DNA of 64,000 bases from Acinetobacter phage Presley. Numbering within the stretch: position 1 is the first letter of the stretch; every line of letters starts with the position of its first letter. The stretch lies in sequence record KF669658.1, one strand, 5' to 3'. Below are positions 1 through 64,000 of the stretch, in pieces. The notes beneath the pieces are model-generated. The model was not told the DNA's origin and did no database searches. It saw nothing but the letters and a program-made list of their open reading frames with translations. Made by a program: the position numbers and the translations under genes.

Positions 1-152
1 ACAGTAGGTCTTGGGGTCTGGCTTACACAAATCGGAAATACCCTCCCCCTATATCACTCTACAAAAAAGAATGCTTATTTCATGGACTACACATTACACA
101 AACGCTCACGCTAGAACTAGGCTTATATCAACGTCAACTTAGGAGATTACTC

Positions 153-434
153 ATGACTAAAGCTACTCAAACTACTGCTACTACTCAAGCTCAACCTATT
201 CAACCTAAACGTGCTGGACTAGGCGATGCTTTTGGTATGCTCATGCAAACTACTGTCTCATCACTATCTATGGTCAACAACCTAGCAATGGCAGGTGAAA
301 ACATTACAGGTGTATTAGCAGATAAGTCAGAGAACTTTCGTGAACAACAAACTATTGCAGATACCATGAAACATAATCAGTTAATGGCTAAGCTAAATGA
401 ACAAGCTGCTGCATTAGGGATTGATCTCGATTAA
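153..434 (+). CDS. hypothetical early protein (93 aa)
   Basis: ORF with strong SD 'TAGGAG' 8 nt upstream of ATG; first gene of plus-strand block. Confidence 0.55.
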   Translation: MTKATQTTATTQAQPIQPKRAGLGDAFGMLMQTTVSSLSMVNNLAMAGENITGVLADKSENFREQQTIADTMKHNQLMAKLNEQAAALGIDLD

Positions 435-440
435 CAGTGC

Positions 441-471
441 AACTAGGTGTACATCATATGGTGTACATCTA
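441..471. repeat. 30-bp imperfect palindrome made of two GGTGTACATC direct repeats around CATATG
   Basis: ctagGTGTACATCatatgGTGTACATCtag; read directly; lies in a 300-bp non-coding AT-rich spacer. Confidence 0.6.
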
Positions 472-736
472 GGTTTATCATAGGACAGTAAGATATGTAT
501 ATATTCAATGTATTGACAGTATCCATCCTCATATTACTCATCATATTTATTGTTATTGATATGAAGTAATACATGAGTAAGTAATTAATTTTACTTGTAA
601 TCTTAGTAGTTTTAACAAATTTAAAATTAACTTTGATCTTACTCAACTTATTCATTCTCATCCCTAATTACCTAATAGTAATTAATCACATCACTCACTT
701 TCATGAATGTACATGTAAATGTACTAGGAGTTAATT

Positions 737-1171
737 ATGTCTATTAAATTTCAATCTCTACAAAACGCTCTTACAAGTGTAATTGATAGAGACAGTGTAA
801 ATTCTATTATTCCTAATTTTTACACTAAACAGAGTAATCACTACAAACTAATCAACGCACATAAATATGTACTTGATGTTCTGATTACAGTATATGATTT
901 AAATATCATAGATGAACTTAAAGCTATGTTTCTCAATGGTTCTACTACAGTTAGTAGTGTTGTAATCATTGAACTAATCAAAGCTAAATACTATGGCAAT
1001 AAAGATGTATCTACTAACAAAATGTTAGAGAGAGCTATCATTATTGATCTATACAATGAACTATCTAAAGTTAAAACAATAGGACGTAATCAACTGATTA
1101 TTACCTTAACTTTATGTACTTCTAAACATGTAAATACTTCTACATTTAATCTTATTAAGATATGGAAGTAA
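737..1171 (+). CDS. hypothetical early protein (144 aa)
   Basis: ORF preceded by 'ctaggagttaatt' SD. Confidence 0.55.
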   Translation: MSIKFQSLQNALTSVIDRDSVNSIIPNFYTKQSNHYKLINAHKYVLDVLITVYDLNIIDELKAMFLNGSTTVSSVVIIELIKAKYYGNKDVSTNKMLERAIIIDLYNELSKVKTIGRNQLIITLTLCTSKHVNTSTFNLIKIWK

Positions 1172-1172
1172 G

Positions 1173-1189
1173 CATGTGCTACGCACATG
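1173..1189. promoter_or_regulatory. 7-bp stem / 3-nt loop DNA hairpin (CATGTGC-TAC-GCACATG), candidate vRNAP-type hairpin promoter or processing site
   Basis: Perfect inverted repeat 2 nt after the stop of the 737..1171 gene; no T-run follows; the geometry matches N4 vRNAP promoter hairpins (5-7 bp stem, 3-nt loop). Confidence 0.35.
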
Positions 1190-1202
1190 GTGGTAGGGAT
1201 AA

Positions 1203-1262
1203 GGCTACTTAATAATATATAACTTATATACTTATTATATTAATATATTTATATATAGTTAT
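1203..1262. repeat. (TA)n-rich low-complexity tract
   Basis: 'taataatatataacttatatacttattatattaatatatttatatatagttatatattatag' inside a 300-bp non-coding spacer. Confidence 0.6.
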
Positions 1263-1471
1263 ATATTATAGATTCATTTTTCCTTTCCTTAATTGAACCC
1301 TACGGGTGCAGGGTATCACCATGTGCATTTCTGTCAATAGTTCAGTTACATTAACTCAACACAACAGGATGAACTAACCAATGACCATACATCTCGATAT
1401 CAACAGTATTATGAGTATCATATTAATGATATTCGCTTTAATCACAGTAACTTATTTAATTGGAGTAGATC

Positions 1472-1726
1472 ATGGCAAACGCAACACTACCAGAGATCAT
1501 TAAGAAACTAGGTGATGATAACTGGATCTTAGAACATCTTACCGAAGCGGAAGCACGTAAGATGGGCGAAGACTTAGAAGGCTTTCATAAAGCTATGCGT
1601 AAGTCTATTTACAGTATTAGAACTGTACTAGGTTTAAGTGGAGATGAAGCTAACAAAGCTATTGCTGAACAGTTACGTATTCATCTTAACTCAACCACAA
1701 CACCATCAAACACATCACAACCTTAA
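1472..1726 (+). CDS. hypothetical early protein (84 aa)
   Basis: ORF with SD 'ttggagtagatc' before ATG. Confidence 0.55.
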   Translation: MANATLPEIIKKLGDDNWILEHLTEAEARKMGEDLEGFHKAMRKSIYSIRTVLGLSGDEANKAIAEQLRIHLNSTTTPSNTSQP

Positions 1727-1775
1727 TTTAGTTAATATACTTAACCATAAATATTAAGGTTTTAACCAAATCTAC

Positions 1776-1808
1776 AGAGTCATACTTAATCGTATTGACT
1801 CTTTTTTA
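1776..1808 (+). terminator. possible intrinsic terminator (7-bp stem, 13-nt loop, T6)
   Basis: agagtca...tgactct followed by tttttt. Confidence 0.35.
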
Positions 1809-1826
1809 ATATCTAAACAATCACAA

Positions 1827-2033
1827 ATGATTGGGACAGTATTTATGAAACTAACACCTATAGATCACATTGATCTTGCTAACTCTAAGTATGTACTGGT
1901 CATTATGGATGGTAAGGGTATGCCGCTTATCAACATACGTAATCAACGTATGAAAGACATGCTTAGAAAGATAATCATCCGTCATACCAAAGACGGATCT
2001 AAATTTGAAATCTATCAAGTTACACGTAATTAA
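1827..2033 (+). CDS. hypothetical protein (68 aa)
   Basis: ORF; weak SD, start uncertain (alternative ATG at 1845). Confidence 0.4.
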   Translation: MIGTVFMKLTPIDHIDLANSKYVLVIMDGKGMPLINIRNQRMKDMLRKIIIRHTKDGSKFEIYQVTRN

Positions 2034-2048
2034 TTGGAGTAAGTAACC

Positions 2049-2615
2049 ATGCAATATCAATCTAAATATACACTCGCACAATCAACTATCGATAACATTC
2101 ATATGATCTATCGTAATGATTGGGGACATGTAGATACTAATCTTTTACTTGATGTTCTTGAACGTAGAGGTAAAGACTATGTACGTAATATGCTTAGTCC
2201 AAATGCATCGTGGACCAATGAACAGATCGAAGATCTTAAAGGCAAATGGATCTTAGATACCAAAGGTAATGTTCATAAAGTTTTAGAAGTATTTACTATT
2301 GCTGGTGACTATGGACGTAAAGCAATACAGTTAGATACTGACCCTAAAGTTGTATATTCATTTAGTAATAACAACCGATGTCATGGATTAATCATCTTAG
2401 ACGTATTTACTTCTAATCCAATACCTAAACAAATATCTGTAGAAAGTACAGATAACATATTCAAAACCCACGCATTAAACAGTCAACAAGACACAGATGA
2501 TGCACCTGCACTAACCACATTTGATAATCAAGATGATGCAGTACCTTATAAAACTTTAGCATCACAGTTATCCACATTCGATAATGACAATGATGAAGAC
2601 GGTAATGAAGATTAA
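2049..2615 (+). CDS. hypothetical protein with acidic repeat C-terminus (188 aa)
   Basis: SD 'ttggagtaagtaacc'; C-terminus contains TTFDNQDD / STFDNDNDEDGNED repeats. Confidence 0.6.
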   Translation: MQYQSKYTLAQSTIDNIHMIYRNDWGHVDTNLLLDVLERRGKDYVRNMLSPNASWTNEQIEDLKGKWILDTKGNVHKVLEVFTIAGDYGRKAIQLDTDPKVVYSFSNNNRCHGLIILDVFTSNPIPKQISVESTDNIFKTHALNSQQDTDDAPALTTFDNQDDAVPYKTLASQLSTFDNDNDEDGNED

Positions 2616-2697
2616 TTATCTACATATCTTTGAGCATTGCTCTAAGTGTAATCGTCTATCAATCAACTGTATTTGTAATATGTCTTAGGAGATAACC

Positions 2698-2895
2698 ATG
2701 CGTTATATCGTCACATTCAAGGATGATCATGTTGCTTACTTTAAGAAGCATGATAACCCTAATCAGCCTAATCTTGTGGCCTGTACACCAGATTGGAAAC
2801 CAACACATATCTCAGGTTGGACTGAACAGGTATTAACTCAGTCTAAGACTGTTAAACATCTTCGTAAGGTATCTAACGATGAAGTACAACCCTAA
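2698..2895 (+). CDS. hypothetical protein (65 aa)
   Basis: strong SD 'cttaggagataacc'. Confidence 0.55.
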   Translation: MRYIVTFKDDHVAYFKKHDNPNQPNLVACTPDWKPTHISGWTEQVLTQSKTVKHLRKVSNDEVQP

Positions 2896-3130
2896 GCTAT
2901 TTAAACACCTCTTATTCACATTACACCTATGTGTACTGTGGATTGGTGTTGTAGCTATCTATAAACATACAGAACATCCAATAGGACAACTGGTAGGTGT
3001 ATACACTCTCGTTGTCTTTGGTGCTTTGTTAATTATCGGTGTGCTCTATGCGCTCCATTTCGTTTACTGGTGGCTCTTTATGAGTCATCGGTACACTTAT
3101 ACCCAATATCGCAAGAGATCACTGCTATGA
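2879..3130 (+). CDS. small membrane protein (83 aa, two hydrophobic helices)
   Basis: ORF overlapping its neighbours by a few nt; hydrophobic composition. Confidence 0.4.
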   Translation: MKYNPKLFKHLLFTLHLCVLWIGVVAIYKHTEHPIGQLVGVYTLVVFGALLIIGVLYALHFVYWWLFMSHRYTYTQYRKRSLL

Positions 3131-3789
3131 GCAAATATGATGATTTTATGGCTAGGTTCAAACACCTTATAGACGGTAAGTTTATAGGTGTACCTACACC
3201 TATCGCAGAGAACTGGCCTGTACGTACCAAAATAGTAGCTACATCGACACCAGTAGGCGTAAGCCTACGTAGTGGCATGGATGTAGCTGCAGGTATGGAT
3301 TATGGAACATTAGAAAATAGAATATGGCCTAATCCATACGAAGAACCTATTAACCTTAATAAACGAGCAATCAAACACATGAATGAAATACAACGTACAT
3401 TCAATGAAATCCATAAACACTTTCCAGAAGTGGTAGCCAAGATAGGTGAACTAGCTGAACCTTACTTCCTTGGTGGTATGGAAGGATTTCATAATATCAA
3501 CCATTACTATAATGCTGCATCTATGCGTTCTGTATTAAATACCCATAGTCGTAATATTAAATATGCGGTATACGCTATTTATTTAAAAGCATGGGTAGTA
3601 CGTGGACCATTGGATATGGAACATGCAACTCAAATACAAAAAGCATTAGGTAAGAGTCTTCGATCTAATTCACCTGCACGTGCTGCTATATATGAGTGTA
3701 TTAAATCATTTAGCAAACTAGCAGGTAATAACCAATCATTTAAACAAATCTGTTTAGCACATTCAGGATGGTATGGATATGAAAACTAA
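3127..3789 (+). CDS. hypothetical protein (220 aa)
   Basis: The ORF-track entry begins at a GTG (3070); the first ATG with a plausible SD ('aagaga') is 3127 (MSKYDDF...). Confidence 0.5.
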   Translation: MSKYDDFMARFKHLIDGKFIGVPTPIAENWPVRTKIVATSTPVGVSLRSGMDVAAGMDYGTLENRIWPNPYEEPINLNKRAIKHMNEIQRTFNEIHKHFPEVVAKIGELAEPYFLGGMEGFHNINHYYNAASMRSVLNTHSRNIKYAVYAIYLKAWVVRGPLDMEHATQIQKALGKSLRSNSPARAAIYECIKSFSKLAGNNQSFKQICLAHSGWYGYEN

Positions 3790-4336
3790 ATCAGAAGATC
3801 CTGATGTATATGTTAAAGAAATGGCAGGGTTAATTACATTAGCTGCTGACATTATCCAAAACAACAAACCAGATCTGCTTGATCACGTACCACAGTATTT
3901 AAATAGATATGGTAATAGAAACATTTCACATGATTTTTTAAATATTAACCAATCCAGACAAACTACTAATGCATTCACCTCTGAAATATTGGGTGAAATA
4001 CAGTTAATAGATAACTGGATAAATACATTAATGCGTTACTGTATTGAATCAGAAACTATTGACTATAAAGAAGACATCCCTTATTGGGAGGATATACCTA
4101 TTTCTGCTCTTGTCTATCTGCACATCGTCCAAGGACTCAGTGCAGCAGACACCGCAGAAATATTAAATGTATTAGGTCCATTTAGATTTCTAAATGATGC
4201 AGCAAAGTGTGCACTTATCCCAAGATTAAATCTTATGGGTGTAGGTCTACATACTTGGCTATATGCATCTCAATACACACGTAAAACACGCTATGCGTTT
4301 TATGACGTTAAACGTGGAATACCTAATAGCCAATGA
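3773..4336 (+). CDS. hypothetical protein (187 aa); contains internal 'IPRLNLMGVG' motif
   Basis: ORF, ATG overlap with upstream gene. Confidence 0.5.
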   Translation: MDMKTKSEDPDVYVKEMAGLITLAADIIQNNKPDLLDHVPQYLNRYGNRNISHDFLNINQSRQTTNAFTSEILGEIQLIDNWINTLMRYCIESETIDYKEDIPYWEDIPISALVYLHIVQGLSAADTAEILNVLGPFRFLNDAAKCALIPRLNLMGVGLHTWLYASQYTRKTRYAFYDVKRGIPNSQ

Positions 4337-4451
4337 AACTAAATGGATTCCATAATCTATACAACCTAAACGAACAAGTAATCAGTCCAGAAGTAGGAAC
4401 CAAACTCATACTTATTGGAGTGGTATTCCAAGACCATAAGGACATCGTACA

Positions 4452-5105
4452 ATGAAACCACTTTCAAGTAAGGTAGTAGCCCAAATTAATAAACAATTAA
4501 TTGGACATCCTAATATCTACCAACAATTGCAAAATGCACAATCATTAGGTTCATTACTAGAAGCATTACATGCTGCATATACTAATCTAGTAATGGATCT
4601 TAATATGGTTGATGTAGAGCGTTATTTAAATGCTCGTTATGGTTCACGTGTTAAGGCATTAGTACATGAACTCATGAACAAAGACCCTTATGTATTATTG
4701 CGATATAGCTCTATATATTTAAATCCATACCTCAATCAAATTAATGCCAGATTAGCCTTAATAGGTAAAACTGAAAGATTAGAGGAATCTAACCGTAAAG
4801 CAGGATCATGTTTAAATTATAAATATCAGATTCCTGATTTTGATTTATACGATCATTCTGCTGATGCATTAGGTAAATCTTTATTCATGAATCGTGGTAG
4901 TGGTAAATCAAACTTTCAACAAGAGTTAATGACTCAAATGTTAAAAGATATTGAAAGCCAATACATACCACCTAATTTGATTGAACAGTTAGAAAAGAAA
5001 TTCTTTAACGGTAGTCAGTTAGCTCAACTCATGGCTGCAGAAACAATAACCCTTAAAGTAGAAACAGATAATGAAAAGATCGTCACGATAGATCCTTTCA
5101 TTTAG
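4452..5105 (+). CDS. hypothetical protein (217 aa); contains 'INARLALIGK' motif
   Basis: SD 'ataagga' 8 nt before ATG. Confidence 0.55.
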   Translation: MKPLSSKVVAQINKQLIGHPNIYQQLQNAQSLGSLLEALHAAYTNLVMDLNMVDVERYLNARYGSRVKALVHELMNKDPYVLLRYSSIYLNPYLNQINARLALIGKTERLEESNRKAGSCLNYKYQIPDFDLYDHSADALGKSLFMNRGSGKSNFQQELMTQMLKDIESQYIPPNLIEQLEKKFFNGSQLAQLMAAETITLKVETDNEKIVTIDPFI

Positions 5106-5148
5106 ATCGTACTTCCAAAAACCCATTCGGTAGGTCCATTGTGCAAGG

Positions 5149-5167
5149 GCGTTCTTTCAAAGGACGC
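5149..5167. promoter_or_regulatory. 8-bp stem (one G.T) / 3-nt loop hairpin GCGTTCTT-TCA-AAGGACGC
   Basis: Inverted repeat 44 nt downstream of the 4452..5105 stop; no T-run; bottom-strand loop reads TGA. Confidence 0.3.
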
Positions 5168-5224
5168 TCCGCTTAAACATGGCAATAATGCCTATATTTA
5201 AATTAATCTCATTGGAGAAAAATC

Positions 5225-5602
5225 ATGTCAGGTTTTCGTAAAGTATCAAATGGTCAAGTAACTGTAGCTACTCCACGTCAAGCATTTGGTCGGGGTGCAG
5301 CAGCAGCGAATCACTATAACCAACAACAACAAATGCAACGTGAAGTAAGTGCACCAGTGATGTATATCAATATGTTCTTACCATTATCAAATGGCGAACG
5401 TTCACGTTTAGGTGACAAGGGTATTGGATTAACATTAGATAATCCGGTACATGCACGCTTAATTGAATTGATTAATTCAGAACAATTAACTGCAGAGCAT
5501 CTAGGTGCATTAATTCAATTTGAAATTGGTCGTCCACGTGATCCTAATGCTGAAATCGATTTCGACTTCTCTGCATTGGAAGCTGCATTCCCTGCTGAAT
5601 AA
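5225..5602 (+). CDS. hypothetical protein (125 aa)
   Basis: SD 'cattggagaaaaatc'. Confidence 0.55.
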   Translation: MSGFRKVSNGQVTVATPRQAFGRGAAAANHYNQQQQMQREVSAPVMYINMFLPLSNGERSRLGDKGIGLTLDNPVHARLIELINSEQLTAEHLGALIQFEIGRPRDPNAEIDFDFSALEAAFPAE

Positions 5603-5622
5603 TCACTGAAATATATAAGAAG

Positions 5623-5652
5623 CCCTAGCCAGTAATGGTTAGGGTTTTTTAT
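5623..5652 (+). terminator. intrinsic terminator
   Basis: ccctagcc-agtaat-ggttaggg (one G.T) followed by tttttt. Confidence 0.6.
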
Positions 5653-5664
5653 TGGAGAGTACCC

Positions 5665-5877
5665 ATGTTAATTAGACAAGAGGATGATCTAATTCATTTA
5701 GATTTCATTACCCATAAATCAGAAAAAACAGGTGAACGGCTTACATATTACATTGGCTATCTTAAAGACATTAATGGAGAGTGTATACCTAATTGTTGGG
5801 GTTCATTTGAAAATGAATTCCGCAGCTTAGATACGCTTAATATGCAAAGCCCACTTATCTGTTATCCACTGTATTGA
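5665..5877 (+). CDS. hypothetical protein (70 aa)
   Basis: The track ORF starts inside the terminator at 5635; the ATG at 5665 has SD 'ttggagagtaccc'. Confidence 0.4.
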   Translation: MLIRQEDDLIHLDFITHKSEKTGERLTYYIGYLKDINGECIPNCWGSFENEFRSLDTLNMQSPLICYPLY

Positions 5878-5884
5878 GGTATAT

Positions 5885-6232
5885 ATGATCCACATCTACG
5901 TACGTACCCTATTCGGGTATGAGCATAAGCGATCTGTACCAATAGACCGTGAAGCATTCCAAGCAATAATGGATAGACACGCTACCCGAAGCATTAAAGT
6001 GCTAGGCATACGTTATTACCATTTAACCAAACAATACGACATTAACGCGCTACGTAAGATTAAAGGTATGTGTACATTGTTAGGTAAGAATTTACCCAAT
6101 GCTACCTACTTTCTTATCTTTCATTCATTTATAGATGAAGTAACCAATCCAACCTTTGACCATGTTCAACAAGAAGAATGGTTCAAAGAACTTACTCAAA
6201 TCCATAAGGTAAGAGACGATGAGCCAATCTGA
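5885..6232 (+). CDS. hypothetical protein (115 aa)
   Basis: SD 'tgaggtatat'. Confidence 0.5.
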   Translation: MIHIYVRTLFGYEHKRSVPIDREAFQAIMDRHATRSIKVLGIRYYHLTKQYDINALRKIKGMCTLLGKNLPNATYFLIFHSFIDEVTNPTFDHVQQEEWFKELTQIHKVRDDEPI

Positions 6233-6437
6233 TAAATACCTAGTGTATCAAGATATCGCAGATGGCCTTTCAGAAGTAAGAACAACTCTAAATTCAATAT
6301 TAGAGATAGTCTCAAAAACTGAGGGTGAAGTGGTATCTCATAGTATCTGCCCATTATTCCAAAGATCCGGTCCATTACATATAACTGTAATTGCCAAATA
6401 CAAAGGAGCACCCGATGCAACATCAACAACCGTATAA
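6219..6437 (+). CDS. hypothetical protein (72 aa)
   Basis: ORF overlapping both neighbours; SD 'aagagacg'. Confidence 0.35.
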   Translation: MSQSDKYLVYQDIADGLSEVRTTLNSILEIVSKTEGEVVSHSICPLFQRSGPLHITVIAKYKGAPDATSTTV

Positions 6438-6939
6438 ACCTTATGCAGCCTTCGGTTCGAGAGATACACCAGATGATGTACTAGAAATCATGGCTATGAT
6501 TGGTGGTGAACTAGAAGCAATGGGCTTCACTATGCGTAACGGCGGAGCCAGTGGAGCAGATGAAGCCTTTCTTACTAATATCCAAAATCCGAGCACTGTA
6601 GAACTTTATCTACCATGGCAAGGGTTTAACGGATATGAGTCTGATATGTCAGAACCTAAAGCATTCGCTTATGAAGTGGCATTCCTTAACCATCCTAACT
6701 GGTCAGCATGTAATGAGAAGGTTCGTAAACTACATGCACGTAACAGCTACATAGCACTAGGCTTAGATAGCAAAGATACAAAGAGTCTCTTTGGTGTCTG
6801 TTGGACTCCTAATGGTGCTTGTGTTGGCGGTAGCGGTCAAACCATACGTGTATTGGATACCAATCTAATACCTGTATTTAACTTAGGTGAAGGCGAACAT
6901 GTATTGGATGCCTTAATCGAATTCGTAAACAAACTTTAG
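6415..6939 (+). CDS. Rossmann-fold DprA/Smf- or SLOG-like nucleotide-binding protein (174 aa)
   Basis: 'RNGGASGADEAF' resembles the DprA/SLOG GGAxG(I/A)D signature; the ATG at 6415 has a perfect 'AAGGAG' SD. Confidence 0.45.
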   Translation: MQHQQPYKPYAAFGSRDTPDDVLEIMAMIGGELEAMGFTMRNGGASGADEAFLTNIQNPSTVELYLPWQGFNGYESDMSEPKAFAYEVAFLNHPNWSACNEKVRKLHARNSYIALGLDSKDTKSLFGVCWTPNGACVGGSGQTIRVLDTNLIPVFNLGEGEHVLDALIEFVNKL

Positions 6940-6955
6940 AATTAGGAGTACCTAA

Positions 6956-7906
6956 ATGTATCAAGCTGAATTGGAAGTAATGTTCTCTAAGAAGCATGCA
7001 CATGAACATATCTATGACATGTTGCTTGAGAATCTTGAAACCATGGAAATGATTGAGCGTGGTATCAATCTATTAGAGGTATGGACTAACGTACCTGCTA
7101 AATACGATACCAAGCAACAACGCATTGATGCATTAAAGGGAATGAATATTCAGAAGATTGTAGAAGAAATCTATACCCGTATCATATCTGTTAAAGGCCA
7201 CACTGCATTAGCAAGTATGGCTTCACAGATTGGTATGGGACTAGGCTTTGCTGATACCAAACAAGGTATCACTTTAGCTGCAGAGATATTAGCTGTATTA
7301 GCTAATTCTGGATTCTTCTATATCTATCAACCATTCCCACGTGGACAACGATATGTTAAGTGTAACTTTGAGTTAGATGAAGAAACTCAAGAAATCGCTG
7401 ATCGTGCCATGTATATGCCACCAATGATAACCAAGCCTAATAAGCTTAAACATAACCGTAGTTCAGGCTACCAAACCATAAAAGGAGAATCTTTAATACT
7501 AGGTGGATCATATAAACATCATGAATATGATATCTGCTTAGATGTACTCAACATCATGAATTCTGTTCCATTGGCTATCAATGAAGAATTCCGTGAATAC
7601 TGTCTTGAAGAACCAACAAGTGAACTAGACGAGATTGAGGGTGCAGAACAAATGACTCAAATTGAGTTAATGAATGCACGTACGCAAAAGCGACTCAATT
7701 GGGAAGATCACGTCCGTAAATCTACTGCTCTATACGACCTGATGATAGAAGAAGGAAACCAATTCTATCTTACTCATAAAGTAGATACGCGAGGTCGTAT
7801 ATATTCTCAAGGCCATCATATCAACCCACAGGGTACTAGCTTTAAGAAAGCTATCCTAGATCTACATCGTAAGGAGAAAATCGATGTACCAGAAGGATTC
7901 TTCTAA
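6956..7906 (+). CDS. phage RNA polymerase II, N-terminal (small) subunit of a split T7-like RNAP
   Basis: 316-aa ORF with 'TAGGAG' SD. It is paired with 8466..9716, which carries RNAP motif C; the arrangement mirrors N4 gp15/gp16. Confidence 0.55.
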   Translation: MYQAELEVMFSKKHAHEHIYDMLLENLETMEMIERGINLLEVWTNVPAKYDTKQQRIDALKGMNIQKIVEEIYTRIISVKGHTALASMASQIGMGLGFADTKQGITLAAEILAVLANSGFFYIYQPFPRGQRYVKCNFELDEETQEIADRAMYMPPMITKPNKLKHNRSSGYQTIKGESLILGGSYKHHEYDICLDVLNIMNSVPLAINEEFREYCLEEPTSELDEIEGAEQMTQIELMNARTQKRLNWEDHVRKSTALYDLMIEEGNQFYLTHKVDTRGRIYSQGHHINPQGTSFKKAILDLHRKEKIDVPEGFF

Positions 7907-8180
7907 TGGTACGGCTGTTATTATTCATACTGAGTTATACGACCATCTCATGCACGGCAATCCATTTAGTGATGCACGCCTTGATGGTCACTGCATTATC
8001 GTAAGATTAGTAGGCCCTGCAATGATATTTGTATCATGGGCATCTACTCAGGATAGAAACATTTATCCAGAAATAACCATAAAAGATGAACCTGCTTACA
8101 TAGCTAGATATCGTTTATCTAAAAACTATGAAGCAGCATATGAGGCTTTATATGGAGCATCCAATAGTGGCAAGACTTGA
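7884..8180 (+). CDS. small protein inserted between RNAP II subunits (98 aa), paralog of the next gene
   Basis: SD 'aaggagaaaatcg'; shares 'LYDHL' and '[YF]IARYxLxxxYxAAY' motifs with 8152..8466. Confidence 0.5.
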   Translation: MYQKDSSNGTAVIIHTELYDHLMHGNPFSDARLDGHCIIVRLVGPAMIFVSWASTQDRNIYPEITIKDEPAYIARYRLSKNYEAAYEALYGASNSGKT

Positions 8181-8466
8181 TGTGTATATGAGCACTGCTT
8201 TATACGATCATCTTAAATTTAATATCTCATTAAATAAAAGTCGCAATGCTAAACATATGTACGATCTGAGGTTAGTACGCTTCTATACAGATATGGATAA
8301 TGGACAAATAGTACATTCATTTGACTTCCTTAAAGCCATAAATTATGCAGACCGTTTACCTAATATGCCTGAAATCTTTCCGCATGAGGAATTAGATTTT
8401 ATAGCTCGTTATAACTTATGCCGTGATTACATTGCGGCTTACAAATCAGTAAAAGGATTCCTTTAA
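8152..8466 (+). CDS. small protein inserted between RNAP II subunits (about 104 aa), paralog of 7884..8180
   Basis: ORF 8128..8466; the start is ambiguous (ATG at 8128, 8140, 8152 or 8188). 8152 has SD 'gagg' and gives the best N-terminal alignment to the paralog. Confidence 0.4.
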   Translation: MEHPIVARLDVYMSTALYDHLKFNISLNKSRNAKHMYDLRLVRFYTDMDNGQIVHSFDFLKAINYADRLPNMPEIFPHEELDFIARYNLCRDYIAAYKSVKGFL

Positions 8467-9716
8467 TGTTCAAGTCATATCTACCTATAGAATACTTATG
8501 CATCGATATCGCTAATGCCTTTGGCTTAGACAAAGAGTTATTTGAAGACCGTATCCAATGGGTTAAAGATCATGTTAATGAACTTGAAGAACTATTGGAT
8601 GAAGTCTCAGAAGATAAGTGTGCATATATCAAAGCTGTGTTAGCACTCCGTGCTGTACAGCGAGGTGAAGATACAGGTCATCTCATTTCACTTGATGCAA
8701 CCAATTCAGGAATTCAGATTATGTCTGCTATTACTGGATGCAGAAAGGGAGCAGAGATTACTAACCTATTACCTATTAACAAACGTTATGACGGTTATGG
8801 TGAGATCACTAATGAAATGAACGCAATCTTTAAATCACGTGGTGCTGATGAAATCAAGATCCCACGTAAAGATGCTAAAGATGCAGTAATGACATCTGGT
8901 TATGGATCACGTGCAACACCAAAAGAAATCTTTGGTGAAGGTGAAACATTAGAAGTATTTTATGAAGCTTGCTTCAATAAAGCAGAAGGTGCATTCACTC
9001 TAATGGATATCCTGATTAATGCATGGCAACCATTTGCATTAGCACATTCATGGGTATTACCTGATGGCTTCGTTACTAATATTAAAGTAATGGAGAAGAA
9101 GGAAGTACGTATCGAAGTGGATGAGCTCAACCATGCAACATTCACAACATACATTAAAGAGAATGAAGGATCTAAACGTGGTGTTAGCTTAGTGGCTAAT
9201 ACTATCCACTCAATAGATGCTTACTTACTCCGTAATATCATACGCCGTTGTAACTACAACCCTAAAATGATCAAGAACAAATTGAGTATCTTAAAACGTA
9301 CTCAAGAACTTCGTGATCGTAATGAACTAACCAAAGAAGAAGCTACTGGTAGATTGGCAGAGCACTTAGAAGTAACTGATGCTATGCACCTAATAGATAC
9401 TTCTATTCTACCTTTGGTTACAGCCAAAACAGCTAATCAGTTAGATGATTGGCACATTGCAACACTTATCCGTATCTTAACTAAAATGCTTGAATTCAGA
9501 CCATGCCAAGTATTAACAGTTCATGATGCATTCCGTTGTCACCCTAACCACGGCGATACGGTACGTTACTGGTATAAGGAAATTATGGCTGAGCTTGCTG
9601 AGTCAGAAATTCTTAACTGTATCTTATGGCAAATTACAGGGACTAATCCAAACTATGCTAAGTTAGATCCTAATCTTGCTAATGATATACGCCAAGCAAA
9701 CTACCCTATCTGTTAA
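8466..9716 (+). CDS. phage RNA polymerase II, catalytic (large) subunit of a split T7-like RNAP
   Basis: 416 aa; 'LTVHDAFRCHP' matches single-subunit RNAP motif C (HD[AS]F); TAATG coupling to the upstream gene. Confidence 0.65.
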   Translation: MFKSYLPIEYLCIDIANAFGLDKELFEDRIQWVKDHVNELEELLDEVSEDKCAYIKAVLALRAVQRGEDTGHLISLDATNSGIQIMSAITGCRKGAEITNLLPINKRYDGYGEITNEMNAIFKSRGADEIKIPRKDAKDAVMTSGYGSRATPKEIFGEGETLEVFYEACFNKAEGAFTLMDILINAWQPFALAHSWVLPDGFVTNIKVMEKKEVRIEVDELNHATFTTYIKENEGSKRGVSLVANTIHSIDAYLLRNIIRRCNYNPKMIKNKLSILKRTQELRDRNELTKEEATGRLAEHLEVTDAMHLIDTSILPLVTAKTANQLDDWHIATLIRILTKMLEFRPCQVLTVHDAFRCHPNHGDTVRYWYKEIMAELAESEILNCILWQITGTNPNYAKLDPNLANDIRQANYPIC

Positions 9717-9734
9717 TCTAATCACAAACAAATA

Positions 9735-9761
9735 AGCTACCTTCGGGTAGCTTTATTTTTT
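9735..9761 (+). terminator. intrinsic terminator (agctacc-ttcg-ggtagct + T-run)
   Basis: 7-bp stem, UUCG-type tetraloop, 'ttattttttg' following. Confidence 0.65.
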
Positions 9762-9771
9762 GAGGTATCAC

Positions 9772-10167
9772 ATGTCAGAACAAGTAACCAATGTATGTGG
9801 ATACATACTATTACCCGAAGGTAAATATAAATTTAACCAAGTAGCTAAATTACTAGAAGAACTTGGATTCCCTACCCATTTATGTGATGAAGTTAAAGGA
9901 TTAGTAAATCATAACTTCTGGAAACAGATTACTTATATTAGTTATAGCGTTGCTAACGATAGGGTGCATATTCAAACCTTACCCATTCAACAAGAATGGA
10001 AAGAAAAGATCCCTTTTACATCCCGTGGCAATCTATATATCTATGCAGATAACTACGAACAAATTATAGCAAGAGGTAATCTCATAGGTATTAAACCACC
10101 TCCATACAAAGACCCTAAGAAATACTCAAGAGACTTTGAAACAAGAGCTAAGCAATTAGGTAGATAA
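9772..10167 (+). CDS. paralog-family protein 1 (131 aa), C-terminus 'IIARGNLIGIKP'
   Basis: The track ORF starts at TTG 9760; the ATG at 9772 has SD 'tgaggtatcac'. Confidence 0.55.
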   Translation: MSEQVTNVCGYILLPEGKYKFNQVAKLLEELGFPTHLCDEVKGLVNHNFWKQITYISYSVANDRVHIQTLPIQQEWKEKIPFTSRGNLYIYADNYEQIIARGNLIGIKPPPYKDPKKYSRDFETRAKQLGR

Positions 10168-10168
10168 G

Positions 10169-10193
10169 GCACTCCGTGCCTTTTAATGGTTTA
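10169..10193 (+). promoter_or_regulatory. TCC-triloop hairpin (GGCAC-TCC-GTGCC) + TTTAATGGTTT element; terminator and/or phage-RNAP promoter
   Basis: Perfect 5-bp GC stem with a 3-nt loop followed by 'ttttaatggttt'. A near-identical cassette sits at 37269..37312. Confidence 0.45.
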
Positions 10194-10210
10194 GGACTTA
10201 GGAGTAAACC

Positions 10211-10576
10211 GTGTCAAAAGTACAAATTGTATTACTTAAATTCTTTAGGAATATTGATACAGATATCTATGCATTTGCTAGCAGTCTAGGTATTCACTTA
10301 ACAGATTGCAGAGGACAAATAAGAGGATCTAAAACAAGATACCAACTGTTTTTTATCATCATAGATGGATCAATTAAAGCTTATCTAACCCCATTAGATA
10401 AAGACCCTAAAGACTACTTAAATGAAGGTAGACAGTATACGTTTACTGAACCAGTAGTATTACCAGGTTCAAGACGTTCACTAGATAACTTCCCCGCTAA
10501 ATTAACTTTACTCGGAATACAGGTGAATTGGTCACATGGCAAAAACAATATTACAAGGGCTTCTTATAGTTCGTGA
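10211..10576 (+). CDS. paralog-family protein 2 (121 aa), GTG start, 'PAKLTLLGIQ'
   Basis: SD 'ttggagtaaacc' 6 nt before GTG. Confidence 0.5.
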   Translation: MSKVQIVLLKFFRNIDTDIYAFASSLGIHLTDCRGQIRGSKTRYQLFFIIIDGSIKAYLTPLDKDPKDYLNEGRQYTFTEPVVLPGSRRSLDNFPAKLTLLGIQVNWSHGKNNITRASYSS

Positions 10577-10934
10577 TAAAAATCTCTTTGAGATTTGGAA
10601 AATGATCACTGATTTAGATTTACCACATCAACTTCAAAAAACCGCATTAATGCATTTTGGACGTGTAAATCTTAATCCTAATGATCCAACAAAAATCACA
10701 TGCGCTTTTAGATTTAATGAAGAAATGGGAACAGCTTTACGTATTCCAATAGAACACGTAGATGTTGACCGCTACATTGAAAATATCCCTGATTGTAGTG
10801 AAACCACGCACCGTAATGGTACTAAGGTAATAACTATTAAGATCACTCATTGGGATCAAATCAGAGCACGTGAAAAACTCTTAGGCTTAAAGAAGGATGA
10901 CGACAATGATATTAGTTGGAGTATTCCTACTTGA
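10536..10934 (+). CDS. paralog-family protein 3 (132 aa), 'IRAREKLLGLK'
   Basis: SD 'aggtga'; overlaps the upstream gene by 41 nt. Confidence 0.5.
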   Translation: MAKTILQGLLIVRDKNLFEIWKMITDLDLPHQLQKTALMHFGRVNLNPNDPTKITCAFRFNEEMGTALRIPIEHVDVDRYIENIPDCSETTHRNGTKVITIKITHWDQIRAREKLLGLKKDDDNDISWSIPT

Positions 10935-11280
10935 TTCAATAAGACAAGATAAGTACCCCATATCTACATTATTGGATCGTGGGTTCCCATACAACATCGT
11001 TACAGACATTATGCGTTTAGTAGAAAAGAACGCATTAATGGGGTATATAACCATTGAATCAAATAATAGCCGTGTTTTATATCATGATAAATATCCTCAT
11101 ATATTTAGTAATGATAAATGGATGTTATTTGATTTTAATCATTGGAATGAGTTTACAGCACGTCTTAATTTAGCAGGTATAAAAATACATGACACCTTAA
11201 AAAGAGTTTATATCAATAGTGACAGTATCGAAATAAAGGATGCTCAAGGTAACACAAAAGTTAAGATAGGAGTTACCTAA
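10897..11280 (+). CDS. paralog-family protein 4 (127 aa), 'FTARLNLAGIK'
   Basis: SD 'aagaagg'. Confidence 0.5.
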   Translation: MTTMILVGVFLLDSIRQDKYPISTLLDRGFPYNIVTDIMRLVEKNALMGYITIESNNSRVLYHDKYPHIFSNDKWMLFDFNHWNEFTARLNLAGIKIHDTLKRVYINSDSIEIKDAQGNTKVKIGVT

Positions 11281-11621
11281 TGAAATCTACTCCTGTCTTT
11301 ATACGTGGTGTCAAACTAATTAAAGGCGTGCCTGCATGTGATATCCACAACGTACTAACAGCTATGCATTTACCTAGTGCTTACTTTAATGAAGCCATGG
11401 AAAATGTATTAAGGCTCTATAAACATCCTGATGATTTAGTCTATGGGACTCTTTATATATTTGCACTTAATGACAAGATTACTTTCACTAAGTTAAATGA
11501 AAGAGGACAGTATGGTACAGACGATGTAGTTAAGATGCCTGAATATACTACGTATTTTGTAGTTATTGAAACTTATCCTGAATTAATCGCTAAAGGCAGA
11601 TTACTAGGAGCAAAGATATGA
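11280..11621 (+). CDS. paralog-family protein 5 (113 aa), 'LIAKGRLLGAKI'
   Basis: TAATG coupling; SD 'aggagttacc'. Confidence 0.55.
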   Translation: MKSTPVFIRGVKLIKGVPACDIHNVLTAMHLPSAYFNEAMENVLRLYKHPDDLVYGTLYIFALNDKITFTKLNERGQYGTDDVVKMPEYTTYFVVIETYPELIAKGRLLGAKI

Positions 11622-11974
11622 AAGATAAACCTCTTAAAATTATTGGTTTATTCCATATTAACTGTCTTAACTTTAATCAAATAGAAGACTGGATACATGA
11701 AAAGAATATCCCTGATTTACTTAAAAGCAGAGTTATATTTGTCTTTAATGAAGGAAAAGATAATCTTAATCCATATTCCAGACAGTGTATCTTTAGTGGC
11801 ACTCTAATGATTAATCCACAAACCAGAGAAGCTAAGTTTGTATCATACTGGCCTCAAGGACGTTATGTAGAGGATAGCGAATCTGAATCTAGCTTATCTA
11901 AAGTAATTAGTGTGGTTGTAGATGATTACTTAGGCTTAACAGCCCGTGCCAATTTACTTGGTATACCTCTATAG
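11618..11974 (+). CDS. paralog-family protein 6 (118 aa), 'LTARANLLGIPL'
   Basis: ATGA coupling; SD 'ggagcaaag'. Confidence 0.55.
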   Translation: MKDKPLKIIGLFHINCLNFNQIEDWIHEKNIPDLLKSRVIFVFNEGKDNLNPYSRQCIFSGTLMINPQTREAKFVSYWPQGRYVEDSESESSLSKVISVVVDDYLGLTARANLLGIPL

Positions 11975-11985
11975 GATTTTTAACT

Positions 11986-12276
11986 ATGGAGAATAAAGTA
12001 ATCATAGGTGTATTTCGTATAGATAACATCGATAGAAACCATACCGAAGCATCACTATTTAGTTTTGGATTTCCATTTGAATTAATACCAAGGATCATTC
12101 GAGCACTGCATAGAGAAGATCAGTTTATCCAATATCTTACCTTTTCAGGTAAGAGAGGACATGTAGGTGTCTCATATGATTATCCAGAAGTATTAAACAA
12201 GGAAAAGTACGCAGTAGTTAGTTTTAATACTTGGGCTGAATTCCAAGCTAAAGCTAATCTTCTTGGTTCTGTATAA
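11986..12276 (+). CDS. paralog-family protein 7 (96 aa), 'FQAKANLLGSV'
   Basis: ORF; weak SD. Confidence 0.5.
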   Translation: MENKVIIGVFRIDNIDRNHTEASLFSFGFPFELIPRIIRALHREDQFIQYLTFSGKRGHVGVSYDYPEVLNKEKYAVVSFNTWAEFQAKANLLGSV

Positions 12277-12286
12277 GGATCATATT

Positions 12287-12679
12287 ATGAAACCCGATAT
12301 ATTAGTGATTGCTGTATTTATCCTACCATCCATACCACTTAAAAACATAAGTGAATACCTATTAAATTTAGGTATACCATCTATTGCAGTTAGAAACATT
12401 ATATCTGAGATAGAAATATGGAATCTTTTAGAAGGGATAGACTCTGAAATTGCAGGTGCGGTATATGTTAGTACACGTAATTTAAATGTAGAGTTCAAAA
12501 CCAAATCTAATTTCATTCCCGGAATTATCCCCCACAGTGGTAATGGTAAAAAACCAGAAGGATGGTTATTCAAAAAGCTATTTGTAGAAGTCAATCAATT
12601 TGATGAAGCAATAGCACAAGCCAACTTAATAGCTTCCCCTACCTACAAAAATGCAGTAAATAAACGTGGACGTGGATAG
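12287..12679 (+). CDS. paralog-family protein 8 (130 aa), 'AIAQANLIASP'
   Basis: The track ORF starts at TTG 12263; the ATG at 12287 has SD 'taaggatcatatt'. Confidence 0.5.
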   Translation: MKPDILVIAVFILPSIPLKNISEYLLNLGIPSIAVRNIISEIEIWNLLEGIDSEIAGAVYVSTRNLNVEFKTKSNFIPGIIPHSGNGKKPEGWLFKKLFVEVNQFDEAIAQANLIASPTYKNAVNKRGRG

Positions 12680-12714
12680 GGGAACTCCGTTCCCTTAGTC
12701 CCTTGGAGTAATCC
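12680..12714 (+). promoter_or_regulatory. TCC-triloop hairpin (GGGAAC-TCC-GTTCCC) followed by an orphan 'cttggagtaatcc' RBS-like box
   Basis: 6-bp GC stem, 3-nt loop, no T-run. The downstream box resembles the RBS at 10199..10210 but no start codon follows it. Confidence 0.4.
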
Positions 12715-12776
12715 ACAATATTAATATCTGCTTATCTTGCCCTTGCTAGAAGGCAGGACAGCAACGAGAGGTAGAT

Positions 12777-12923
12777 ATGTTCAAGCATTACATACTTGTC
12801 TTACTTATTCTTGTGTTGTTACTGATTGGTTTAATTGTCTATCTAGGAATAGATATAACCAATAACAACACAAATCCCGTATACAACCTATTCAGTGAGT
12901 ATTCTAATCACGGTCTAAAATAG
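12777..12923 (+). CDS. small single-pass membrane protein (48 aa; below the ORF-track cutoff)
   Basis: SD 'gagaggtagat' before ATG; translation MFKHYILVLLILVLLLIGLIVYLGID... is strongly hydrophobic. Confidence 0.35.
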   Translation: MFKHYILVLLILVLLLIGLIVYLGIDITNNNTNPVYNLFSEYSNHGLK

Positions 12924-12949
12924 CCGAGGTACTTATCGAGATTTAAATC

Positions 12950-13135
12950 ATGGCAACTAAACACACACCGCTTAAAGCAGAACCGAATCCTGTCTATAAG
13001 ACTGCAGACAGTCTTGAAGACGCATGGTTAGAAATTAAAGCTAACCTACCTCTTACTGATGTAAACCAAACCTTCGCATTATTAATGCAATTTCAAAACA
13101 CTTTATTGAAGGAACTTCAATCTCATGGCAACTAA
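12950..13135 (+). CDS. hypothetical protein (61 aa)
   Basis: ORF; its end overlaps the ATPase gene start. Confidence 0.4.
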   Translation: MATKHTPLKAEPNPVYKTADSLEDAWLEIKANLPLTDVNQTFALLMQFQNTLLKELQSHGN

Positions 13136-14285
13136 AAACGAAATTCTTGTAACTGCAATTGAACGTGCTCTATTTGCAGGATTAGTACCACACTTGTCTG
13201 GTCAACCGGGTATTGGTAAATCTGCAATCATTCATGCTTTAGCAGATCGTTTAGATCTAAAGTTGATTGACATTCGTTTATCAACAATGGACCCAACAGA
13301 TTTAGGTGGTCTACCTAACTTTGTACAAAGTACAAACCCATTAACAGGTGAAACAGTTACACGTGTAGCTCACTTACCTAATACCAAATTCCCGTTACAA
13401 GGCTTTGATGACTTACCTGTGAAATTAGATTCCAAAGGTAAACCACTTATGCAACAGGCATATGATGATAAAGGTAATCCTTTATTTGAAGATGACGGTA
13501 AAACCAAAGTAATGGAGCCTGTTACTTATTCAGGTTGGTTAATTTTCTTTGATGAATTAACTTCTGCACCTACATTGGTTAAAGCGGCTTGTTATCAGAT
13601 CCTTTTGGATCGTGTTGTATGTGGTCATAAACTACATGAATCAGTAGCAATGGTCTGTGCAGGCAACCGTCAAGAAGATGGTGCAATTGCATCACAATTA
13701 GGTACTGCATTAGAAAACCGTTTGATTACTATTCCTGTATCACCGGATAAACAATCATTCATTGATTATGCTGCAGAACAGAATTGGGATATCCGTATCA
13801 CTTCATATGTGAACTGGAAACCAGATGCAATTACTGAATTCAAACCTAACCATGGTGATATCAACTTCTCGTCTTGTCGTACTATGGAATTCGTAAACGA
13901 TATTCTTAAAGAGTCGGAAGGTGAAATTGATGCTGCAGCCAAGTTACTTATTAAAGGTGCACTTGGTAATGGTCGTGGTACAGAGTTCCTTGGCTTCTGT
14001 GATTACTATACAGAAATTCCATCTATTGCTGACATCGTTAAAGATCCAATCAAAACACCAGTACCGGATGGTCTTGGACATCAATATGCATTAGCAGGTG
14101 TACTGGCTACAGAAATGGATAAAAACAACGGTAAAGCAATTATCCAATACGCATCACGTTTAGGTAAAGAATTCCAAGTTGTAATGGCAGGTGACGCTGC
14201 TAAGCGTAATCCGGGCCTTATGGCTATTCCAGAATTCACTACATGGATTAATGACAACATTAACCTACTAAACGCTGAAATCTAA
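13125..14285 (+). CDS. AAA+ ATPase, MoxR/AAA_5-like
   Basis: Walker A 'GQPGIGKSAI'; Walker B 'LIFFDEL'; 386 aa; partner of the VWA protein downstream. Confidence 0.65.
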   Translation: MATKNEILVTAIERALFAGLVPHLSGQPGIGKSAIIHALADRLDLKLIDIRLSTMDPTDLGGLPNFVQSTNPLTGETVTRVAHLPNTKFPLQGFDDLPVKLDSKGKPLMQQAYDDKGNPLFEDDGKTKVMEPVTYSGWLIFFDELTSAPTLVKAACYQILLDRVVCGHKLHESVAMVCAGNRQEDGAIASQLGTALENRLITIPVSPDKQSFIDYAAEQNWDIRITSYVNWKPDAITEFKPNHGDINFSSCRTMEFVNDILKESEGEIDAAAKLLIKGALGNGRGTEFLGFCDYYTEIPSIADIVKDPIKTPVPDGLGHQYALAGVLATEMDKNNGKAIIQYASRLGKEFQVVMAGDAAKRNPGLMAIPEFTTWINDNINLLNAEI

Positions 14286-14289
14286 ACAC

Positions 14290-14314
14290 ATGGGGCTTAG
14301 GCCCCATTCTTATT
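14290..14314 (+). terminator. intrinsic terminator (atggggc-ttag-gccccat + tcttatt)
   Basis: 7-bp GC-rich stem directly after the ATPase stop. Confidence 0.5.
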
Positions 14315-14324
14315 GGTAATAAAT

Positions 14325-14837
14325 ATGAGCAACACTATTCCACACCGATTTAACCACTTTACTGATGAAGCACGAAACCAGCTTCCTCAAGTAATGAACG
14401 AAGCATACATTACAGTACCTCGTTTTATGGTTTCATCCTTAGAACGGTACTTTGATCGTCATATTGATGGAGTCCCTGCTTGTTTAGAAAATTCAAACAT
14501 TGCATGGGATGACTTTGCGTTAAAGTATTCACCTGTAGATGAACAGTATCCTGATTTCGTTGTAAAGCTTTATGCAGCAGGTATCCCGTTTTATTACCAA
14601 TATGAATTTTGTGAAGACATCTCTCAAACAATTTATTTCATACCGGGTAAGAATAACTCGAACCTAACCTTTGTTAGACCAAACCTGTTCTATGTAAAGA
14701 AAGCACAATGGAACAGACTAATCATGGGCAAGATAAACAATAAGATCTTAGATAATTATTGTAATCATTTAACTGCCCGACTTAACTTAATAGGTGATTG
14801 GACTCAATTACCTGGTGACTGGAACAAAGACCTATGA
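14325..14837 (+). CDS. paralog-family protein, dispersed copy (170 aa), 'LTARLNLIGDW'
   Basis: The track ORF starts at TTG 14313; ATG at 14325; also has 'GVPAC', shared with 11280..11621. Confidence 0.5.
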   Translation: MSNTIPHRFNHFTDEARNQLPQVMNEAYITVPRFMVSSLERYFDRHIDGVPACLENSNIAWDDFALKYSPVDEQYPDFVVKLYAAGIPFYYQYEFCEDISQTIYFIPGKNNSNLTFVRPNLFYVKKAQWNRLIMGKINNKILDNYCNHLTARLNLIGDWTQLPGDWNKDL

Positions 14838-16039
14838 CAGATCCAATCGAAGAAAAGAAACAGGGTATACACGATGTAGACCCTGATATTAAAGATCGTG
14901 CTAATCAGAAGATCTTGATGTCCAAGACAGCATTATTAAATCGTTCTGATTTCACATTCTTCTCATCAATACTATTAAAGCTAAAGATCATCTTGGATAT
15001 GCGTATTCCTACCGCATGTACAGATGGTCGTACTATTCGCTTTAATCCAGTATTCCTTGAAGACTATGACCAGAAGGAAACAACCTTCATCATGATGCAT
15101 GAGCTCATGCACGTAGTCTATAAACATCTAGGTCGTGTCAATGGACGTGACCATAAGATGTGGAACGTAGCATGTGACTATGTAATTAATGGTCAGCTTA
15201 CTAAGCTTGGATTCAAACGTCCTAAGACTGCATTATTCGATACTCGTTTTAATGATCGTACTGCAGATGATGTGTACTTTGAATTATTCCAAGATGCTAT
15301 GGCTAATCCAAGTAAACCACGTCCTGAACCAGATCATAATGATATTGGTGAAGACCTGACTGATCAACAGTTAGAAGATCTCAATGAAGCTATTGATGAT
15401 CTAATTGTTAGCGGTACTGTAGCAGCACAGAACGCAGGTAATGATGCTGCAGGTAATATTCCCGGTGAACTATTACGCCGCTATCAAGAACTCACAAATC
15501 CTACTGTACCGTGGGAGAAATTATTACGTAACTTCTTAGAAGGACGTGCAAAGAATGATTTCTCTATGGCTCGTCCATCACGCCGTCATTTAGCACATGG
15601 CATGTATCTACCAAGTCTCTATAGTGAAAACTTAGAACAAATTGACTTTGCTATTGACGTATCAGGTTCAGTAGATGAAATCATGCTTGAAAAGTTCATT
15701 AGCGAAGTAGCAGGTATCTTCAAGGCATTCACACCTGAATGTATTGGGGTATACCAGTTCGACCATGAACTTAAAAAACATGATGTAGTTTATAGTCTGG
15801 AAGACTTCAAGAAAATTACATATAACGGTGGCGGTGGTACAGATGTATTACCAGTCCTAGATTATTATCGTGAAAACCAAGCTAAAGCATTAGTAATTAT
15901 TACTGATGGTTACTTCTGTCATGATAAATCTTGGGACCCACGTAAACCTGTAATTTGGGTGGTGTATGACAACCCGACCTGGAAACCCCATTTCGGTGAA
16001 GTCGCACACTTTGATATTGACAAATTCATGGGCAGATAA
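14834..16039 (+). CDS. VWA-domain protein with N-terminal HExxH metallopeptidase-like motif
   Basis: 'MMHELMHVVYKH' (HExxH); MIDAS 'DVSGSVDE'; ATGA coupling; 401 aa. Confidence 0.6.
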   Translation: MTDPIEEKKQGIHDVDPDIKDRANQKILMSKTALLNRSDFTFFSSILLKLKIILDMRIPTACTDGRTIRFNPVFLEDYDQKETTFIMMHELMHVVYKHLGRVNGRDHKMWNVACDYVINGQLTKLGFKRPKTALFDTRFNDRTADDVYFELFQDAMANPSKPRPEPDHNDIGEDLTDQQLEDLNEAIDDLIVSGTVAAQNAGNDAAGNIPGELLRRYQELTNPTVPWEKLLRNFLEGRAKNDFSMARPSRRHLAHGMYLPSLYSENLEQIDFAIDVSGSVDEIMLEKFISEVAGIFKAFTPECIGVYQFDHELKKHDVVYSLEDFKKITYNGGGGTDVLPVLDYYRENQAKALVIITDGYFCHDKSWDPRKPVIWVVYDNPTWKPHFGEVAHFDIDKFMGR

Positions 16040-16044
16040 GGTCA

Positions 16045-17271
16045 ATGAGCGTTACGCTTTCCAATGATCAACAAATTGCCTTAGCCAAATTAATCGCATT
16101 ACTTGGCGATCCTAACCAGAAGTACCTATGTATCATGGGTGCTGCTGGTACAGGTAAAACTACATTAATGCGAACCTTCTTAGAGAAGTTCCATCAATAT
16201 CAGAAAAGCATTCAATCATTAAATCCAAAGCATGTACCACATGACTTGGTATTCACTGCAACTACCAACAAGGCAGTAGAAGCCCTAGAAACATCATTAG
16301 GGCAAGAATGCAAAACAATACACTCATTTCTTGGTTTAACCCTTACTTATGAAAATGGTAAGGAAGTCTTAGCAGATCGTAAAAACATGACTTTCACTAA
16401 CAAGTTAATTGTTATTGATGAGTCTAGTTATATCGATGAAATCCTTATGGAATATCTGCTTGCTAAAACCAAGAAATGCAAGATTGTATTTATGGGAGAT
16501 CCTGAGCAATTAACACCAGTAGGTTTAGATTACTCACCTGCATTTGACGATTCACTAGATTCTGTGACTCTATCTCAGATTATGCGTCAAGCAGACGATA
16601 ACCCCATTCAAGACTTCTCAAGAAAACTCAGAGAGTATGTACAAGGTGGTCCATTACCTAATCCAGAAGTAGATGATATTCACATCATCCACATGGATAA
16701 AAATGAATTTAACGCAGCTATGCTACGTGTATTCACAGACACATCTTATACACATTCTCAGGCTAAGTTTCTATGTTGGCGAAATGCAACTGCCATACGT
16801 GTAGGGCAGATGATTAAAGAACATGTAAGTAGTACGCCTAATTTCGCACCGGGCGACTATGCGGTATCTAACCGCTACCTAAAAAATCCAATACGTAATA
16901 TCAAGACAGATCAAATCGTATTTATTCGTAGTGTTAAAGCAGCAACTCAGTTTGGTGTTCCAGGATATGAAATGACATTAGGCAATGGCCTTGATGTATT
17001 CATGCCTGCTAATCACGAAGATATCGATAAAACCAAGCAAAAGCTATTTGAAACGAAGCGTAGCGACTTCTATAAGATAGACCAATCTTGGGTAGATCTA
17101 CGTCCTGTATATGCGTGTACCATTCACAAATCCCAAGGCAGTACCTACGACACTGTGTTTATAGATCTGGATGACTTTCATGGTTGTAAAGACCAAGACC
17201 TGTTAGCCAGATTGTTATATGTAGGTATTAGCCGAGCACGGGAACGAATCATACTCACGGGAGAGTTATGA
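16045..17271 (+). CDS. SF1B DNA helicase (Dda/RecD/Pif1-like)
   Basis: Walker A 'GAAGTGKTT', 'VIDESS', C-terminal 'TIHKSQGSTYD' motif. Confidence 0.7.
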   Translation: MSVTLSNDQQIALAKLIALLGDPNQKYLCIMGAAGTGKTTLMRTFLEKFHQYQKSIQSLNPKHVPHDLVFTATTNKAVEALETSLGQECKTIHSFLGLTLTYENGKEVLADRKNMTFTNKLIVIDESSYIDEILMEYLLAKTKKCKIVFMGDPEQLTPVGLDYSPAFDDSLDSVTLSQIMRQADDNPIQDFSRKLREYVQGGPLPNPEVDDIHIIHMDKNEFNAAMLRVFTDTSYTHSQAKFLCWRNATAIRVGQMIKEHVSSTPNFAPGDYAVSNRYLKNPIRNIKTDQIVFIRSVKAATQFGVPGYEMTLGNGLDVFMPANHEDIDKTKQKLFETKRSDFYKIDQSWVDLRPVYACTIHKSQGSTYDTVFIDLDDFHGCKDQDLLARLLYVGISRARERIILTGEL

Positions 17272-17906
17272 GTCCTCTTGGTTTAGTAACACAGTACCTA
17301 CGTCAGAAACATAGCTACCTTAGCCGTCTACCAATTATAGGCAAAGGTGCTTTTTCAATTGTTTATGCAGACGGACCAGATCGTTGTATTAAAGTCTCTA
17401 TCTGCAATGCCTACCGTGAGTTCTATTTATCTATGCCAGAAGATGAACATCCTCATATTGCATTACCTAATGTATATGACTATGAACATTTATCTGAGAT
17501 GGATATAGCTAGACCTGACATGGGCCTAGAAACCCATTTAGACATATCTCTTTACCGCTTAGAGCGATATAACAAGTTCACCCTTACGAATGCACCTAAA
17601 GAATCCGCTTACGCTGTGCGCGAATTCAAGGGCATTATTGAGGGTTCATACCGTTATGGTCATGCTGATGTGAAACTCTATTATGAAAAATATATGGAGT
17701 TGGTTAAACAGAAGCATGAAATCGATTCACCTGCTTATTTGTTCTATGAACAGTTAGGCATGATTAGTGCCAATAGTGGTTATAACTTCGATGGGTACAA
17801 ACGTAGTAACTTTGCGACTAACCAAGAAGGTAAGGCAGTCTTATTAGATCCTCTATTTGACTGCCGATTACACCGTAAGCTGTACTGTTCCAATGTACCA
17901 TTCTAG
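17268..17906 (+). CDS. hypothetical protein with protein-kinase-like motifs (212 aa)
   Basis: 'IGKGAFSIVY' Gly-loop-like, 'RCIKV', 'DGYKRSN' and 'LLDPLFD'; by-eye motif match only. Confidence 0.3.
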   Translation: MSPLGLVTQYLRQKHSYLSRLPIIGKGAFSIVYADGPDRCIKVSICNAYREFYLSMPEDEHPHIALPNVYDYEHLSEMDIARPDMGLETHLDISLYRLERYNKFTLTNAPKESAYAVREFKGIIEGSYRYGHADVKLYYEKYMELVKQKHEIDSPAYLFYEQLGMISANSGYNFDGYKRSNFATNQEGKAVLLDPLFDCRLHRKLYCSNVPF

Positions 17907-17916
17907 GTAGGAGATC

Positions 17917-18429
17917 ATGGCTAATATGAATCTACGTGGAGCACTGAGTAATAAGATCATTGATCTGTTAGATACATCAGTTAATAACGCTATGGAGCGT
18001 GCAGTGCATTCATTCCTTAAAAAGAATAATGCTAAGCACGGTAATCGTTATTTATGCTTCCAATATAAGCGCGAGTTCTATCCGTCTAAAGGACTCACAC
18101 GTACTCAACAACGTGATTTTTCAATTCCATTAGATAAATCACTCCATAATGATTTTGAGGAGTACCATAAACTTTTAGTACAAGACTACCAAGTTTTCAG
18201 ATCCAAAATGAGGCACTATATAGCACGTATATTCAGAAGTGCTAGTAGTCACCAAGAGCTCATGTCCATGCTACCAAGTGGGCTACACCCTGCTCTTGAA
18301 ATCCTTGAGTTCGTTCCGTTGGCTTCTGCCAAAGGCATCAGTGATGAAGAACGTGAGGAATTATCCGATTACTATGCACCGATACTGAATGAAGTCCATA
18401 AGTATCTTTCGGTGAAAAACTTAATATGA
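17917..18429 (+). CDS. hypothetical protein (170 aa)
   Basis: SD 'taggagatc'. Confidence 0.5.
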   Translation: MANMNLRGALSNKIIDLLDTSVNNAMERAVHSFLKKNNAKHGNRYLCFQYKREFYPSKGLTRTQQRDFSIPLDKSLHNDFEEYHKLLVQDYQVFRSKMRHYIARIFRSASSHQELMSMLPSGLHPALEILEFVPLASAKGISDEEREELSDYYAPILNEVHKYLSVKNLI

Positions 18430-21047
18430 AAACACTCACTTTTGGGAAAAATCCAAATCGTAAATATCCTATTGCTATCCTAATCAAAACAGCCAGTTTA
18501 GAAGAAGACGGTATTAGACAGTATTACGTGGACCCAATGGTTGAAGCGGGTATTAATCCAGAAGATATCATTGCTATCGAGTTGCAGTACAACAGTTCCA
18601 ATAAAGCCCCGGCTAAGTTAATCAAGGATTACCTTGAATTAATTGCACCTGCTTTAGCTAAGATGGAAGTGGAACATATCTATTGTGCAGACAGTGCTTA
18701 TTTCAAGGCATTAACCAAAGAAAAGAAAGCTGATCCACATATAGGTAATATTGTTCCATGTCGCTTTAATAAAGACTTAGAGCACATTAATGTGGCTTAT
18801 GGTTTAAACCATAGCTCATTAATTTATAACCCTGCTCAAAAGGATAAAATTGAAGCATCCATTACAGCACTCATTAATGTTGTAGGTGGAAACTTTAAGG
18901 AAACGTGTATCGAGTTTACTGATGAACGTTACCCAATAGATTTCCAAGACATTAAAGAAGAATTGGCTTATTTACATCAATTCGATGAACTAGCAGTAGA
19001 TATTGAAACCTTTGGTTTGAAACTAAACAAAGCAGGATTGGGAACAATTAGCTTTGCTGAATCTATTACCTCTGGTTGTGCATTCTTCATTGATTATTAT
19101 CCAATTGACCCACAAGAAGGTTTATTTGCCACACGGCGGATAAATGCACCAGTACGTAGGATTCTAAAGAAATTCTTTGAAGACTACCAAGGCAAGCTTG
19201 TAGCACATAATGCGAGCTTTGACTTTCGTATCCTGATCTATGAATTATTCATGGAACACCCATTGGATAAGAAAGGAATGATTCACGGTATTCACACATT
19301 ATGTCGATGCTTTGATGACACCAAGATCATTGCCTACTGTGCTTTAAACAGTACAGCAGAAACCAGTTATGGTTTGAAATCATTAGGCCAAGGTTACGCA
19401 GGCAACTATGCAGAAGAAGATATCAAAGATATCCGTAAAATCGAACCATTTAACTTATTGCGATATAACTTATCAGATACCTGTACTACGTTATGGGTTA
19501 AAGAGAAGTATTATCCAATTATGGTCAGAGATGACCAGTTAGATGTATATGAGCAAATCATGCTCCCAATGCAGAAAGTATTACTGCAATGTGAATTACA
19601 TGGTATGCCTATGTTCGATGAGCGTATCCAAGAAGTTAAACAAACTTTGACAGATTATGCAGATGGTTATCTTGATACCATTTATGGCAGTCACTATGTA
19701 GCTGAGGTAACTCACCTCATTCAAGTGGCTGAAATGAATGCTGCTAATGCCAAGCTTAAAACCAAACAACATCCTTTATCACATTTCAAAGATAAAGAGT
19801 TCAACCCGAACAGTCCTAAACAGTTATGTAGACTACTGTATGAGGTAATGGAATTACCAGAATTAGGATACACCCCTACTGGTCAACCTACTGTAGATGG
19901 GGACACACTAGAAAACTTATGTAATCACACCAATGATCAAGATAAGTTAGATCTGCTTAAAGCATTAGTGGGCTTCTTCAAAGTAGATAAGATCATGTCT
20001 ACGTTTATACCTGCATTTGAGAGTGGAATTCTCAAAGCAGATGGTATGCGTTACTTACATGGATCATTTAATATCGGCGGTACACGATCTGGACGTTTAT
20101 CGTCATCAGATCCAAACCTACAACAGATACCTAGTAACTCTGCTTATGGTGATTTAATCAAATTAATCTTTGGTGCACCTGATGGTTACATCATGGTAGG
20201 TGCAGATTTTAACTCGTTAGAGGATTACATCTCTGCGCTTTTATCCAAAGATACTAATAAGCTCAAGGTTTACCTTGATGGTTATGATGGTCACTGTCTA
20301 CGTGCATTCTATTACTTCCGTGAGAAAATGCCTGATATTAATGAATCTGTTGAATCAATCAACAGTATCAAGAAAAAGTATCCAGACTTACGACAAGATT
20401 CTAAGGCCCCTACATTTGCCTTAACTTATGGTGGTACTAATCATGCACTTCAAAAGCAATGTGGTTTCGATAAAGAGACTGCTATTGATATTGAAGAAAA
20501 ATACCATGAGTTATATCGAGAATCTGATGAATACGTTCAAAGACGTTTAAATGAGGTATCTCGTAAAGGTTATGCAGAATTAGCCTTTGGCTTCCGTATT
20601 CGTGCACCATTACTTAAAGCTACTGTTCATGGTTCGCGTCAGCAAATTCGTGCAGCAGCAGGTGAAGGTCGTACAGTAGGTAACGCTCTTGGTCAATCGT
20701 ATGGCCTGTTAAATAACAGATCCATGATTGCATTTATGCGTAAGGTATGGAAATCACCTTATATATACGACATTATGCCGATTGCACCAATTCACGATGC
20801 ATCTTACTACATCATCAAAGATGATCCAGATGTACTTAAATTCGTAAATGATCATCTCATTGAAGAAATGGAATGGCAGGAACTTCCAGAGATCTGGCAT
20901 GACAAAGTACGTATTGGAGCAGAACTTGATGTGTTTTATCCAGACTGGAAACACGCTATTACTTTAAAGAATAGATGGACCAGAGAACAAATCCTTGATC
21001 ATATCGATCAAACCATGGCTAAACGTGAGGAAGAAGAGAATGAGTAA
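18426..21047 (+). CDS. family A DNA polymerase with 3'-5' exonuclease domain
   Basis: Exo I 'DIETFGL', Exo II 'HNASFDF', Pol motif 'RSGRLSSSDPNLQQIP', 'HDASYY'; 873 aa. Confidence 0.85.
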   Translation: MKTLTFGKNPNRKYPIAILIKTASLEEDGIRQYYVDPMVEAGINPEDIIAIELQYNSSNKAPAKLIKDYLELIAPALAKMEVEHIYCADSAYFKALTKEKKADPHIGNIVPCRFNKDLEHINVAYGLNHSSLIYNPAQKDKIEASITALINVVGGNFKETCIEFTDERYPIDFQDIKEELAYLHQFDELAVDIETFGLKLNKAGLGTISFAESITSGCAFFIDYYPIDPQEGLFATRRINAPVRRILKKFFEDYQGKLVAHNASFDFRILIYELFMEHPLDKKGMIHGIHTLCRCFDDTKIIAYCALNSTAETSYGLKSLGQGYAGNYAEEDIKDIRKIEPFNLLRYNLSDTCTTLWVKEKYYPIMVRDDQLDVYEQIMLPMQKVLLQCELHGMPMFDERIQEVKQTLTDYADGYLDTIYGSHYVAEVTHLIQVAEMNAANAKLKTKQHPLSHFKDKEFNPNSPKQLCRLLYEVMELPELGYTPTGQPTVDGDTLENLCNHTNDQDKLDLLKALVGFFKVDKIMSTFIPAFESGILKADGMRYLHGSFNIGGTRSGRLSSSDPNLQQIPSNSAYGDLIKLIFGAPDGYIMVGADFNSLEDYISALLSKDTNKLKVYLDGYDGHCLRAFYYFREKMPDINESVESINSIKKKYPDLRQDSKAPTFALTYGGTNHALQKQCGFDKETAIDIEEKYHELYRESDEYVQRRLNEVSRKGYAELAFGFRIRAPLLKATVHGSRQQIRAAAGEGRTVGNALGQSYGLLNNRSMIAFMRKVWKSPYIYDIMPIAPIHDASYYIIKDDPDVLKFVNDHLIEEMEWQELPEIWHDKVRIGAELDVFYPDWKHAITLKNRWTREQILDHIDQTMAKREEEENE

Positions 21048-21525
21048 CAAAGTCACCCAAGATGATATTGATAATATCTTGACTACACGTGTAACTATTT
21101 ACACTAAGCACATAACTACTCCTACACCGTATGTAGAAGCTACTGCTTGGTTAGATAATCAATTCATTTTGGATACAGCAATTTCTAAAGCTGTAGATCC
21201 AGCCAACTTCGATTTAGAACTTGGCACGAAATACGCACGTGATGCCGTATTACGAAAAGCAACTGATAAGTTGTGGCAAATGGAAGGATATCTATTACAT
21301 AACCAAATCAACAAAGAACGTGCAAGCACTTTCTTAACTCGTCTTAAAGATGAATATAACGAAGTAAATGCACGTGCAACTAAACTTGCTGCATTCCTGC
21401 AGAAAGGCCAACCAGACAATATCAATACTGATGACTGGGAAGACTTAACAGAGCAGTATATGCATCAATCGCGTTATGAAGAGGTATTGGCTAAGCGTCT
21501 GCGAAAGCTAGGCCATCCAGTCTAA
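21040..21525 (+). CDS. hypothetical protein (161 aa)
   Basis: The track ORF starts at TTG 20995; the ATG at 21040 has SD 'gaggaagaagaga' and overlaps the polymerase stop. Confidence 0.45.
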   Translation: MSNKVTQDDIDNILTTRVTIYTKHITTPTPYVEATAWLDNQFILDTAISKAVDPANFDLELGTKYARDAVLRKATDKLWQMEGYLLHNQINKERASTFLTRLKDEYNEVNARATKLAAFLQKGQPDNINTDDWEDLTEQYMHQSRYEEVLAKRLRKLGHPV

Positions 21526-21546
21526 TACATAACTAATAGATCTAAT

Positions 21547-21571
21547 AAAGGGGCCATTAGGCCCTTTTATT
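21547..21571. terminator. bidirectional-type intrinsic terminator (aaag-gggcc-atta-ggccc-tttt)
   Basis: 5-bp GC stem flanked by an A-run and a T-run. Confidence 0.55.
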
Positions 21572-21573
21572 TA

Positions 21574-21969
21574 TTGGAGAACACTGTGCGAACAAAATAC
21601 GATGCAGATAAAGTCCAATCTTTATTAGAGTTCTTTATATGGATGGTTGCTAATAAGTATGAAATCCAGTTAAGCAATGAAAACATAGAATTCGATTTTG
21701 ATTGTGGTATATGCCATAACGTCTGTGAATTTACTGAGGATCATTCAGAAAAAATATTACAGAAGTTATTTAGAAACTATTTCAAAATACCTGACTGTTA
21801 CTTCGTACCTGATTATCCATTTGCAACTGGTAATTCAGATCCTACAGAAGAATACCGACAAACCCCTAACAAATATTTAGATACCGAATATGGGAATCTA
21901 CGATGGACATTCATTGAATGGGCCATAGAGGAATTAACCAATAATGGTAAACGTTACATTGATGACTGA
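21574..21969 (+). CDS. hypothetical Cys-rich protein (131 aa)
   Basis: The ORF starts at TTG 21574; an alternative GTG at 21586 has SD 'ttggagaac'. Confidence 0.45.
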   Translation: MENTVRTKYDADKVQSLLEFFIWMVANKYEIQLSNENIEFDFDCGICHNVCEFTEDHSEKILQKLFRNYFKIPDCYFVPDYPFATGNSDPTEEYRQTPNKYLDTEYGNLRWTFIEWAIEELTNNGKRYIDD

Positions 21970-22411
21970 TGCATCAATCTGTGGTGACACAGGTGTAGGT
22001 GGATATGGCTTTTGGGTTGTATCTTCAAGAGGTGGATTACCCGGACAAGGGAAATTCAAAACATTAACCAAGGATAGTTTACAAGGAGAACTTAAAGCAG
22101 TTATCAACTCACTATCCAAAGCAATCAAAATGGATGCCATTCAATATGGTGACAGTATTCTTATCCAATTAGATAACCAAGGTGTTATCGCTTGCATTGA
22201 AGGCAAATCTACACCACGTGCAGATATTGCACCTTTGTTGGATAAGCTCAAATGCATTGTAAAAGATCATGGACTCTCAATCTCATGTCGTCATGTTAAG
22301 GCTCATACAAACCGTAAGGACAATCGTTATATAGCCAATAAGATGTGTGACCTAAGAGCTAAAGAGGAAATGCGTAAAGCAAGAAAATTATTGGAGAAAA
22401 CCAAATGTTAG
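21962..22411 (+). CDS. RNase H (RNase HI-like)
   Basis: 'TDASICGDTGVGGYGF' (TDGS..G.GGYG), E in 'QGELKAV', 'IQLDNQG', 'VKAHTNRKDN', 'KMCDLRAKEE' = D-E-D-H-D catalytic set; start 21944 or 21962. Confidence 0.65.
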   Translation: MTDASICGDTGVGGYGFWVVSSRGGLPGQGKFKTLTKDSLQGELKAVINSLSKAIKMDAIQYGDSILIQLDNQGVIACIEGKSTPRADIAPLLDKLKCIVKDHGLSISCRHVKAHTNRKDNRYIANKMCDLRAKEEMRKARKLLEKTKC

Positions 22412-22794
22412 AAAACTTTCCAGTTAGAGACGGTAAACCATATAACCTTACTACTATCCATGAAATCAAAGAAGGTCAGATCGTATATGACTGCAAAGGC
22501 CAACCACAAGAAGTAGTTAAGGTAGGTCGCCGTTGGATTACATTTAAGTGTCATTACATGACACGTGTAGATCTTAATACAGCATTGCAAGAACCATCTA
22601 AATGGGGACATGCAAATAACAATCCAATATTCCCTACATACGAAGATTTCGAGAACTTTACACGTAATCGCGCTTATGTACATGCGGTACGTACAAAGGT
22701 TAGTAAACGTATTGAAGATAGTTGGAACCTCACACTTAAACAGGCTATGGCTATTGAGTTAGCAGTTAGTGCAATACTTGGAGAACGTCTATGA
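22405..22794 (+). CDS. hypothetical protein (129 aa)
   Basis: SD 'ggagaaaacc'. Confidence 0.5.
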   Translation: MLENFPVRDGKPYNLTTIHEIKEGQIVYDCKGQPQEVVKVGRRWITFKCHYMTRVDLNTALQEPSKWGHANNNPIFPTYEDFENFTRNRAYVHAVRTKVSKRIEDSWNLTLKQAMAIELAVSAILGERL

Positions 22795-23330
22795 TCGATG
22801 TCATCTATGACTCAGTAAAGTCTTACCTAGAACGTCATTTCAATCCTGACGAAATTGTAGAAGCCAACTGTACAGATGTAGGTACTATCCTACATTCACG
22901 TGATTCAACCAAGTGGACGAATGCTACAGTTATTGGCTTAGATCCAGATGCACGATTCCGTCAAGTAATGGTACTCACAGACATCGGTAATGTTATGTAC
23001 TTAACTTATCAAGAGATGTATGGAATCTACTCATTAGGTAAGAAGCGTGTATTACGAGATCCTTCACAAACATGGTTACCTACATACCATGATGTAGACA
23101 CCATGGGCCAACTCAAATACACCTATAAAGATTTATTAGCCAAAGCTAATGAAGCTACTGGAATCATCTTGTCTGGACAAGGATATGAGCTAGTAGAAGG
23201 CGCAACCTTCCATGATGCTATACATCCTCATGACAAATGGGTATTTGACACAGTATGCCGAGTTATTGAAACTCTACACCCTAATGTAGACATGGAAGAA
23301 GTAATTAGCTATGCCAATGACTTTGAATGA
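22791..23330 (+). CDS. hypothetical protein (179 aa)
   Basis: ATGA coupling; SD 'ggagaacg'. Confidence 0.5.
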   Translation: MIDVIYDSVKSYLERHFNPDEIVEANCTDVGTILHSRDSTKWTNATVIGLDPDARFRQVMVLTDIGNVMYLTYQEMYGIYSLGKKRVLRDPSQTWLPTYHDVDTMGQLKYTYKDLLAKANEATGIILSGQGYELVEGATFHDAIHPHDKWVFDTVCRVIETLHPNVDMEEVISYANDFE

Positions 23331-23583
23331 TGTAATCAATGCAGCCGATATGCTTATAGCAACTAACGGCGACATAATTTCGTGGTTCGATGCATCTAAA
23401 CTAGATATCAAAGAACAGAAATGTAATTTGTATAAAAACAACAAGTATGTGGACCGTGCGTCAATACACCGTAAGGTGGAGAAGACGGCACGTGACACAT
23501 ACGAAATGTTATTAGAAAGTGATGTTATCGAATTCCTTCCATATACCATGACGAAGGTGACTATCGATGGAACTGGAAATTAA
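23311..23583 (+). CDS. hypothetical protein (90 aa)
   Basis: ORF overlapping the upstream gene. Confidence 0.4.
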   Translation: MPMTLNDVINAADMLIATNGDIISWFDASKLDIKEQKCNLYKNNKYVDRASIHRKVEKTARDTYEMLLESDVIEFLPYTMTKVTIDGTGN

Positions 23584-23866
23584 CCAAAAACGTATGGACA
23601 TCTTATGTTCCATGCCATTCATTTACGCCAGTTATTTAGGTAATGAACAGATCAGTGTTATTACTAATCCGATATATCAAGATGAGTATCTTACATTTAC
23701 TAATGAAGATGGTATAGAAAAAGATATCCTCATAAATAGTTCAATTATTAATAGAACACGTAAAGGGTTCAATATTAATATAGACGATACTGTTTTTATC
23801 TATTTCCTAAACCTTGTTCCAGTTACACCCATGGTTATTGCTCAACTTAACTTAGTAGGTAAATAA
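23567..23866 (+). CDS. paralog-family protein, dispersed copy (99 aa), 'VIAQLNLVGK'
   Basis: SD 'aaggtga'. Confidence 0.45.
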   Translation: MELEINQKRMDILCSMPFIYASYLGNEQISVITNPIYQDEYLTFTNEDGIEKDILINSSIINRTRKGFNINIDDTVFIYFLNLVPVTPMVIAQLNLVGK

Positions 23867-23867
23867 C

Positions 23868-24110
23868 ATGAATACACTAGAAGAAGTGCTAGTAAATAGA
23901 AAGAACATTTATATTTTAATAGCTGCTACAGATGCTATGCATGAAGCAGTTAATTTTATACGTCAATTATCTAAAGAATCGCTGGAAAGTACAGTAATAA
24001 CTGATCCTCAAGGTGGGATATTATTTAGGGATAGCCTAATATATCAGTTAGCTGAAAATCCAATGAAATCTACAGATGAATGGCAACAGGAACTAGAAGA
24101 TGCCAAATAA
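23868..24110 (+). CDS. hypothetical protein (80 aa)
   Basis: SD 'ggtaaataac'. Confidence 0.45.
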   Translation: MNTLEEVLVNRKNIYILIAATDAMHEAVNFIRQLSKESLESTVITDPQGGILFRDSLIYQLAENPMKSTDEWQQELEDAK

Positions 24111-24137
24111 AAAACCGGAGTATTACCTCCGGTTCTT
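24109..24137. terminator. bidirectional terminator (aaaaa-ccggag-tattac-ctccgg-ttctt)
   Basis: 6-bp GC stem between convergent genes. Confidence 0.6.
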
Positions 24138-24158
24138 AGGGCCTTTAAACTATGCTGA

Positions 24159-24644
24159 TTAAGCTGCGTTTACGGTTACCTTAGCAGTAGCTGTTAAACC
24201 TTGATCAGCAGTAGTTACAGTGATTTCAGCTTCACCAACTTTTACACCAGTAACAGTACCATCTGCAGCCACAGTAGCAACAGTTTCATCACTTGACTTA
24301 AATGTCACAGCTTTGTTGGTTGCAGTATCTGGTACTACTTTAGCAGTAAGCTTAGTAGTTGCACCTACTTTCACAGAAACAGAAGCTTTATTCAAAGTTA
24401 CGTCAGTTACTTCAATAGTTTCATCACGGGTAGTAGCAACGTCTGTACCGTTGATATCAACAGTAAGAACACCGCCAGTACCTGTAGCGACTTCTGCTTT
24501 AGTTTGTACACCGTTTTCATCAATCAAACGATCAAGTAAAGTGTTTCCACCAAATACAGTACCTGCAGCGTTGAACGCTTCATCACTATCATTACCAGTC
24601 CATTCACGACCTGTTTCTTTTGCTTGAGCCATGGTAGTTCCCAT
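24159..24644 (-). CDS. Ig-like (BIG2) domain protein (161 aa), lone minus-strand gene
   Basis: C-terminal 'KVVPDTATNKAVTFKSSDETVATVAADGTVTGVKVGEAEITVTT' is a typical bacterial Ig-like group 2 repeat; the antisense ORF 24220..24627 is low-complexity. Confidence 0.6.
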   Translation of the reverse strand: MGTTMAQAKETGREWTGNDSDEAFNAAGTVFGGNTLLDRLIDENGVQTKAEVATGTGGVLTVDINGTDVATTRDETIEVTDVTLNKASVSVKVGATTKLTAKVVPDTATNKAVTFKSSDETVATVAADGTVTGVKVGEAEITVTTADQGLTATAKVTVNAA

Positions 24645-24758
24645 CTCATAGTTAATATTGAGCCTAGATCATATCAAATTAATTATGAAATAGGTATTAA
24701 TGGCATTTATAATAAAAAGCACATAAAATCGGTAAGGCACTGTTTCAGGGGAAATCCA

Positions 24759-25055
24759 ATGTTTCACGTTGATCCAGATGCTTGGGCTACCGTTGTCGGT
24801 GTCATGATCGTATGCGTATCGCTCTTTGTAGCAGTAGCTAGAAAAGTACAGAAGAAAATGACTAAACCTACTGTACTTTGGTTATCTATCGAAGTAGGTA
24901 CTCACGTATTGGCAGCACTTATGGCTTATGAAATCTATCCACACTTAGGAGAAGCTTTAACCCCCGAATGGATGACAAGACCTATCTTTGTAGGCTTGGC
25001 AGTTTGGTTAGGTAGTAAGTTTATCCAAAGACTTGAGAAAGGTATTAGGTTATAA
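24759..25055 (+). CDS. membrane protein (98 aa, 2-3 TM helices), possible holin-like
   Basis: The first 135 nt of track ORF 24624 overlap the minus-strand gene; the ATG at 24759 has SD 'cagggga'; hydrophobic. Confidence 0.4.
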   Translation: MFHVDPDAWATVVGVMIVCVSLFVAVARKVQKKMTKPTVLWLSIEVGTHVLAALMAYEIYPHLGEALTPEWMTRPIFVGLAVWLGSKFIQRLEKGIRL

Positions 25056-25071
25056 GCAACGCTTCACCTTG

Positions 25072-25098
25072 ATCCCCATTACGGGGATTTTTCTTTTA
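25072..25098 (+). terminator. intrinsic terminator (atcccc-attac-ggggat + tttttctttt)
   Basis: read directly. Confidence 0.65.
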
Positions 25099-25109
25099 GG
25101 AGAGACTAA

Positions 25110-25631
25110 ATGTCTATCGGTAAAAAAGTAGTTGATAAAGTAAGTAAGGTATTAAATATCCCTAACTTCTTGAAAGAAACAGTAACCCGTGTATTAAAGA
25201 TACAACCAGATAAAATAATTATCTGTGGTTACAACACTAAAACCCAAACAATTGCATCAGGTGGTGCAGGTGAATTAGGTACAAGTGATGCTGTACTCAT
25301 GCTCACCTCAGCTTTAGCCAGTGTATATCTGGAATTACCTAAAGACGGTGATAAACGCTTCCCTATTAATGACTTCATGTCATCCATGAATGTTATGACT
25401 TTGGATGCAATTCAGAAACGCGATCCTCAAGCAATCTATTCATCTACAGTGCCTGTAGAAGATCATAGGAAGCTTCCTGATCAACCATTCCCACCAACTG
25501 CACCAGTACCTCCTACACATCCTGTAGAAGTACAGGAATCTGTAGTAGAAGAAACACCTGTTAATGAACCTCAAAAGGCTAAAACAGTTAAACGTGTACG
25601 TAAGACACCAGTGAAAAAGGATAATAAATAA
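25110..25631 (+). CDS. hypothetical Pro-rich protein (173 aa)
   Basis: SD 'taggagagact'. Confidence 0.5.
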   Translation: MSIGKKVVDKVSKVLNIPNFLKETVTRVLKIQPDKIIICGYNTKTQTIASGGAGELGTSDAVLMLTSALASVYLELPKDGDKRFPINDFMSSMNVMTLDAIQKRDPQAIYSSTVPVEDHRKLPDQPFPPTAPVPPTHPVEVQESVVEETPVNEPQKAKTVKRVRKTPVKKDNK

Positions 25632-26263
25632 TGAATATAGTTATTCCATTATGGGTACTTACTGTACTTATTATCTTCTTTTTAATTAGTGTTGGTTATA
25701 TCACCTATCTATACACAGGCTTTAATTCTTTAAAAACTGAAATAGATTTACGTATGAGTGGTTTACGTTCTCGTATTGCTAATATTGAAGGTGAACATGT
25801 TCAACAGCATAATGCATACCGGGATATCATTAACGATATTACGGAGCTTAAAGCAATAGTATTTAATCAAGTAACCAATACAGCAATTGAACTGGATTGG
25901 ACGGATATAACCACTAAACTTAAAGCTGAATCTGGTGGACCTACTCAAGAAGAGCCTATTCAAAAACAGTATCAACAAACCCCGTCTATGATCGATCATC
26001 GTAAGATGAAGGCCAAAGACAAAGTAAATGAACTGGCAGCCAAATACCCACACTACTATGTAAGAGTGGAAGGATTAGAAGTTATAGACTTCTATCGTTT
26101 GGCTATGTTGTACAACATCACAGATCCATGTATTCAACACGCTATTAAGAAACTACTAGCATTAGGTAATCGTGGGCATAAAGATCGCCGTCACGATATC
26201 AATGATGTAATTGATACCTTACAAAGCCGTTTACGAATTATGGACGAAGACGGTATCGAATAA
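25631..26263 (+). CDS. membrane-anchored protein (210 aa, N-terminal TM)
   Basis: ATGA coupling; N-terminus 'IVIPLWVLTVLIIFFLISVGYITYLY'. Confidence 0.5.
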   Translation: MNIVIPLWVLTVLIIFFLISVGYITYLYTGFNSLKTEIDLRMSGLRSRIANIEGEHVQQHNAYRDIINDITELKAIVFNQVTNTAIELDWTDITTKLKAESGGPTQEEPIQKQYQQTPSMIDHRKMKAKDKVNELAAKYPHYYVRVEGLEVIDFYRLAMLYNITDPCIQHAIKKLLALGNRGHKDRRHDINDVIDTLQSRLRIMDEDGIE

Positions 26264-26373
26264 TGAACTTCTTGCTATTATTCTTATTAATATTAATAGG
26301 TATAGCAGCCTACAAGGTACTCAAAAATCTTGTAGGTTTTTTATTGGCTTTTATAAACAGGAAACAGAAATGA
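26263..26373 (+). CDS. possible 36-aa hydrophobic micro-protein
   Basis: Its ATG overlaps the upstream stop (TAATG) and its stop overlaps the downstream ATG (ATGA); it contains the hairpin 26309..26342. Confidence 0.25.
   Translation: MNFLLLFLLILIGIAAYKVLKNLVGFLLAFINRKQK
26309..26342 (+). terminator. hairpin + T6 (cctacaag-12nt-cttgtagg-tttttt)
   Basis: 8-bp stem; lies inside the putative micro-ORF. Confidence 0.45.
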
Positions 26374-27062
26374 GTGAACTCGTTCTAGCTGTAAACCGTG
26401 CTGAGTTATTTAAACAAGGCATCCATGATAGTGGCTTATGCTCGTTTGATTTACATGCAGTAAACCAGATAAACTATGCCTTATTACCGCGTGACTTTGC
26501 AGATAACAAATCACCCGAAGCGTTAGTCTTAGGTAATATCTTTGCTCAAATTCTTAGCTACGTAGTAGTTAAAAATGAAAAAGGACAAATCCTTACCTAC
26601 CAGCGTAAAGGTAAAGAGAAGGGACTACTTGGTAAGTGGTCTATTGGTGTAGGCGGTCACATTAGCCAACAAGACTTCTTTACCATTATCAATGAAACAC
26701 ATTCAGATTTCCCTGCATTAATGGATCTCATTATGCGTGGTACTGAACGTGAATTAGAGGAAGAACTTGGTATTGATGTTCAATACTGTTCTGAAATGTT
26801 CAATACATCAGAAGACTTCGCAGAAGCTATTAAATATTGCTTATCATCTTATGATGATTCAACTTCATCAGTACATGTAGGTTTACCATTCATTATTGAA
26901 GTAAAGCAGTCGGATATTACATTCGATCCAAAAGAATTTAATAACCTGCAATGGCTAGATCCAAAAGAACTTGTTTATAGCCATAAACAAAAAACACGTG
27001 AATATGAAACATGGTCACGTATCTTGATTAAAAACTTTAATAAGTTTACAGCAGAGGGCTAA
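26370..27062 (+). CDS. NUDIX hydrolase
   Basis: Nudix box 'GGHISQQDFFTIINETHSDFPALMDLIMRGTERELEEELGI' (GX5EX7REUXEEXGU); the ATG at 26370 has SD 'aggaaacag'. Confidence 0.6.
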   Translation: MSELVLAVNRAELFKQGIHDSGLCSFDLHAVNQINYALLPRDFADNKSPEALVLGNIFAQILSYVVVKNEKGQILTYQRKGKEKGLLGKWSIGVGGHISQQDFFTIINETHSDFPALMDLIMRGTERELEEELGIDVQYCSEMFNTSEDFAEAIKYCLSSYDDSTSSVHVGLPFIIEVKQSDITFDPKEFNNLQWLDPKELVYSHKQKTREYETWSRILIKNFNKFTAEG

Positions 27063-27066
27063 GACT

Positions 27067-27435
27067 ATGACCCCAATTGATTACCGTATTGGTTACAGAG
27101 TAAAAGTAGATCCAAAGGATTGTATTACGGCACGTTGTCGCTGGTCTAATATCGATTGGGGTACTCTATTTGAAGAGTTGGAATGGGGTTATGTATCTTC
27201 ATCCAATTACTTTAAAGGAGTTATCACCGAAGTAAAGACACATAAATTCTTTGGTTTAATTCAATTAGAAGAACCTATCTTTACGGTCATGCTTGATATA
27301 CCTAATCGTGGTCCGTACTACGTTACAACCCGACACCCTAAACTAATAGTAAGTTCACGTGATTTAATGACTATACATTACATCAATAAGTTTAGAACTT
27401 GCTCACAAAAGGATAACCATACTAATGGCAACTGA
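27067..27435 (+). CDS. hypothetical protein (122 aa)
   Basis: ORF. Confidence 0.45.
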   Translation: MTPIDYRIGYRVKVDPKDCITARCRWSNIDWGTLFEELEWGYVSSSNYFKGVITEVKTHKFFGLIQLEEPIFTVMLDIPNRGPYYVTTRHPKLIVSSRDLMTIHYINKFRTCSQKDNHTNGN

Positions 27436-27736
27436 AATTAACCAATTATACTTAGCCATGATTATTGGCTTTGGTTTAGCTATGGGAGTAGCTATCTTTA
27501 TTTCTGTATTGAAACTAGGTAGCAGTCTCATAGGATGGCTTGTAGAGCGCTCTATGGGCTATAAGAACTTTTCCTATAGTTCTACACCATCTAAACGTGT
27601 AAAGCTTGATGGACGCAAGTACATCGTAAATAGCGTGGTATCCAATGTAAGTGGATCTCATACTGTCCACTACTTAACTGGTATTGGTCCTAACAATCCA
27701 GACGTAGTAATCACAGTTAAAAATAAAGGGGCTTAA
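27425..27736 (+). CDS. small membrane protein (103 aa, one TM)
   Basis: SD 'aaggataacc'; 'LYLAMIIGFGLAMGVAIFISVL'. Confidence 0.45.
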   Translation: MATEINQLYLAMIIGFGLAMGVAIFISVLKLGSSLIGWLVERSMGYKNFSYSSTPSKRVKLDGRKYIVNSVVSNVSGSHTVHYLTGIGPNNPDVVITVKNKGA

Positions 27737-27744
27737 TGCCCCTT
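27726..27744. terminator. bidirectional terminator shared by convergent genes (aaggggc-ttaat-gcccctt)
   Basis: The hairpin contains the plus-gene stop and abuts the minus-gene stop. Confidence 0.55.
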
Positions 27745-28342
27745 ATTCAATTAACATTGTAAAGTAGTAACCCGTATAAATATCTATCAACCGTGTACTA
27801 CGTCCCCAACCATATGTACCCCATTCCGGATCAGAAGTAACAAAGGTCAGTTCCTGTGTTTCTTCGTTATATTCCTCTATAGCAACATGAAACACGGGTT
27901 TATTAAATGGATCTAGTAATGCAATAAAACCAGAAAACTTCTCTACATTAGTAATCTTATAAGTACCTGTACCTAATTTGATTAGTTGTTTTACTGGTTT
28001 ATTTTTAGTGACTAAATAGGGCCCTGCAACAAGCTTATCATCGTACACATCCATAGATGGCATAGCAGAACGAAGAACACGGTTACAGTCTACAAAACCT
28101 AAACCTATATTTTCACGTGCAGACTGTGCAGATGTTGCACCAGTACCACCACGGGTAACAGGCAATGAATGACCTATCAATTTATTACTACCCGTACCTC
28201 CTGTAAGAAAATCCATAATAATACGAATATTAGTATTAAGAATACGCCCTGCTACTGGAAGGAATTCCCCCTTCTTATCATTAATAGCTTCACCAATCTC
28301 AACGTATTCAACATCAGATTGACCATCATTGAAGTGCGACAT
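27743..28342 (-). CDS. short tail-fibre-like protein (199 aa)
   Basis: 'GGTGSNKLIGHSLPVTRGGTGATSAQSARENIGLG' is the conserved N-terminal phage tail-fibre motif; SD 'aggatga'. Confidence 0.5.
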   Translation of the reverse strand: MSHFNDGQSDVEYVEIGEAINDKKGEFLPVAGRILNTNIRIIMDFLTGGTGSNKLIGHSLPVTRGGTGATSAQSARENIGLGFVDCNRVLRSAMPSMDVYDDKLVAGPYLVTKNKPVKQLIKLGTGTYKITNVEKFSGFIALLDPFNKPVFHVAIEEYNEETQELTFVTSDPEWGTYGWGRSTRLIDIYTGYYFTMLIE

Positions 28343-28685
28343 TAGTTCTCATCCTATTATAAAATTCAATTGCAGCACGATGTTTTGCATCACACTCCCC
28401 GTATTTATAAACAGTATCCGTATAACCCTTTAATACCGTTCCACCTTTCCCGTCACTGAGCAAGCTCAGACTCCGGCAAGGTTCCACTATGTTCGCGGGC
28501 ATTGGTGGAAGTAATATTCCCGTTGAGGACTGACAACCCACTGTCATCAAAACAGGTATTAAGGTAAATAGGTTCCTTAACAATCGTTTCAACTTGCTTG
28601 ATTGTAATCTCGTTACGTGTCTCACGTTCTGTTTTCCCTTGTTCATGTTTTTTAGATACATCATTCGCAATATCATTGCGCTCAA
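28326..28685 (-). CDS. o-spanin (Rz1-like outer-membrane lipoprotein), overlapping the i-spanin in another frame
   Basis: Signal-like 'KLKRLLRNLFTLIPVLMTVGC' with a lipobox-like TVGC; Pro-rich; the true start is probably internal (e.g. M14 at 28646). Confidence 0.45.
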   Translation of the reverse strand: MSAMILRMMYLKNMNKGKQNVRHVTRLQSSKLKRLLRNLFTLIPVLMTVGCQSSTGILLPPMPANIVEPCRSLSLLSDGKGGTVLKGYTDTVYKYGECDAKHRAAIEFYNRMRTNVALQ

Positions 28686-28845
28686 TTACCACCTTGATCT
28701 CTTGATCCTTCTTGGCTATCAGGTCTGATTGCAGACTACTGATAACCTCACCTCTATAAATAGCTAAGCCAGAAAAAGCTAATGAAGTGATTAAGAAGAA
28801 TCCTGCAAGGTATGGTGATAGAAACTTATACCAAGCAATAAACAT
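28453..28845 (-). CDS. i-spanin (Rz-like)
   Basis: N-terminal TM 'MFIAWYKFLSPYLAGFFLITSLAF', charged coiled-coil periplasmic part; the ATG at 28845 has a strong 'GGAGGT' SD; the longer track ORF runs antisense into the endolysin gene. Confidence 0.55.
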   Translation of the reverse strand: MFIAWYKFLSPYLAGFFLITSLAFSGLAIYRGEVISSLQSDLIAKKDQEIKVVIERNDIANDVSKKHEQGKTERETRNEITIKQVETIVKEPIYLNTCFDDSGLSVLNGNITSTNAREHSGTLPESELAQ

Positions 28846-28847
28846 GC

Positions 28848-29381
28848 TTAACCTCCAAGGTATTGATGAATATCCAAAGCAACTTGTTTGGCTACAGTCC
28901 AATAAGTGTCTTGGAATTGTTTTAATTTTTCATCATTAGAGATGAACTCTAATTCAAGGATTAAACCACCTGCATTAATATAACCGAGCTTACCACGTGC
29001 AGATTGGGACTGATCAATCCATCCATTATCACCACGAATAGGTGATCCCATAATCTTGGCTACACCTTGTGATAACTTCTGTGCAAGGACCTTATCTTTA
29101 GGTAGTGCAATAGTTTCCACACCTTTAGCAGTTTTATTGCTAGATGCATTCATGTGGAACTCAATTGCTACAGCAGAGCCTTTAATAAGCTTGATAGCTT
29201 CATTAAGGGATTGGTTATCAGAACCTACACCATCAGTACGTACGGTATAACCGTAATTACGTAGATAAGAAGCCACAGCATTACGGAACAGTACAGCTAA
29301 AGAAGCTTCGGTAACTTTACCGTTTACAGCACCCGGATCAACATTAGAATGGCCTGCAGTAATGGTCACGATCTTAGACAT
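28848..29381 (-). CDS. endolysin, N-acetylmuramoyl-L-alanine amidase (Amidase_3-like)
   Basis: 'ITAGHSNVDPGA...E' and 'IEFHMNAS' match the MurNAc-LAA zinc-amidase signature; 177 aa. Confidence 0.65.
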   Translation of the reverse strand: MSKIVTITAGHSNVDPGAVNGKVTEASLAVLFRNAVASYLRNYGYTVRTDGVGSDNQSLNEAIKLIKGSAVAIEFHMNASSNKTAKGVETIALPKDKVLAQKLSQGVAKIMGSPIRGDNGWIDQSQSARGKLGYINAGGLILELEFISNDEKLKQFQDTYWTVAKQVALDIHQYLGG

Positions 29382-29413
29382 ATTAGTTCTCTATAGAATA
29401 AACGGTAGAAGCA

Positions 29414-29441
29414 TTATCCTTAATGTTTATCCAGTAAGCAA
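29414..29441 (-). promoter_or_regulatory. candidate sigma70-type promoter for the lysis cassette (TTGCTT-16-GATAAT on the minus strand)
   Basis: Read from the reverse complement of 29382..29512; hexamer match only. Confidence 0.25.
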
Positions 29442-29512
29442 AAATAATTGAGACTAAGATAAGAATGTACTAAACTACCTTTGTTAATTTCTAACCAATA
29501 AGGGTAAACATC

Positions 29513-29728
29513 ATGGCTGGTTCAACAACACCAACTACAGTTAAAGGCATTCCGATGGATCAGATGAAGTTACTTAATGACTTCTCAAATACAATTCAAT
29601 CACGTCAATATAAAAACCAAGTAGCAGTTAAAAAACTGGTCCTATCATTTACAGCAGAAGAAGGCTTGAGCATTGAGATTGAAGAAGAACCTGCAGTAGT
29701 TACATCCCCACCTGTAGGCTCTGTATAA
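29513..29728 (+). CDS. hypothetical protein (71 aa), lone plus-strand gene between minus-strand genes
   Basis: SD 'aagggtaaacatc'; followed by the terminator at 29738. Confidence 0.4.
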   Translation: MAGSTTPTTVKGIPMDQMKLLNDFSNTIQSRQYKNQVAVKKLVLSFTAEEGLSIEIEEEPAVVTSPPVGSV

Positions 29729-29737
29729 ACTACAGAT

Positions 29738-29767
29738 AAAAAGAAGCCCCAATTAAGGGGCTTTTTT
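29738..29767. terminator. bidirectional terminator (aaaaag-aagcccc-aattaa-ggggctt-tttttt)
   Basis: 7-bp stem with A-run and T-run. Confidence 0.65.
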
Positions 29768-29777
29768 ATTTTCAAGG

Positions 29778-30452
29778 CTAAGAAGCAAATGATGCAATAT
29801 ATACAGGTAAGGTTCCCCCATTAAGGAAAGCTTTAAAATTATCATGTATTTCACCACCACGCCCCCAAGCTTTGAATTGCAATTGCAACTTACCATTTTC
29901 ATATCTACCAAATAAAGCCCCCCTTACAGCCGTACCCATAGGACCTGGGGCAAACAAACTTGGAAAACTATTCATAATAATATAGGGATTAAGACCAACA
30001 TCAACTGTTGTACCTGCAATTAATGTTTCAGCATCTAGTTGATACGCTTTTACAATTCTAGGTACATTTTTCGCAGAGTTAGCTGACCAAAGTAATTCAC
30101 CCTGTTCATCATAAACATCTAAGTAACCTGATACTTTTTGGTAGTCTTCGCCTAAAAATACAAGCTTACCTTGATTTTCTCCATACCAATACTGACCTGC
30201 AAATTCTCCACCTTCTATTGGTTTATATAGCGTTATAGTCCCGTCTGGTAATGTATTTCTTAAAGATGGGTAGCCTAGATACTTAGTTTTAATAAATGAA
30301 GGGGCCATAACTACATTACTCATAGTTGTTCCCGTGCCAACGACTGCCCCATCTATTGTTGTAATATCTTGCTCTAAAATAATCCCTAAATGTTTCATAG
30401 TGTCACTAACAATAACCTCACCTAAAACATTTCTTACTTCAAATCCTGACAT
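29778..30452 (-). CDS. hypothetical structural or fibre-associated protein (224 aa)
   Basis: ORF translationally coupled to the upstream gene. Confidence 0.5.
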   Translation of the reverse strand: MSGFEVRNVLGEVIVSDTMKHLGIILEQDITTIDGAVVGTGTTMSNVVMAPSFIKTKYLGYPSLRNTLPDGTITLYKPIEGGEFAGQYWYGENQGKLVFLGEDYQKVSGYLDVYDEQGELLWSANSAKNVPRIVKAYQLDAETLIAGTTVDVGLNPYIIMNSFPSLFAPGPMGTAVRGALFGRYENGKLQLQFKAWGRGGEIHDNFKAFLNGGTLPVYIASFAS

Positions 30453-30772
30453 TATGCATACCTATAAATATTCACATCGACATTTTGATTTCCAACAAAT
30501 TTAGATACCCTTACGGTATCATCTTTATATATTGATGCAATATGACCACCTTGTTGTTGCAATGATGGGTATTGCCCGGTATATGTTCCAACTGTTTTAC
30601 TTTTCACAATTGCAACATGTGTAGAGGGTTTAATACCTGGGTATGTGTAATCTACGGTTTTCTCATTTACAGGAAATTGAATGCTGAATGTATGAACTAA
30701 GTGTAGTTGCCTATCTGTAACATCTACAACACTCTTCCCATTTTCATCAAAACACTGTAAACCCTGCGACAT
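30452..30772 (-). CDS. hypothetical protein (106 aa)
   Basis: The track ORF begins at TTG 30784; the ATG at 30772 has SD 'ttggagttaaat'. Confidence 0.45.
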   Translation of the reverse strand: MSQGLQCFDENGKSVVDVTDRQLHLVHTFSIQFPVNEKTVDYTYPGIKPSTHVAIVKSKTVGTYTGQYPSLQQQGGHIASIYKDDTVRVSKFVGNQNVDVNIYRYA

Positions 30773-30782
30773 ATTTAACTCC

Positions 30783-30808
30783 AAAAATAAAAGGCTAGTT
30801 ACCTAGCC
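30783..30808 (-). terminator. minus-strand hairpin + T-run after the giant fibre gene (ggctag-ttac-ctagcc)
   Basis: The reverse complement gives gggctaggtaactagcc-ttttatttttgg. Confidence 0.45.
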
Positions 30809-30815
30809 CTGAATA

Positions 30816-33800
30816 TTACCATAGACCCATTCGTACCCTTAACACATTGTTATCATCGTACACAGTAATCAAACTACCTTGCATAACCATACGTGCTTTG
30901 TTTGGTTGGCTTGGATCTTTATAAGTAACCAATGTACCAAGGTTAGCAGAGATAGCAGATAAACTATCAACCTTTAATTTGGTTGCAGTAATAGAACCAT
31001 CTACAAGAAGCTCACCACCGAATCTACGCTTAACAACTACATCACCAATGTTCCAATATGTAGGGTTAGCTTCATTCTCAGATTGTTCAATCTGGAAGTA
31101 TAAAGCACCTGATTTAGCTAAACGTCCTGAACCGTTATTAGTTACAGTAAATGTACGGCGGTAACGATACCATCCACCTTGTACTTGATATAACTGTTCA
31201 GCAATTCCATATTGCCATGGTGCACTACCTGTTTGACCCCAATCATCATATACCCATAACCCTACACCCAACGGTCGATTAGGGCCATCACCAAATGCAG
31301 CAGTATATTCAATTACAATGGTATCACCCGGTCTTACCGGAATGAGGGCATTAGTATTACCAATATGATCACGACCGGATAACTGCATACCGTAACCTCC
31401 AAGTTCAGTAATATTAGCAATCATGACTGCTTTACCATTACTTAATACCGGACCATTAGGGTCAAAGTATCGATTAGGCCATAGGTTATCAGTAAGACCT
31501 AATGTCATCTTATCTGCAGAAATACTACCTGCTCTAATACGTGCAGCATCAATATAACCAGAAGTAATCTTACCTGCATCCAAAGTAGTAATCTTGGCAT
31601 TAGTAATAGACGCATCAGCGATATGTGCAGTACCAATGGTTGCATTAGCAATCATGGCTACATCAATCCAAGTACCTGCAGGATATGTAGTTCCACCAAT
31701 GGTCTGTGGACTGGTTAATACCATGAATGGTTTTTTACCATTGGTTGCAGTAGTGCCTTTACCTACATAGAAGTAATCAGCATTTACACCAAACGCACCT
31801 ACACCATCTTGGTTGTATACACCATACGAAGTAACCAATCCATTAACATCAGTCTTAACTACATATGAAGCTGCTAACCCATCTACTACACGTCCTTGTG
31901 TAACTAATGATGCAGAGTTATTACCTACATCAATTTGTAATTGAGTAACAGCCTGTGCATTGAGAGAAGCTTTATTATCTACCTGCCCTACATATACAGA
32001 TAGATCCTGTACAGCTTTAGCTTCTGCTTTCTGTCCTAAAGAGTTAAGGATATCCTTTGTAGGGCATGTCCAAACACTCCAAGTTTCACTTCCAGGATTA
32101 CCCTCAGAAAAGCGATAAGCTACTTCTGTACCATCTCCATTGGTTGCTACCTGTTGTACAGCACCACCTGACTTATCACCCCAAGGAGTAATAGTCTGTA
32201 AGTTACAGTACATAGAACTGATTAAGTTATTCACCCCAATAGTAGATGTAAGTTTAAATTCATTTACTGTTCTAAATGGATAAGTAGAACGGTAATACTC
32301 TGGTGCAAAATTATCGTAACGGGTATCTCTAATACTAACGATATTATTAATATTACTAATACTTGCATTAACGTTAGTTATTGCATTGGCATTGGTTACG
32401 ATATCACGTCCATTCTGTTTTACTTCTGCATTGAGTGTATTCAGTGCATCCGCAGTAGCAAACTTAGATTCATCAATTGATGGGGCACCTGCTAAACCAG
32501 AAGGAACACCACCAATAAGAGATAGGGGATATTTAATCCAATCATTCTGCACTGACGAAGTAAACATATGGCAGATACCAGTACCAGTAGCTGCTCCTTT
32601 ACGTGAAGTAAAGATAGGTAATCGATTATTACCCCACTTATCAAAGTAATCTCCAGTACCCCCATTAGCAATGATAGTGTTACGTAGTTGAACAACATAA
32701 TTATTGTTTGGAATAAACCATCCAATATTATCATTACCTACAAGAGTAAAATAATACTCGTTAGGGATATTATTATTAATATAGTTAGCACACGCTAACA
32801 TTGCATCTACACCTTGACCGTATGTATCAAAGATAGCAGTGTCATATAACTTACCATCAGGTCCATAAACCCAAATGGTTAGACCACGGCCCATTACACC
32901 TACCCGGCTACCTTGGCTGTCAATTAAACCAAAAGGCCCCGGACCAGCAGATGAACCATTACGGAAAGTAGAAATAATATAATCAACACGTGTAGCTAAA
33001 GTAGCTTTAACGTTATTAATAGATTGGCTATTGATAGTAATATTATTCTCAGTTTGTTCAACACGACCTGCTAGTAAACGAGTAGCATCAAACAATCCAG
33101 TAATATTACCTTCTGCAGTATTAACACGTCCTGTAAGATTTGTAAGATCAGAAGCTGTAGAAGTAATCTTACCTTCTACACGTTCAACACCTGCACGGTT
33201 TTCAGCAATAGATGCAGCAGTAGCATCTAAACGTGCCTGTGTTTCTTCTGCAGATTCAGACCAATCAGAACCAATTAAACCACGTTCTAATTTAACCTCA
33301 GATATTAGGATTTGAGTACCACTTGGCATGTTAGGCCCAAGATACATAACCAGATTGATTACATCATCTACTGCATAGCCTTTAACTGTATAACGTTTCC
33401 ATTCATTAGTTACTTTAATATAGCTACTATCAGGTTCTATTAATCTGACACCCTCAGTCATCAGGGATAATACTTCTGTACCATTATCGCCATAGGCCCA
33501 AATAGAACATGTTAGTGGTTCGCCTGCTTTAAACTTACCAGAAACACGTTGGTACATTCCTGCACCAGCGCTACCATTAATCTGCCACATAGCCTTACGA
33601 CCATTAGGAGGCCATGCGATATTAGGCCATTCTTCCTTTTTAATTAATGCAGTAAAGCCATTATTACCAATCCAAGCTCCATGGTTGTAATCATCTAATG
33701 CTGACTCCTTCAATAAATTCATATTGCCTGAGTACAGTGAAGCAGTAAGTTTGGTATTAGATAAAGCAATAGCGTTATCCACATCCTGTTTAGTTTGTAA

Positions 33801-36800
33801 ACCAACTAAAGCAGATGAATCAGCCTTTTTAAGTAAGTCGCCTTCAACAGTACCAACACGTCCGGCTAATGTAGTTACTGAATTATTGACGTTGGTTACA
33901 CGACCATCTACTAAATTAATCTCGCTTGATAGTGTTTGGTTTACATCAGACTGTGCAGTCCAGTCGCGCATATAGTCATAAGCAGATGGAAACCAGTTAG
34001 TAGCAGAACCAAATTCACCACGTACAAGAACAGCCCAATAAACAGTAGCTACTGTATTATCGGATACACCAGAAGCATGATTTAATAAATAGAAATTAAC
34101 AGCCTGCTCACTTGCGTGCTGTCCTACAATAAACGTACCTTTTATAATCTGTTTATCACCATTAACAGGGAAAGCAGCGGATACAATTCCTTCCCATCCA
34201 CCCCCTGCATACGGTACAAGAACGGTAGTTTGATCTCGTGATTCACGTCTATGTTCAGCACAATAGATAAGAGTATACTTCTCACCAATAATCCAAGGTT
34301 CACCTAACTCATAATAAGCATGGGGATACCCCCCTTCTACATAAGGTTGAACCTTATTAGATTTAATTAAGATGTTTTGAGAACTCTTAGACAACACACT
34401 TAGATTATTAGTAATTGAGTTAATCATATTAGTGTTAGAACTAATATCTTGCTCAGTCTGAGTTACACGATTATCAATAATCTGTACAGCACTTGTTTCT
34501 GCTTTAGATTCAACCTTACCTTCAACAATATTAAGACTGTTCTCTAAGATGTCAGTCTTATTGGTTAAGGTAGTAATACCATCTTTGTTTTGGTTTACCT
34601 GTGTAGTAAGTGATTCAACAATTTTAGCTTGACCATTTACAAGCTTAATATCATCAGCAATCTCTAATGACATGTAATCCAATAAAGTAGTAGATGTACC
34701 TCCTTCATTAGCAATAAATATCGGAGCAATATAAGCAGCGTGTGCCATTAATTGACTTGGACTATCTAGCGTACCGTTACCTGCAGCTACGCCAGATAAA
34801 GAACGACCAGATAGATAAAATTCACGTTCAATCCATTGCCCTACTGGCGGTTGAAGTGCATAGATCATATAGAAAGATGATGCAGGACCATCTGGAACTA
34901 ACACACCATCACTATTTACATATGCAGTCTTATCCGCATTCTTAGCTGCTACACCAAAATAGAATGAAGCTGTACCTGCTGTGGTTTCATATACACAAAA
35001 ACGTACTCGTAAACGGTACATACGTTTAGGATCAAATAATAAGAAACGGGATGAATGAACCCATATGTTATCTGTACCTGAATTATTACCCATAACAATA
35101 TAATTAGTATTACTTGCAGTGGTACTTTCAGTCTTACCTAAATAACCTGGGGTGTTATAGTTACGTGTTAAATCATTTGTTAAATCAGATCCACCATTAA
35201 TAAGAATAGCGTTAGTAGCCTGATTAATAGATGCATCCAATGAAACAAGTTTATCTTGCTGTGCTTTAATAGCCTCTTTGTTTATGGTTACTTGGTTATT
35301 AATCGTATCTACATACGTAGTATCCGCTTTCTTAGCAATATCCTTTTCAGCTTGGGTAACTGAATTGCGGATAGTTACAATATCTGCAGTATTAGAATCA
35401 ACTGAATCTTTAAGTACAGTAACCTTGTTATCAATAGTTTCTACATAAGATGCATCAGCTTTATTGGCTATGTCTTTACCAATCTGTACTACAGAATTCT
35501 CAAGCGTATTAACACGTCCACCAAGTGAATTAATACCATCACTATTCTGGATGACCTGAATAGTTAAATCAGCTAATGCTTTAGCATCAGCCTTATTAGT
35601 CATATCACCTTGGATAGTATTAATATCTGCTTTAATGTCAGTGATTGAACTCGCAATAGTAGCTATCTCGTCAGTGTTTTGTTTAGAGGTAATCTTTAAA
35701 CCATCAATAGCTTGACCATGCGTAGCAATTGTATTCTCAGCATTATTTAGATCAGTTTGAACATTAGTCAGAATACCTGACATACTTGTGACTTCATCAC
35801 CAACTGTTTTAAGTTCTGCAGACATATCCTGCAATGCTTTAGCGTTGGCATTAATATCAAGCTTAGCATTAGCCATGTCTGCTTCTACAGCAGCTACCTT
35901 ATCTGCAGTAACATTATTAGCATCAATAGCAATATTGGCTTTATCAAGCGCTAAAGCTGAATTAGTGATAGCCTGTTGGGTATCTGTATCCAAGGTATTA
36001 ACACGACCATCTAATACAGTTACAGCATTAGCAGTTGAAGCAGACTCTGCAGCTACTACTTCAATGCTACGTTGAACATTAGCCAAGGTACCATCAGTAG
36101 ATGCTTTGTAATTATCAAATGCATTAGTGATAGACGTGTCACCATCAATACGATGTTGGATCTCTTGAGTTAAACCGTCTTTAAGTAAGTCGATTTGTTT
36201 TAATCGCTCTTGGGTTTCCTCATCAATACTTGCCCATACGTCAGTCAGCTTCTCTTCAATTTCAGCAGACCTGTCGGCTGCTTCTTGAAGAAGCTGAGCT
36301 TGACGTATACGTGCTTCACGTTGTATTGCTTCAATACGTTCTGTGGATTCAGTAAGAATACGTTGAACCATTTCAGCTTGTGATACACGAATACTTTCAG
36401 CAGTATTATTAGCAAGGTTAATGGCATCTTCTTGTTGCTTTTTGACTTGTGCTAATAAGTCTTTTTGAAGTTGGTCTATATCTTCAATATTACCTGCAAG
36501 AAGTTTATCCAATTCTTGAATAACAGGTGCACTAGATAATTGCTCAATTGCTTTATCAATGATGTCTTTCTCATTGGGTAAACGATCTTGGAAATCTTTT
36601 AATGCATCATCTACAGTTTGTTGGTTTTGATCTTTATAGTTCTTGAACTGTCTTAGGATTTCTAAATCCCATTGACGAGCCTGTGACAAGATAGTCCAAG
36701 CACCGAACTGAATCTCACCATTATCCATAGTGATTTGTGCACTATCCATAGTGATATCACTAAGCATGTGCTCATAGTTCTTAACACGTTCATTAATCTC

Positions 36801-37217
36801 ATCGTATTGGGCTTTACGATCTACAACCTCTTTATCAATCTTACGATTAAGGTTTAGTTCAATACTTGCAAATGAAGTTTCAGCCATAGAAATACGATGA
36901 CGTAGTTCTGTGATATCTATTTCATGTTCAGCAACCAATGATGTAATACGTGTACTGAAATCAATAGTGAATTCAGTAAGATTACCATTTAGTAATTCAT
37001 ATAACTGTTGTTGACGCAAATCCCCTGCTTCACGGTCAATTACTTCTTGTGACAGACCTGATGCATTTACGTGTGTATTATTCTCTACCGCTTTAACACT
37101 ATTGGATACTGCTTCATCCCCTGCAGTTCGCATAGTGTTTGCATCTTCAATGGCTTCCCATATCCGAGCATGATCGCCATCCAGTAAGGATTGGTTAATT
37201 TGATCTAAGTCACTCAT
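30816..37217 (-). CDS. giant multi-module tail fibre / host-recognition protein (2133 aa)
   Basis: Long heptad-like coiled-coil segments, a fibre-like 'TIGTAHIADASITNAKITTLDAGKITSGYIDAARIRAGSISADKMTLG' segment, and at least three repeated beta-sandwich-like modules ending '...V[KL]xRG...W'; SD 'GAGGTG'. Confidence 0.6.
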   Translation of the reverse strand: MSDLDQINQSLLDGDHARIWEAIEDANTMRTAGDEAVSNSVKAVENNTHVNASGLSQEVIDREAGDLRQQQLYELLNGNLTEFTIDFSTRITSLVAEHEIDITELRHRISMAETSFASIELNLNRKIDKEVVDRKAQYDEINERVKNYEHMLSDITMDSAQITMDNGEIQFGAWTILSQARQWDLEILRQFKNYKDQNQQTVDDALKDFQDRLPNEKDIIDKAIEQLSSAPVIQELDKLLAGNIEDIDQLQKDLLAQVKKQQEDAINLANNTAESIRVSQAEMVQRILTESTERIEAIQREARIRQAQLLQEAADRSAEIEEKLTDVWASIDEETQERLKQIDLLKDGLTQEIQHRIDGDTSITNAFDNYKASTDGTLANVQRSIEVVAAESASTANAVTVLDGRVNTLDTDTQQAITNSALALDKANIAIDANNVTADKVAAVEADMANAKLDINANAKALQDMSAELKTVGDEVTSMSGILTNVQTDLNNAENTIATHGQAIDGLKITSKQNTDEIATIASSITDIKADINTIQGDMTNKADAKALADLTIQVIQNSDGINSLGGRVNTLENSVVQIGKDIANKADASYVETIDNKVTVLKDSVDSNTADIVTIRNSVTQAEKDIAKKADTTYVDTINNQVTINKEAIKAQQDKLVSLDASINQATNAILINGGSDLTNDLTRNYNTPGYLGKTESTTASNTNYIVMGNNSGTDNIWVHSSRFLLFDPKRMYRLRVRFCVYETTAGTASFYFGVAAKNADKTAYVNSDGVLVPDGPASSFYMIYALQPPVGQWIEREFYLSGRSLSGVAAGNGTLDSPSQLMAHAAYIAPIFIANEGGTSTTLLDYMSLEIADDIKLVNGQAKIVESLTTQVNQNKDGITTLTNKTDILENSLNIVEGKVESKAETSAVQIIDNRVTQTEQDISSNTNMINSITNNLSVLSKSSQNILIKSNKVQPYVEGGYPHAYYELGEPWIIGEKYTLIYCAEHRRESRDQTTVLVPYAGGGWEGIVSAAFPVNGDKQIIKGTFIVGQHASEQAVNFYLLNHASGVSDNTVATVYWAVLVRGEFGSATNWFPSAYDYMRDWTAQSDVNQTLSSEINLVDGRVTNVNNSVTTLAGRVGTVEGDLLKKADSSALVGLQTKQDVDNAIALSNTKLTASLYSGNMNLLKESALDDYNHGAWIGNNGFTALIKKEEWPNIAWPPNGRKAMWQINGSAGAGMYQRVSGKFKAGEPLTCSIWAYGDNGTEVLSLMTEGVRLIEPDSSYIKVTNEWKRYTVKGYAVDDVINLVMYLGPNMPSGTQILISEVKLERGLIGSDWSESAEETQARLDATAASIAENRAGVERVEGKITSTASDLTNLTGRVNTAEGNITGLFDATRLLAGRVEQTENNITINSQSINNVKATLATRVDYIISTFRNGSSAGPGPFGLIDSQGSRVGVMGRGLTIWVYGPDGKLYDTAIFDTYGQGVDAMLACANYINNNIPNEYYFTLVGNDNIGWFIPNNNYVVQLRNTIIANGGTGDYFDKWGNNRLPIFTSRKGAATGTGICHMFTSSVQNDWIKYPLSLIGGVPSGLAGAPSIDESKFATADALNTLNAEVKQNGRDIVTNANAITNVNASISNINNIVSIRDTRYDNFAPEYYRSTYPFRTVNEFKLTSTIGVNNLISSMYCNLQTITPWGDKSGGAVQQVATNGDGTEVAYRFSEGNPGSETWSVWTCPTKDILNSLGQKAEAKAVQDLSVYVGQVDNKASLNAQAVTQLQIDVGNNSASLVTQGRVVDGLAASYVVKTDVNGLVTSYGVYNQDGVGAFGVNADYFYVGKGTTATNGKKPFMVLTSPQTIGGTTYPAGTWIDVAMIANATIGTAHIADASITNAKITTLDAGKITSGYIDAARIRAGSISADKMTLGLTDNLWPNRYFDPNGPVLSNGKAVMIANITELGGYGMQLSGRDHIGNTNALIPVRPGDTIVIEYTAAFGDGPNRPLGVGLWVYDDWGQTGSAPWQYGIAEQLYQVQGGWYRYRRTFTVTNNGSGRLAKSGALYFQIEQSENEANPTYWNIGDVVVKRRFGGELLVDGSITATKLKVDSLSAISANLGTLVTYKDPSQPNKARMVMQGSLITVYDDNNVLRVRMGLW

Positions 37218-37268
37218 CTGAACACCTCATTAATTCTGTTTGGATTATAGGGTGTTTTTTAATTAAGT

Positions 37269-37312
37269 GGGCATTCCTTGCCCTTTAATGGTTTTATTTA
37301 TAGGAGTAAACC
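37269..37312 (+). promoter_or_regulatory. TCC-loop hairpin (GGGCA-tTCCt-TGCCC) + TTTAATGGTTTT + 'aggagtaaacc' RBS; candidate promoter cassette for the thyA block
   Basis: Near-identical in layout to 10169..10210; sits in a divergent intergenic region, so a terminator role alone is unlikely. Confidence 0.45.
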
Positions 37313-38290
37313 ATGACTAAGTATTTTCCCGGTAATAGACAGCTTGCTGACTATACGTATTTGCGCTTACTTGAAAAGCTTGTAACCAAAGCAGAAGCAG
37401 AAGGCCACACACCTGAACGTACTGGCACTGGTGCAACCAATATCTTTGGTGCACAAATGCGCTTTGACTTGGAATATGCATTTCCAATCTTGACAACTAA
37501 AGCAGTACATTGGCATTCAATTGTTACTGAATTACTTTGGTTCTTACGTGGTGACACTAATATCCAATACCTCATTCAAAACAATGTACGTATCTGGACT
37601 GATTGGCCTTTAAAAAAATTCAATGATTACCGTGCTCAATTAGGTAAACGTGAAGTATCTGCACAAGAGTTTGAAGAATGTATTCGTACAGACAACGACT
37701 TCGCTAAATCATGGGGTGACATTGGTAAAGCCTATGGGCATCAATGGCGTAACTTTGGTGAGGTATTAGAACCAATTAATCCAAAGTATCCAGATGAACA
37801 TATACATGTACATCAACGTGGCTTTGATCAGATTGATTGGGTTATTAATGAAATTAAAACTAACCCTACATCACGCCGTCTAATTGTCAATGGATGGAAT
37901 CCACATGAAGTAGATAAGGCAGCATTGCCACCTTGTCATACATTGTTCCAGTTCTTTGTAGAGAATGGAAAACTAAGCTGTCAGTTATATCAACGTAGTG
38001 CTGATTTCTTCTTAGGTGTTCCATTTAATATTGCAAGCTATGCGTTGCTTACACATATCGTAGCTGCAGAATGTGGATTAGAAGTTGGTGAATTTGTCTG
38101 GACTGGTGGTGTAGTTCACCTGTACAGTAATCACCTTGAGCAAGCTAAAAAACAATTAAGTCGTCCACCTGAAAATACTCCACGCCTAAAAGAGTTTGTA
38201 GCTTTGCCATTTGATGAATATAATCCCGCTGACTTTCAGCTAGAAAATTATCATCCAAGAGAAAAAATCCCTGCACCCGTAGCGGTGTAA
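37313..38290 (+). CDS. thyA: thymidylate synthase
   Basis: '[13 protein letters not shown]' active-site Cys motif, '[21 protein letters not shown]'. Confidence 0.85.
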
Positions 38291-38344
38291 TCCCTAAGCC
38301 ACGTACAAAGTTACGTGGTTTTATTTCATGCACTGAGGTAAATA

Positions 38345-39421
38345 ATGTCTACGTCATTAGACCTTCCAAACCCTAATCATAAATATCTAAGTCAAATCGA
38401 AACACCTTCTGAATCTCATGTATATCAATATCCATGGGCAGCAGAAATTGCTATCGATCAATCTAATGTATTCTGGCCTGCAGAAGAATTAGGTGTTGAA
38501 CATGATGTGGATGATTTCTTTTCTAAACTTAATCCGGCAGAACAACATGCCTTTATTTATTGGCAGAAAAAACTTACTAAATATGAAGACATCATTGGAG
38601 GTGATGATCTTTGGGGTGGTAAGGTAGCTCGACTATTCCCTCGCCGTGAAATTGACCGTGCTTGTGCGGTAATCTCAATGGTAGAGAAACATTCACATGG
38701 CCCATTCTATATGCTCACTAACCAAGTGATCGATCATGCTACAGATGGATTCTATAGTGAATGGCGTAATGACCCTGAACTTTACAAACATATTAAATAT
38801 GTAGTGCAGTGTTCAATGTCAAATAACCCGTTGGAGGTTATGCCTGCTTTAACTGGCTTAGAAGGTATTAATCTTTATTCAGCTTTTGGTTACTTCAAAT
38901 CATATAACTCACGTGGACATAACATCATGTCTCACTTTGTTAGTGGTATTGATGGTTCAGCCAAAGATGAAAACTTCCATGCCATGTTCTCAGCTAAACT
39001 ATTTCGTCAATGTAAGTATGAACGCATTCAGTTAGGCAACCATACACCAGAAGAAGAAGAACGTATTGAAGCACTGGTATACGAGATCATCACGCATCTT
39101 GTAGATCATGAAGATCGTTCTATTGATAATGCATTTGCATTAGATGGTATCGATGGGCATTACATTCGTACTTGTAGTAAAGCTGAACTAAAACACTTTG
39201 TACGTGACCGTGCAAACATCGTGCTTAACTATCTTGGTTATCCACCAATCTTTAATCAAGAGACTGGTGTGATCTCAAGCCTATTCTATAACAACGTTTC
39301 TCGTTATAAGCTTTCAGACTTCTTTGCAAATACTCAGTTACAGTACACACGTAATTGGGCACGTCACAAATTAGTATTTAACTCTAACGTATTAGTGGAA
39401 CAAGGTTATGAATCAGTTTGA
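38345..39421 (+). CDS. nrdB: ribonucleotide reductase small (beta) subunit, divergent
   Basis: 'VEKHSHGPFY' (E..H...Y iron/tyrosyl region), 'KDENFHAMF' (second E..H), 'LEGINLYSAF'; adjacent to the alpha subunit. Confidence 0.5.
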   Translation: MSTSLDLPNPNHKYLSQIETPSESHVYQYPWAAEIAIDQSNVFWPAEELGVEHDVDDFFSKLNPAEQHAFIYWQKKLTKYEDIIGGDDLWGGKVARLFPRREIDRACAVISMVEKHSHGPFYMLTNQVIDHATDGFYSEWRNDPELYKHIKYVVQCSMSNNPLEVMPALTGLEGINLYSAFGYFKSYNSRGHNIMSHFVSGIDGSAKDENFHAMFSAKLFRQCKYERIQLGNHTPEEEERIEALVYEIITHLVDHEDRSIDNAFALDGIDGHYIRTCSKAELKHFVRDRANIVLNYLGYPPIFNQETGVISSLFYNNVSRYKLSDFFANTQLQYTRNWARHKLVFNSNVLVEQGYESV

Positions 39422-41141
39422 ACAAGAAGCGCATGATAAAGCACTCGCTGCATACAAAGCTAATAGTGCAGAACGTAAAGAACTACAAGCAAAAGGTTGG
39501 GTACCGATGTGGTACACAACACAAGCATGGCAGATGTTTAAAGAACGTTATGCAGTAGATGGGGAACAAGCTGTACTTGGACGATTCAAAACAATCGCAC
39601 GTGTATTAGCTGCTTATTTACCTGTTAAGTATCAGAAAGAATATGAACAGAAATTCTTTGACTTGATGTGGAATCAAATCTTATCACCTGCTTCACCTGT
39701 GTTAGCCAATACAGGTACAGATCGTGGTATGAATGTATCTTGTTCAGGCCAATACGTAGAAGACTCTGTATGGGGATTCTATGAAGCCATGAAAGAAACA
39801 GCAATGTTATCTAAGTATGGCTTTGGGACCTCCGGTCACTTCTCTGACATTCGTTCACGTAAGTCACCTATCTCAACTGGTGGTACAGCCAATGGAGCTA
39901 AAGTTGTCATTGATGACTTCTTTACTGCAGCAGCCAAGATTAGTCATGGTGGTATGCGTAAAGGATCATTTGCAGCTTATATTGATATGGATTCAGGTGA
40001 TTATTACGAAGCACTTAACAGCTTACGTACAGATCACAAAGGTAAAAACTACGGTTGGATACTTAAAGATTCATTTATCAATAAGCTTAAAGCAGGTGAT
40101 AAAGAAGCTAACCAACGTTGGCAAGATGCATTACACGTTAAGCTATTAACAGGTAAGGGTTACTTATTCTTCCCTGATAAAGCTAACCGCCATCGTCCAC
40201 AAATGTATAAAGATCTTGGCCTTGATATTAAAGCCACGAATCTATGTACTGAAATCATGTTACATAGCAGTTCTGAATATACTTATAGCTGTATATTGTC
40301 ATCTATTAACTTATTCCATTGGGATAAGATTAAAGGTACAGATGCAATCTTTACATCTATGGTTTTCCTAGATTGCCTATGCTCAGACTTCATTGCTAAA
40401 TCAGAAGGGAAGAAAGGTCTTGAGAAGGTTCGTGAATTTACTATTAAAGGTCGCGCTGTCGGTTTGGGCACTATGGGCTTTGCTACTTATCTGCAAGATC
40501 ATATGGTTCCTTACGACAGTCTGGAAGCTTCATACTTAAACAAAGAAATGTTCAAGGCACTACATGATGAAACCCTCCGGGCTTCGCAGTGGCTTGCTCA
40601 AGAACTAGGGGAACCAGAATGGTGTAAAGGTTACGGAGTACGTAACACACACCGTACTGCCCAAGCACCGACTAAATCAACCGCTACTCTAATGGGTAGT
40701 ATGTCTGAATCAACCTCACAAGATCCGGGTTGGGTATATACACTAGGTAGCTCAGTAGGCGAACTAGAACGTATTCCACCAGTTATCTTACGACTAATGA
40801 AAGAACGCGGTGTTTATAACCAAGAAACACTAGATCGCATCATTGCTCACCTTGGCTCAGTCCAACAAGAAGACTGGTTATCAGATGAAGAGAAGTTAGT
40901 ATTCCGTAATGCATTTGAAACTGACCCTTGGGCTACATTCCGTATGGCCCGTCAACGTCAGAAGTATTTATGTCAAGGTCAATCAATTAACTTCTTCTTA
41001 GCTGAAACACCTGAATCAGAACAACAGATCTCAGATATCATGTCTGCATGTGTACTAGATGAAGAAATATTATCTCAGTATTACTTGTATACACGATCTG
41101 GTGTAACCATTAATGATGAGTGTATAGCTTGTGCTGCATAG
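39408..41141 (+). CDS. nrdA: ribonucleotide reductase large (alpha) subunit, no ATP cone
   Basis: 'NLCTEI' active-site motif, 'SCILSSINL' loop Cys, C-terminal Cys pair 'ECIACAA'. Confidence 0.7.
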   Translation: MNQFEQEAHDKALAAYKANSAERKELQAKGWVPMWYTTQAWQMFKERYAVDGEQAVLGRFKTIARVLAAYLPVKYQKEYEQKFFDLMWNQILSPASPVLANTGTDRGMNVSCSGQYVEDSVWGFYEAMKETAMLSKYGFGTSGHFSDIRSRKSPISTGGTANGAKVVIDDFFTAAAKISHGGMRKGSFAAYIDMDSGDYYEALNSLRTDHKGKNYGWILKDSFINKLKAGDKEANQRWQDALHVKLLTGKGYLFFPDKANRHRPQMYKDLGLDIKATNLCTEIMLHSSSEYTYSCILSSINLFHWDKIKGTDAIFTSMVFLDCLCSDFIAKSEGKKGLEKVREFTIKGRAVGLGTMGFATYLQDHMVPYDSLEASYLNKEMFKALHDETLRASQWLAQELGEPEWCKGYGVRNTHRTAQAPTKSTATLMGSMSESTSQDPGWVYTLGSSVGELERIPPVILRLMKERGVYNQETLDRIIAHLGSVQQEDWLSDEEKLVFRNAFETDPWATFRMARQRQKYLCQGQSINFFLAETPESEQQISDIMSACVLDEEILSQYYLYTRSGVTINDECIACAA

Positions 41142-41160
41142 CTATCATAAATCAAACGTA

Positions 41161-41187
41161 AGGCCCCTATATGGGGCTTTTCTTTTT
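41161..41187 (+). terminator. intrinsic terminator (ggcccc-tatat-ggggct + ttttcttttt)
   Basis: read directly. Confidence 0.65.
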
Positions 41188-41252
41188 AGGGTATCCAAAT
41201 ATACCTATTTAATCTCAAACACGCTCTAATGAGCAATCAGGAAGAAATAGCC

Positions 41253-41780
41253 ATGTCTAAAACAGTATCTTTGTTATTCCATTGTGTAAACCCATTATGC
41301 CCTCACCGCTTTCATGTAGGTGAGTTCCCTGCAGAAGCAAGCATTCCAGATAAATTAATTGTTGGTCGTTTAGGTGCACGTGCTTTAGCTCGTCTGGATA
41401 AATTCAAAGATTCAGATAGCTACCAGAAAGCATTAGCAACCATTGGTAAAAAACATCAACGTGCTACATCTAAAGACGCTGTTACTGCAGGTGCAATTCC
41501 ATATATCGACCGTGAAAAAATTGCTGAATATCTACAAGATGAAAGCAAACCACATAGCGAAGAAGCGGATAACGCTTCAATTGAAAACCTGAATACTATT
41601 TCTGGTGTTGTCACAATGACTACAGAACAAGTCCGCAATCGTGAACTTGATGTTGTAGAATTCGTGGCTGATCCATCTTTACCACCACTCGATGCTGTAC
41701 GTGCACGGGTAGCTCACTATCAAAGTGAAACCCTACGTTTGGAAGCATTGCGTATTTCCTTAGACCTTAAAAACAAATAG
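41253..41780 (+). CDS. hypothetical protein (175 aa)
   Basis: The track ORF starts at 41229 without an SD; the ATG at 41253 has SD 'caggaagaaatagcc'. Confidence 0.45.
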   Translation: MSKTVSLLFHCVNPLCPHRFHVGEFPAEASIPDKLIVGRLGARALARLDKFKDSDSYQKALATIGKKHQRATSKDAVTAGAIPYIDREKIAEYLQDESKPHSEEADNASIENLNTISGVVTMTTEQVRNRELDVVEFVADPSLPPLDAVRARVAHYQSETLRLEALRISLDLKNK

Positions 41781-41787
41781 GTGATAT

Positions 41788-42762
41788 ATGCCGTACACGA
41801 ACACAGGCAATCTACCATTATCGGTAGCAGTCTTCTTGGCTACTGATAAGTATGATCATGATGATCAGGCAATCTCTGCTACAAAGTTATTAAAACCAAC
41901 TCGTCAATCTATTCTGGATTATCGTATTCCAGAAGATGAAAAGAATGTAGATCTCTTGAGCTTATCTGCATCACGTTACGGTACGGCAATTCATGATGCT
42001 ATTGAACAAGCTTGGCAAGATCCTACTAAAGCTTTATTAGAACTTGGATATAAACAATCCACGATTGATAAGATGCGTATCAACCCAACAGACGAAGAAC
42101 TTAAAGAACCGGGGATTATTCCTATCTTTATGGAACAACGTTGGGAACGTGAAGCCAATGGATACTATGTATCAGGTAAAGCTGACTTCGTAATCCAAGG
42201 CCAACTAGAAGACTTCAAAACATGTTCTACCTATAGTTATAAAGATCCTAAAAAGATTAAAGACTATATAGGACAAGGAAGTATTTATCGTTGGATTCGT
42301 CCTGACATCATCACGTCAGACACTATTCGTATCAATCAAATGTATATGGACTGGTCTGCAGGAAAACTTAAACAAGGTGGTGAGTACCCACCTCAAAAGA
42401 TCATGTCACTGGAATACCCGCTTTGGTCAATAGGTCAAACTGATCGCTTCATTAATAACAAGATTAAAGAACTTGTTCATTACATGGATGCGGATGAAGC
42501 AGATCTACCAGAGTGTAGTGATGAAGATCTATGGCGTTCTAAGACTGTCTATAAATATTACAAGAACCCTGAGAAAACCCAACGTAGTTCTGGCAACTTC
42601 GACACTATCGAAGAAGCACGTATTCGTCTTGCAGAAGATGGGCATGTAGGAATTATTCAGGAATTCAAAGGTAAAGCAAAAGCTTGTCGTTTCTGTAGCG
42701 CTATAAACCATTGCAGCCAGGCAAAGCGTTTATTAGATAACGATGAACTTGATTTAGGTTAG
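41788..42762 (+). CDS. PD-(D/E)XK nuclease, Cas4/RecB-like, with C-terminal Cys cluster
   Basis: 'GKADFVIQGQLEDFKT' (D...D/ExK), 'QGSIYRW' (QhxxY), 'CRFCSAINHC' (C-x2-C-x5-C). Confidence 0.55.
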   Translation: MPYTNTGNLPLSVAVFLATDKYDHDDQAISATKLLKPTRQSILDYRIPEDEKNVDLLSLSASRYGTAIHDAIEQAWQDPTKALLELGYKQSTIDKMRINPTDEELKEPGIIPIFMEQRWEREANGYYVSGKADFVIQGQLEDFKTCSTYSYKDPKKIKDYIGQGSIYRWIRPDIITSDTIRINQMYMDWSAGKLKQGGEYPPQKIMSLEYPLWSIGQTDRFINNKIKELVHYMDADEADLPECSDEDLWRSKTVYKYYKNPEKTQRSSGNFDTIEEARIRLAEDGHVGIIQEFKGKAKACRFCSAINHCSQAKRLLDNDELDLG

Positions 42763-42771
42763 GAGTGATCA

Positions 42772-44922
42772 ATGGATTTACGCCCATTTGATCGGATGAC
42801 TTATCATCCAGTCAGTGAACAAATCGTGACTATGCTAAGTGAGATTACACAGAATGAGAACCGTCACATGTTCCGTGTAATGCTTACTTATTATTTTGGG
42901 CAGTTAGCTGCTCAAATGCGTGCACACATTTCGGGATGGCAGAATAGCCGTATCCCAATCAACATTTATGCAATTAACTTATCAGAGTCTGGTACAGGTA
43001 AAGGCTTTACCATGAACAAGATGGAGAACGATATCTTATATCGTTTCCGTGACATGTTCTTGCAAGAGACTTTCCCTAACCAAGCTGAAACACATATCAG
43101 TGAACTGGCTAATGCACGCTTCTCTCGTAATCCAAACTTGGACCCAAACGAAGAAGAAGAACGCATGTGGGCAGAGTATGACAGTGTTGGACCATTACTA
43201 TGGTCATTTGATGATGCAACCCCTGCAGCCATTAAACAACTACGTCATAAGCTTCTACTTGCGAATGCAGGTGCCCTTAACTTACAGGTAGATGAGATTG
43301 GGGATAACCTAATTAAAGTATCTGATGCGTTTAAAACAATGCTTGAGTTATATGACACTGGACGTATCAAAGATAAGTTAGTGAAAAATACTTCTGAGAA
43401 TGGGCGATTTGTACCAATCGAAGGAAGTACACCTGCTAACGCTTTATTGTTTGGTGTATCGTCTGCATTACTTGATAGTGGTGAAACTGAACGCAAGTTC
43501 TATTCATTTTTATCATCTGGTTATGCACGGCGTTGTATCTTTGCCTATTCCAATGAAGCCAATAAAGCTTCTGGTAAAACTGCAGAAGAACTTGTGGACC
43601 AAATGTTCAACCAAGAACATGACAACTTCTCAGAAGAAATGGCTGAATACTTTGAAGGTCTAGCAGACATTGCAAATATGAACATGGATATTGAGATAGG
43701 CCGTAAGGAATGTCTATATCTAATGAAGTACAAGTTGCATTGTGAACAACGTGGGCGTAGTTACAAAGAACACCAAGCAACATTAAAAGCTGAAATGGAC
43801 CATCGTTACTTTAAGGTAATGAAGCTTGCAGCAGCTTATGCATTCATTGACTATACTGATCGAATTACCATTGATCATTTAGAAAATGCAATCAAGCTTG
43901 TTGAAGATTCAGGTGAAGACTTTAATCGTCTTATGACACCTGAACGTGGGTACATGAAGTTAGCCAAGTATCTATCAAGCTGTAGTACACCAGTTACCTT
44001 ATCTGATCTGGATGCAGAACTACCATGTTTCAAAGGTAGTAAGACAGCCAAGATGGAAATGATCGACTATGCAATTGCATGGGGCTATCAGAACAACATG
44101 GTTATCAAACGTTCATTCATTGATAGTATTGAATTCTTAAAAGGCGAAGCCTTACAGGAAACCAATCTTGATGAAATGTACTTAACAGTAAGTGACCACG
44201 TTGCTTATCGTTATGCAGATCAGGTAGTAAAGTTTGAAGAACTTGCAGAACTAGGTAGTCAAACTGGTTTACATTGGGCCAACCATTCTTTTAATGATGA
44301 ACATCGTTCACGTGCTAATGTATTGCCCGGTTTCAATCTCATTGTATTGGATATTGACGGTACTATGCCGTTGAGTACAGCAATGATGATCTTGGAAGAT
44401 ACAACAGCAATGTTCTATACAACCAAGCGTCATACGGAAGATGAAAACCGTTATCGCATTCTTATCCCGACAAGTCATATTTTAAATCTTGATCCAGAAG
44501 AATACGGCATCTTTATGGAAGCTGTAATGGATTCATTCCCATTTGAAATAGATGAATCGTGTAAAGAACCAGAAAAGAAATGGTTATCCAATGATGGTGA
44601 AGTTTACTTTACCGAAGGGAAGCTATTTGATGTATTGCCATTTATTCCACGTACGTCTCAGTTTGATAAACGTGTTGAACGTAACAAACAGTATGAAGAC
44701 TTTGACGGTCTACAGCGTTGGATTATGCAAAACACTGGTGACGGTAATCGTAATAAACAACTATTCCGTTATGCGATGGTATTGGCAGATGCTAACTATG
44801 GTTACGATGAAGTAGAAGAAGAAGTCATTAACTTGAATAACAAGTTAGTAGACAAACTCTCTGAAACTGAAATACGTACAACCATCATGAAGCAAGTAGC
44901 CAAGAAATGTAATCTTAAATAG
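42772..44922 (+). CDS. putative DNA primase / prim-pol-like replication protein (716 aa)
   Basis: 'FNLIVLDIDGT' fits the AEP primase hhhDhD motif; 'SESGTGKGFT' P-loop-like; position matches the N4 primase region. Confidence 0.4.
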   Translation: MDLRPFDRMTYHPVSEQIVTMLSEITQNENRHMFRVMLTYYFGQLAAQMRAHISGWQNSRIPINIYAINLSESGTGKGFTMNKMENDILYRFRDMFLQETFPNQAETHISELANARFSRNPNLDPNEEEERMWAEYDSVGPLLWSFDDATPAAIKQLRHKLLLANAGALNLQVDEIGDNLIKVSDAFKTMLELYDTGRIKDKLVKNTSENGRFVPIEGSTPANALLFGVSSALLDSGETERKFYSFLSSGYARRCIFAYSNEANKASGKTAEELVDQMFNQEHDNFSEEMAEYFEGLADIANMNMDIEIGRKECLYLMKYKLHCEQRGRSYKEHQATLKAEMDHRYFKVMKLAAAYAFIDYTDRITIDHLENAIKLVEDSGEDFNRLMTPERGYMKLAKYLSSCSTPVTLSDLDAELPCFKGSKTAKMEMIDYAIAWGYQNNMVIKRSFIDSIEFLKGEALQETNLDEMYLTVSDHVAYRYADQVVKFEELAELGSQTGLHWANHSFNDEHRSRANVLPGFNLIVLDIDGTMPLSTAMMILEDTTAMFYTTKRHTEDENRYRILIPTSHILNLDPEEYGIFMEAVMDSFPFEIDESCKEPEKKWLSNDGEVYFTEGKLFDVLPFIPRTSQFDKRVERNKQYEDFDGLQRWIMQNTGDGNRNKQLFRYAMVLADANYGYDEVEEEVINLNNKLVDKLSETEIRTTIMKQVAKKCNLK

Positions 44923-44923
44923 T

Positions 44924-44938
44924 GGGCGTTCCTCGCCC
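44924..44938 (+). promoter_or_regulatory. TCC-loop hairpin (GGGCG-tTCCt-CGCCC) upstream of 'tataggagctagtac' RBS
   Basis: Same stem/loop architecture as 37269..37283. Confidence 0.4.
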
Positions 44939-44965
44939 TCTTGCGATTTCTATAGGAGCTAGTAC

Positions 44966-45688
44966 ATGGCTAGTAATAAACGTTTAGTAATGGTTGTTGG
45001 TGAATCTGGTTCAGGTAAAACCGCATCATTACGTGAACTTGAAGACCAACCGGGTGTAATGTTTTTTAACTGTGAATCAGGTAAAGAAATCCCGTTTAAA
45101 AATAAGTTCAATGAAGTAGTAGTAGATGATCCCTATATCATCTTCGATGCTTTAGATGAAGTACGTGACGATCCTGATGTGCATACAATTGTAATTGATT
45201 CATTAACCATGCTTATGGAAATGTTTGAATCAGTACATGTAATCACTGCAGCAGACACCCGTAAAGCATGGGGTGATTATGCACAATTCTTCAAAACATT
45301 AATGCAGCAATATGTTGCAACCATGGACAAACGTTTCATCTTTATTGCTCATACTGAATCATCATTAAACAATGAAACAGGTGTGATGGAAGTTAAAGTA
45401 CCAGTTAAAGGTGCATTGGCTAAAATCAGTATCGAAGCTTACTTCTCTATTATCGTAGCTGCTAAAAAAGTGCGCGTTAAAGAATTAGAGAAGTATGAAA
45501 ATGACATGCTTGAAATTACACCTCGTGAAGAAAACGTAGGATTCAAGCACGTATTCCAAACTCTACCTACTAAAGCAACAGTGGGAGAGAAAATGCGTGG
45601 GCCATTTGATCTTTGGACAGATGAGCAAACGTATATTAACAACAACGCGCAATGGCTTTTGGAATACATTGACTCGTACTATGAATAA
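44966..45688 (+). CDS. RecA-fold P-loop ATPase (Sak4/AAA_24-like)
   Basis: Walker A 'VGESGSGKTAS', Walker B 'IVIDSLTML'. Confidence 0.55.
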   Translation: MASNKRLVMVVGESGSGKTASLRELEDQPGVMFFNCESGKEIPFKNKFNEVVVDDPYIIFDALDEVRDDPDVHTIVIDSLTMLMEMFESVHVITAADTRKAWGDYAQFFKTLMQQYVATMDKRFIFIAHTESSLNNETGVMEVKVPVKGALAKISIEAYFSIIVAAKKVRVKELEKYENDMLEITPREENVGFKHVFQTLPTKATVGEKMRGPFDLWTDEQTYINNNAQWLLEYIDSYYE

Positions 45689-45803
45689 GGTGAAGTCTCA
45701 TGGCTTACATATTCGGGCTTTTATTTGATGTATTCTCTATCATCATTTCACAAGGTATCTCTGCAGTAATCGCTGCAATGTTCATTCTATAAGGAAGGCA
45801 CTC

Positions 45804-46568
45804 ATGGGCTTTAAACTCAAAACAGCTAAAGATGTTGAAGAAGCACAAGACACAGTAGGCGGAAGTATTCCGCTTGAATCAAACGTGTACCCAATGGTAC
45901 TTAAAAATGCATACGTGCATGTATCTGATAAAGGTGCACAAGCGTTAAACATTGAAATCGATATTGACAATGGTAAGCGCACACAACGTCAATCTCTTTG
46001 GGTATCTGATGCAGAAGGTAAAAACTACTACGAAGATTCAAAGGGTAAAAAGAAACACTTTGCAGGTTACTTACTAGCTGACTCATTGGCTATGTTAGCA
46101 ACAGGCGGTGAAGCATCTATTGATGACTTGGATACCGAAGAAAAGATCATTCAGGTTTATGATTCTAATCAAGGTAAAGAAGTAAACAAAAAAGTAGAAG
46201 CATTCACTGACTTAATTGGCCTAGAATTCCAAGGTGGCTTGATCAAACACATTAAACCAAAATCAACTAAAGTTGGTGATGAATATGTAGATGATCCAGT
46301 TGAAACCATTACCATTAACGAACTGGATAAAGTATTCAGTGAAGATGGTTTTACAACCATTGAACTTATTGAAGAAGCAGAAGAACCTGCATTCATTCAT
46401 ACATGGTTAACCCGTTGGGAAGGTAAAGCCAAAACCACTAAACCAAAAGATGCAGCTAAAGGTCGCAGTGCAGGTGCAGGACGTTCTAATGCACGTACAG
46501 CAGCAGCACCACGTGGTAAAGCAGCACCTGCAGCATCTACTGGTAAACGTCAGTTCTTTAAGCGTTAA
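45804..46568 (+). CDS. putative single-stranded DNA-binding protein (254 aa)
   Basis: Called from position only: it sits between the ATPase and resolvase genes, as in the N4 replication module, and has a basic Gly/Ala/Arg-rich tail; no motif proof. Confidence 0.3.
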   Translation: MGFKLKTAKDVEEAQDTVGGSIPLESNVYPMVLKNAYVHVSDKGAQALNIEIDIDNGKRTQRQSLWVSDAEGKNYYEDSKGKKKHFAGYLLADSLAMLATGGEASIDDLDTEEKIIQVYDSNQGKEVNKKVEAFTDLIGLEFQGGLIKHIKPKSTKVGDEYVDDPVETITINELDKVFSEDGFTTIELIEEAEEPAFIHTWLTRWEGKAKTTKPKDAAKGRSAGAGRSNARTAAAPRGKAAPAASTGKRQFFKR

Positions 46569-46598
46569 TACTTAACTGGTCAATTCAACAACAATGGT

Positions 46599-46619
46599 AG
46601 CCTACATTAAGTAGGCTTA
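46599..46619 (+). promoter_or_regulatory. 7-bp hairpin (agcctac-attaa-gtaggct) immediately upstream of an RBS
   Basis: No T-run follows; the same hairpin-then-RBS layout recurs at 10169, 37269 and 44924. Confidence 0.3.
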
Positions 46620-46635
46620 CTTATAGGACTCCATT

Positions 46636-47088
46636 ATGGAAAACGTAAATAACGAAGAAGCTCAACCATTAGCAATTGAACCTGATTTGCTGATCACAGA
46701 AGATCAAGCGAAGCAGATGCAACAAGTTAATGACATTGAGCATCTAGGTGATCTTATTGGTAACTGGTTACTTAATACTAAGAATGCTTTATTCCATGTA
46801 TTAGATATGCCAGAAAATGAAGATCCTAATGATCCAGAAAATGCAATCTTGGTATTAGATCCTAAACACCCTAAAGCAGATGGCTTAGGTAATCGCGCAT
46901 TAACAGAAGAAGAACGTGTCGGTTTTATGTTCGGTATCCGATATGTTCTTGCTGATTATTTAGATCAGTTCCCTGTTAAGTTTGTAGTTACAGATGCTGA
47001 TGGTAATGTTGCACCTGAATACGCTTCACAACAAGTGGGCGGTACTACAGGTGAAGAACATGCCCCAATCGAAAACCAAAACGATTAA
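46636..47088 (+). CDS. acidic hypothetical protein (150 aa)
   Basis: SD 'taggactccatt'; many D/E residues. Confidence 0.5.
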   Translation: MENVNNEEAQPLAIEPDLLITEDQAKQMQQVNDIEHLGDLIGNWLLNTKNALFHVLDMPENEDPNDPENAILVLDPKHPKADGLGNRALTEEERVGFMFGIRYVLADYLDQFPVKFVVTDADGNVAPEYASQQVGGTTGEEHAPIENQND

Positions 47089-47638
47089 ACTGCTTGGCCT
47101 AGATCCTTCAATGTCAAATTGGGGGATCGCTAAGGCTACGTATGACGATGTAGACGGATTAGTAATACGCCACTTAGATGTAATACGGCCTAAGCCTATT
47201 AAGGAAAAGATGCGTAAGAATGCCAAAGATGTAAACCAAGCTGAACAACTCATAGAAGGTGTTCTGCCTTATCTGGATGATGTAGACATCGTTATTGCAG
47301 AAGTCCCTGTTGGTAGCCAATCATCAAGAGCAATGGTTAATTACGCAATGTGTGTATCAATCATTGCAATGGTAAACCAAATCATTGAAAGACCTGTCAT
47401 TCAAGTTTCACCAAGTGATGTGAAGAAAGTAGTTGGTAATCCACAAGCATCTAAAGAACAGATGGTGGATTGGGCTATTGATCAACATCCCGAAGCTAAT
47501 TGGCCCACATATAAAAAGGATAAGAAACTATACCTAAGTTATGCAAAAGCAGAACACATGGCTGATGCCATTGCTGCATTATACGCGGGTAGTCTTACCG
47601 ATCAATTTTACGATTACATTAATTCCATTACAGGATAA
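47060..47638 (+). CDS. RuvC-like Holliday-junction resolvase
   Basis: 'IKLLGLDPSMSNWGIA' (RuvC N-terminal D), 'IVIAEVPVGSQS' (E); the ATG at 47060 has SD 'aggtgaagaac'. Confidence 0.5.
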   Translation: MPQSKTKTIKLLGLDPSMSNWGIAKATYDDVDGLVIRHLDVIRPKPIKEKMRKNAKDVNQAEQLIEGVLPYLDDVDIVIAEVPVGSQSSRAMVNYAMCVSIIAMVNQIIERPVIQVSPSDVKKVVGNPQASKEQMVDWAIDQHPEANWPTYKKDKKLYLSYAKAEHMADAIAALYAGSLTDQFYDYINSITG

Positions 47639-47642
47639 TCTC

Positions 47643-48284
47643 ATGAAAGCTTTAATCACTACTGCAGAAATCATCGTTGCTTTGCGTACTCACTTTGCTA
47701 TCGATGATAATGTGGATATTACATTCTCACACATTGCTGGTCATGAAGGTATTGTAGCTATTGCAGATACAGCACCTACATTTGGTCAAGCTGTTGAAGA
47801 AGTAAAAGCAATTGCTTCTGAAACCAAAACAACCCGTACACGCCGTTCACCTGTTAAGGCATCTGTAGAAGCTGCAGATGAAGACAACGAAGTGGAAGAA
47901 AAACCTGCTACAACTAAACGAAGCTTTGGTAAAAAGAAAGCAGAAGAACATGCGGATGATGCAGATCAAGACGTAGGTTCTGATGATGACGAAGGCGAAG
48001 TAGAACAGGAAACTGTTAAACCTAAACGCACTTTTGGTAAAACCAAAAAAGCTGTAGAACCTGAACCAGAAGACGAAGATCAAGGCGATGATGATCAAGG
48101 CCAAGATCAAGACGACTTAGAGGAAGAAAAACCTACACCTAAGAAACGTACATTCGGTTCTAAAAAAGCTGTTAAAGAAGAAACAGTAGAAGACGATGAT
48201 GCCGATCAAGATGATGGTGAAGCAGAAGAACAACCTGCTAAACGTACTTTCGGTGCACGTAAGACTGTATTCGGTAAACGTTAA
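47643..48284 (+). CDS. acidic repeat protein with four K(R/K)(T/S)FG basic repeats (213 aa)
   Basis: The ATG at 47643 has SD 'caggataatctc'; 'KRSFGKKKAE', 'KRTFGKTKKA', 'KKRTFGSKKA', 'KRTFGARKTVFGKR' are separated by D/E-rich spacers. Confidence 0.5.
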   Translation: MKALITTAEIIVALRTHFAIDDNVDITFSHIAGHEGIVAIADTAPTFGQAVEEVKAIASETKTTRTRRSPVKASVEAADEDNEVEEKPATTKRSFGKKKAEEHADDADQDVGSDDDEGEVEQETVKPKRTFGKTKKAVEPEPEDEDQGDDDQGQDQDDLEEEKPTPKKRTFGSKKAVKEETVEDDDADQDDGEAEEQPAKRTFGARKTVFGKR

Positions 48285-48466
48285 TGAATAAGGCAATTAT
48301 GGTAGTGGGAGTGGTGATTGGTAGCATCATTCTCATTACTGTAGTTGCATACGTCATTTCATTAATCGTAATGGTAGTGACGTATGTACTGCCATTTGTA
48401 GTTATAGTTTTTTGTATAGGTTACGCCTCATGCCTATACAACAAACGAAAGAAAAGGGATCGATAA
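48284..48466 (+). CDS. small hydrophobic membrane protein (60 aa)
   Basis: ATGA coupling; 'IMVVGVVIGSIILITVVAYVISLIVMVVTYVLPFVVIVFCIGY'. Confidence 0.45.
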   Translation: MNKAIMVVGVVIGSIILITVVAYVISLIVMVVTYVLPFVVIVFCIGYASCLYNKRKKRDR

Positions 48467-48484
48467 GATCCCTTTGTTTATTTA
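48454..48484 (+). terminator. intrinsic terminator (aagggatc-gataa-gatccctt + tgtttattt)
   Basis: 8-bp stem whose loop contains the stop codon of the 60-aa gene. Confidence 0.6.
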
Positions 48485-48648
48485 GAGATGTAATCGGGAA
48501 TCTATCTGCAGAATGGGTTCAGGTATCGTGCCAATGCATAGTATCCGTAAACAGTATATTGCCCCCTGACATGAGTGTGTACTGCTTGTAGGTTGGAATC
48601 CTACATACCACCGATTGCATCATCTAAATAAACAACCAAGGAAACATC

Positions 48649-49005
48649 ATGCCTGCTTATGGTGAGTTATTCTCTGAACATGAAGCTCAGTATAAAGCGA
48701 GCGTCATGTATAACACTTGGGGACATTTAGACCCTAAACCAAACCAAGTATATAAGTGCACATTCTTCGTAGCTCACGATGGAAGTGAAGCACTTCACTT
48801 CAAACTGGATATGCCAGATCTATCTGGTGGCCCTGCATTCTATTCTGATATCTGTACCTTTGCATTTGAACGTTTTGTTAAAAGCAATACAGAAGAAGGA
48901 GTGTACAAGTTTGAAGGTACTTATCAACTGTATAAACGACCTAAGAAAGATAGCAATATGTATGGCTACTTCAAGGGTAAAGTTACTAAGGTAAAACTGA
49001 AATGA
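48649..49005 (+). CDS. hypothetical protein (118 aa)
   Basis: SD 'caaggaaacatc'. Confidence 0.5.
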   Translation: MPAYGELFSEHEAQYKASVMYNTWGHLDPKPNQVYKCTFFVAHDGSEALHFKLDMPDLSGGPAFYSDICTFAFERFVKSNTEEGVYKFEGTYQLYKRPKKDSNMYGYFKGKVTKVKLK

Positions 49006-49466
49006 TGAATAATCTTGATGAATTATTTGTGGAACTTTTCCTAAAAGATAAGACCACATATAAAACCAAGGATGTAGAAGTATCATTAGGCTTTTGTGCT
49101 CACCCTAAACGTATCCATGTAAATATACAGCATAAGCGTTTAGAAGGTTGTGGGGCTGCAGTTAATTCTGTAGCAGAAGCAAAGTCTATGATACGAGATG
49201 CATTCTTACGTTATACAGGTACAACGTTTCCTGAAAAGAATCCAGAAGTACGTACTTGGCATATCCAGTTACGTAACGGTAAGTATTATCCATTGTGCGT
49301 TAGTCCATATAAGCCAGAACTCGTACCTTGTGATGATTGCTATGCAGTCAATTTACGTTATGGTCGTTATCCTGAATTGGATTGGGACCGTGATGAACAG
49401 AACCCTGACATTATCTACATCCCTAAAAATGTGGTGTGGTGTCTTACTGATAGAGAGCCAACATGA
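49002..49466 (+). CDS. hypothetical protein (154 aa)
   Basis: ATGA coupling. Confidence 0.5.
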   Translation: MMNNLDELFVELFLKDKTTYKTKDVEVSLGFCAHPKRIHVNIQHKRLEGCGAAVNSVAEAKSMIRDAFLRYTGTTFPEKNPEVRTWHIQLRNGKYYPLCVSPYKPELVPCDDCYAVNLRYGRYPELDWDRDEQNPDIIYIPKNVVWCLTDREPT

Positions 49467-49684
49467 TTAATGTAATTGAACAATACACTGTATCTGACCA
49501 ATGTGTGATGCAACTTAATCATCACATTGAAGCAGGTATTTATACCGTAGATCTTAACTACATGAATGGTGCTGTTATTGCTACCATGATGGGATCTAAG
49601 AATGAAAGTACCGCTACGTGGTTCTATGAAAACTTGGAAGGATCTTATGAAGAACTCGCAGAAGTCCAAGCGAATGGGGAATGA
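49463..49684 (+). CDS. hypothetical protein (73 aa)
   Basis: ATGA coupling. Confidence 0.4.
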   Translation: MINVIEQYTVSDQCVMQLNHHIEAGIYTVDLNYMNGAVIATMMGSKNESTATWFYENLEGSYEELAEVQANGE

Positions 49685-49934
49685 TGATTTTCTGACATAT
49701 CAGTACGCAGTATTCTTACGTAATAAAGTCACACAAGAATGCATGAATATGGTTATCTCAGTTGATTCAGATCCTGGTCAAGAGTCTTTAACTATTCACT
49801 CATTAATGATGAAGTTAGCCAAACAAACCCGTGTATTTCCTGCAGGGTTCACGTTAGTAAGTATGATGGTTATTGATGTTCAAGAAGTAACCCATGATCC
49901 AAATGTAAAGGTGTCCGATGATACTAGACATTGA
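49674..49934 (+). CDS. hypothetical protein (86 aa)
   Basis: The track ORF starts at 49602; the ATG at 49674 overlaps the upstream stop. Confidence 0.35.
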   Translation: MGNDDFLTYQYAVFLRNKVTQECMNMVISVDSDPGQESLTIHSLMMKLAKQTRVFPAGFTLVSMMVIDVQEVTHDPNVKVSDDTRH

Positions 49935-50151
49935 TAATCCTAAAGTAGATATATCCAAAGCTACTAACGTATATGCCATGTACGTATGGATAGGTAAATA
50001 TAGTAAAGAGCCTTGTGCTGAATTACTTTTAATGTCTTCTAACTACGCAATGAATGTTCCAGAACTCATTGAAGAAGTAAAGGCAAAACCGCGTATTCAA
50101 TTGCATAATTCAGATGCACGTTTATATAAAATTTATGTAGACGGGCAATAA
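49918..50151 (+). CDS. hypothetical protein (77 aa)
   Basis: SD 'aaaggtgtccg'; ATGA coupling. Confidence 0.4.
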   Translation: MILDIDNPKVDISKATNVYAMYVWIGKYSKEPCAELLLMSSNYAMNVPELIEEVKAKPRIQLHNSDARLYKIYVDGQ

Positions 50152-50164
50152 GAAAAGCCCTTAT

Positions 50165-50187
50165 TAGTTAAGGGCCTTCTATCGATC
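50165..50187. terminator. 7-bp hairpin (gccctta-ttagt-taagggc) in the convergent junction
   Basis: A T-run follows on the minus strand (ttttctt). Confidence 0.4.
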
Positions 50188-50288
50188 ATGTCGGGTGTTT
50201 AGCCAGACTATAATTTATTGATCACATTGATACGAGAAGTAGCAGAAGCATTCGCTCCTTTCAGTCGCAAATGTTCTACGACTTCTCT

Positions 50289-50310
50289 TACAAAACACCC
50301 CGATGGCAAG
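50289..50310 (-). terminator. hairpin (acacccc-gatggcaa-ggggtgt) just downstream of the vRNAP stop
   Basis: 7-bp stem, 15 nt after the stop on the minus strand. Confidence 0.4.
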
Positions 50311-50324
50311 GGGTGTCTTAATAA

Positions 50325-53300
50325 TTAGAACAATGTTTTTAAAGCTTGGATTGGGAATGGTTCATCCCAAGATCCTGATAAACCAAATGGACCACTACGT
50401 AATGGATTACCCCATTGATTAAATACAATTGGATCAATACCAGGTGGTAGATTACTAATCGCATTTAATAAGATAGCCTGACCTATTGCAGAAGCAGGGC
50501 GTTTACCGATTAACTGGAACAATGCTTTCTGGATACGTAAGTTATATTTAGTAAACATTAATAAACCAACATCATTTAAATACTGCATACCTGCAGATGT
50601 AGGTACGTCATAGTTAATGAAGTTATCAGAAGCGAGTTGAATTGCTTCATCATGGCTTAGACGATCACGCTTACGTGTGGTCGCATGTTTGTATAGAACA
50701 TACTTAGCACTAAAGTCAGAGAACTGTGTAGCACTATGTAAGAATTGATAGTGTGGAGTACCTGGCGATACAAACAACCATTTAGCTGCAGTACGTACAG
50801 TCTGTGGTACTTTATCAATCACATCCTCATATTTACGTTCCATACCTGACTTGTAAGAATACATGTTAGCTGATGGATCGATATCCTCTACAATCCCACT
50901 TAGCATACCTTCCTCAATAAATCCTTTCAGTGGATTACGATCAAGTGAATCCTGAATACGATCTATCTCTTTTTGCAATTCATTTGCATTTCCAATATTG
51001 GCACGTTGTCTAGCTTGTAGCTTGATTAGTTCAGCCATATCCTTTCTATATTGAATACCTCCTTTAACACTTGTAACAGTATCTTTAATCAAGGTAGATG
51101 GTGATACCCCATGTGCCATTAATAAAAATGTATTAGTCACAATGTTTCCAACCATAGTTGATACATTACGGATAACCACAAAGCTCTTCATAAGCTGAAC
51201 TGCTTTCATCCATACACGTTCTGCAGTAGCCGCTTTTGTACGAGAGTTACCGCCAAACAATTCAGTAAGTGTACCCATAACAGCTACTACTGCTTTCTCA
51301 CCTACATTACGGAAATCAGGTTCTTTATCAAATGCATTAGTGATAGATAACTTACGTGCACCAAACACTGTAAGGAATACATCGTTCTTAACATATAAAG
51401 CATTCTCACCCGTAACTGCTTTGATATGGTCACGTGTTTGTTGTGGCATCATTGCCCATGCTTGTGCAATTACAGGATCTTTAGAGTAGGGCTCAATACG
51501 TAAGTAACTTAATGGAGCTTTAGCATAATTCTCTAAGAAGTCTTGATGTAATGTCTCAATCACAATGTTGTTCTGTTCTGCAGTGGTTAGCTTGTCATAG
51601 CCAGTAGCAGCAAATGCACCTAAGATATCTGAGAAGTCATTATTACGCTCTAAGAAACTGTCACGTACTTGATGCGTCATCTCATAAGAGAAGCCCATAA
51701 TGTTTCCATCAGTATCATAGTTAGGAACCATATGACGTGAATCTTTCTTACGTGGATCATAATTAGGATCACGACTCATACGACTACGTACAGCATTACG
51801 TGCATTGGCTAACTCTTGTGGAGTCATCTGAACTTCTTGCCCTTTACGTCCATAGTTATTCAATGCAATAGCGCCTGATACATAACGCTGATGCCCTGCA
51901 TCTTCTGAGAAATACAATGTAGCAGGATTAGTATCTGGATCTAATGGATCTTTCTGCAGATCAGAAATCTTCTTATAGTAAGCACTCTCATAACGATCAC
52001 GTTCTGCACTTGTACGTGCTACTACAAGTTCACGATTGCTATTAGTTATTTCAGGTAAATAACCTTTAACCATTGATAAAGGATTACCTGCAAATAATGC
52101 ATCACGTGAATCGATAACCATTGACTGATGTAGCTTTAATAACGATTCAATACCGTTGTCTTTACCACGTGCTAACTCTTTATCCATTACCTCAGATAAA
52201 GCTGTACGATCAGATGTATTCAAATAACTAATTGCATATAGCGATACAAGCTTATCAATCTGTTCAACCAATTTAGGAGATGGTTTGGTATTGGCAATAA
52301 ACCCACCATCCATAGCAATTAATTCAGCATTCTTGGCTAACATATTTGCAGCTTCACCAGAAACCATATACCACGCTAAATCTTTAGCACGGTTAATCTT
52401 CATGACATCCTTGATACTAGATTCAGCTTTCTTGATTTCACGTGATAAAGCTACATTATCTTTAACCAATGTATTAATACCAGACACGTCAAAGTGATTA
52501 AGTAGGCTTTGCATATCAGTACGCAATGCACCATAAGTAATTGCTTTACGTTGTTCACGGTTTAAGTCTTTACCTTGGTTATCAAACATAGATAACAAAT
52601 CATGTTTAACTACATCACTAATACGCTTACGCATAGTCTCGTTCTGCTTAGCAGTATTCAATAACTTTTGCGCTACTGCCTGACTTGGATTAGTGGATGC
52701 AATCTCATTTAGTAATTCACCTCCAAAACCTAAACGTTCATTAGGCTTCTCACTTTCACGAAATTCTTTTAATACATCCATAATCCCAAATACATTACCT
52801 GCTGCTGCAGATGTACGTGCCATGTTATGTGCAATTTTCACATACTTATTTTTAGAATTAGCTGTAGGTGACTTAGCTAATATCTTAGTAATCTTGGCAC
52901 GTGATTTAGTAGTCACCTTATTAGAGATTTCTTCTGCAGCATCGATAGCTTTTTCAACTACTGTTAATGCTTTATTACGGTTCTTTAAATCAATATCCAC
53001 TAGCTGTTCAGCCAAGATAGGTAACTTCTTATCTGCAGTATGTTCAAGCTGTGTACGTGTTAAGAATCCATAAGCAGTATTCACTACTGTATCGATAGCA
53101 GCCAATAACTTATCGAATGGCGTTTGTTTACCAATACGTTCTTTCTCTAATCCAAAGTTCAGTAAGCTATTTACTTCTTGGCTACCTAAAGCCATAGCCA
53201 TAAACTTAGCAAAGTGGTCTCCTTTAGAGTAGATACCAAAGACATGTTCATATTTAGCTTCTGCAGCTTTCTTCTGTGCAGGTGAAGCTACTGACCAATC

Positions 53301-56300
53301 GCCCGGATGGAAGTTTTCAGGTTTAAGGTCATTACGTGCTTTATCATAGATACGTTGAATCTCACGGAATACCGGAGTAAGTGACTTATCTTTAATAACA
53401 GCATTGGTTGCAACTTCTAATGCTTCAATAGCGAATTGCTCTTGTGCAGTTAAGTTAAAACCTGCAGTAAGTGCAGCAGTAGTGTATGGGGCTTTACCGG
53501 ACTTTAATGCTTTATCCCATAGTGCATCAGGACTATAAGCATTCTTACTACGTAGGAATGTAGTAGAAGATTCATTCATAAGTTTGTCAGTAACGTTAGT
53601 CATTAACTCGCTTAGATGTGCTTTAAATTCAGAATTAAGTTTTCCATCATCGATAGCATCAAATACTTCTTTAGCAGTGTAGTTAGATACCTGTGCATTA
53701 GCTGCAGTTTTAGGGGCACCTAATATATCCATCTGTTTAGTATTAGAGATATCTTGTGTACGTCCAATAAACTCTACTGAATCTAGGATTAATGCTTCAT
53801 ATGCAGTTAATTCTTTTGGATTGTATTTACGATTCTTACCTGCCACTGCATAGAGTGCATCCAAGATACCTGATACTAAACCACGGAAAGCAGTAAGTAG
53901 TTTATTCATACCACGCGCTTCTTTAGGTACGTCTACAATACTGTCTAAATGATTAATGAATCGTGGATCAGTTAAACCAGTAGCAATAAACTCATCTAGG
54001 TTCTGTGTACCGTACTTAACAATCTCAGGGCTACTATCTGTAGTCTTAGATTTAACATGTTCATATAAGCGTGTCAGTTTATCTAACGACTCTTGTGCCT
54101 TTGGATACTTGTTAGGGTTCTTCTGTATTTCACGAATAGCATTAGCTGTAGCAGCGTGCATAATTTCATGTACAAAGATGCCTGTATTAAGTGACCCATC
54201 AGATACAAGAATAAGCTGTGGTTTATCACCAGTAATGAACCATGCATTAGTGCCTTGTTCACGTGCTTCAATTAGACCACGTGTTTCTACTGGTACTTGT
54301 TCAAATGATTGGTAAGTCTGGATATCCAAGTTCTTTGGAATAGACGGTAATGCGATATCCAATAAAGAAGAATATAAACTTGCATAACGACCTGTATTAC
54401 CACCTTGATGTGTGTAATCCTTCAATTCTTGCTTAACACGTTGTACTAAATCAGCAGGGCCCTTAATTGGGGATTCCATTAAGATTGCACCCATAACTGT
54501 TTTACTTGGCTGTGGTGCAATTGGTTTAGGTACTTCTTTATCAATAATTTCAGAAGTGCCTTTAAGGTAATTACCTAAATCAGATCCAATCTGTTTAGCC
54601 TGTTCTACTGCTTTAGCTTTAGCTCGTTTAAGTGACTCGAGTCTCTTATTCAATTCAGTACGTTTCTCATCAGTGATTTTATATTCACCACCTTCTGTAC
54701 CATACTGGTTGATATATTCCTGTTGGATAATGCGTTCCATCTTAGCAATGTCAGCATTAAACTCCTGTTCAACCACATGACTAAATACCTCAGCATATGG
54801 GGCATTTAATTTAAGGTTATAAGACCTAGCTAAACCTACTGCACTATTACGTAGACGTAACTTCATTTCTTTAGATAACGGAAGTTTAGTATCCACAATA
54901 CCTTTAAATGGCTTTAACAGCGCCGTAGTGAAAGCTTTACCTGCATGGGATATCGTTACAGCATCTAAGAACGCTTCGTTTTGTGTACGCGCAATAGCGT
55001 TCAATTGGTAAGCATTACCTGCGTTAGCATCATGGAAATTCTGTACTGCATGGTCTTTCATAGTACGGAATGTAATATATGCATCATGTGATTGGATATA
55101 TAAAGCCAAACCAGATACACCCGGATCTACATAACGGTATTCACGTACACCAGTACGCATAGATTGAACACCATTATATTTAAGCTGCATCTCATACATT
55201 GGGCTACGATCCCATTTCACTTCTTGTTTCATAAGTGGAATAGAAGATGTAGATGCTTGACCAGATTCAATACCCATTGGTGTAGCCAATGAAGGCATAA
55301 ACTTATTAGCTTTACGTTGAATTGCTTTAAGCTCTTTAGCAGATAAGCCTTCGATAGCCTTACCTTTCACTTCAAGTAATTTACCTTCACTACGCGCCTT
55401 CTCAGTAGCTTCATTGATCATATGCTCAAGTACAGAGTCATATACTTCAAACGCTGTAGTAGCTAACAATGTTTTACGATCACGTGATTGAATGAATGGA
55501 CCTGCCAATGCTTTAAGTGCTTCTGTAGTTGCTTCACCATGTAATGCAATATCAGCAGCCATAAACGCTGCCTCTTGTTCACGTGATAGTGTAAAGTCAA
55601 GAACATTACCAAAGTCTTTAACTAACGGTACGTCATAACCAATCTCTTGAGCATAAGTAAGGATTGCATTAATAGCGGCTTTATCACTATTAAGATTCTT
55701 ATCTTTATCCGGACTGTTATATGAGTTCTCTAACTTTTGATAGAACGCTTTAAGTGTTCCACGTGCAGATGCACGGTTTACTGACGCATTACCAGATCCA
55801 TAGTTAAATGGAGTAGCTGCACGTTTAGCACCACCCCGTTTACCATAAGCAGTATCAATATAATCAAGGGAACGTACTGCTCTACCACGTGGTGAATCAT
55901 CACGAACTTCTTCTTTCCAAATACCCTTTTGTAGATCACCTAACTGTTGGTATACATCCCGGCCTTTACCACCATTCAATCCACCACGTTCACGATATTG
56001 AGGAACGTTAGTGATTTCTGAATCAGGGAATATACCTACTGATTTATAACCTTCATTATTGGCTGTATTTAACATTACCTGTGTTAATGCATATCCATTG
56101 GTTACACCATCAGATTCACCCGGTAAAGCTGCAGTAAATGACTTATCTCCGCGTTGTTTAGCTTCTAACATTGAAGCCAATGTATTAAGTGCAGATAAAG
56201 ATAAACCACCCATACCAAACTCTTTAACCATATCAATAACGGTATCTAAGTCTGCAGGATTTACGTCATCGTGGTTACGCAGACGAAGCATAGCTTCGGT

Positions 56301-59300
56301 TGCAGTAACAACACGAGGACTATTAATGTAGTTATCAAAATAAGGGATGAAGTTTTCTAATTGAACTTTATCAACTGTATCTGCAGTCTTACCTTCAAAG
56401 TCCATCTTATCTACTGCTTCTTCCATACGGAATGATAGAGCACGTAAGAATTCGCCATACTGTGTGAGTTCGCCTTTATCATTAAAAGGCATTTCATTTA
56501 ATGGTACTTCAATACGATCTTCAACCAATGAAGCAATACTACGATGTACTTTATCAGCCTGTAAGTTAAATGCAGATTCATAACCACTACGTTGGTTATT
56601 CCACATGTTTTGGGCCAAATAGAATTGACCATCATTCACAGCTTTACGTGCATCAAATGCAATATCCAATGAGCGTTCAATAGCCTCATTCACTGCCTTT
56701 TGTGAATCACGAAAATAAACATGTTTATTAGCTAACTCATCCGCAGGTACATAACCAAACATCTCTTTTAATTTATCACCATGGTTATCTACAAGCTTAT
56801 CCATAATACGAGTCATATCCGTATTAAACTCATACGGAGTAGATTGCATCTTCAAAATTACTTCTTTAGCCATATCTGGAACTTTAGATCCTTGGCTATT
56901 GAATTCCTGAATTACTTCTGTGACAGGTTCTGATGTAGGTAATGAACGGTCAGGAGTAAAACCAAATACCTTAGAAAGTATTGAACCACTTTCTTTAGTG
57001 GCTTCCCGAATCTGATTAACACGTGGTGTAGGTGCAAGGTCGCCATCAGTCATTGTCATCTTAGGACGAATGAAATATGAAGTACCTGAGTAATCTACAT
57101 CCCCTTCATCCTTAGCACTTTCATTATTACGTATTACATCATTACGTAATTCCTTCATCTCTTGTGCAGTAATTGAATCCTGTTCAAGTAGATTATCTTT
57201 TAGTAATGCAGCAATAGCTGTATGGCCTAATGCCATTTCAAGTTTAGATTGGCGTTTAGGGTCTACATCATCAAACATTTTGAATCCAAGTGATTGATAA
57301 ATACGTTGACCTAATGATGCAGCTAAAGTTGCACGATGTACCCCAATAGATGTAAGGCGATTGAATACATGTGGAGGTAATTCATCAATATCGGATAAAC
57401 CAAGTTTCTTAATTACATCCTGTGGTGTATCACGTGTCTTACCCCCATTCTCCCCTAACCAAGAGAATGCAGCAGCACTAATAGCTGTAGCAGTATTCTC
57501 GTCTAATTCGCCTTGTTCATTTAACAAGAAATCATTAAATGCAGTATGGCGATAATCTGCATTCTTTTGAGTAGCAACGATATCTTTAATCACCGGATAC
57601 TGAGACTCAGCAACTCGATTAAATGTATCTAAAGTTTGTGCCTGTTTCTCAGTAAGCTGTATACCTGCTAAACGCTCAGCAATGGCCTTATAGTTTTCTG
57701 GTTTCAAGTAGTTACTACGGAAGTTAGTAGCCATAACTAATGGACTATTTAAACCATTACGTACTCGTTGAGTGAATCCAGATAGCACAAGGTTCTGTTG
57801 CCTTGCAGGTTTAGTCTTCTCTGCTTTTACTGACTCTACTGAGGAATTAACCAAAGGACTAATAGCACCCTCTACTGCAATAGTAGTTTTAGGAGATACT
57901 GCAGTATTAGCATCAGATTCTATTGCTGCTTCTGGTTGGGTTGTTTGTGTACTTGGTTCAGCCTGCACCGCCGTATCTGTCGCTTCGCTTACGCTCTGCT
58001 CTGATACTGGTGCAGTCTTAGTATTATTGACTAATTGTTCGTATTCTTGTTGACGAATATCACTAGCACGCTTTAATGCTTGATCTCTTACTTCATTAAA
58101 GTTTTCACCAGTAACATCAGTTATCACATTAGGATCTGCCATACCTAATACACGTTTAGAATTACTTCTTTCACGTGCTGCAGTGTCACGGCCATTAGTA
58201 CGTTCAAAGTTATTTAGTGCATCCATAGCATCGGTAAATGGGTCTACTGATACAGTGTCTTGTACTGGTTGTTCTGTGGTTGTTTGTTCTTGGCTTTGCT
58301 TAGAGTATTTAACCATTTCCTGCATAGCTAAGTTAGTAGCTTTAATACCCTCTACTTCTGCAGCCAATGAATTAATTAAACGCTGTGAACCACCAGTACC
58401 ATCTGCTTTCATTGGATGTACTAATACACCTTGGTTCTTTTTAAAGATGTCATTAGAGATCTGTTCATTATCATGAACATTCCAAGTACCGTCTGTATTA
58501 CGTGTAACTTGGATACGTACATTTAAATTATTAGCAGCTTCTTGTGCTTGTTGTAATGCATCTAATTTACCTGATTGAGTAAATTCAAAATTAGAGATAT
58601 CACGTAGTAGCGATTCCTGACGTGTAGGCTCATTACGTTGGATAGCTTTACCCATGAAGTCCATGTACTGAGCTAAACCACGATAACCTACACCACCTTT
58701 AGTTACATCATTATTTACGATACCAAGATCTTTCATTTGGTTCTGAGCAATAATCGCATCATTAACCACACGTAAAGTAGAACGTGTAGCTTCTGGTACA
58801 TTCTCATCAGCCATAAGTTCTTGAATACGTTTAGCCTGAGAAATGCTAGGAGCCTGTAAGATCTCATCAGCTTCTGTACGTTGTACTGAGTTTTCTGGTT
58901 GTAAGTTCTGATAGTAACTATTAAATGCATCGTAATTTTCTTGAGTACGATCAAGAGTGGCTTTTAATTCATCACGGCGTGCAATGTAGGTATCCATATC
59001 ATTAGAGATATCTTGTGCACGGGTAAGCTGTGATTGAAGCAATTCATCTTTCTGTGCAATGAGTTCTTCAACCTTAGCTAACATCTCTGGATTATCAGCA
59101 AACTTAGCACGGTTTTCTTCTGCCTTAGCTTTGAACTGTTCATATTTAGCCTGTAAGTCAGGTAGGTTCTCAGCATCACGGATATTTTGATCTACTACGT
59201 TATATTGATTTTGTGCTTCATTGTAGATTGCGTCTGTTTGCTCTTTAATCGCAGATAAGTTCTCTGGACTACTGTTAGGTAAGTCTGTTGCTAAGATGCG

Positions 59301-60803
59301 GTTAATGGCCTTATCTGGAGCATATGAAGGGCTTTCTGGATTAGATAAGTCCTCAAGTGATTGATCAGCACTTCCTACTTTATTAGCTGCACGTTGTTGC
59401 ATTGTAGAACCAATAGCATCGGTAGCTATATGACCTGCTTGGATAACAGATCCTGGAGCAGCAAAACCCGCACCCATAGCAGCACCTAATACACCTGCTT
59501 CTACGTTATCTACTAAATCAAAGTCAGTAGATAAGTTACCCCATGAATTTTCAATCTGGTTTTGTGCAAATTCAGTAGCACCTTCTACTGCTGCAGTCTT
59601 AGCAATATGAGTAACAGGTGATGCTACTTTACCAATAGTACCCATACCTAAAGCTTCTGCTAAGCCTGTACTTGGTACTGTACCTTTTAAGGCACGTAAT
59701 GCCATAGCATTTTCAACAAAGTTTAATGCACTATATCCTGCAGTAGCACCAGTCATTGCCAGTTCTTCACCAGTAGAAGGATTAATCTCACCTGTACGTT
59801 GTTGGAAATTACGGCGGTTATCATTCTCTAAACGCTGTGCATCCAATGCCATAGTTCCACCCATTGTACGCTGAATTAAGTACGGGGCAGTGGTAGCCAT
59901 TAAATCACCTAAGTAAGCAGGATTTTCTTTAATAGCGTGGGCTACATTACTAGCAGTGTCAGTAGTAGCAGATAGAGCAGAAAGGATTGCAGATCCATAT
60001 TCACCTGATTCCCATTGTGATTTAGCAGTTTCCCAATCAGTCTTAGCTTGTGCTAGATCACCTAATGATTGTTGATAGTTTTCTTCATTTAAATGGTTAT
60101 ACCAACTTTGTGTATCTAATCGATTTGGTATACCCGCTTTCTTATTACCAATAGTGGCATAAGCTTCTGTTTCTTTTTGACGTGCATTATCCAATACTTC
60201 TTTATACGTCTTAGGTGCACTGAAATCCCAAAAGCCTTTAATAGCATATGGGTTAGAACCCTGTAATAGATTCTGCTCTTCTTGGCTTAACTGACCACCT
60301 GCTAATTGTTTCTGGTATGCAGCTATAACGTTATCGGGTACACCTGCATAGTCACGGCGTACATCAGATAATTGATTACCCGCATAAGCATTCAAACCAA
60401 GTTCAGCTAAGTGAGCACCTGCTTGTGCTGTCCAGTTAAGTAGATTGGCTGCACCACTTTTAATTGGATTGCTAGAAGTAAGGTTGTTATATGAAAGCAA
60501 TCCTGTTTCTTCTTTACGCTTATGGTACTGGTCTACCTGTGGTTGTAACGCTGCAATAGATACATCGTTATAAAACTCTTTAGTAGCACGTGAAGGTATA
60601 CCACCTGCATTGATGTAGTCTTGGAGTGATGCATATTGTTCTGCAACCGGATCGTATGATTCTGGTCGATTGGCTGCTATTGGAGATTGCTCAATGGAAG
60701 CAGATACCACTTTAGGAGCAAGCTCAGAAGATATACGCCCCAAAGCTTCCATAACAGAAGTCTGCTTAGAGCCTACATCAAATACTGATTTATACTTAGC
60801 CAT
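50325..60803 (-). CDS. giant virion-encapsidated RNA polymerase (N4 gp50-like vRNAP, 3492 aa)
   Basis: Single 10.5-kb ORF. Its size (N4 vRNAP is about 3500 aa), its position next to virion genes on the late strand and the co-occurring split RNAP II all match the N4 arrangement. Confidence 0.7.
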   Translation of the reverse strand: MAKYKSVFDVGSKQTSVMEALGRISSELAPKVVSASIEQSPIAANRPESYDPVAEQYASLQDYINAGGIPSRATKEFYNDVSIAALQPQVDQYHKRKEETGLLSYNNLTSSNPIKSGAANLLNWTAQAGAHLAELGLNAYAGNQLSDVRRDYAGVPDNVIAAYQKQLAGGQLSQEEQNLLQGSNPYAIKGFWDFSAPKTYKEVLDNARQKETEAYATIGNKKAGIPNRLDTQSWYNHLNEENYQQSLGDLAQAKTDWETAKSQWESGEYGSAILSALSATTDTASNVAHAIKENPAYLGDLMATTAPYLIQRTMGGTMALDAQRLENDNRRNFQQRTGEINPSTGEELAMTGATAGYSALNFVENAMALRALKGTVPSTGLAEALGMGTIGKVASPVTHIAKTAAVEGATEFAQNQIENSWGNLSTDFDLVDNVEAGVLGAAMGAGFAAPGSVIQAGHIATDAIGSTMQQRAANKVGSADQSLEDLSNPESPSYAPDKAINRILATDLPNSSPENLSAIKEQTDAIYNEAQNQYNVVDQNIRDAENLPDLQAKYEQFKAKAEENRAKFADNPEMLAKVEELIAQKDELLQSQLTRAQDISNDMDTYIARRDELKATLDRTQENYDAFNSYYQNLQPENSVQRTEADEILQAPSISQAKRIQELMADENVPEATRSTLRVVNDAIIAQNQMKDLGIVNNDVTKGGVGYRGLAQYMDFMGKAIQRNEPTRQESLLRDISNFEFTQSGKLDALQQAQEAANNLNVRIQVTRNTDGTWNVHDNEQISNDIFKKNQGVLVHPMKADGTGGSQRLINSLAAEVEGIKATNLAMQEMVKYSKQSQEQTTTEQPVQDTVSVDPFTDAMDALNNFERTNGRDTAARERSNSKRVLGMADPNVITDVTGENFNEVRDQALKRASDIRQQEYEQLVNNTKTAPVSEQSVSEATDTAVQAEPSTQTTQPEAAIESDANTAVSPKTTIAVEGAISPLVNSSVESVKAEKTKPARQQNLVLSGFTQRVRNGLNSPLVMATNFRSNYLKPENYKAIAERLAGIQLTEKQAQTLDTFNRVAESQYPVIKDIVATQKNADYRHTAFNDFLLNEQGELDENTATAISAAAFSWLGENGGKTRDTPQDVIKKLGLSDIDELPPHVFNRLTSIGVHRATLAASLGQRIYQSLGFKMFDDVDPKRQSKLEMALGHTAIAALLKDNLLEQDSITAQEMKELRNDVIRNNESAKDEGDVDYSGTSYFIRPKMTMTDGDLAPTPRVNQIREATKESGSILSKVFGFTPDRSLPTSEPVTEVIQEFNSQGSKVPDMAKEVILKMQSTPYEFNTDMTRIMDKLVDNHGDKLKEMFGYVPADELANKHVYFRDSQKAVNEAIERSLDIAFDARKAVNDGQFYLAQNMWNNQRSGYESAFNLQADKVHRSIASLVEDRIEVPLNEMPFNDKGELTQYGEFLRALSFRMEEAVDKMDFEGKTADTVDKVQLENFIPYFDNYINSPRVVTATEAMLRLRNHDDVNPADLDTVIDMVKEFGMGGLSLSALNTLASMLEAKQRGDKSFTAALPGESDGVTNGYALTQVMLNTANNEGYKSVGIFPDSEITNVPQYRERGGLNGGKGRDVYQQLGDLQKGIWKEEVRDDSPRGRAVRSLDYIDTAYGKRGGAKRAATPFNYGSGNASVNRASARGTLKAFYQKLENSYNSPDKDKNLNSDKAAINAILTYAQEIGYDVPLVKDFGNVLDFTLSREQEAAFMAADIALHGEATTEALKALAGPFIQSRDRKTLLATTAFEVYDSVLEHMINEATEKARSEGKLLEVKGKAIEGLSAKELKAIQRKANKFMPSLATPMGIESGQASTSSIPLMKQEVKWDRSPMYEMQLKYNGVQSMRTGVREYRYVDPGVSGLALYIQSHDAYITFRTMKDHAVQNFHDANAGNAYQLNAIARTQNEAFLDAVTISHAGKAFTTALLKPFKGIVDTKLPLSKEMKLRLRNSAVGLARSYNLKLNAPYAEVFSHVVEQEFNADIAKMERIIQQEYINQYGTEGGEYKITDEKRTELNKRLESLKRAKAKAVEQAKQIGSDLGNYLKGTSEIIDKEVPKPIAPQPSKTVMGAILMESPIKGPADLVQRVKQELKDYTHQGGNTGRYASLYSSLLDIALPSIPKNLDIQTYQSFEQVPVETRGLIEAREQGTNAWFITGDKPQLILVSDGSLNTGIFVHEIMHAATANAIREIQKNPNKYPKAQESLDKLTRLYEHVKSKTTDSSPEIVKYGTQNLDEFIATGLTDPRFINHLDSIVDVPKEARGMNKLLTAFRGLVSGILDALYAVAGKNRKYNPKELTAYEALILDSVEFIGRTQDISNTKQMDILGAPKTAANAQVSNYTAKEVFDAIDDGKLNSEFKAHLSELMTNVTDKLMNESSTTFLRSKNAYSPDALWDKALKSGKAPYTTAALTAGFNLTAQEQFAIEALEVATNAVIKDKSLTPVFREIQRIYDKARNDLKPENFHPGDWSVASPAQKKAAEAKYEHVFGIYSKGDHFAKFMAMALGSQEVNSLLNFGLEKERIGKQTPFDKLLAAIDTVVNTAYGFLTRTQLEHTADKKLPILAEQLVDIDLKNRNKALTVVEKAIDAAEEISNKVTTKSRAKITKILAKSPTANSKNKYVKIAHNMARTSAAAGNVFGIMDVLKEFRESEKPNERLGFGGELLNEIASTNPSQAVAQKLLNTAKQNETMRKRISDVVKHDLLSMFDNQGKDLNREQRKAITYGALRTDMQSLLNHFDVSGINTLVKDNVALSREIKKAESSIKDVMKINRAKDLAWYMVSGEAANMLAKNAELIAMDGGFIANTKPSPKLVEQIDKLVSLYAISYLNTSDRTALSEVMDKELARGKDNGIESLLKLHQSMVIDSRDALFAGNPLSMVKGYLPEITNSNRELVVARTSAERDRYESAYYKKISDLQKDPLDPDTNPATLYFSEDAGHQRYVSGAIALNNYGRKGQEVQMTPQELANARNAVRSRMSRDPNYDPRKKDSRHMVPNYDTDGNIMGFSYEMTHQVRDSFLERNNDFSDILGAFAATGYDKLTTAEQNNIVIETLHQDFLENYAKAPLSYLRIEPYSKDPVIAQAWAMMPQQTRDHIKAVTGENALYVKNDVFLTVFGARKLSITNAFDKEPDFRNVGEKAVVAVMGTLTELFGGNSRTKAATAERVWMKAVQLMKSFVVIRNVSTMVGNIVTNTFLLMAHGVSPSTLIKDTVTSVKGGIQYRKDMAELIKLQARQRANIGNANELQKEIDRIQDSLDRNPLKGFIEEGMLSGIVEDIDPSANMYSYKSGMERKYEDVIDKVPQTVRTAAKWLFVSPGTPHYQFLHSATQFSDFSAKYVLYKHATTRKRDRLSHDEAIQLASDNFINYDVPTSAGMQYLNDVGLLMFTKYNLRIQKALFQLIGKRPASAIGQAILLNAISNLPPGIDPIVFNQWGNPLRSGPFGLSGSWDEPFPIQALKTLF

Positions 60804-60825
60804 GTTTATACCTGAAATAAAATAA

Positions 60826-60843
60826 GCGTGTTAATTAACACGC
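60826..60843. repeat. 18-bp perfect palindrome GCGTGTTAATTAACACGC between the SLT gene and vRNAP
   Basis: Followed on the minus strand by 'ttattttatttc'; could be a terminator/attenuator or a dyad operator. Confidence 0.5.
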
Positions 60844-60864
60844 CTATCCTATCAGATACTGATT

Positions 60865-62664
60865 TTATTTATGAAATGGATTGTCAACCTTACCTATAGC
60901 TTTACCCTTCTTCTTAGCCCACTCAGGATCAAATAGAGCGTATAAAGACTGTTTAGGTATAGCACTTGGAGGTAAACCTGCATCAGTTAATACTTTGTTT
61001 ACAAAGCTATCTAATAACGCTGTACGCTTAGCATCAATATTTGCTTGTGCAAGCTTACGATCTTCAAGAATGGTTTCATTAATCTTTTCATTAATATCCC
61101 CAGGATTCTTGTAGAACAATCCTTGGTTAGCCTTGGTATAAGACATCATGTTATCCAGTACCTTTAATTTCTTAGAGGTAGGTAACTTTTTAAACTCAGC
61201 GTTCTTTTGAGCAATGTTATAAACATCATCCGCATCTGTAGCATTGAATAAACGTGTTACAGAATTAGAATTATTTTTAGCATTGCGATTATCATATAGC
61301 CATTGGTCTAATGTCTTCTGACCTGACATTGGAGATTCAGGGCCAGACTCTACAGTCCCTAGCTTACTTAAAGCAGTTTTATATTCAGTCTGTGCAGCAG
61401 CTACTACCTTAGCATTAAGTGGGATACCCAATGCCTGACTAACTGAATTTGTTTTGGCTACTGTAGTTTTACTAGGTGTTGTTGCAGCAGGACTACCTTG
61501 TACAAAGTCTTTCATCTTAGTACCTGACATTGACTGCCAGTTACTACCTAAAATTTGAGGAACATAGTTCTGTGTTTCTTTAGGTAAATAAGATAAGAAG
61601 CTACCTCCTTTTTCTTTGGCTGTAGCTACTGCTTTTTGTACTTTACCCGGACCTGCATTATAAGCAGCTACCGATTCAGGAACTGAGAAACCATGTGCTT
61701 TACCAATACGACTGATATACTCAGTAGCCCATGCTTTCTGTTGTTCTGCCGTAGTGTTATGAAGATCAATAGGCTTCATTCCATAACCCGGTTTAGCAGC
61801 AGTAGCAGGCATAATCTGTGCTACACCTAATGCACCTCTAGGTGATTTAAGTAAGTTACCGTCAGCAGTTCGATGTGTTTGATTAGGCCCCGACTCTGCA
61901 GAAAATAAATTACCCATCAATGAACTAAATGCATCAATACGAGTTGGGTTAGTAACCGTCTCATATTTGAAGTCACCAGTAGTAGGGTCATAAACTACTT
62001 TCTGTTCAGTAGTACCCGCATTAGGGAATAGAGAACCAGTAAGTGAAGCTGCAGTAGATAGATCAGCACGTTTATCAGAATTCAACTGTAGTTGATAGTT
62101 CTGATTCCAATGCTTCTCTTGTAATGCATCTTGTACTTTCTGACGTTCTTGTTGAGCAGCATAACGCTTGTCATCAGTTAAGGTGTTATACAGTGGCATA
62201 GCATTACTATGTATTTGCCCTAACAATGCCTGAGCTTCACCTGTCTTACCTGCAGCAGATAATTGCAATGCTTGGTTAATGATTCCACGGTCAGCGATCT
62301 GAGCCTGTTGTTCATCATAACTAAGTTGATTCTGTTGTAGATTAAGCGATGCATTAGCACGATTAGTTAATGTGTCCTGTTGTGCACCTAATGCTTGTAA
62401 TACTTTAAGCTGATCTACGCCACGGCCTTGTGCTGCTACCGCATCCGCTATAGCAGTACGGCCTGTCGCTAGATCCTCTAAGTTAGTGAGTGCTGCAATC
62501 TTAGCTAAAGCATCAGTAGTGTTCTGATCACGAATATCACTACCATACCCTAATAATGCTTTACCAATTGCACCTACGCCACCAAGTATTCCTGCATTGG
62601 CACTATCCAAGAAGGAAGCATTAACTGGCGCAGCTTGTAACGGTTGCCAATCAATACGAGCCAT
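60865..62664 (-). CDS. virion protein with lytic transglycosylase (SLT) domain (599 aa)
   Basis: 'GALGVAQIMPATA' SLT signature; SD 'acggagtataagat'. Confidence 0.55.
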   Translation of the reverse strand: MARIDWQPLQAAPVNASFLDSANAGILGGVGAIGKALLGYGSDIRDQNTTDALAKIAALTNLEDLATGRTAIADAVAAQGRGVDQLKVLQALGAQQDTLTNRANASLNLQQNQLSYDEQQAQIADRGIINQALQLSAAGKTGEAQALLGQIHSNAMPLYNTLTDDKRYAAQQERQKVQDALQEKHWNQNYQLQLNSDKRADLSTAASLTGSLFPNAGTTEQKVVYDPTTGDFKYETVTNPTRIDAFSSLMGNLFSAESGPNQTHRTADGNLLKSPRGALGVAQIMPATAAKPGYGMKPIDLHNTTAEQQKAWATEYISRIGKAHGFSVPESVAAYNAGPGKVQKAVATAKEKGGSFLSYLPKETQNYVPQILGSNWQSMSGTKMKDFVQGSPAATTPSKTTVAKTNSVSQALGIPLNAKVVAAAQTEYKTALSKLGTVESGPESPMSGQKTLDQWLYDNRNAKNNSNSVTRLFNATDADDVYNIAQKNAEFKKLPTSKKLKVLDNMMSYTKANQGLFYKNPGDINEKINETILEDRKLAQANIDAKRTALLDSFVNKVLTDAGLPPSAIPKQSLYALFDPEWAKKKGKAIGKVDNPFHK

Positions 62665-62667
62665 ATC

Positions 62668-63228
62668 TTATACTCCGTATTTCTTCATATATTCATCAAC
62701 ACCCATATAACTAGAATTACTAGCTACACGTGCACGTTGACGATCTGCTAATTGTGAATTAACCATCTGACGTTGATTCTGATAGTTACGTTCATTGGTT
62801 TGCTCTTGGTTCTTGAACTGCTTCTCTAAAAGGTTCATAGATCTATTACCCTGGTAGAAAGAGAATAAACCATTAGCCAAACCAACACCTAAACCTAATA
62901 AGGCTTGATTATTAGCAGACCAGTCACCAAACTTTTTCATACCCCCCATGAATCCACCTGTATCAGCAGTAACACCACTTAAAGTAGATCCTGGGGTAAC
63001 ATTACCATTAGGTGATAAACCCGCAGACTGCATATAGTTACCAGTTATATAATCACTAATAGAAGGCATCCCACTATTGTAAGAAGTGGATACCCCTAAA
63101 GGCGTGAGTGAACTTTTTAACATACCGAAATTGGGGGCAGTTAATCCCATATTCGGTGCATAGGCAGTAGGGTTCCCTGCCCAATCAAACATCTCAGCCA
63201 TGTTGTTATTCCTCTTTGGTTGATTCAC
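62668..63228 (-). CDS. hypothetical virion protein (186 aa, G/N/S-rich)
   Basis: SD 'agagga'. Confidence 0.5.
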   Translation of the reverse strand: MNQPKRNNNMAEMFDWAGNPTAYAPNMGLTAPNFGMLKSSLTPLGVSTSYNSGMPSISDYITGNYMQSAGLSPNGNVTPGSTLSGVTADTGGFMGGMKKFGDWSANNQALLGLGVGLANGLFSFYQGNRSMNLLEKQFKNQEQTNERNYQNQRQMVNSQLADRQRARVASNSSYMGVDEYMKKYGV

Positions 63229-64000
63229 GCATAAAGTCTTGGAAGGTAGGTATGTTAATAGCCATATCTACATAGTTACCCGGCAAGGATTGTACCATCA
63301 TGGACATATCCACACCTGCCTTAGTTCTATCGATATAGTCTGCAGGAAATTCACCCATACGTATATCCATAGATGAAGGTACATTAGCCATAAGGAAATA
63401 GTCAGATTTAATATCTGTGATACCTAGATCCTTAATACGGTCTTTCAATTCTTGCATCTTGGCTTTAAATGAATCAGCAGATTCGTTGATTGCTTTAATT
63501 ACATTTAATGCCTGTAGTTTCATACCTTCACTGCTAATCTGGAATGATGTATTAGCTACTGTTAATAATTGCTGTGCTGTAATTCCTGCTACACCTACGG
63601 TATCTGATAAGGCAATATATCCACCATAGATAATAGCCACTACAGCAATTACAGCGAATACAATTCCCACATCGATATGTAATACATTAACTAGAAATTT
63701 AGCCACAAGCGTTACAGCAACACTAATTACTACCGCTTGGGCTACTGCATATAAGACGGCATACAAGGTCATACCCTGTCCCCCTGTAAATAGGGATACC
63801 ACCACAGCTACAATAAACATGATTACTTTGAATATACCTGTCTGATACCACTTCTGTTTAACTACCTGTACGGTATGCAACATGATAATAAGAGACTTGC
63901 AGTAGAGATCATTCTTTTCACGACTATTGAAGGTATCTAGTACAGAAATATCAAAAGGTACAATTAAATTATCATCCCCACCTGCAGATACTGTTGTATA
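63206..64000 (-). CDS. multi-TM membrane/virion protein, 5'-truncated by the window edge
   Basis: The track ORF 63206..63883 starts at an ATG with no SD. The frame stays open to position 64000, so the gene probably starts beyond the window. Confidence 0.4.
   Translation of the reverse strand, partial: YTTVSAGGDDNLIVPFDISVLDTFNSREKNDLYCKSLIIMLHTVQVVKQKWYQTGIFKVIMFIVAVVVSLFTGGQGMTLYAVLYAVAQAVVISVAVTLVAKFLVNVLHIDVGIVFAVIAVVAIIYGGYIALSDTVGVAGITAQQLLTVANTSFQISSEGMKLQALNVIKAINESADSFKAKMQELKDRIKDLGITDIKSDYFLMANVPSSMDIRMGEFPADYIDRTKAGVDMSMMVQSLPGNYVDMAINIPTFQDFMRESTKEE

What the first reader, a model, noticed from the sequence alone, without database searches (positions are those of the whole stretch)
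9772..12679. Tandem array of eight paralogous small genes sharing a C-terminal 'A-[RKQ]-x-N-L-[LI]-G' signature
Eight consecutive, mostly translationally coupled genes of 96-135 aa end in the same motif ([WYF]-x-[EQ]-[FLI]-[TI]-A-[RKQ]-[AGL]-[NR]-L-[LI]-G-[IAL]). Examples are 'IIARGNLIGIK', 'PAKLTLLGIQ', 'RAREKLLGLK', 'FTARLNLAGIK', 'IAKGRLLGAKI', 'LTARANLLGIPL', 'FQAKANLLGSV' and 'IAQANLIASP'. They also share an N-terminal 'h-h-x-G-h-F ... (L/F)G(F/I)P' core. Dispersed copies lie at 14325..14837 ('LTARLNLIGDW'), between the AAA+ and VWA genes, and at 23567..23866 ('VIAQLNLVGK'). Weaker motif hits occur inside 3773..4336, 4452..5105 and 5885..6232. I do not recognise this as a described family. 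In phages, a lineage-specific tandem expansion of small early/middle proteins is the classic signature of host-takeover or anti-defence arms-race genes. It sits exactly where N4 has its middle-gene small ORFs.
Basis: seen in the sequence. Interest (0 to 1): 0.85.

Follow-up and report, generated by a model that had tools for sequence, protein, structure and literature searches.

The report
Orphan paralog gene array in phage Presley
Just after its RNA polymerase II genes, Acinetobacter phage Presley carries eight tandem genes for small, related proteins that match no known family or solved structure; close relatives carry four to eight copies, the function is unknown, and accessory host-interaction proteins are my best guess.

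Summary
The window is Acinetobacter phage Presley (N4-like), and 9772-12679 holds eight same-strand, mostly overlapping genes.

- **Paralogy:** seven of the eight are demonstrable paralogs (leave-one-out HMM E 1e-5 to 8e-10). The second gene (10211-10576) is only a probable divergent member.
- **Fold:** AlphaFold2 gives a confident small alpha/beta fold (b-a-a-b-b-b-a). The 'A-[RK]-x-N-L-L-G' signature is its buried C-terminal helix. Codons differ between copies, so conservation acts on the protein.
- **Matches:** none in Pfam, PHROGs, NCBIfam, PADLOC or PDB. A profile search of 1.84 billion proteins found only about 15 clusters; every one traced lies in a Presley-like contig.
- **Variation:** arrays in seven such phages hold 4-8 copies in mosaic combinations. 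All copies are under purifying selection (dN/dS 0.08-0.38), with no sign of positive selection.
- **Dispersed 'copies':** these are not family members. The tested one has a different predicted topology. They do share the helix motif more often than chance.

The anti-defence or host-takeover reading is plausible from context but untested. This is a new orphan family of a familiar kind.

The parts
9734..9753 (+). Intrinsic-terminator-like hairpin (AAGCTACC-TTCG-GGTAGCTT followed by a T run). It lies between the RNAP II large-subunit gene and the first array gene and marks a transcription-unit boundary.
   Evidence: The core GCTACC-N4-GGTAGC sits at the same position in L003, L004, L005, L006, L007 and L010. 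It is unique in the window, with 0.05 matches expected.
9772..10167 (+). Array gene 1 (Presley_22, 131 aa). Family member with a basic C-terminal tail.
   Evidence: 100% identical to P0003. Leave-one-out HMM E 1.4e-5. BFVD model U5PW04 matches the g7 model at E 3e-3.
10211..10576 (+). Array gene 2 (Presley_23, 121 aa). Probable divergent member, and the only subtype present in all seven complete arrays.
   Evidence: Leave-one-out HMM fails (E 4.3). hhalign of its orthologue profile against the rest of the family gives P 0.0025, colinear over 108 columns. Subtype table.
10536..10934 (+). Array gene 3 (Presley_24, 132 aa). Family member; its start overlaps gene 2 by 41 nt.
   Evidence: Leave-one-out E 1.8e-7. 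BFVD U5PWG9 TM 0.65.
10897..11280 (+). Array gene 4 (127 aa, or 124 aa from the ATG at 10906). Family member.
   Evidence: Leave-one-out E 2.3e-8. blastp against gene 7 gives 4e-15. BFVD U5PZM5 E 2e-5.
11280..11621 (+). Array gene 5 (Presley_26, 113 aa). Family member. This subtype occurs only in Presley, L003 and L008.
   Evidence: Leave-one-out E 1e-6. Subtype table.
11618..11974 (+). Array gene 6 (Presley_27, 118 aa). Family member; ATGA overlap with gene 5.
   Evidence: Leave-one-out E 9e-7. BFVD U5PW08 TM 0.76.
11986..12276 (+). Array gene 7 (96 aa). The minimal domain, and the member that was modelled.
   Evidence: AF2 pLDDT 83.2, pTM 0.73. Elements: E5-11, H17-26, H34-43, E50-54, E59-63, E75-79, H83-92. 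Leave-one-out E 7.7e-10.
12284..12679 (+). Array gene 8 (131 aa). Family member; its motif ends in A rather than G.
   Evidence: Leave-one-out E 4.7e-5. Nucleotide identity to relative L003 jumps from about 64% to 97% directly after its stop codon.
14325..14837 (+). Presley_32, between the AAA ATPase gene and the DUF2201 metallopeptidase/VWA gene. It shares only the 'ARLNL' helix end with the array and is not a copy of the domain.
   Evidence: A151, R152, L153 and L155 are invariant in orthologues down to 27% identity. The AF2 topology differs and the motif ends a long helix, residues 139-156. hhalign against the array gives P 0.004. PSSM score 14.4 bits.
4452..5105 (+). Early protein (217 aa) with an internal 'INARLALIGK' motif that is conserved in its orthologues.
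   Evidence: PSSM 15.1 bits. Orthologue alignment. hhalign P 0.004.
23567..23866 (+). 99-aa protein ending in '...VIAQLNLVGK'. Motif only.
   Evidence: 10.0 bits. No relatives were found in IMG/VR.

Best explanation
The region is a transcription unit of eight tandem paralogs. Seven are certain and one is probable. They encode small, soluble, non-enzymatic alpha/beta proteins of one orphan family that is confined to Presley-like N4-type Acinetobacter phages.

**Shared scaffold.**
- An N-terminal strand.
- A 'L-x-x-x-G-F-P' helix-turn.
- A three-stranded sheet.
- A largely buried C-terminal amphipathic helix, [WYF]-x-E-h-x-A-[RK]-x-N-L-L-G, capped by the glycine.

The copies differ in the loops (between helix 2 and strand 2, and between strands 3 and 4) and in their C-terminal tails.

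**Location and evolution.** The array fills the variable accessory slot between the RNA polymerase II genes and the AAA-ATPase/DUF2201 pair. It sits behind a conserved terminator. It evolves by gain, loss and recombinational exchange of whole gene modules.

**Inferred function (not shown).** The proteins are a panel of variant binders made at the early-to-middle transition. Each probably engages a different, or differently allelic, host protein. That would serve host takeover or counter-defence across diverse Acinetobacter strains.
For: **Paralogy.** Leave-one-out HMMs, blastp, and alignments A1 and A2.

**Common fold.** AF2 model of g7 with pLDDT 83. Four independently modelled paralogs match it in BFVD.

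**Protein-level conservation.** The motif is encoded by differing synonymous codons in the different copies.

**Non-enzymatic scaffold.**
- The only positions at least 70% conserved in 42 proteins are A88, L92, L93, G94, P30 and P67 (M1 aside). The one widely kept polar position is basic residue 89. There is no conserved D/E/H/C/S.
- pI ranges from 6.1 to 9.6, so the copies share no charge character.

**Restricted distribution.**
- 17 hits among 1.84 billion representative proteins. Two are repeat-protein artefacts; the rest are array-type proteins, and every one traced lies in a Presley-like contig.
- No members in N4, At2, XC38 or five IMG/VR N4-like loci.

**Accessory behaviour.**
- 4-8 copies in seven arrays, with one subtype absent from Presley.
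- Against relative L003, flanking genes are 96-97% identical at the protein level. Array slots range from 98% down to 60%, with dS up to 1.5 and a sharp boundary at the array's end.

**Functional genes.** dN/dS is 0.08-0.38.

**Separate unit.** A conserved terminator lies upstream of the array.

**Accessory slot.** N4 holds unrelated accessory genes in the same slot.
Against: - No direct evidence of any binding partner, toxicity or counter-defence activity.
- No window with dN/dS above 1, so the classic arms-race signal is absent.
- Subtypes 2 and 3 are nearly universal and well conserved. That fits a core role better than a strain-specific accessory role.
- The timing of expression is inferred from N4, not measured.
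- The claim of a new fold rests on a model built from a shallow alignment of 16 sequences. The AlphaFold database could not be searched.
Confidence: 0.5

Rival explanations
1. The eight proteins are subunits of one hetero-oligomeric assembly. The conserved strand 1 and C-terminal helix would be the inter-subunit interfaces, and translational coupling would ensure equal amounts.
For: Overlapping or closely spaced genes. The conserved surfaces are confined to a few elements. Subtypes 2 and 3 are almost always present together.
Against: Copy number varies from 4 to 8, and subtypes are freely present, absent or reordered among close relatives. That is hard to reconcile with a fixed complex. The conserved helix residues look buried within the monomer in the AF2 model.
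Confidence: 0.12
2. The 'A-[RK]-x-N-L-h-G' helix is a shared docking or recognition element. It would target many early/middle proteins, both the array and other families, to one common partner. The neighbouring AAA ATPase and DUF2201 metallopeptidase/VWA pair, or an RNA polymerase, are candidates.
For: - Motif enrichment outside the array: 5 hits at 10 bits or more against 0.16 expected. There are none among the late proteins of the window, and one in about 37,800 aa of other N4-like phages.
- The motif is invariant in the orthologues of 14325-14837 down to 27% identity. It is also conserved in the orthologues of 4452-5105 and 3773-4336.
- Further motif-bearing early proteins occur in the relatives.
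- One carrier sits between the AAA and DUF2201 genes.
Against: In the array domain most motif residues are hydrophobic core positions of a packed helix. The recurrence could therefore reflect a shared structural solution or very old common ancestry. No partner has been identified.
Confidence: 0.2
3. The motif reflects a DNA- or RNA-level signal repeated at gene ends, such as a ribosome-binding site, a promoter or a recombination site, rather than protein function. Alternatively the ORFs are decaying duplicates.
For: In genes 5-7 the motif lies 2-3 codons before the stop. The glycine codon (GGA or GGT) falls roughly where a ribosome-binding site for the next gene could lie.
Against: - Synonymous codons differ at nearly every motif position.
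- In five genes the motif lies 14-33 codons upstream of the stop.
- dN/dS is 0.08-0.38, which shows selection on the proteins.
- The models fold confidently.
Confidence: 0.03

Closest known systems
N4 gp17-gp23 accessory slot (between RNAP II gp16 and ATPase gp24)
   Same: Same genomic position relative to the conserved RNAP II, AAA-ATPase and VWA genes. Same role as a variable cassette at the start of the middle region.
   Different: The N4 genes are unrelated to each other and to this family: a Hoc-like decoration protein, a superinfection-exclusion-like protein, a membrane protein, a lipoprotein and an endonuclease. The family HMM finds nothing in the N4 locus.
Small-gene arrays of Acinetobacter phages At2 and vB_ApiP_XC38
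   Same: These are the closest deposited phages (RNAP II large subunit about 53% identical). They also carry runs of 90-125 aa genes after RNAP II, and those genes also share a C-terminal helix motif, L-[LI]-P-x-x-E-A-[RK]-x-x-Y-L.
   Different: The motif is different. Profile-profile comparison gives P 0.48. XC38 models match the g7 model only at Foldseek E 0.1 or worse and TM 0.37 or lower. Homology is not demonstrable.
Tandem 'polyimmunity' arrays of small immunity proteins (for example SUKH/SMI1_KNR4, or the esaG strings of type VII secretion loci)
   Same: Strings of non-identical small cytosolic paralogs with variable copy number, reshaped by recombination. The esaG case is described in PMC9484751, found through. 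From general knowledge, SUKH domains start with a 'L-E-x-x-L-G-x-x-L-P'-like helix that resembles the array's 'L-x-x-L-G-F-P'.
Beta-clamp-binding C-terminal peptides (QL[SD]LF / QLxLxL)
   Same: A short leucine-rich motif at or near the C-terminus of several otherwise unrelated proteins. The tail 'AQLNLVGK' of 23567-23866 resembles the UmuC motif 'QLNLF' (the UmuC motif is quoted from memory).
   Different: The position where a clamp-binding motif would place its glutamine is not conserved as Q. The motif's polar position is R, K or Q, preceded by an invariant A. The motif is predicted to be helical and partly buried rather than an extended peptide.

Membership tests
Tandem paralogous multigene family (the general kind) | Three or more adjacent same-strand genes with statistically significant mutual similarity over their full length | tested here: met
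   Leave-one-out HMM E 1e-5 to 8e-10 for 7 of 8 genes. Full-length blastp alignments. Shared predicted fold.
Tandem paralogous multigene family (the general kind) | Copy number and composition vary among related genomes | tested here: met
   Counts of 8, 8, 7, 6, 5, 4 and 4 members in the window, L003, L004, L006, L010, L005 and L008. One subtype is absent from Presley.
Phage counter-defence / host-takeover 'arms-race' genes | Diversifying selection (dN/dS above 1) in at least part of the protein | tested here: not met
   Whole-gene dN/dS is 0.08-0.38. No 30-codon window exceeds 1. dS is elevated together with dN.
Phage counter-defence / host-takeover 'arms-race' genes | Demonstrated inhibition of a defence system or a host process | not testable with these tools
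   Needs expression and plating assays. PADLOC, which covers defence rather than anti-defence proteins, gives no hit.
SUKH / SMI1_KNR4 immunity proteins | Match to the Pfam SUKH-clan models | tested here: not met
   No such hit among 27 members at E up to 5.
SUKH / SMI1_KNR4 immunity proteins | Structural similarity to solved SUKH-fold proteins | tested here: not met
N4 gp17-gp23 homologues | Sequence similarity to the N4 proteins encoded in the same slot | tested here: not met
   The family HMM finds no hit below E 0.1 in the N4 locus L011 or in eight other N4-like loci.
At2 / XC38 small-gene arrays | Profile-profile or structural similarity | tested here: not met
   hhalign P 0.48. BFVD XC38 models match at E 0.1 or worse, TM 0.37 or lower.
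Beta-clamp-binding motif proteins | Consensus QL[SD]LF or QLxLxL in an extended, exposed terminal peptide | tested here: not met
   The motif is A-[RKQ]-x-N-L-[LI]-G within helix 83-92 of the model. A88 and L92 are invariant core-type positions.

The most novel reading that the evidence does not exclude
The helix end 'A-[RK]-x-N-L-h-G' is a lineage-specific recognition module. It is shared by a dozen early/middle proteins of Presley-like phages: the array, Presley_32 between the AAA ATPase and the DUF2201 metallopeptidase/VWA protein, and the proteins at 4452-5105 and 23567-23866, among others. It would dock all of them onto one hub, for instance the phage's AAA/DUF2201 machine or a polymerase. 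The array would then be a set of interchangeable adaptors for that hub, built on a previously unseen fold.
Probability: 0.15. Interest if true: 0.7.

Novelty: new member of a known kind. Interest (0 to 1): 0.42.

Why it matters
Presley is an N4-like phage that infects Acinetobacter baumannii, an emerging multidrug-resistant pathogen for which phage therapy is under consideration. About 4% of its genome (eight genes) encodes a family that is annotated only as hypothetical and matches nothing known.

If the proteins are host-interaction factors, their copy number and allele set may influence which strains a Presley-like phage can infect. The family also offers:
- a possibly new small fold;
- a clean natural series of 4-8 copies for studying how phage accessory cassettes grow and shuffle.

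Without experiments, it remains one more orphan phage gene family.

Tried and rejected
**Database searches with no result.**
- Megablast of the array against the phage collection found nothing. Presley itself is not in that collection.
- Pfam, PHROGs, NCBIfam and PADLOC gave no credible hit on any member or motif carrier.
- A PDB sequence-profile search gave a best E of 0.53.
- The AlphaFold database library was unavailable.

**False positives.** Two long hits in the 1.84-billion-protein search (P0021 and P0025) are repeat or zinc-finger proteins with summed weak matches. I rejected them.

**Homology tests that failed.**
- The At2/XC38 arrays show no detectable homology to this family, and no family annotation either.
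- Presley_32 is not a true copy. hhalign P of 0.004 is suggestive, but the AF2 topology differs.

**Searches for more relatives.**
- A tblastn of Presley_32 against the phage collection found none.
- IMG/VR scans found none for 23567-23866 and only distant RNAP II relatives; the family alignment was too variable to scan with.

**Other rejected ideas.**
- A DNA-level explanation of the motif is excluded by codon variation.
- A clamp-binding motif is excluded because there is no conserved Q and the segment is helical.

**Literature.** The Presley genome announcement (PMC3853045), the N4-like diversity review (PMC7650795) and two keyword searches found no description of this family.
Full report
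**Identity of the window.** The first array protein is 100% identical to 'hypothetical protein Presley_22'. Others match Presley_23, _24, _26 and _27, all on a 77,792-bp contig. [quoted passage not shown] Its genome announcement lists 54 'hypothetical novel' genes and does not mention this family (PMC3853045). Presley is absent from the phage collection used for BLAST, which explains the empty megablast. The closest deposited phages are Acinetobacter phages At2 and vB_ApiP_XC38, with an RNAP II large subunit only about 53% identical.

**The observation.** Eight + strand ORFs of 96-132 aa fill 9772-12679.
- Of the seven junctions, four are overlaps of 1-41 nt, two are spacers of at most 11 nt, and one is a 43-nt spacer.
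- Each protein carries [WYF]-x-[EQ]-h-x-A-[RKQ]-x-[N..]-L-[LI]-[GA]. The motif lies 2-33 residues before the C-terminus.
- The codons encoding the motif differ between copies (GCA/GCT/GCC, AGA/CGT/AAA, CTC/TTA/CTT, GGT/GGA/GGC). Conservation therefore acts on the protein, not on a DNA or RNA signal.
- Pairwise identity is low, 11-28%, but the similarity is not confined to the motif.
- HMMs built from seven members recover the eighth at E 1.4e-5 to 7.7e-10 among 437 ORFs. This holds for genes 1 and 3-8, each ranked directly after the training sequences. The best unrelated ORFs score E of 0.03 or worse.
- Gene 2 (10211-10576) fails this test (E 4.3). A profile of its orthologues aligns colinearly with the rest of the family at P 0.0025. 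I call it a probable, highly diverged member.

**Structure.** AlphaFold2 on the minimal member, gene 7, used a 16-sequence alignment. It gave pLDDT 83.2 and pTM 0.73.
- The order of elements is strand 5-11, helix 17-26, helix 34-43, strands 50-54, 59-63 and 75-79, then helix 83-92.
- The signature is this last helix plus its glycine cap.
- Across 42 distinct family proteins the conserved positions are A88 (98%), L92 (100%), L93 (76%), G94 (90%), P30 (86%), P67 (71%), G8 (69%) and L24 (69%).
- Positions 83 and 86 are always hydrophobic. The only conserved polar positions are the basic residue 89 and N91 (N in half of the proteins).
- No Asp, Glu, His, Cys or Ser is conserved. This is the pattern of a structural scaffold, not an enzyme.
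- pI ranges from 6.1 to 9.6, which argues against a common DNA-mimic or nucleic-acid-binding mode.
- Independent BFVD models of genes 4, 6, 1 and 3 match the gene 7 model, with E 2e-5 to 1.5e-2 and TM 0.48-0.76. No other viral protein matches convincingly.
- The AlphaFold database could not be searched.

**Distribution.** Pfam, PHROGs, NCBIfam, PADLOC and PDB sequence profiles give nothing.
- A profile search of 1.84 billion representative proteins returned 17 hits. Two are repeat-protein artefacts. The other 15 are array-type proteins, and every one traced lies in a Presley-like contig.
- Their contigs show the same gene order: RNAP II small subunit, a small gene, RNAP II large subunit, the array, a 61-aa gene, the AAA ATPase, the Presley_32 homologue, and the DUF2201 metallopeptidase/VWA protein.
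- Scored with the family HMM, the arrays hold 8 members in Presley and L003, 7 in L004, 6 in L006, 5 in L010, and 4 in L005 and L008.
- Clustering gives about eight subtypes. Subtype 2 is in all seven arrays and subtype 3 in six. Subtypes 5 and 6 are patchy. One subtype (L010_2 / L008_3) is absent from Presley. The order of the subtype-7 and subtype-8-like genes is swapped in L004 and L006.
- The family HMM finds no member in N4, At2, XC38 or five IMG/VR N4-like loci.

**Evolutionary mode.** I compared Presley with L003.
- Flanking genes (RNAP II subunits, AAA, DUF2201) are 96-97% identical at the protein level, with dS about 0.3.
- Array slots 2 and 3 are 98% identical (dS 0.09-0.10). Slot 4 is 86%.
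- Slots 1 and 5-8 are 60-81% identical, with dS of 0.7-1.5.
- A sliding nucleotide comparison shows identity falling to 58-78% across genes 6-8. It jumps back to 97% directly after the stop of gene 8.
- dN/dS is 0.08-0.29 here and 0.09-0.38 for L004 against L006. Core genes give 0.02-0.13. No 30-codon window exceeds 1.
- The genes are thus functional and under purifying, somewhat relaxed, selection.
- Their diversity looks like exchange of old alleles and modules by recombination. It does not look like rapid positive selection in place.

**Context.**
- A strong hairpin followed by a T run at 9734-9753 separates the RNAP II large-subunit gene from gene 1. Its core is conserved at the same place in six related loci and is unique in the window. 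The array is therefore probably a separate unit starting at the early/middle boundary. The timing is inferred by analogy with N4 and has not been measured.
- In N4 the same slot, between gp16 and the gp24 ATPase, holds unrelated accessory genes. They include a decoration protein, a superinfection-exclusion-like protein, a membrane protein and a lipoprotein. This marks the slot as a variable accessory cassette.
- At2 and XC38 fill it with their own runs of 90-125 aa genes. Those share a different C-terminal motif, L-[LI]-P-x-x-E-A-[RK]-x-x-Y-L. They have no detectable homology to the Presley family (hhalign P 0.48) and no known family.

**The 'dispersed copies'.** None is recognised by the family HMMs.
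- For Presley_32 (14325-14837), a profile-profile comparison gives P 0.004 over 83 colinear columns.
- Its AF2 model (pLDDT 78, pTM 0.76) has a different topology. The motif ends a long helix at residues 139-156. It is not a copy of the domain.
- The motif itself still recurs more than chance allows. A matrix built from the array motif scores five non-array proteins at 10 bits or more: 4452-5105, 14313-14837, 3070-3789, 20995-21525 and 23567-23866.
- The expectation from 200 shuffles is 0.16, and no shuffle reached five.
- All five are + strand early/middle genes. No other gene in the window scores above 3.4 bits, the late and structural genes included. About 37,800 aa from nine other N4-like loci give a single 10.5-bit hit.
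- Relatives carry further motif-bearing early proteins. One is 'LQARCQLLG' in the orthologue of 5885-6232.
- In Presley_32 orthologues down to 27% identity, A-R-L-x-L is invariant. The motif is also conserved in the orthologues of 4452-5105 and 3773-4336.

**Interpretation.**
- *Shown:* a real, orphan, lineage-restricted paralog family with a common predicted fold, variable copy number, a mosaic recombinational history and purifying selection.
- *Inferred:* the proteins are non-enzymatic binders with a conserved scaffold and variable loops and tails. They are made at the early-to-middle transition and act on host proteins, for takeover or counter-defence.
- This is the most economical reading of the position, the variability and the lack of catalytic residues. 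No partner or phenotype is known, so I give it about 0.5.
- *Rivals:* a hetero-oligomeric complex, disfavoured by the copy-number variation; a shared docking helix that links many early proteins to one hub, supported by the motif enrichment but weakened because the motif residues are mostly core positions; and a nucleic-acid-level signal, effectively excluded.

**Verdict.** The 'dispersed copies' are motif-sharing proteins, not family members. The arms-race function is unproven and lacks the selection signature. This is a new family within a well-known kind of phage feature, and its interest is moderate.

Noticed in passing
L001 (phage At2) 7134-9396, 11095-12009 and 12872-13162; L002 (phage XC38) 8285-9674, 9909-10184 and 10949-11836: The two closest deposited phages carry their own arrays of 90-125 aa genes after RNAP II. 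More than 15 of these proteins share a different C-terminal motif, L-[LI]-P-x-x-E-A-[RK]-x-x-Y-L. Several pairs are significantly similar (for example 3e-19 and 9e-7). They have no Pfam or PHROG family and no detectable homology to the Presley family.
   Followed up: partly
window 7884-8180 and 8128-8466: The two small genes between the RNAP II small- and large-subunit genes are paralogs of each other (blastp 2e-7). All related contigs have only one copy, of one type or the other. Their C-terminal 'F/Y-I-A-R-Y-x-L' resembles the array motif (hhalign against the array, P 0.0096).
   Followed up: partly
window 9734-9753: A perfect 8-bp hairpin with a TTCG loop followed by a T run lies just after the RNAP II large-subunit gene. 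Its core is conserved at the same place in six related contigs. It is likely the terminator of the early (virion-RNAP) transcripts.
   Followed up: partly
window 12777-12923: The 270-nt 'gap' after the array holds a 48-aa ORF with a strongly hydrophobic segment (MFKHYILVLLILVLLLIGLIVYLG...) and a GAGG-type ribosome-binding site. This stretch is 89-97% identical to relative L003. A GC-rich hairpin (GGGAAC-TCC-GTTCCC) follows the stop of gene 8 directly.
   Followed up: no
window 3070-3789, 4452-5105, 20995-21525 and 23567-23866; L003 4152-4571; L004 1861-2301 and 4175-4522: The array's helix motif (A-[RK]-x-x-L-h-G preceded by a hydrophobic or aromatic residue) recurs in several otherwise unrelated early/middle proteins of the Presley group. 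It is often near the C-terminus. It is nearly absent from the late genes and from other N4-like phages.
   Followed up: partly
window 13125-14285 and 14834-16039: The flanking conserved pair is an AAA ATPase (weak Pfam AAA hit, just above threshold) and a DUF2201 protein (putative SprT-like metallopeptidase domain plus VWA-like domain). In the Presley group a motif-bearing 170-aa gene is inserted between them. That gene diverges fast: 52% identity to L003, where the neighbours are 97% identical.
   Followed up: partly
window 9841-10020 (middle of gene 1) and 11371-11550 (middle of gene 5): Against relative L003, the centres of genes 1 and 5 fall to 62-78% nucleotide identity while their ends stay at 84-91%. 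This suggests either recombination breakpoints inside the genes or a variable central (loop) region.
   Followed up: no

Follow-up and report, generated by a model that had tools for sequence, protein, structure and literature searches.

TCC-loop hairpins as candidate middle promoters in the N4-like Acinetobacter phage Presley

The early promoters P1-P3 of coliphage N4 reportedly serve its virion RNA polymerase (vRNAP) (Haynes & Rothman-Denes, 1985; Glucksmann, 1992; Davydova, 2007; Gleghorn, 2008). The N4 middle promoters, which are used by RNAPII, fall into two consensus motifs and depend on gp1 and gp2. Recognition by vRNAP requires a central purine in the template-strand loop (-11 A/G), -10G, -8G and a +1C located 11 nt from the loop centre (PMC4496689), whereas the RNAPII middle promoters of N4 are AT-rich, have no hairpin and start preferentially with T (PMC9163698, PMC4496689). 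Outside N4, only four middle promoters of N4-like phages have been mapped, all of them in Pseudomonas phage LUZ7, where ONT-cappable-seq identified four middle-stage start sites (Putzeys et al., 2022; PMC9163698). Each is preceded, at about 15 bp from a start at G, by a GC-rich hairpin (6 bp or more in the stem, 3-4 nt in the loop), and the reads of orf64-69 begin at one TSS (PMC9163698). For Pectobacterium phage CB1 (KY514264), predicted 'N4 early-type' stem-loop promoters have been annotated (Buttimer et al., 2018; PMC6027278). DNA-hairpin promoters of N4-like phages are a known kind of signal, of which the elements of Acinetobacter phage Presley described here are a probable further instance.

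A family of TCC-loop hairpins in the Presley window

We analysed a stretch of 64,000 nucleotides of the Presley genome (KF669658.1), hereafter the window, position 1 of which is the left terminus. The initial annotation had described two copies of a hairpin-bearing element, but at least four intergenic hairpins with a TCC loop core were found on the + strand, at positions 10166, 37269, 44924 and 12680 (members 1 to 4, the first two also referred to as copies 1 and 2). All four lie downstream of the RNAPII genes (6956-9716, with products encoded at 6956-7906 and 8466-9716), at 10.2-44.9 kb, and all four present GGA in the template-strand loop, as had been pointed out for the first copy. When TCC-core hairpins with a stem of at least 5 bp were counted over the 64-kb window, five were found on the + strand and none on the - strand, and four of the five were intergenic, with intergenic DNA making up 5.1% of the window. 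Shuffled sequences averaged 0.23 such hairpins and never held more than 2, so that 0 of 300 shuffles reached 5. As a calibration, the same hairpin scan on N4 recovered exactly the proven vRNAP promoters P1-P3. We also used a covariance model, R1, built from 37 hairpins that all come from phages other than Presley, whose top four matches in the window began at 10164, 12677, 37266 and 44921, all on the + strand. R1 scored N4 P3 at 21.9 bits, on a par with the window members; both the scan and the model thus support the promoter option and the analogy to N4 that had been put forward for the two copies.

In copy 1, the hairpin AAGGCAC-TCC-GTGCCTT occupies positions 10166..10182 of the + strand (7-bp stem, 3-nt loop, centre C10174), with GGCAC at 10168-10172, TCC at 10173-10175 and GTGCC at 10176-10180 as its core. 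The initial annotation had placed its start 1 nt too late and given it a 5-bp stem, while the sequence that it described is present at both sites. The preceding ORF ends in a TAA stop (10165-10167), which the 5' arm overlaps. On the same strand follow TTTAATGGTTT at 10182-10192, which includes a T-rich spacer and predicted initiation region, TTAATGGTTT, at 10183..10192, and the Shine-Dalgarno AGGAGTAAACC at 10200-10210 before a GTG start at 10211, which opens a 121-aa ORF of unassigned function. The template-strand DNA fold of this member is -6.4 kcal/mol (z -3.6), and it is the best R1 match in the window (10164-10191, 27.5 bits, E 1.2e-5).

Copy 2, GGGCA-TTCCT-TGCCC, is located at 37269..37283 of the + strand (arms GGGCA at 37269-37273 and TGCCC at 37279-37283, core centre C37276). 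Its 5-bp stem encloses the 5-nt loop TTCCT, so that the TCC triloop attributed to both copies holds for copy 1 and becomes a TCC core within a larger loop in copy 2. TTTAATGGTTT follows at 37284-37294, and AGGAGTAAACC (Shine-Dalgarno) at 37302-37312 precedes the ATG (37313) of the thymidylate synthase gene, downstream of which are the genes of the RNR small and large subunits. The element sits in a 95-nt gap between this + strand gene and a divergent 2133-aa ORF (- strand, start at 37217). Its template-strand DNA fold is -6.6 kcal/mol (z -2.9), and R1 matches it at 37266-37293 (18.6 bits, E 0.006).

The two look-alike elements of about 45 nt are confirmed. They are identical at 37 of 50 nt in an ungapped register and have the same distance, 37 nt, from the centre C of the TCC core to the start codon. 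Exact occurrences of TTTAATGGTTT and AGGAGTAAACC, each an 11-mer, are confined to copies 1 and 2 in the window. Leaving aside an unrelated 23-nt exact repeat, no other pair of places in the window shares two identical 11-mers at a spacing of 12-30 nt, and any such pair turned up in 1 of 40 dinucleotide shuffles. The ribosome-binding site had been considered a part of the conserved cassette; however, AGGAGTAAACC is the general strong Shine-Dalgarno context of this phage and no independent motif, AGGAG plus 5-6 nt preceding the start codon in 13 of 77 Presley starts. That context would also fit a resemblance by chance, with unrelated small hairpins preceding two AT-rich leaders that share an optimal ribosome-binding site, and in a sequence of 64 kb a single 11-mer often recurs (1701 identical pairs, vs. 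about 960 in shuffles). Such a coincidence is hardly credible, given that co-located double 11-mers are almost absent from the shuffles, that five hairpins stand against 0.23 expected with a complete strand bias, that the externally built R1 finds the sites, and that conservation is seen at three syntenic positions across phages. The shuffles, the R1 matches and the enrichment at gp44-like loci presented below effectively refute it, in agreement with the original judgement that the resemblance is unlikely to be accidental. The data show that the copy 1 and copy 2 elements are real, non-random and specific to one strand, with their position and design conserved in many phages.

Member 3, GGGCG-TTCCT-CGCCC, occupies 44924-44938 of the + strand and is followed by tcttgcGAtt, to 44948. 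It lies between a gp43-like ORF (stop at 44922) and a gp44-like ORF (ATG at 44966), with a DNA fold of -7.0 kcal/mol (z -3.75) and an R1 match of 17.9 bits (E 0.0095); R1 aligns members 2 and 3 as 6 pairs with one mismatch. Member 4 is less certain. Its hairpin, GGGAAC-TCC-GTTCCC (12680..12694, + strand; 6-bp stem, 3-nt loop), begins directly after a TAG stop (12677-12679), and an unlisted membrane-like ORF of 48 aa (12777-12923) follows 90 nt downstream. It is matched by R1 at 12677-12704 (21.9 bits, E 5.8e-4); its DNA fold is weak (-4.7 kcal/mol, z -0.5) and G is absent at +13/+14 from the loop centre. Two possible intragenic members were also observed on the + strand. One, in the RNR large-subunit ORF at 39825..39839, reads GGGACC-TCC-GGTCAC with one mismatch and is followed by ttctctGA (R1 match 39822-39849, 17.5 bits, E 0.013). 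The other, AGCAC-TCC-GTGCT at 8642..8654 in the RNAPII large-subunit ORF, has CGA at +13..+15 (R1 match 8638-8665, 15.5 bits, E 0.05) and could be a chance occurrence.

Recurrence in N4-like phages and the early TAC-loop class

Since a 1-kb DNA search around copy 1 against the phage collection gave no match, relatives were reached through proteins; the nearest are Acinetobacter phages, with about 53% identity in the RNAPII large subunit. Thymidylate synthase as an anchor gave mostly unrelated phages (L007-L024), and those were excluded. Scanning the genome and N4-like relatives, as the initial annotation had suggested, revealed the further window members and a recurrence of the TCC hairpin at three syntenic sites. 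One follows the gene of the RNAPII large subunit, another heads the second rightward block, and the third precedes the gp44-like gene. Among these phages, which span 33-61% GC, the loop is invariant and the stems are freely variable. Because the hairpin sets used for the covariation count had been selected as hairpins, their percentage of paired positions is true by construction, and we therefore relied on enrichment instead. Upstream of gp44-like genes, a TCC triloop hairpin was present in 25 of 80 phage loci, an enrichment of about 70-fold: the density there was 2.24 hairpins per kb, whereas the remainder of that strand had 0.031 per kb and the opposite orientation 0.008 per kb. The stems at these loci are wholly different between phages, and further gp44-like loci carry TCCG or TTCC(C) loops. 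At divergent junctions, surveyed at block level, a TCC-loop hairpin was found in 7 of 9 cases, including At2, CB1 and LUZ7. Downstream of the RNAPII large-subunit gene, the hairpin is conserved within Presley's own lineage. Our literature search retrieved no paper generalising the TCC-loop class beyond LUZ7.

On the + strand of LUZ7, exactly four TCC-loop hairpins are GC-rich and have 6 bp or more in the stem (8238, 9521, 35252 and 39354), each with a G at +14 from the loop centre; a fifth TCC-loop hairpin, less GC-rich, lies inside coding sequence at 10925. The hairpin at 39354 (GCCGCT-tcc-AGCGGC-tctttcGatt) is directly upstream of orf64. We infer that the four mapped middle promoters of LUZ7 are its four TCC hairpins.

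Upstream of the RNAPII genes, the scan of the window found no TCC hairpin. The early-region gap carries two TAC-loop hairpins on the + strand, CATGTGC-tac-GCACATG at 1173-1189 and ACCC-tac-GGGT at 1297-1307 (DNA fold for 1173..1307, -6.2 kcal/mol, z -3.7), which are candidate early (vRNAP) promoters. In LUZ7, TAC-loop hairpins are found upstream of early genes at 792, 3663 and 3695, with a tandem pair 32 nt apart before Drc. GC-tac-GC elements are spread over the early regions of At2, XC38 and L268 and also occur about 85 nt from the left end, and CB1 has early ATA-loop hairpins plus TCC hairpins. A universal rule in which a TCC loop denotes middle and a TAC loop early promoters was rejected, because N4 vRNAP uses TCC, At2, XC38 and CB1 each carry one early-region TCC hairpin, and the At2 middle region has mostly TTC loops. 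All that remains of the loop rule is that, within Presley's lineage, each genome has two classes.

Terminator, RNA-level and host-promoter readings

An intrinsic terminator (8-bp stem, UUCG loop and T-run, 9734..9753, + strand) directly follows the RNAPII large-subunit gene and closes the early unit; member 1 comes about 430 nt later. Its RNA fold of -14.1 kcal/mol has a z of -5.2, vs. -0.4 to -1.5 for the TCC hairpins, which are unremarkable in their context, and a terminator scan scored neither copy 1 nor copy 2. These values bear on the proposal that the hairpins are weak intrinsic terminators, or UCC-loop sites of RNA processing, stability or protein binding in read-through transcripts. 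Three of the four members start 0-2 nt from an upstream stop codon, TTTT follows copy 1, XC38 and L268 have a T-run about 10 nt past the hairpin, and strand-specific conservation of the loop would be expected equally of an RNA element; in LUZ7, moreover, read-through transcription is extensive (PMC9163698). Nevertheless, we consider this proposal improbable. Copy 2 lies between divergent genes and therefore cannot be a terminator, and its counterparts in At2, CB1, LUZ7, L212, L221 and L264 likewise head blocks with no co-directional gene upstream. The T-run is absent at 12680 and 44924, and neither the conserved +13/+14 G nor the fixed distance to the start codon would serve a terminator. In LUZ7, a TSS and not just 3' ends is located upstream of orf64 (PMC9163698). 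Termination as the function common to both copies, one of the options in the initial annotation, was consequently abandoned.

Neither copy 1 nor copy 2 showed a + strand match to sigma-70 -35/-10 hexamers at 16-18 nt spacing, which rules out a sigma-70 host promoter of the N4 late class at both sites. A known structured RNA family was also ruled out, Rfam giving no match that reached the gathering score across the whole window.

The reading polymerase and comparison with N4, CB1 and LUZ7

A G is present at +14 from the loop centre in copy 1, copy 2, the 44924 hairpin and all four LUZ7 hairpins, and is missing at 12680. A pyrimidine at +13 followed by G at +14 is common to copy 1 and the hairpins of LUZ7, At2, CB1, L001-L003 and L268, and across N4-like phages a G is usually found at a distance of 13-14 nt from the centre of the loop. 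At +11, copies 1 and 2 have A, the 44924 hairpin has T and 12680 has G. From the sequence we infer promoter activity, the start nucleotide and the reading polymerase. The predicted starts are G10188 (or G10189) in copy 1 and G37290 in copy 2, each with a 23-nt leader, and G44945 in member 3.

We lean towards considering the members ssDNA-hairpin 'middle' promoters of the LUZ7 type, most likely read by the heterodimeric RNAPII, because they lie downstream of the RNAPII genes, head middle-type operons and mirror the LUZ7 hairpins. Such a promoter would consist of a 5-7 bp stem, a TCC-core loop, a pyrimidine/T-rich spacer of 5-6 nt and, at a distance of about 14 nt from the loop centre, a G. The template-strand hairpin would be extruded with the help of negative supercoiling and/or an ssDNA-binding cofactor, and a phage-encoded T7-like RNA polymerase would recognise the stem-loop with its GGA loop and initiate downstream, most likely at the three G positions given above. 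The resulting leader would be about 21-23 nt long and contain a strong Shine-Dalgarno. The units headed in this way would be the genes after the early terminator (unassigned), the thymidylate synthase/RNR block and the gp44-like/SSB block.

The main rival to RNAPII as the reader is the injected vRNAP, for which the hairpins would be promoters like N4 P1-P3 scattered along the genome; the 37-kb and 45-kb copies would then fire late only because that DNA enters late. Copy 1 indeed has the N4 P2/P3 design (7-bp AAG...CTT stem, TCC loop, closing C-G, TT spacer), and the GGA template loop, with the -11 purine and -10G in all four members, provides the N4 -11G and -10G contacts (PMC4496689). N4-proper relatives have every TCC hairpin upstream of the RNAPII genes, At2 (817) and XC38 (708) bear 'TCC + TTTAATGA' of the same design in the early region, and the 'middle'/RNAPII assignment in LUZ7 derives solely from timing and not from transcription in vitro (PMC9163698). 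The R1 score of N4 P3, which equals that of window members, also speaks for vRNAP. We nonetheless regard reading by vRNAP as rather unlikely. Upstream of the RNAPII genes, Presley and LUZ7 have the TAC class and no TCC, and in the lineage genomes examined the first promoter, about 85 nt from the left end, has a TAC, ATA or TTC loop, never TCC. The template loops of the CB1 ATA-loop and TCC-loop hairpins have no base in common, which argues for two readers, and with a strong early terminator 430 nt before copy 1, a restart by the same enzyme makes little sense. The LUZ7 hairpins at 8238 and 9521 would be 'middle' even though both fall in the first 10 kb. N4's -8G and its +1C (RNA G) at 11 nt are both lacking: template -8 is A in copy 1 (coding T) and G in N4, and the conserved G of Presley stands at +14 instead. 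The N4 loop-reading residues K114 and R119 appear not to be conserved in the vRNAP of Presley, nor in those of LUZ7 and CB1, an observation that is tentative at an alignment identity of about 20%. Finally, only about four vRNAP molecules are injected per virion (PMC4496689).

More tentatively than for Presley itself, we suggest that in non-N4 Schitoviridae the invariant TCC-loop hairpin with a G about 14 nt downstream may represent middle promoters read by RNAPII at three conserved positions, the same architecture being read by vRNAP in N4. If so, a hairpin-promoter design would have passed between two different phage RNA polymerases in evolution, and middle promoters, whose identification has been described as very difficult, could be predicted by a simple rule across hundreds of N4-like genomes. 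The recurrence of the TCC loop is a testable, sequence-level rule for annotating them, and it poses the question of which phage polymerase reads a signal that belongs to the virion enzyme in N4. In Presley, it marks the probable start points of the middle units and sets them apart from the TAC-loop class of the early region. As compact, orthogonal promoter parts for single-subunit polymerases, the elements have modest practical value.

Compared to N4 P1-P3, the Presley hairpins share a 5-7 bp stem and a 3-nt loop, members 2 and 3 only loosely so, as well as the closing C-G pair and the T-rich spacer. With P2/P3 they share the coding loop TCC, i.e. GGA with a central purine on the template, and copy 1 the architecture AAGnnnC-TCC-GnnnCTT-TT. 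Unlike the N4 vRNAP promoters, which lie in the leftmost genome, the Presley members are not upstream of early/RNAPII genes. The scan found no TCC hairpin in the N4 middle region, although the N4 middle promoters resemble the Presley elements in serving replication and nucleotide-metabolism genes, and TTTAA in copies 1 and 2 superficially resembles the AT-rich start region of N4. BLAST found no homologues of N4 gp1, N4 gp2 or LUZ7 Drc in the window. The only likeness returned by the BLAST for cofactors was that of Presley ORF1 to At2 ORF1 and LUZ7 gp01.

CB1 shares the synteny of Presley. Its annotated promoters have ATA loops, lie in the early region and correspond to the Presley TAC class (1173, 1297) and not to the TCC family; unannotated TCC/TTCC hairpins are located at 2934, 10964 and 37435, the last at the position of copy 2.

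LUZ7 differs from Presley in host lineage. The Presley stems are less GC-rich and shorter (copy 1, 7 bp with 4 G-C pairs). Copy 1 and 12680 fit the LUZ7 hairpin dimensions (7 bp and 6 bp, respectively, with a 3-nt loop), whereas members 2 and 3, with a 5-bp stem and the 5-nt TTCCT loop, fall outside them, and copies 1 and 2 have TAATGG as their initiation context where LUZ7 has YGA. In both phages, the rightward middle genes have a coding-strand hairpin with a TCC loop, followed after about 14-15 nt by a G (in Presley, not at 12680), and the early region has a separate TAC-loop class. The sites also match, 10166 corresponding to 8238/9521 of LUZ7, 37269 to 35252 and 44924 to 39354.

TCC-loop hairpins in the Presley genome

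The two elements singled out in the initial annotation were both present as described, with coordinates displaced by 1 nt. The stem of copy 1 reaches 7 bp (AAGGCAC-TCC-GTGCCTT, 10166-10182), copy 2 reads GGGCA-TTCCT-TGCCC (37269-37283), and in ungapped register their 50-mers are identical at 37 of 50 positions, with the start codon 37 nt from the loop-centre C in each. The 11-mers common to both occur at those two sites alone in the window and, an unrelated exact 23-nt direct repeat aside, no other pair in the window has two co-located identical 11-mers, an arrangement almost absent from shuffles. That repeat (TTATCAAATGCATTAGTGATAGA; 36112-36134 and 51325-51347) has unrelated flanks and falls within two minus-strand genes, a 2133-aa ORF and the gene of the virion RNA polymerase (vRNAP). 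The ribosome-binding site, counted earlier as a component of the cassette, is just the usual strong Shine-Dalgarno context of this phage (AGGAG plus 5-6 nt, 13 of 77 starts).

Although both copies are real, they are members of a family larger than the pair proposed. Five plus-strand hairpins carry a TCC loop core (8642, 10166, 12680, 37269 and 44924) and the minus strand of the window none; shuffles gave an expectation of 0.23 per strand and reached five in 0 of 300. Four of the five are intergenic, in a window with 5% intergenic DNA and a GC content of 37.7%. A covariance model built from 37 hairpins of other phages, leaving out window and N4 sequences, found its best window match at 10164-10191 (27.5 bits, E 1e-5), the remaining top-four matches at 12677-12704, 37266-37293 and 44921-44948, and next the intragenic candidates at 39822 and 8638, all six on the plus strand. 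These last two TCC-loop hairpins lie in the RNR large-subunit ORF (39825-39839, E 0.013) and in the large-subunit ORF of the phage heterodimeric RNA polymerase, RNAPII (8642-8654, E 0.05); each has GA at +14/+15 from the loop centre, and they could be internal promoters or chance matches. On the template DNA strand, the fold energies of 10166, 37269 and 44924 lie between -6.4 and -7.0 kcal/mol (z between -2.9 and -3.75), and the fold of 12680 is weaker. In the 270-nt gap 3' of the 12680 hairpin there is also an unlisted 48-aa ORF (MFKHYILVLLILVLLLIGLIVYLGIDITNNNTNPVYNLFSEYSNHGLK; 12777-12923, plus strand), apparently encoding a small membrane protein.

Of the functions first offered, promoter was right in kind and terminator is very unlikely as the shared one: no gene running in the same direction lies upstream of copy 2 or its counterparts, members 12680 and 44924 lack T-runs, and terminator and sigma-70 scans were negative at copies 1 and 2. 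An RNA-level element is likewise very unlikely, the RNA folds being ordinary in context, unlike that of the true terminator at 9734, and Rfam returned no family match. Hairpins resembling classic terminators, with loops of four or five nt and T-runs, are spread along both strands: 9734-9753, which closes the early unit, 14290-14307, 21551-21564, 25072-25088, 41163-41177 and 48455-48473 (with a T-rich stretch after it on either strand) on the plus strand, and 27744, 30808, 50175 and 60843 on the minus strand. The plus-strand ORF 9760-10167 has a mechanical TTG start at 9760 inside the T-run of the 9734 terminator; translation more probably begins at 9772, at an in-frame ATG with GAGG ahead of it.

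Recurrence in related phages

A 1-kb DNA query around copy 1 matched nothing in the phage collection, and the closest annotated relatives by RNAPII-large protein are Acinetobacter phages XC38, At2 and nACB1 (~53% identity). Gene order is that of At2, CB1 and the Pseudomonas phage LUZ7: a rightward early/middle block with two N4-type RNAPII subunit genes (6956-7906 and 8466-9716, plus strand), a leftward tail/lysis block (27743-37217, minus strand), a second rightward block headed by thymidylate synthase (from 37313, plus strand) and the leftward vRNAP gene (50325-60803, minus strand, 3492 aa).

Scanning the genome and its N4-like relatives, as the initial annotation had suggested, revealed that TCC hairpins recur at three syntenic positions, a conservation that appears to be undescribed in the literature searched. 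At the position of copy 1, 3' of RNAPII-large, a TCC hairpin is found at +21 to +1500 in the lineage of the window (41-54% identity, LUZ7 and CB1-like phages included), whereas N4-proper relatives have 3-6 upstream of the RNAPII genes and 0 downstream. At the position of copy 2, where the second rightward block begins, a TCC-loop hairpin is present in 7 of 9 divergent junctions compared at block level: At2 (GGCAG-tcc-CTGCC), CB1 (GGGCAG-ttcc-CTGCCC), LUZ7 (GCCCCC-tcc-GGGGGC), the window, and loci L264, L221 and L212. The third position precedes gp44-like genes (in the window, the one that follows the 44924 hairpin) and has a TCC-triloop hairpin within 140 nt in 25 of 80 diverse phage loci, and further ones carry TCCG or TTCC(C) loops; density there reaches 2.24 per kb, compared with 0.031 over the rest of that strand and 0.008 in the reverse orientation. 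In these hairpins the loop is invariant and followed by a ttcttyGA-like sequence, whereas the stems are wholly different (CCGCCC, AGTGTGC, GGGGCC, GCGCTT and others). Nearly all conserved hairpins have a pyrimidine at +13 and G at +14 (G10188, G37290 and G44945 in the window).

A second hairpin lies ~10-30 nt after the RNAPII-large TCC hairpin in loci L001 (7972) and L002 (7745), CB1 (10964) and LUZ7 (8238). In CB1-like phages it is GACGC-tttc-GCGTC; in LUZ7 it is a full terminator at 8273. The candidate promoter thus directly faces a hairpin or terminator in these phages. Through the middle regions of the Acinetobacter relatives runs a succession of TTC-loop hairpins with a tGtGtGGTT-like sequence after them (At2 9643, 10674, 14534, 16165 and 46245; XC38 10166, 11832 and 14936; the metagenomic closest relative, L268, 11119, 14670 and 15739). 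Since the window has no comparable series, the central loop base seems to drift between lineages.

Early-region hairpins and the left terminus

Ahead of ORF 1472-1726, a gap of 300 nt in the early region contains two plus-strand TAC-loop hairpins, CATGTGC-tac-GCACATG (1173-1189), whose template DNA fold is comparable to those of the TCC hairpins, and ACCC-tac-GGGT (1297-1307). They are candidate vRNAP early promoters, as their loop is identical to that of LUZ7 hairpins before early genes. ONT-cappable-seq of LUZ7 mapped nine early start sites, most with a hairpin (stem of at least 4 bp, conserved 3-nt loop) and a G start 13-14 nt from its centre, including two tandem strong starts 33 nt apart before Drc (PMC9163698). 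In its genome we found TAC-loop hairpins at 792 and 3663/3695, the latter two separated by 32 nt and immediately preceding Drc.

Window nt 1-150 can be aligned to the left termini of At2, XC38 and CB1, with a poly-C tract and GAAAAAGGATTCTTACT in common, so position 1 is essentially the left genome end. Within 35-125 (plus strand), the poly-C tract 'ccctccccctat' and an A-run/gaatgcttat motif are common to At2, XC38 and CB1; LUZ7 and N4 also have a poly-C tract near the left terminus. The same stretch contains 'GCtcacGCtagaactagg', similar to 'GCtacGCtagaactggg' at At2 874, possibly a first early promoter with minimal stem. At2, XC38 and L268 repeat a GC-tac-GC-tttaaRtGG element through the early region, including ~85 nt from the left terminus, in the DNA that enters the cell first. 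A lone early-region TCC hairpin stands in tandem upstream of one GC-tac-GC element in At2 (817) and XC38 (708). Position 1 of L268 falls within the early TCC hairpin (ac-tcc-GTACAGT), which points to a break in the assembly at this hairpin or close to it.

Polymerase and likeness to LUZ7 and N4 promoters

LUZ7 has four middle start sites, at a G ~15 bp downstream of GC-rich hairpins with stems of at least 6 bp and loops of 3-4 nt, and one TSS serves as common start of the orf64-69 reads (PMC9163698). In LUZ7 the TCC-loop hairpins that are GC-rich, lie on the plus strand and have a stem of 6 bp or more number exactly four (8238, 9521, 35252 and 39354), each with G at +14, and 39354 is directly upstream of orf64; a fifth, less GC-rich, lies within coding sequence (10925). 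We infer that these hairpins are the four middle promoters, with which they agree in number, in stem length, in geometry and in the TSS of orf64.

Sequence alone is insufficient to decide which polymerase reads the TCC hairpins, since they belong to the same structural family as N4 vRNAP promoters and the covariance model scores N4 P3 at 21.9 bits. RNAPII appears the somewhat more likely reader, because neither the window nor LUZ7 has a TCC hairpin ahead of the RNAPII genes, where the TAC class stands instead; early regions of At2, XC38 and L268 repeat GC-tac-GC, the single early TCC hairpin of At2 and XC38 being in tandem with one; the ATA- and TCC-loop hairpins of CB1 have no template-loop base in common, implying two readers; the early unit ends at a strong terminator 430 nt ahead of copy 1; and, in a tentative alignment, the residues K114 and R119, with which N4 vRNAP reads the loop, are missing from the vRNAPs of the window, LUZ7 and CB1. 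Reading by vRNAP, which we consider less likely, would fit a design near-identical to N4 P2/P3 and At2 817; timing is the sole ground of the LUZ7 middle assignment, and distal promoters could fire late if the DNA enters in stages.

In N4, the same simple scan over 45 kb recovered the three experimentally defined vRNAP promoters, P1 (GTTGC-ttc-GCAAC), P2 (AAGAAGC-tcc-GCTTCTT-ttGG) and P3 (AAGCTGC-tcc-GCAGCTT-ttGG), with no further TCC- or TTC-loop hairpin on that strand. N4 likewise has no TCC hairpin upstream of its gp44-like gene. Copy 1 resembles P2/P3 in its outer AAG...CTT stem, TCC loop, closing C-G pair and TT spacer. The window elements have -11G and -10G of the N4 promoters, but not -8G, G at +11 or the left-end location. 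The elements are real and, judged from their sequence, probably best filed with the hairpin promoters of N4 (read by vRNAP) and of LUZ7 (the middle class); the finding deserves follow-up, and it extends the known biology of these systems and overturns none of it.
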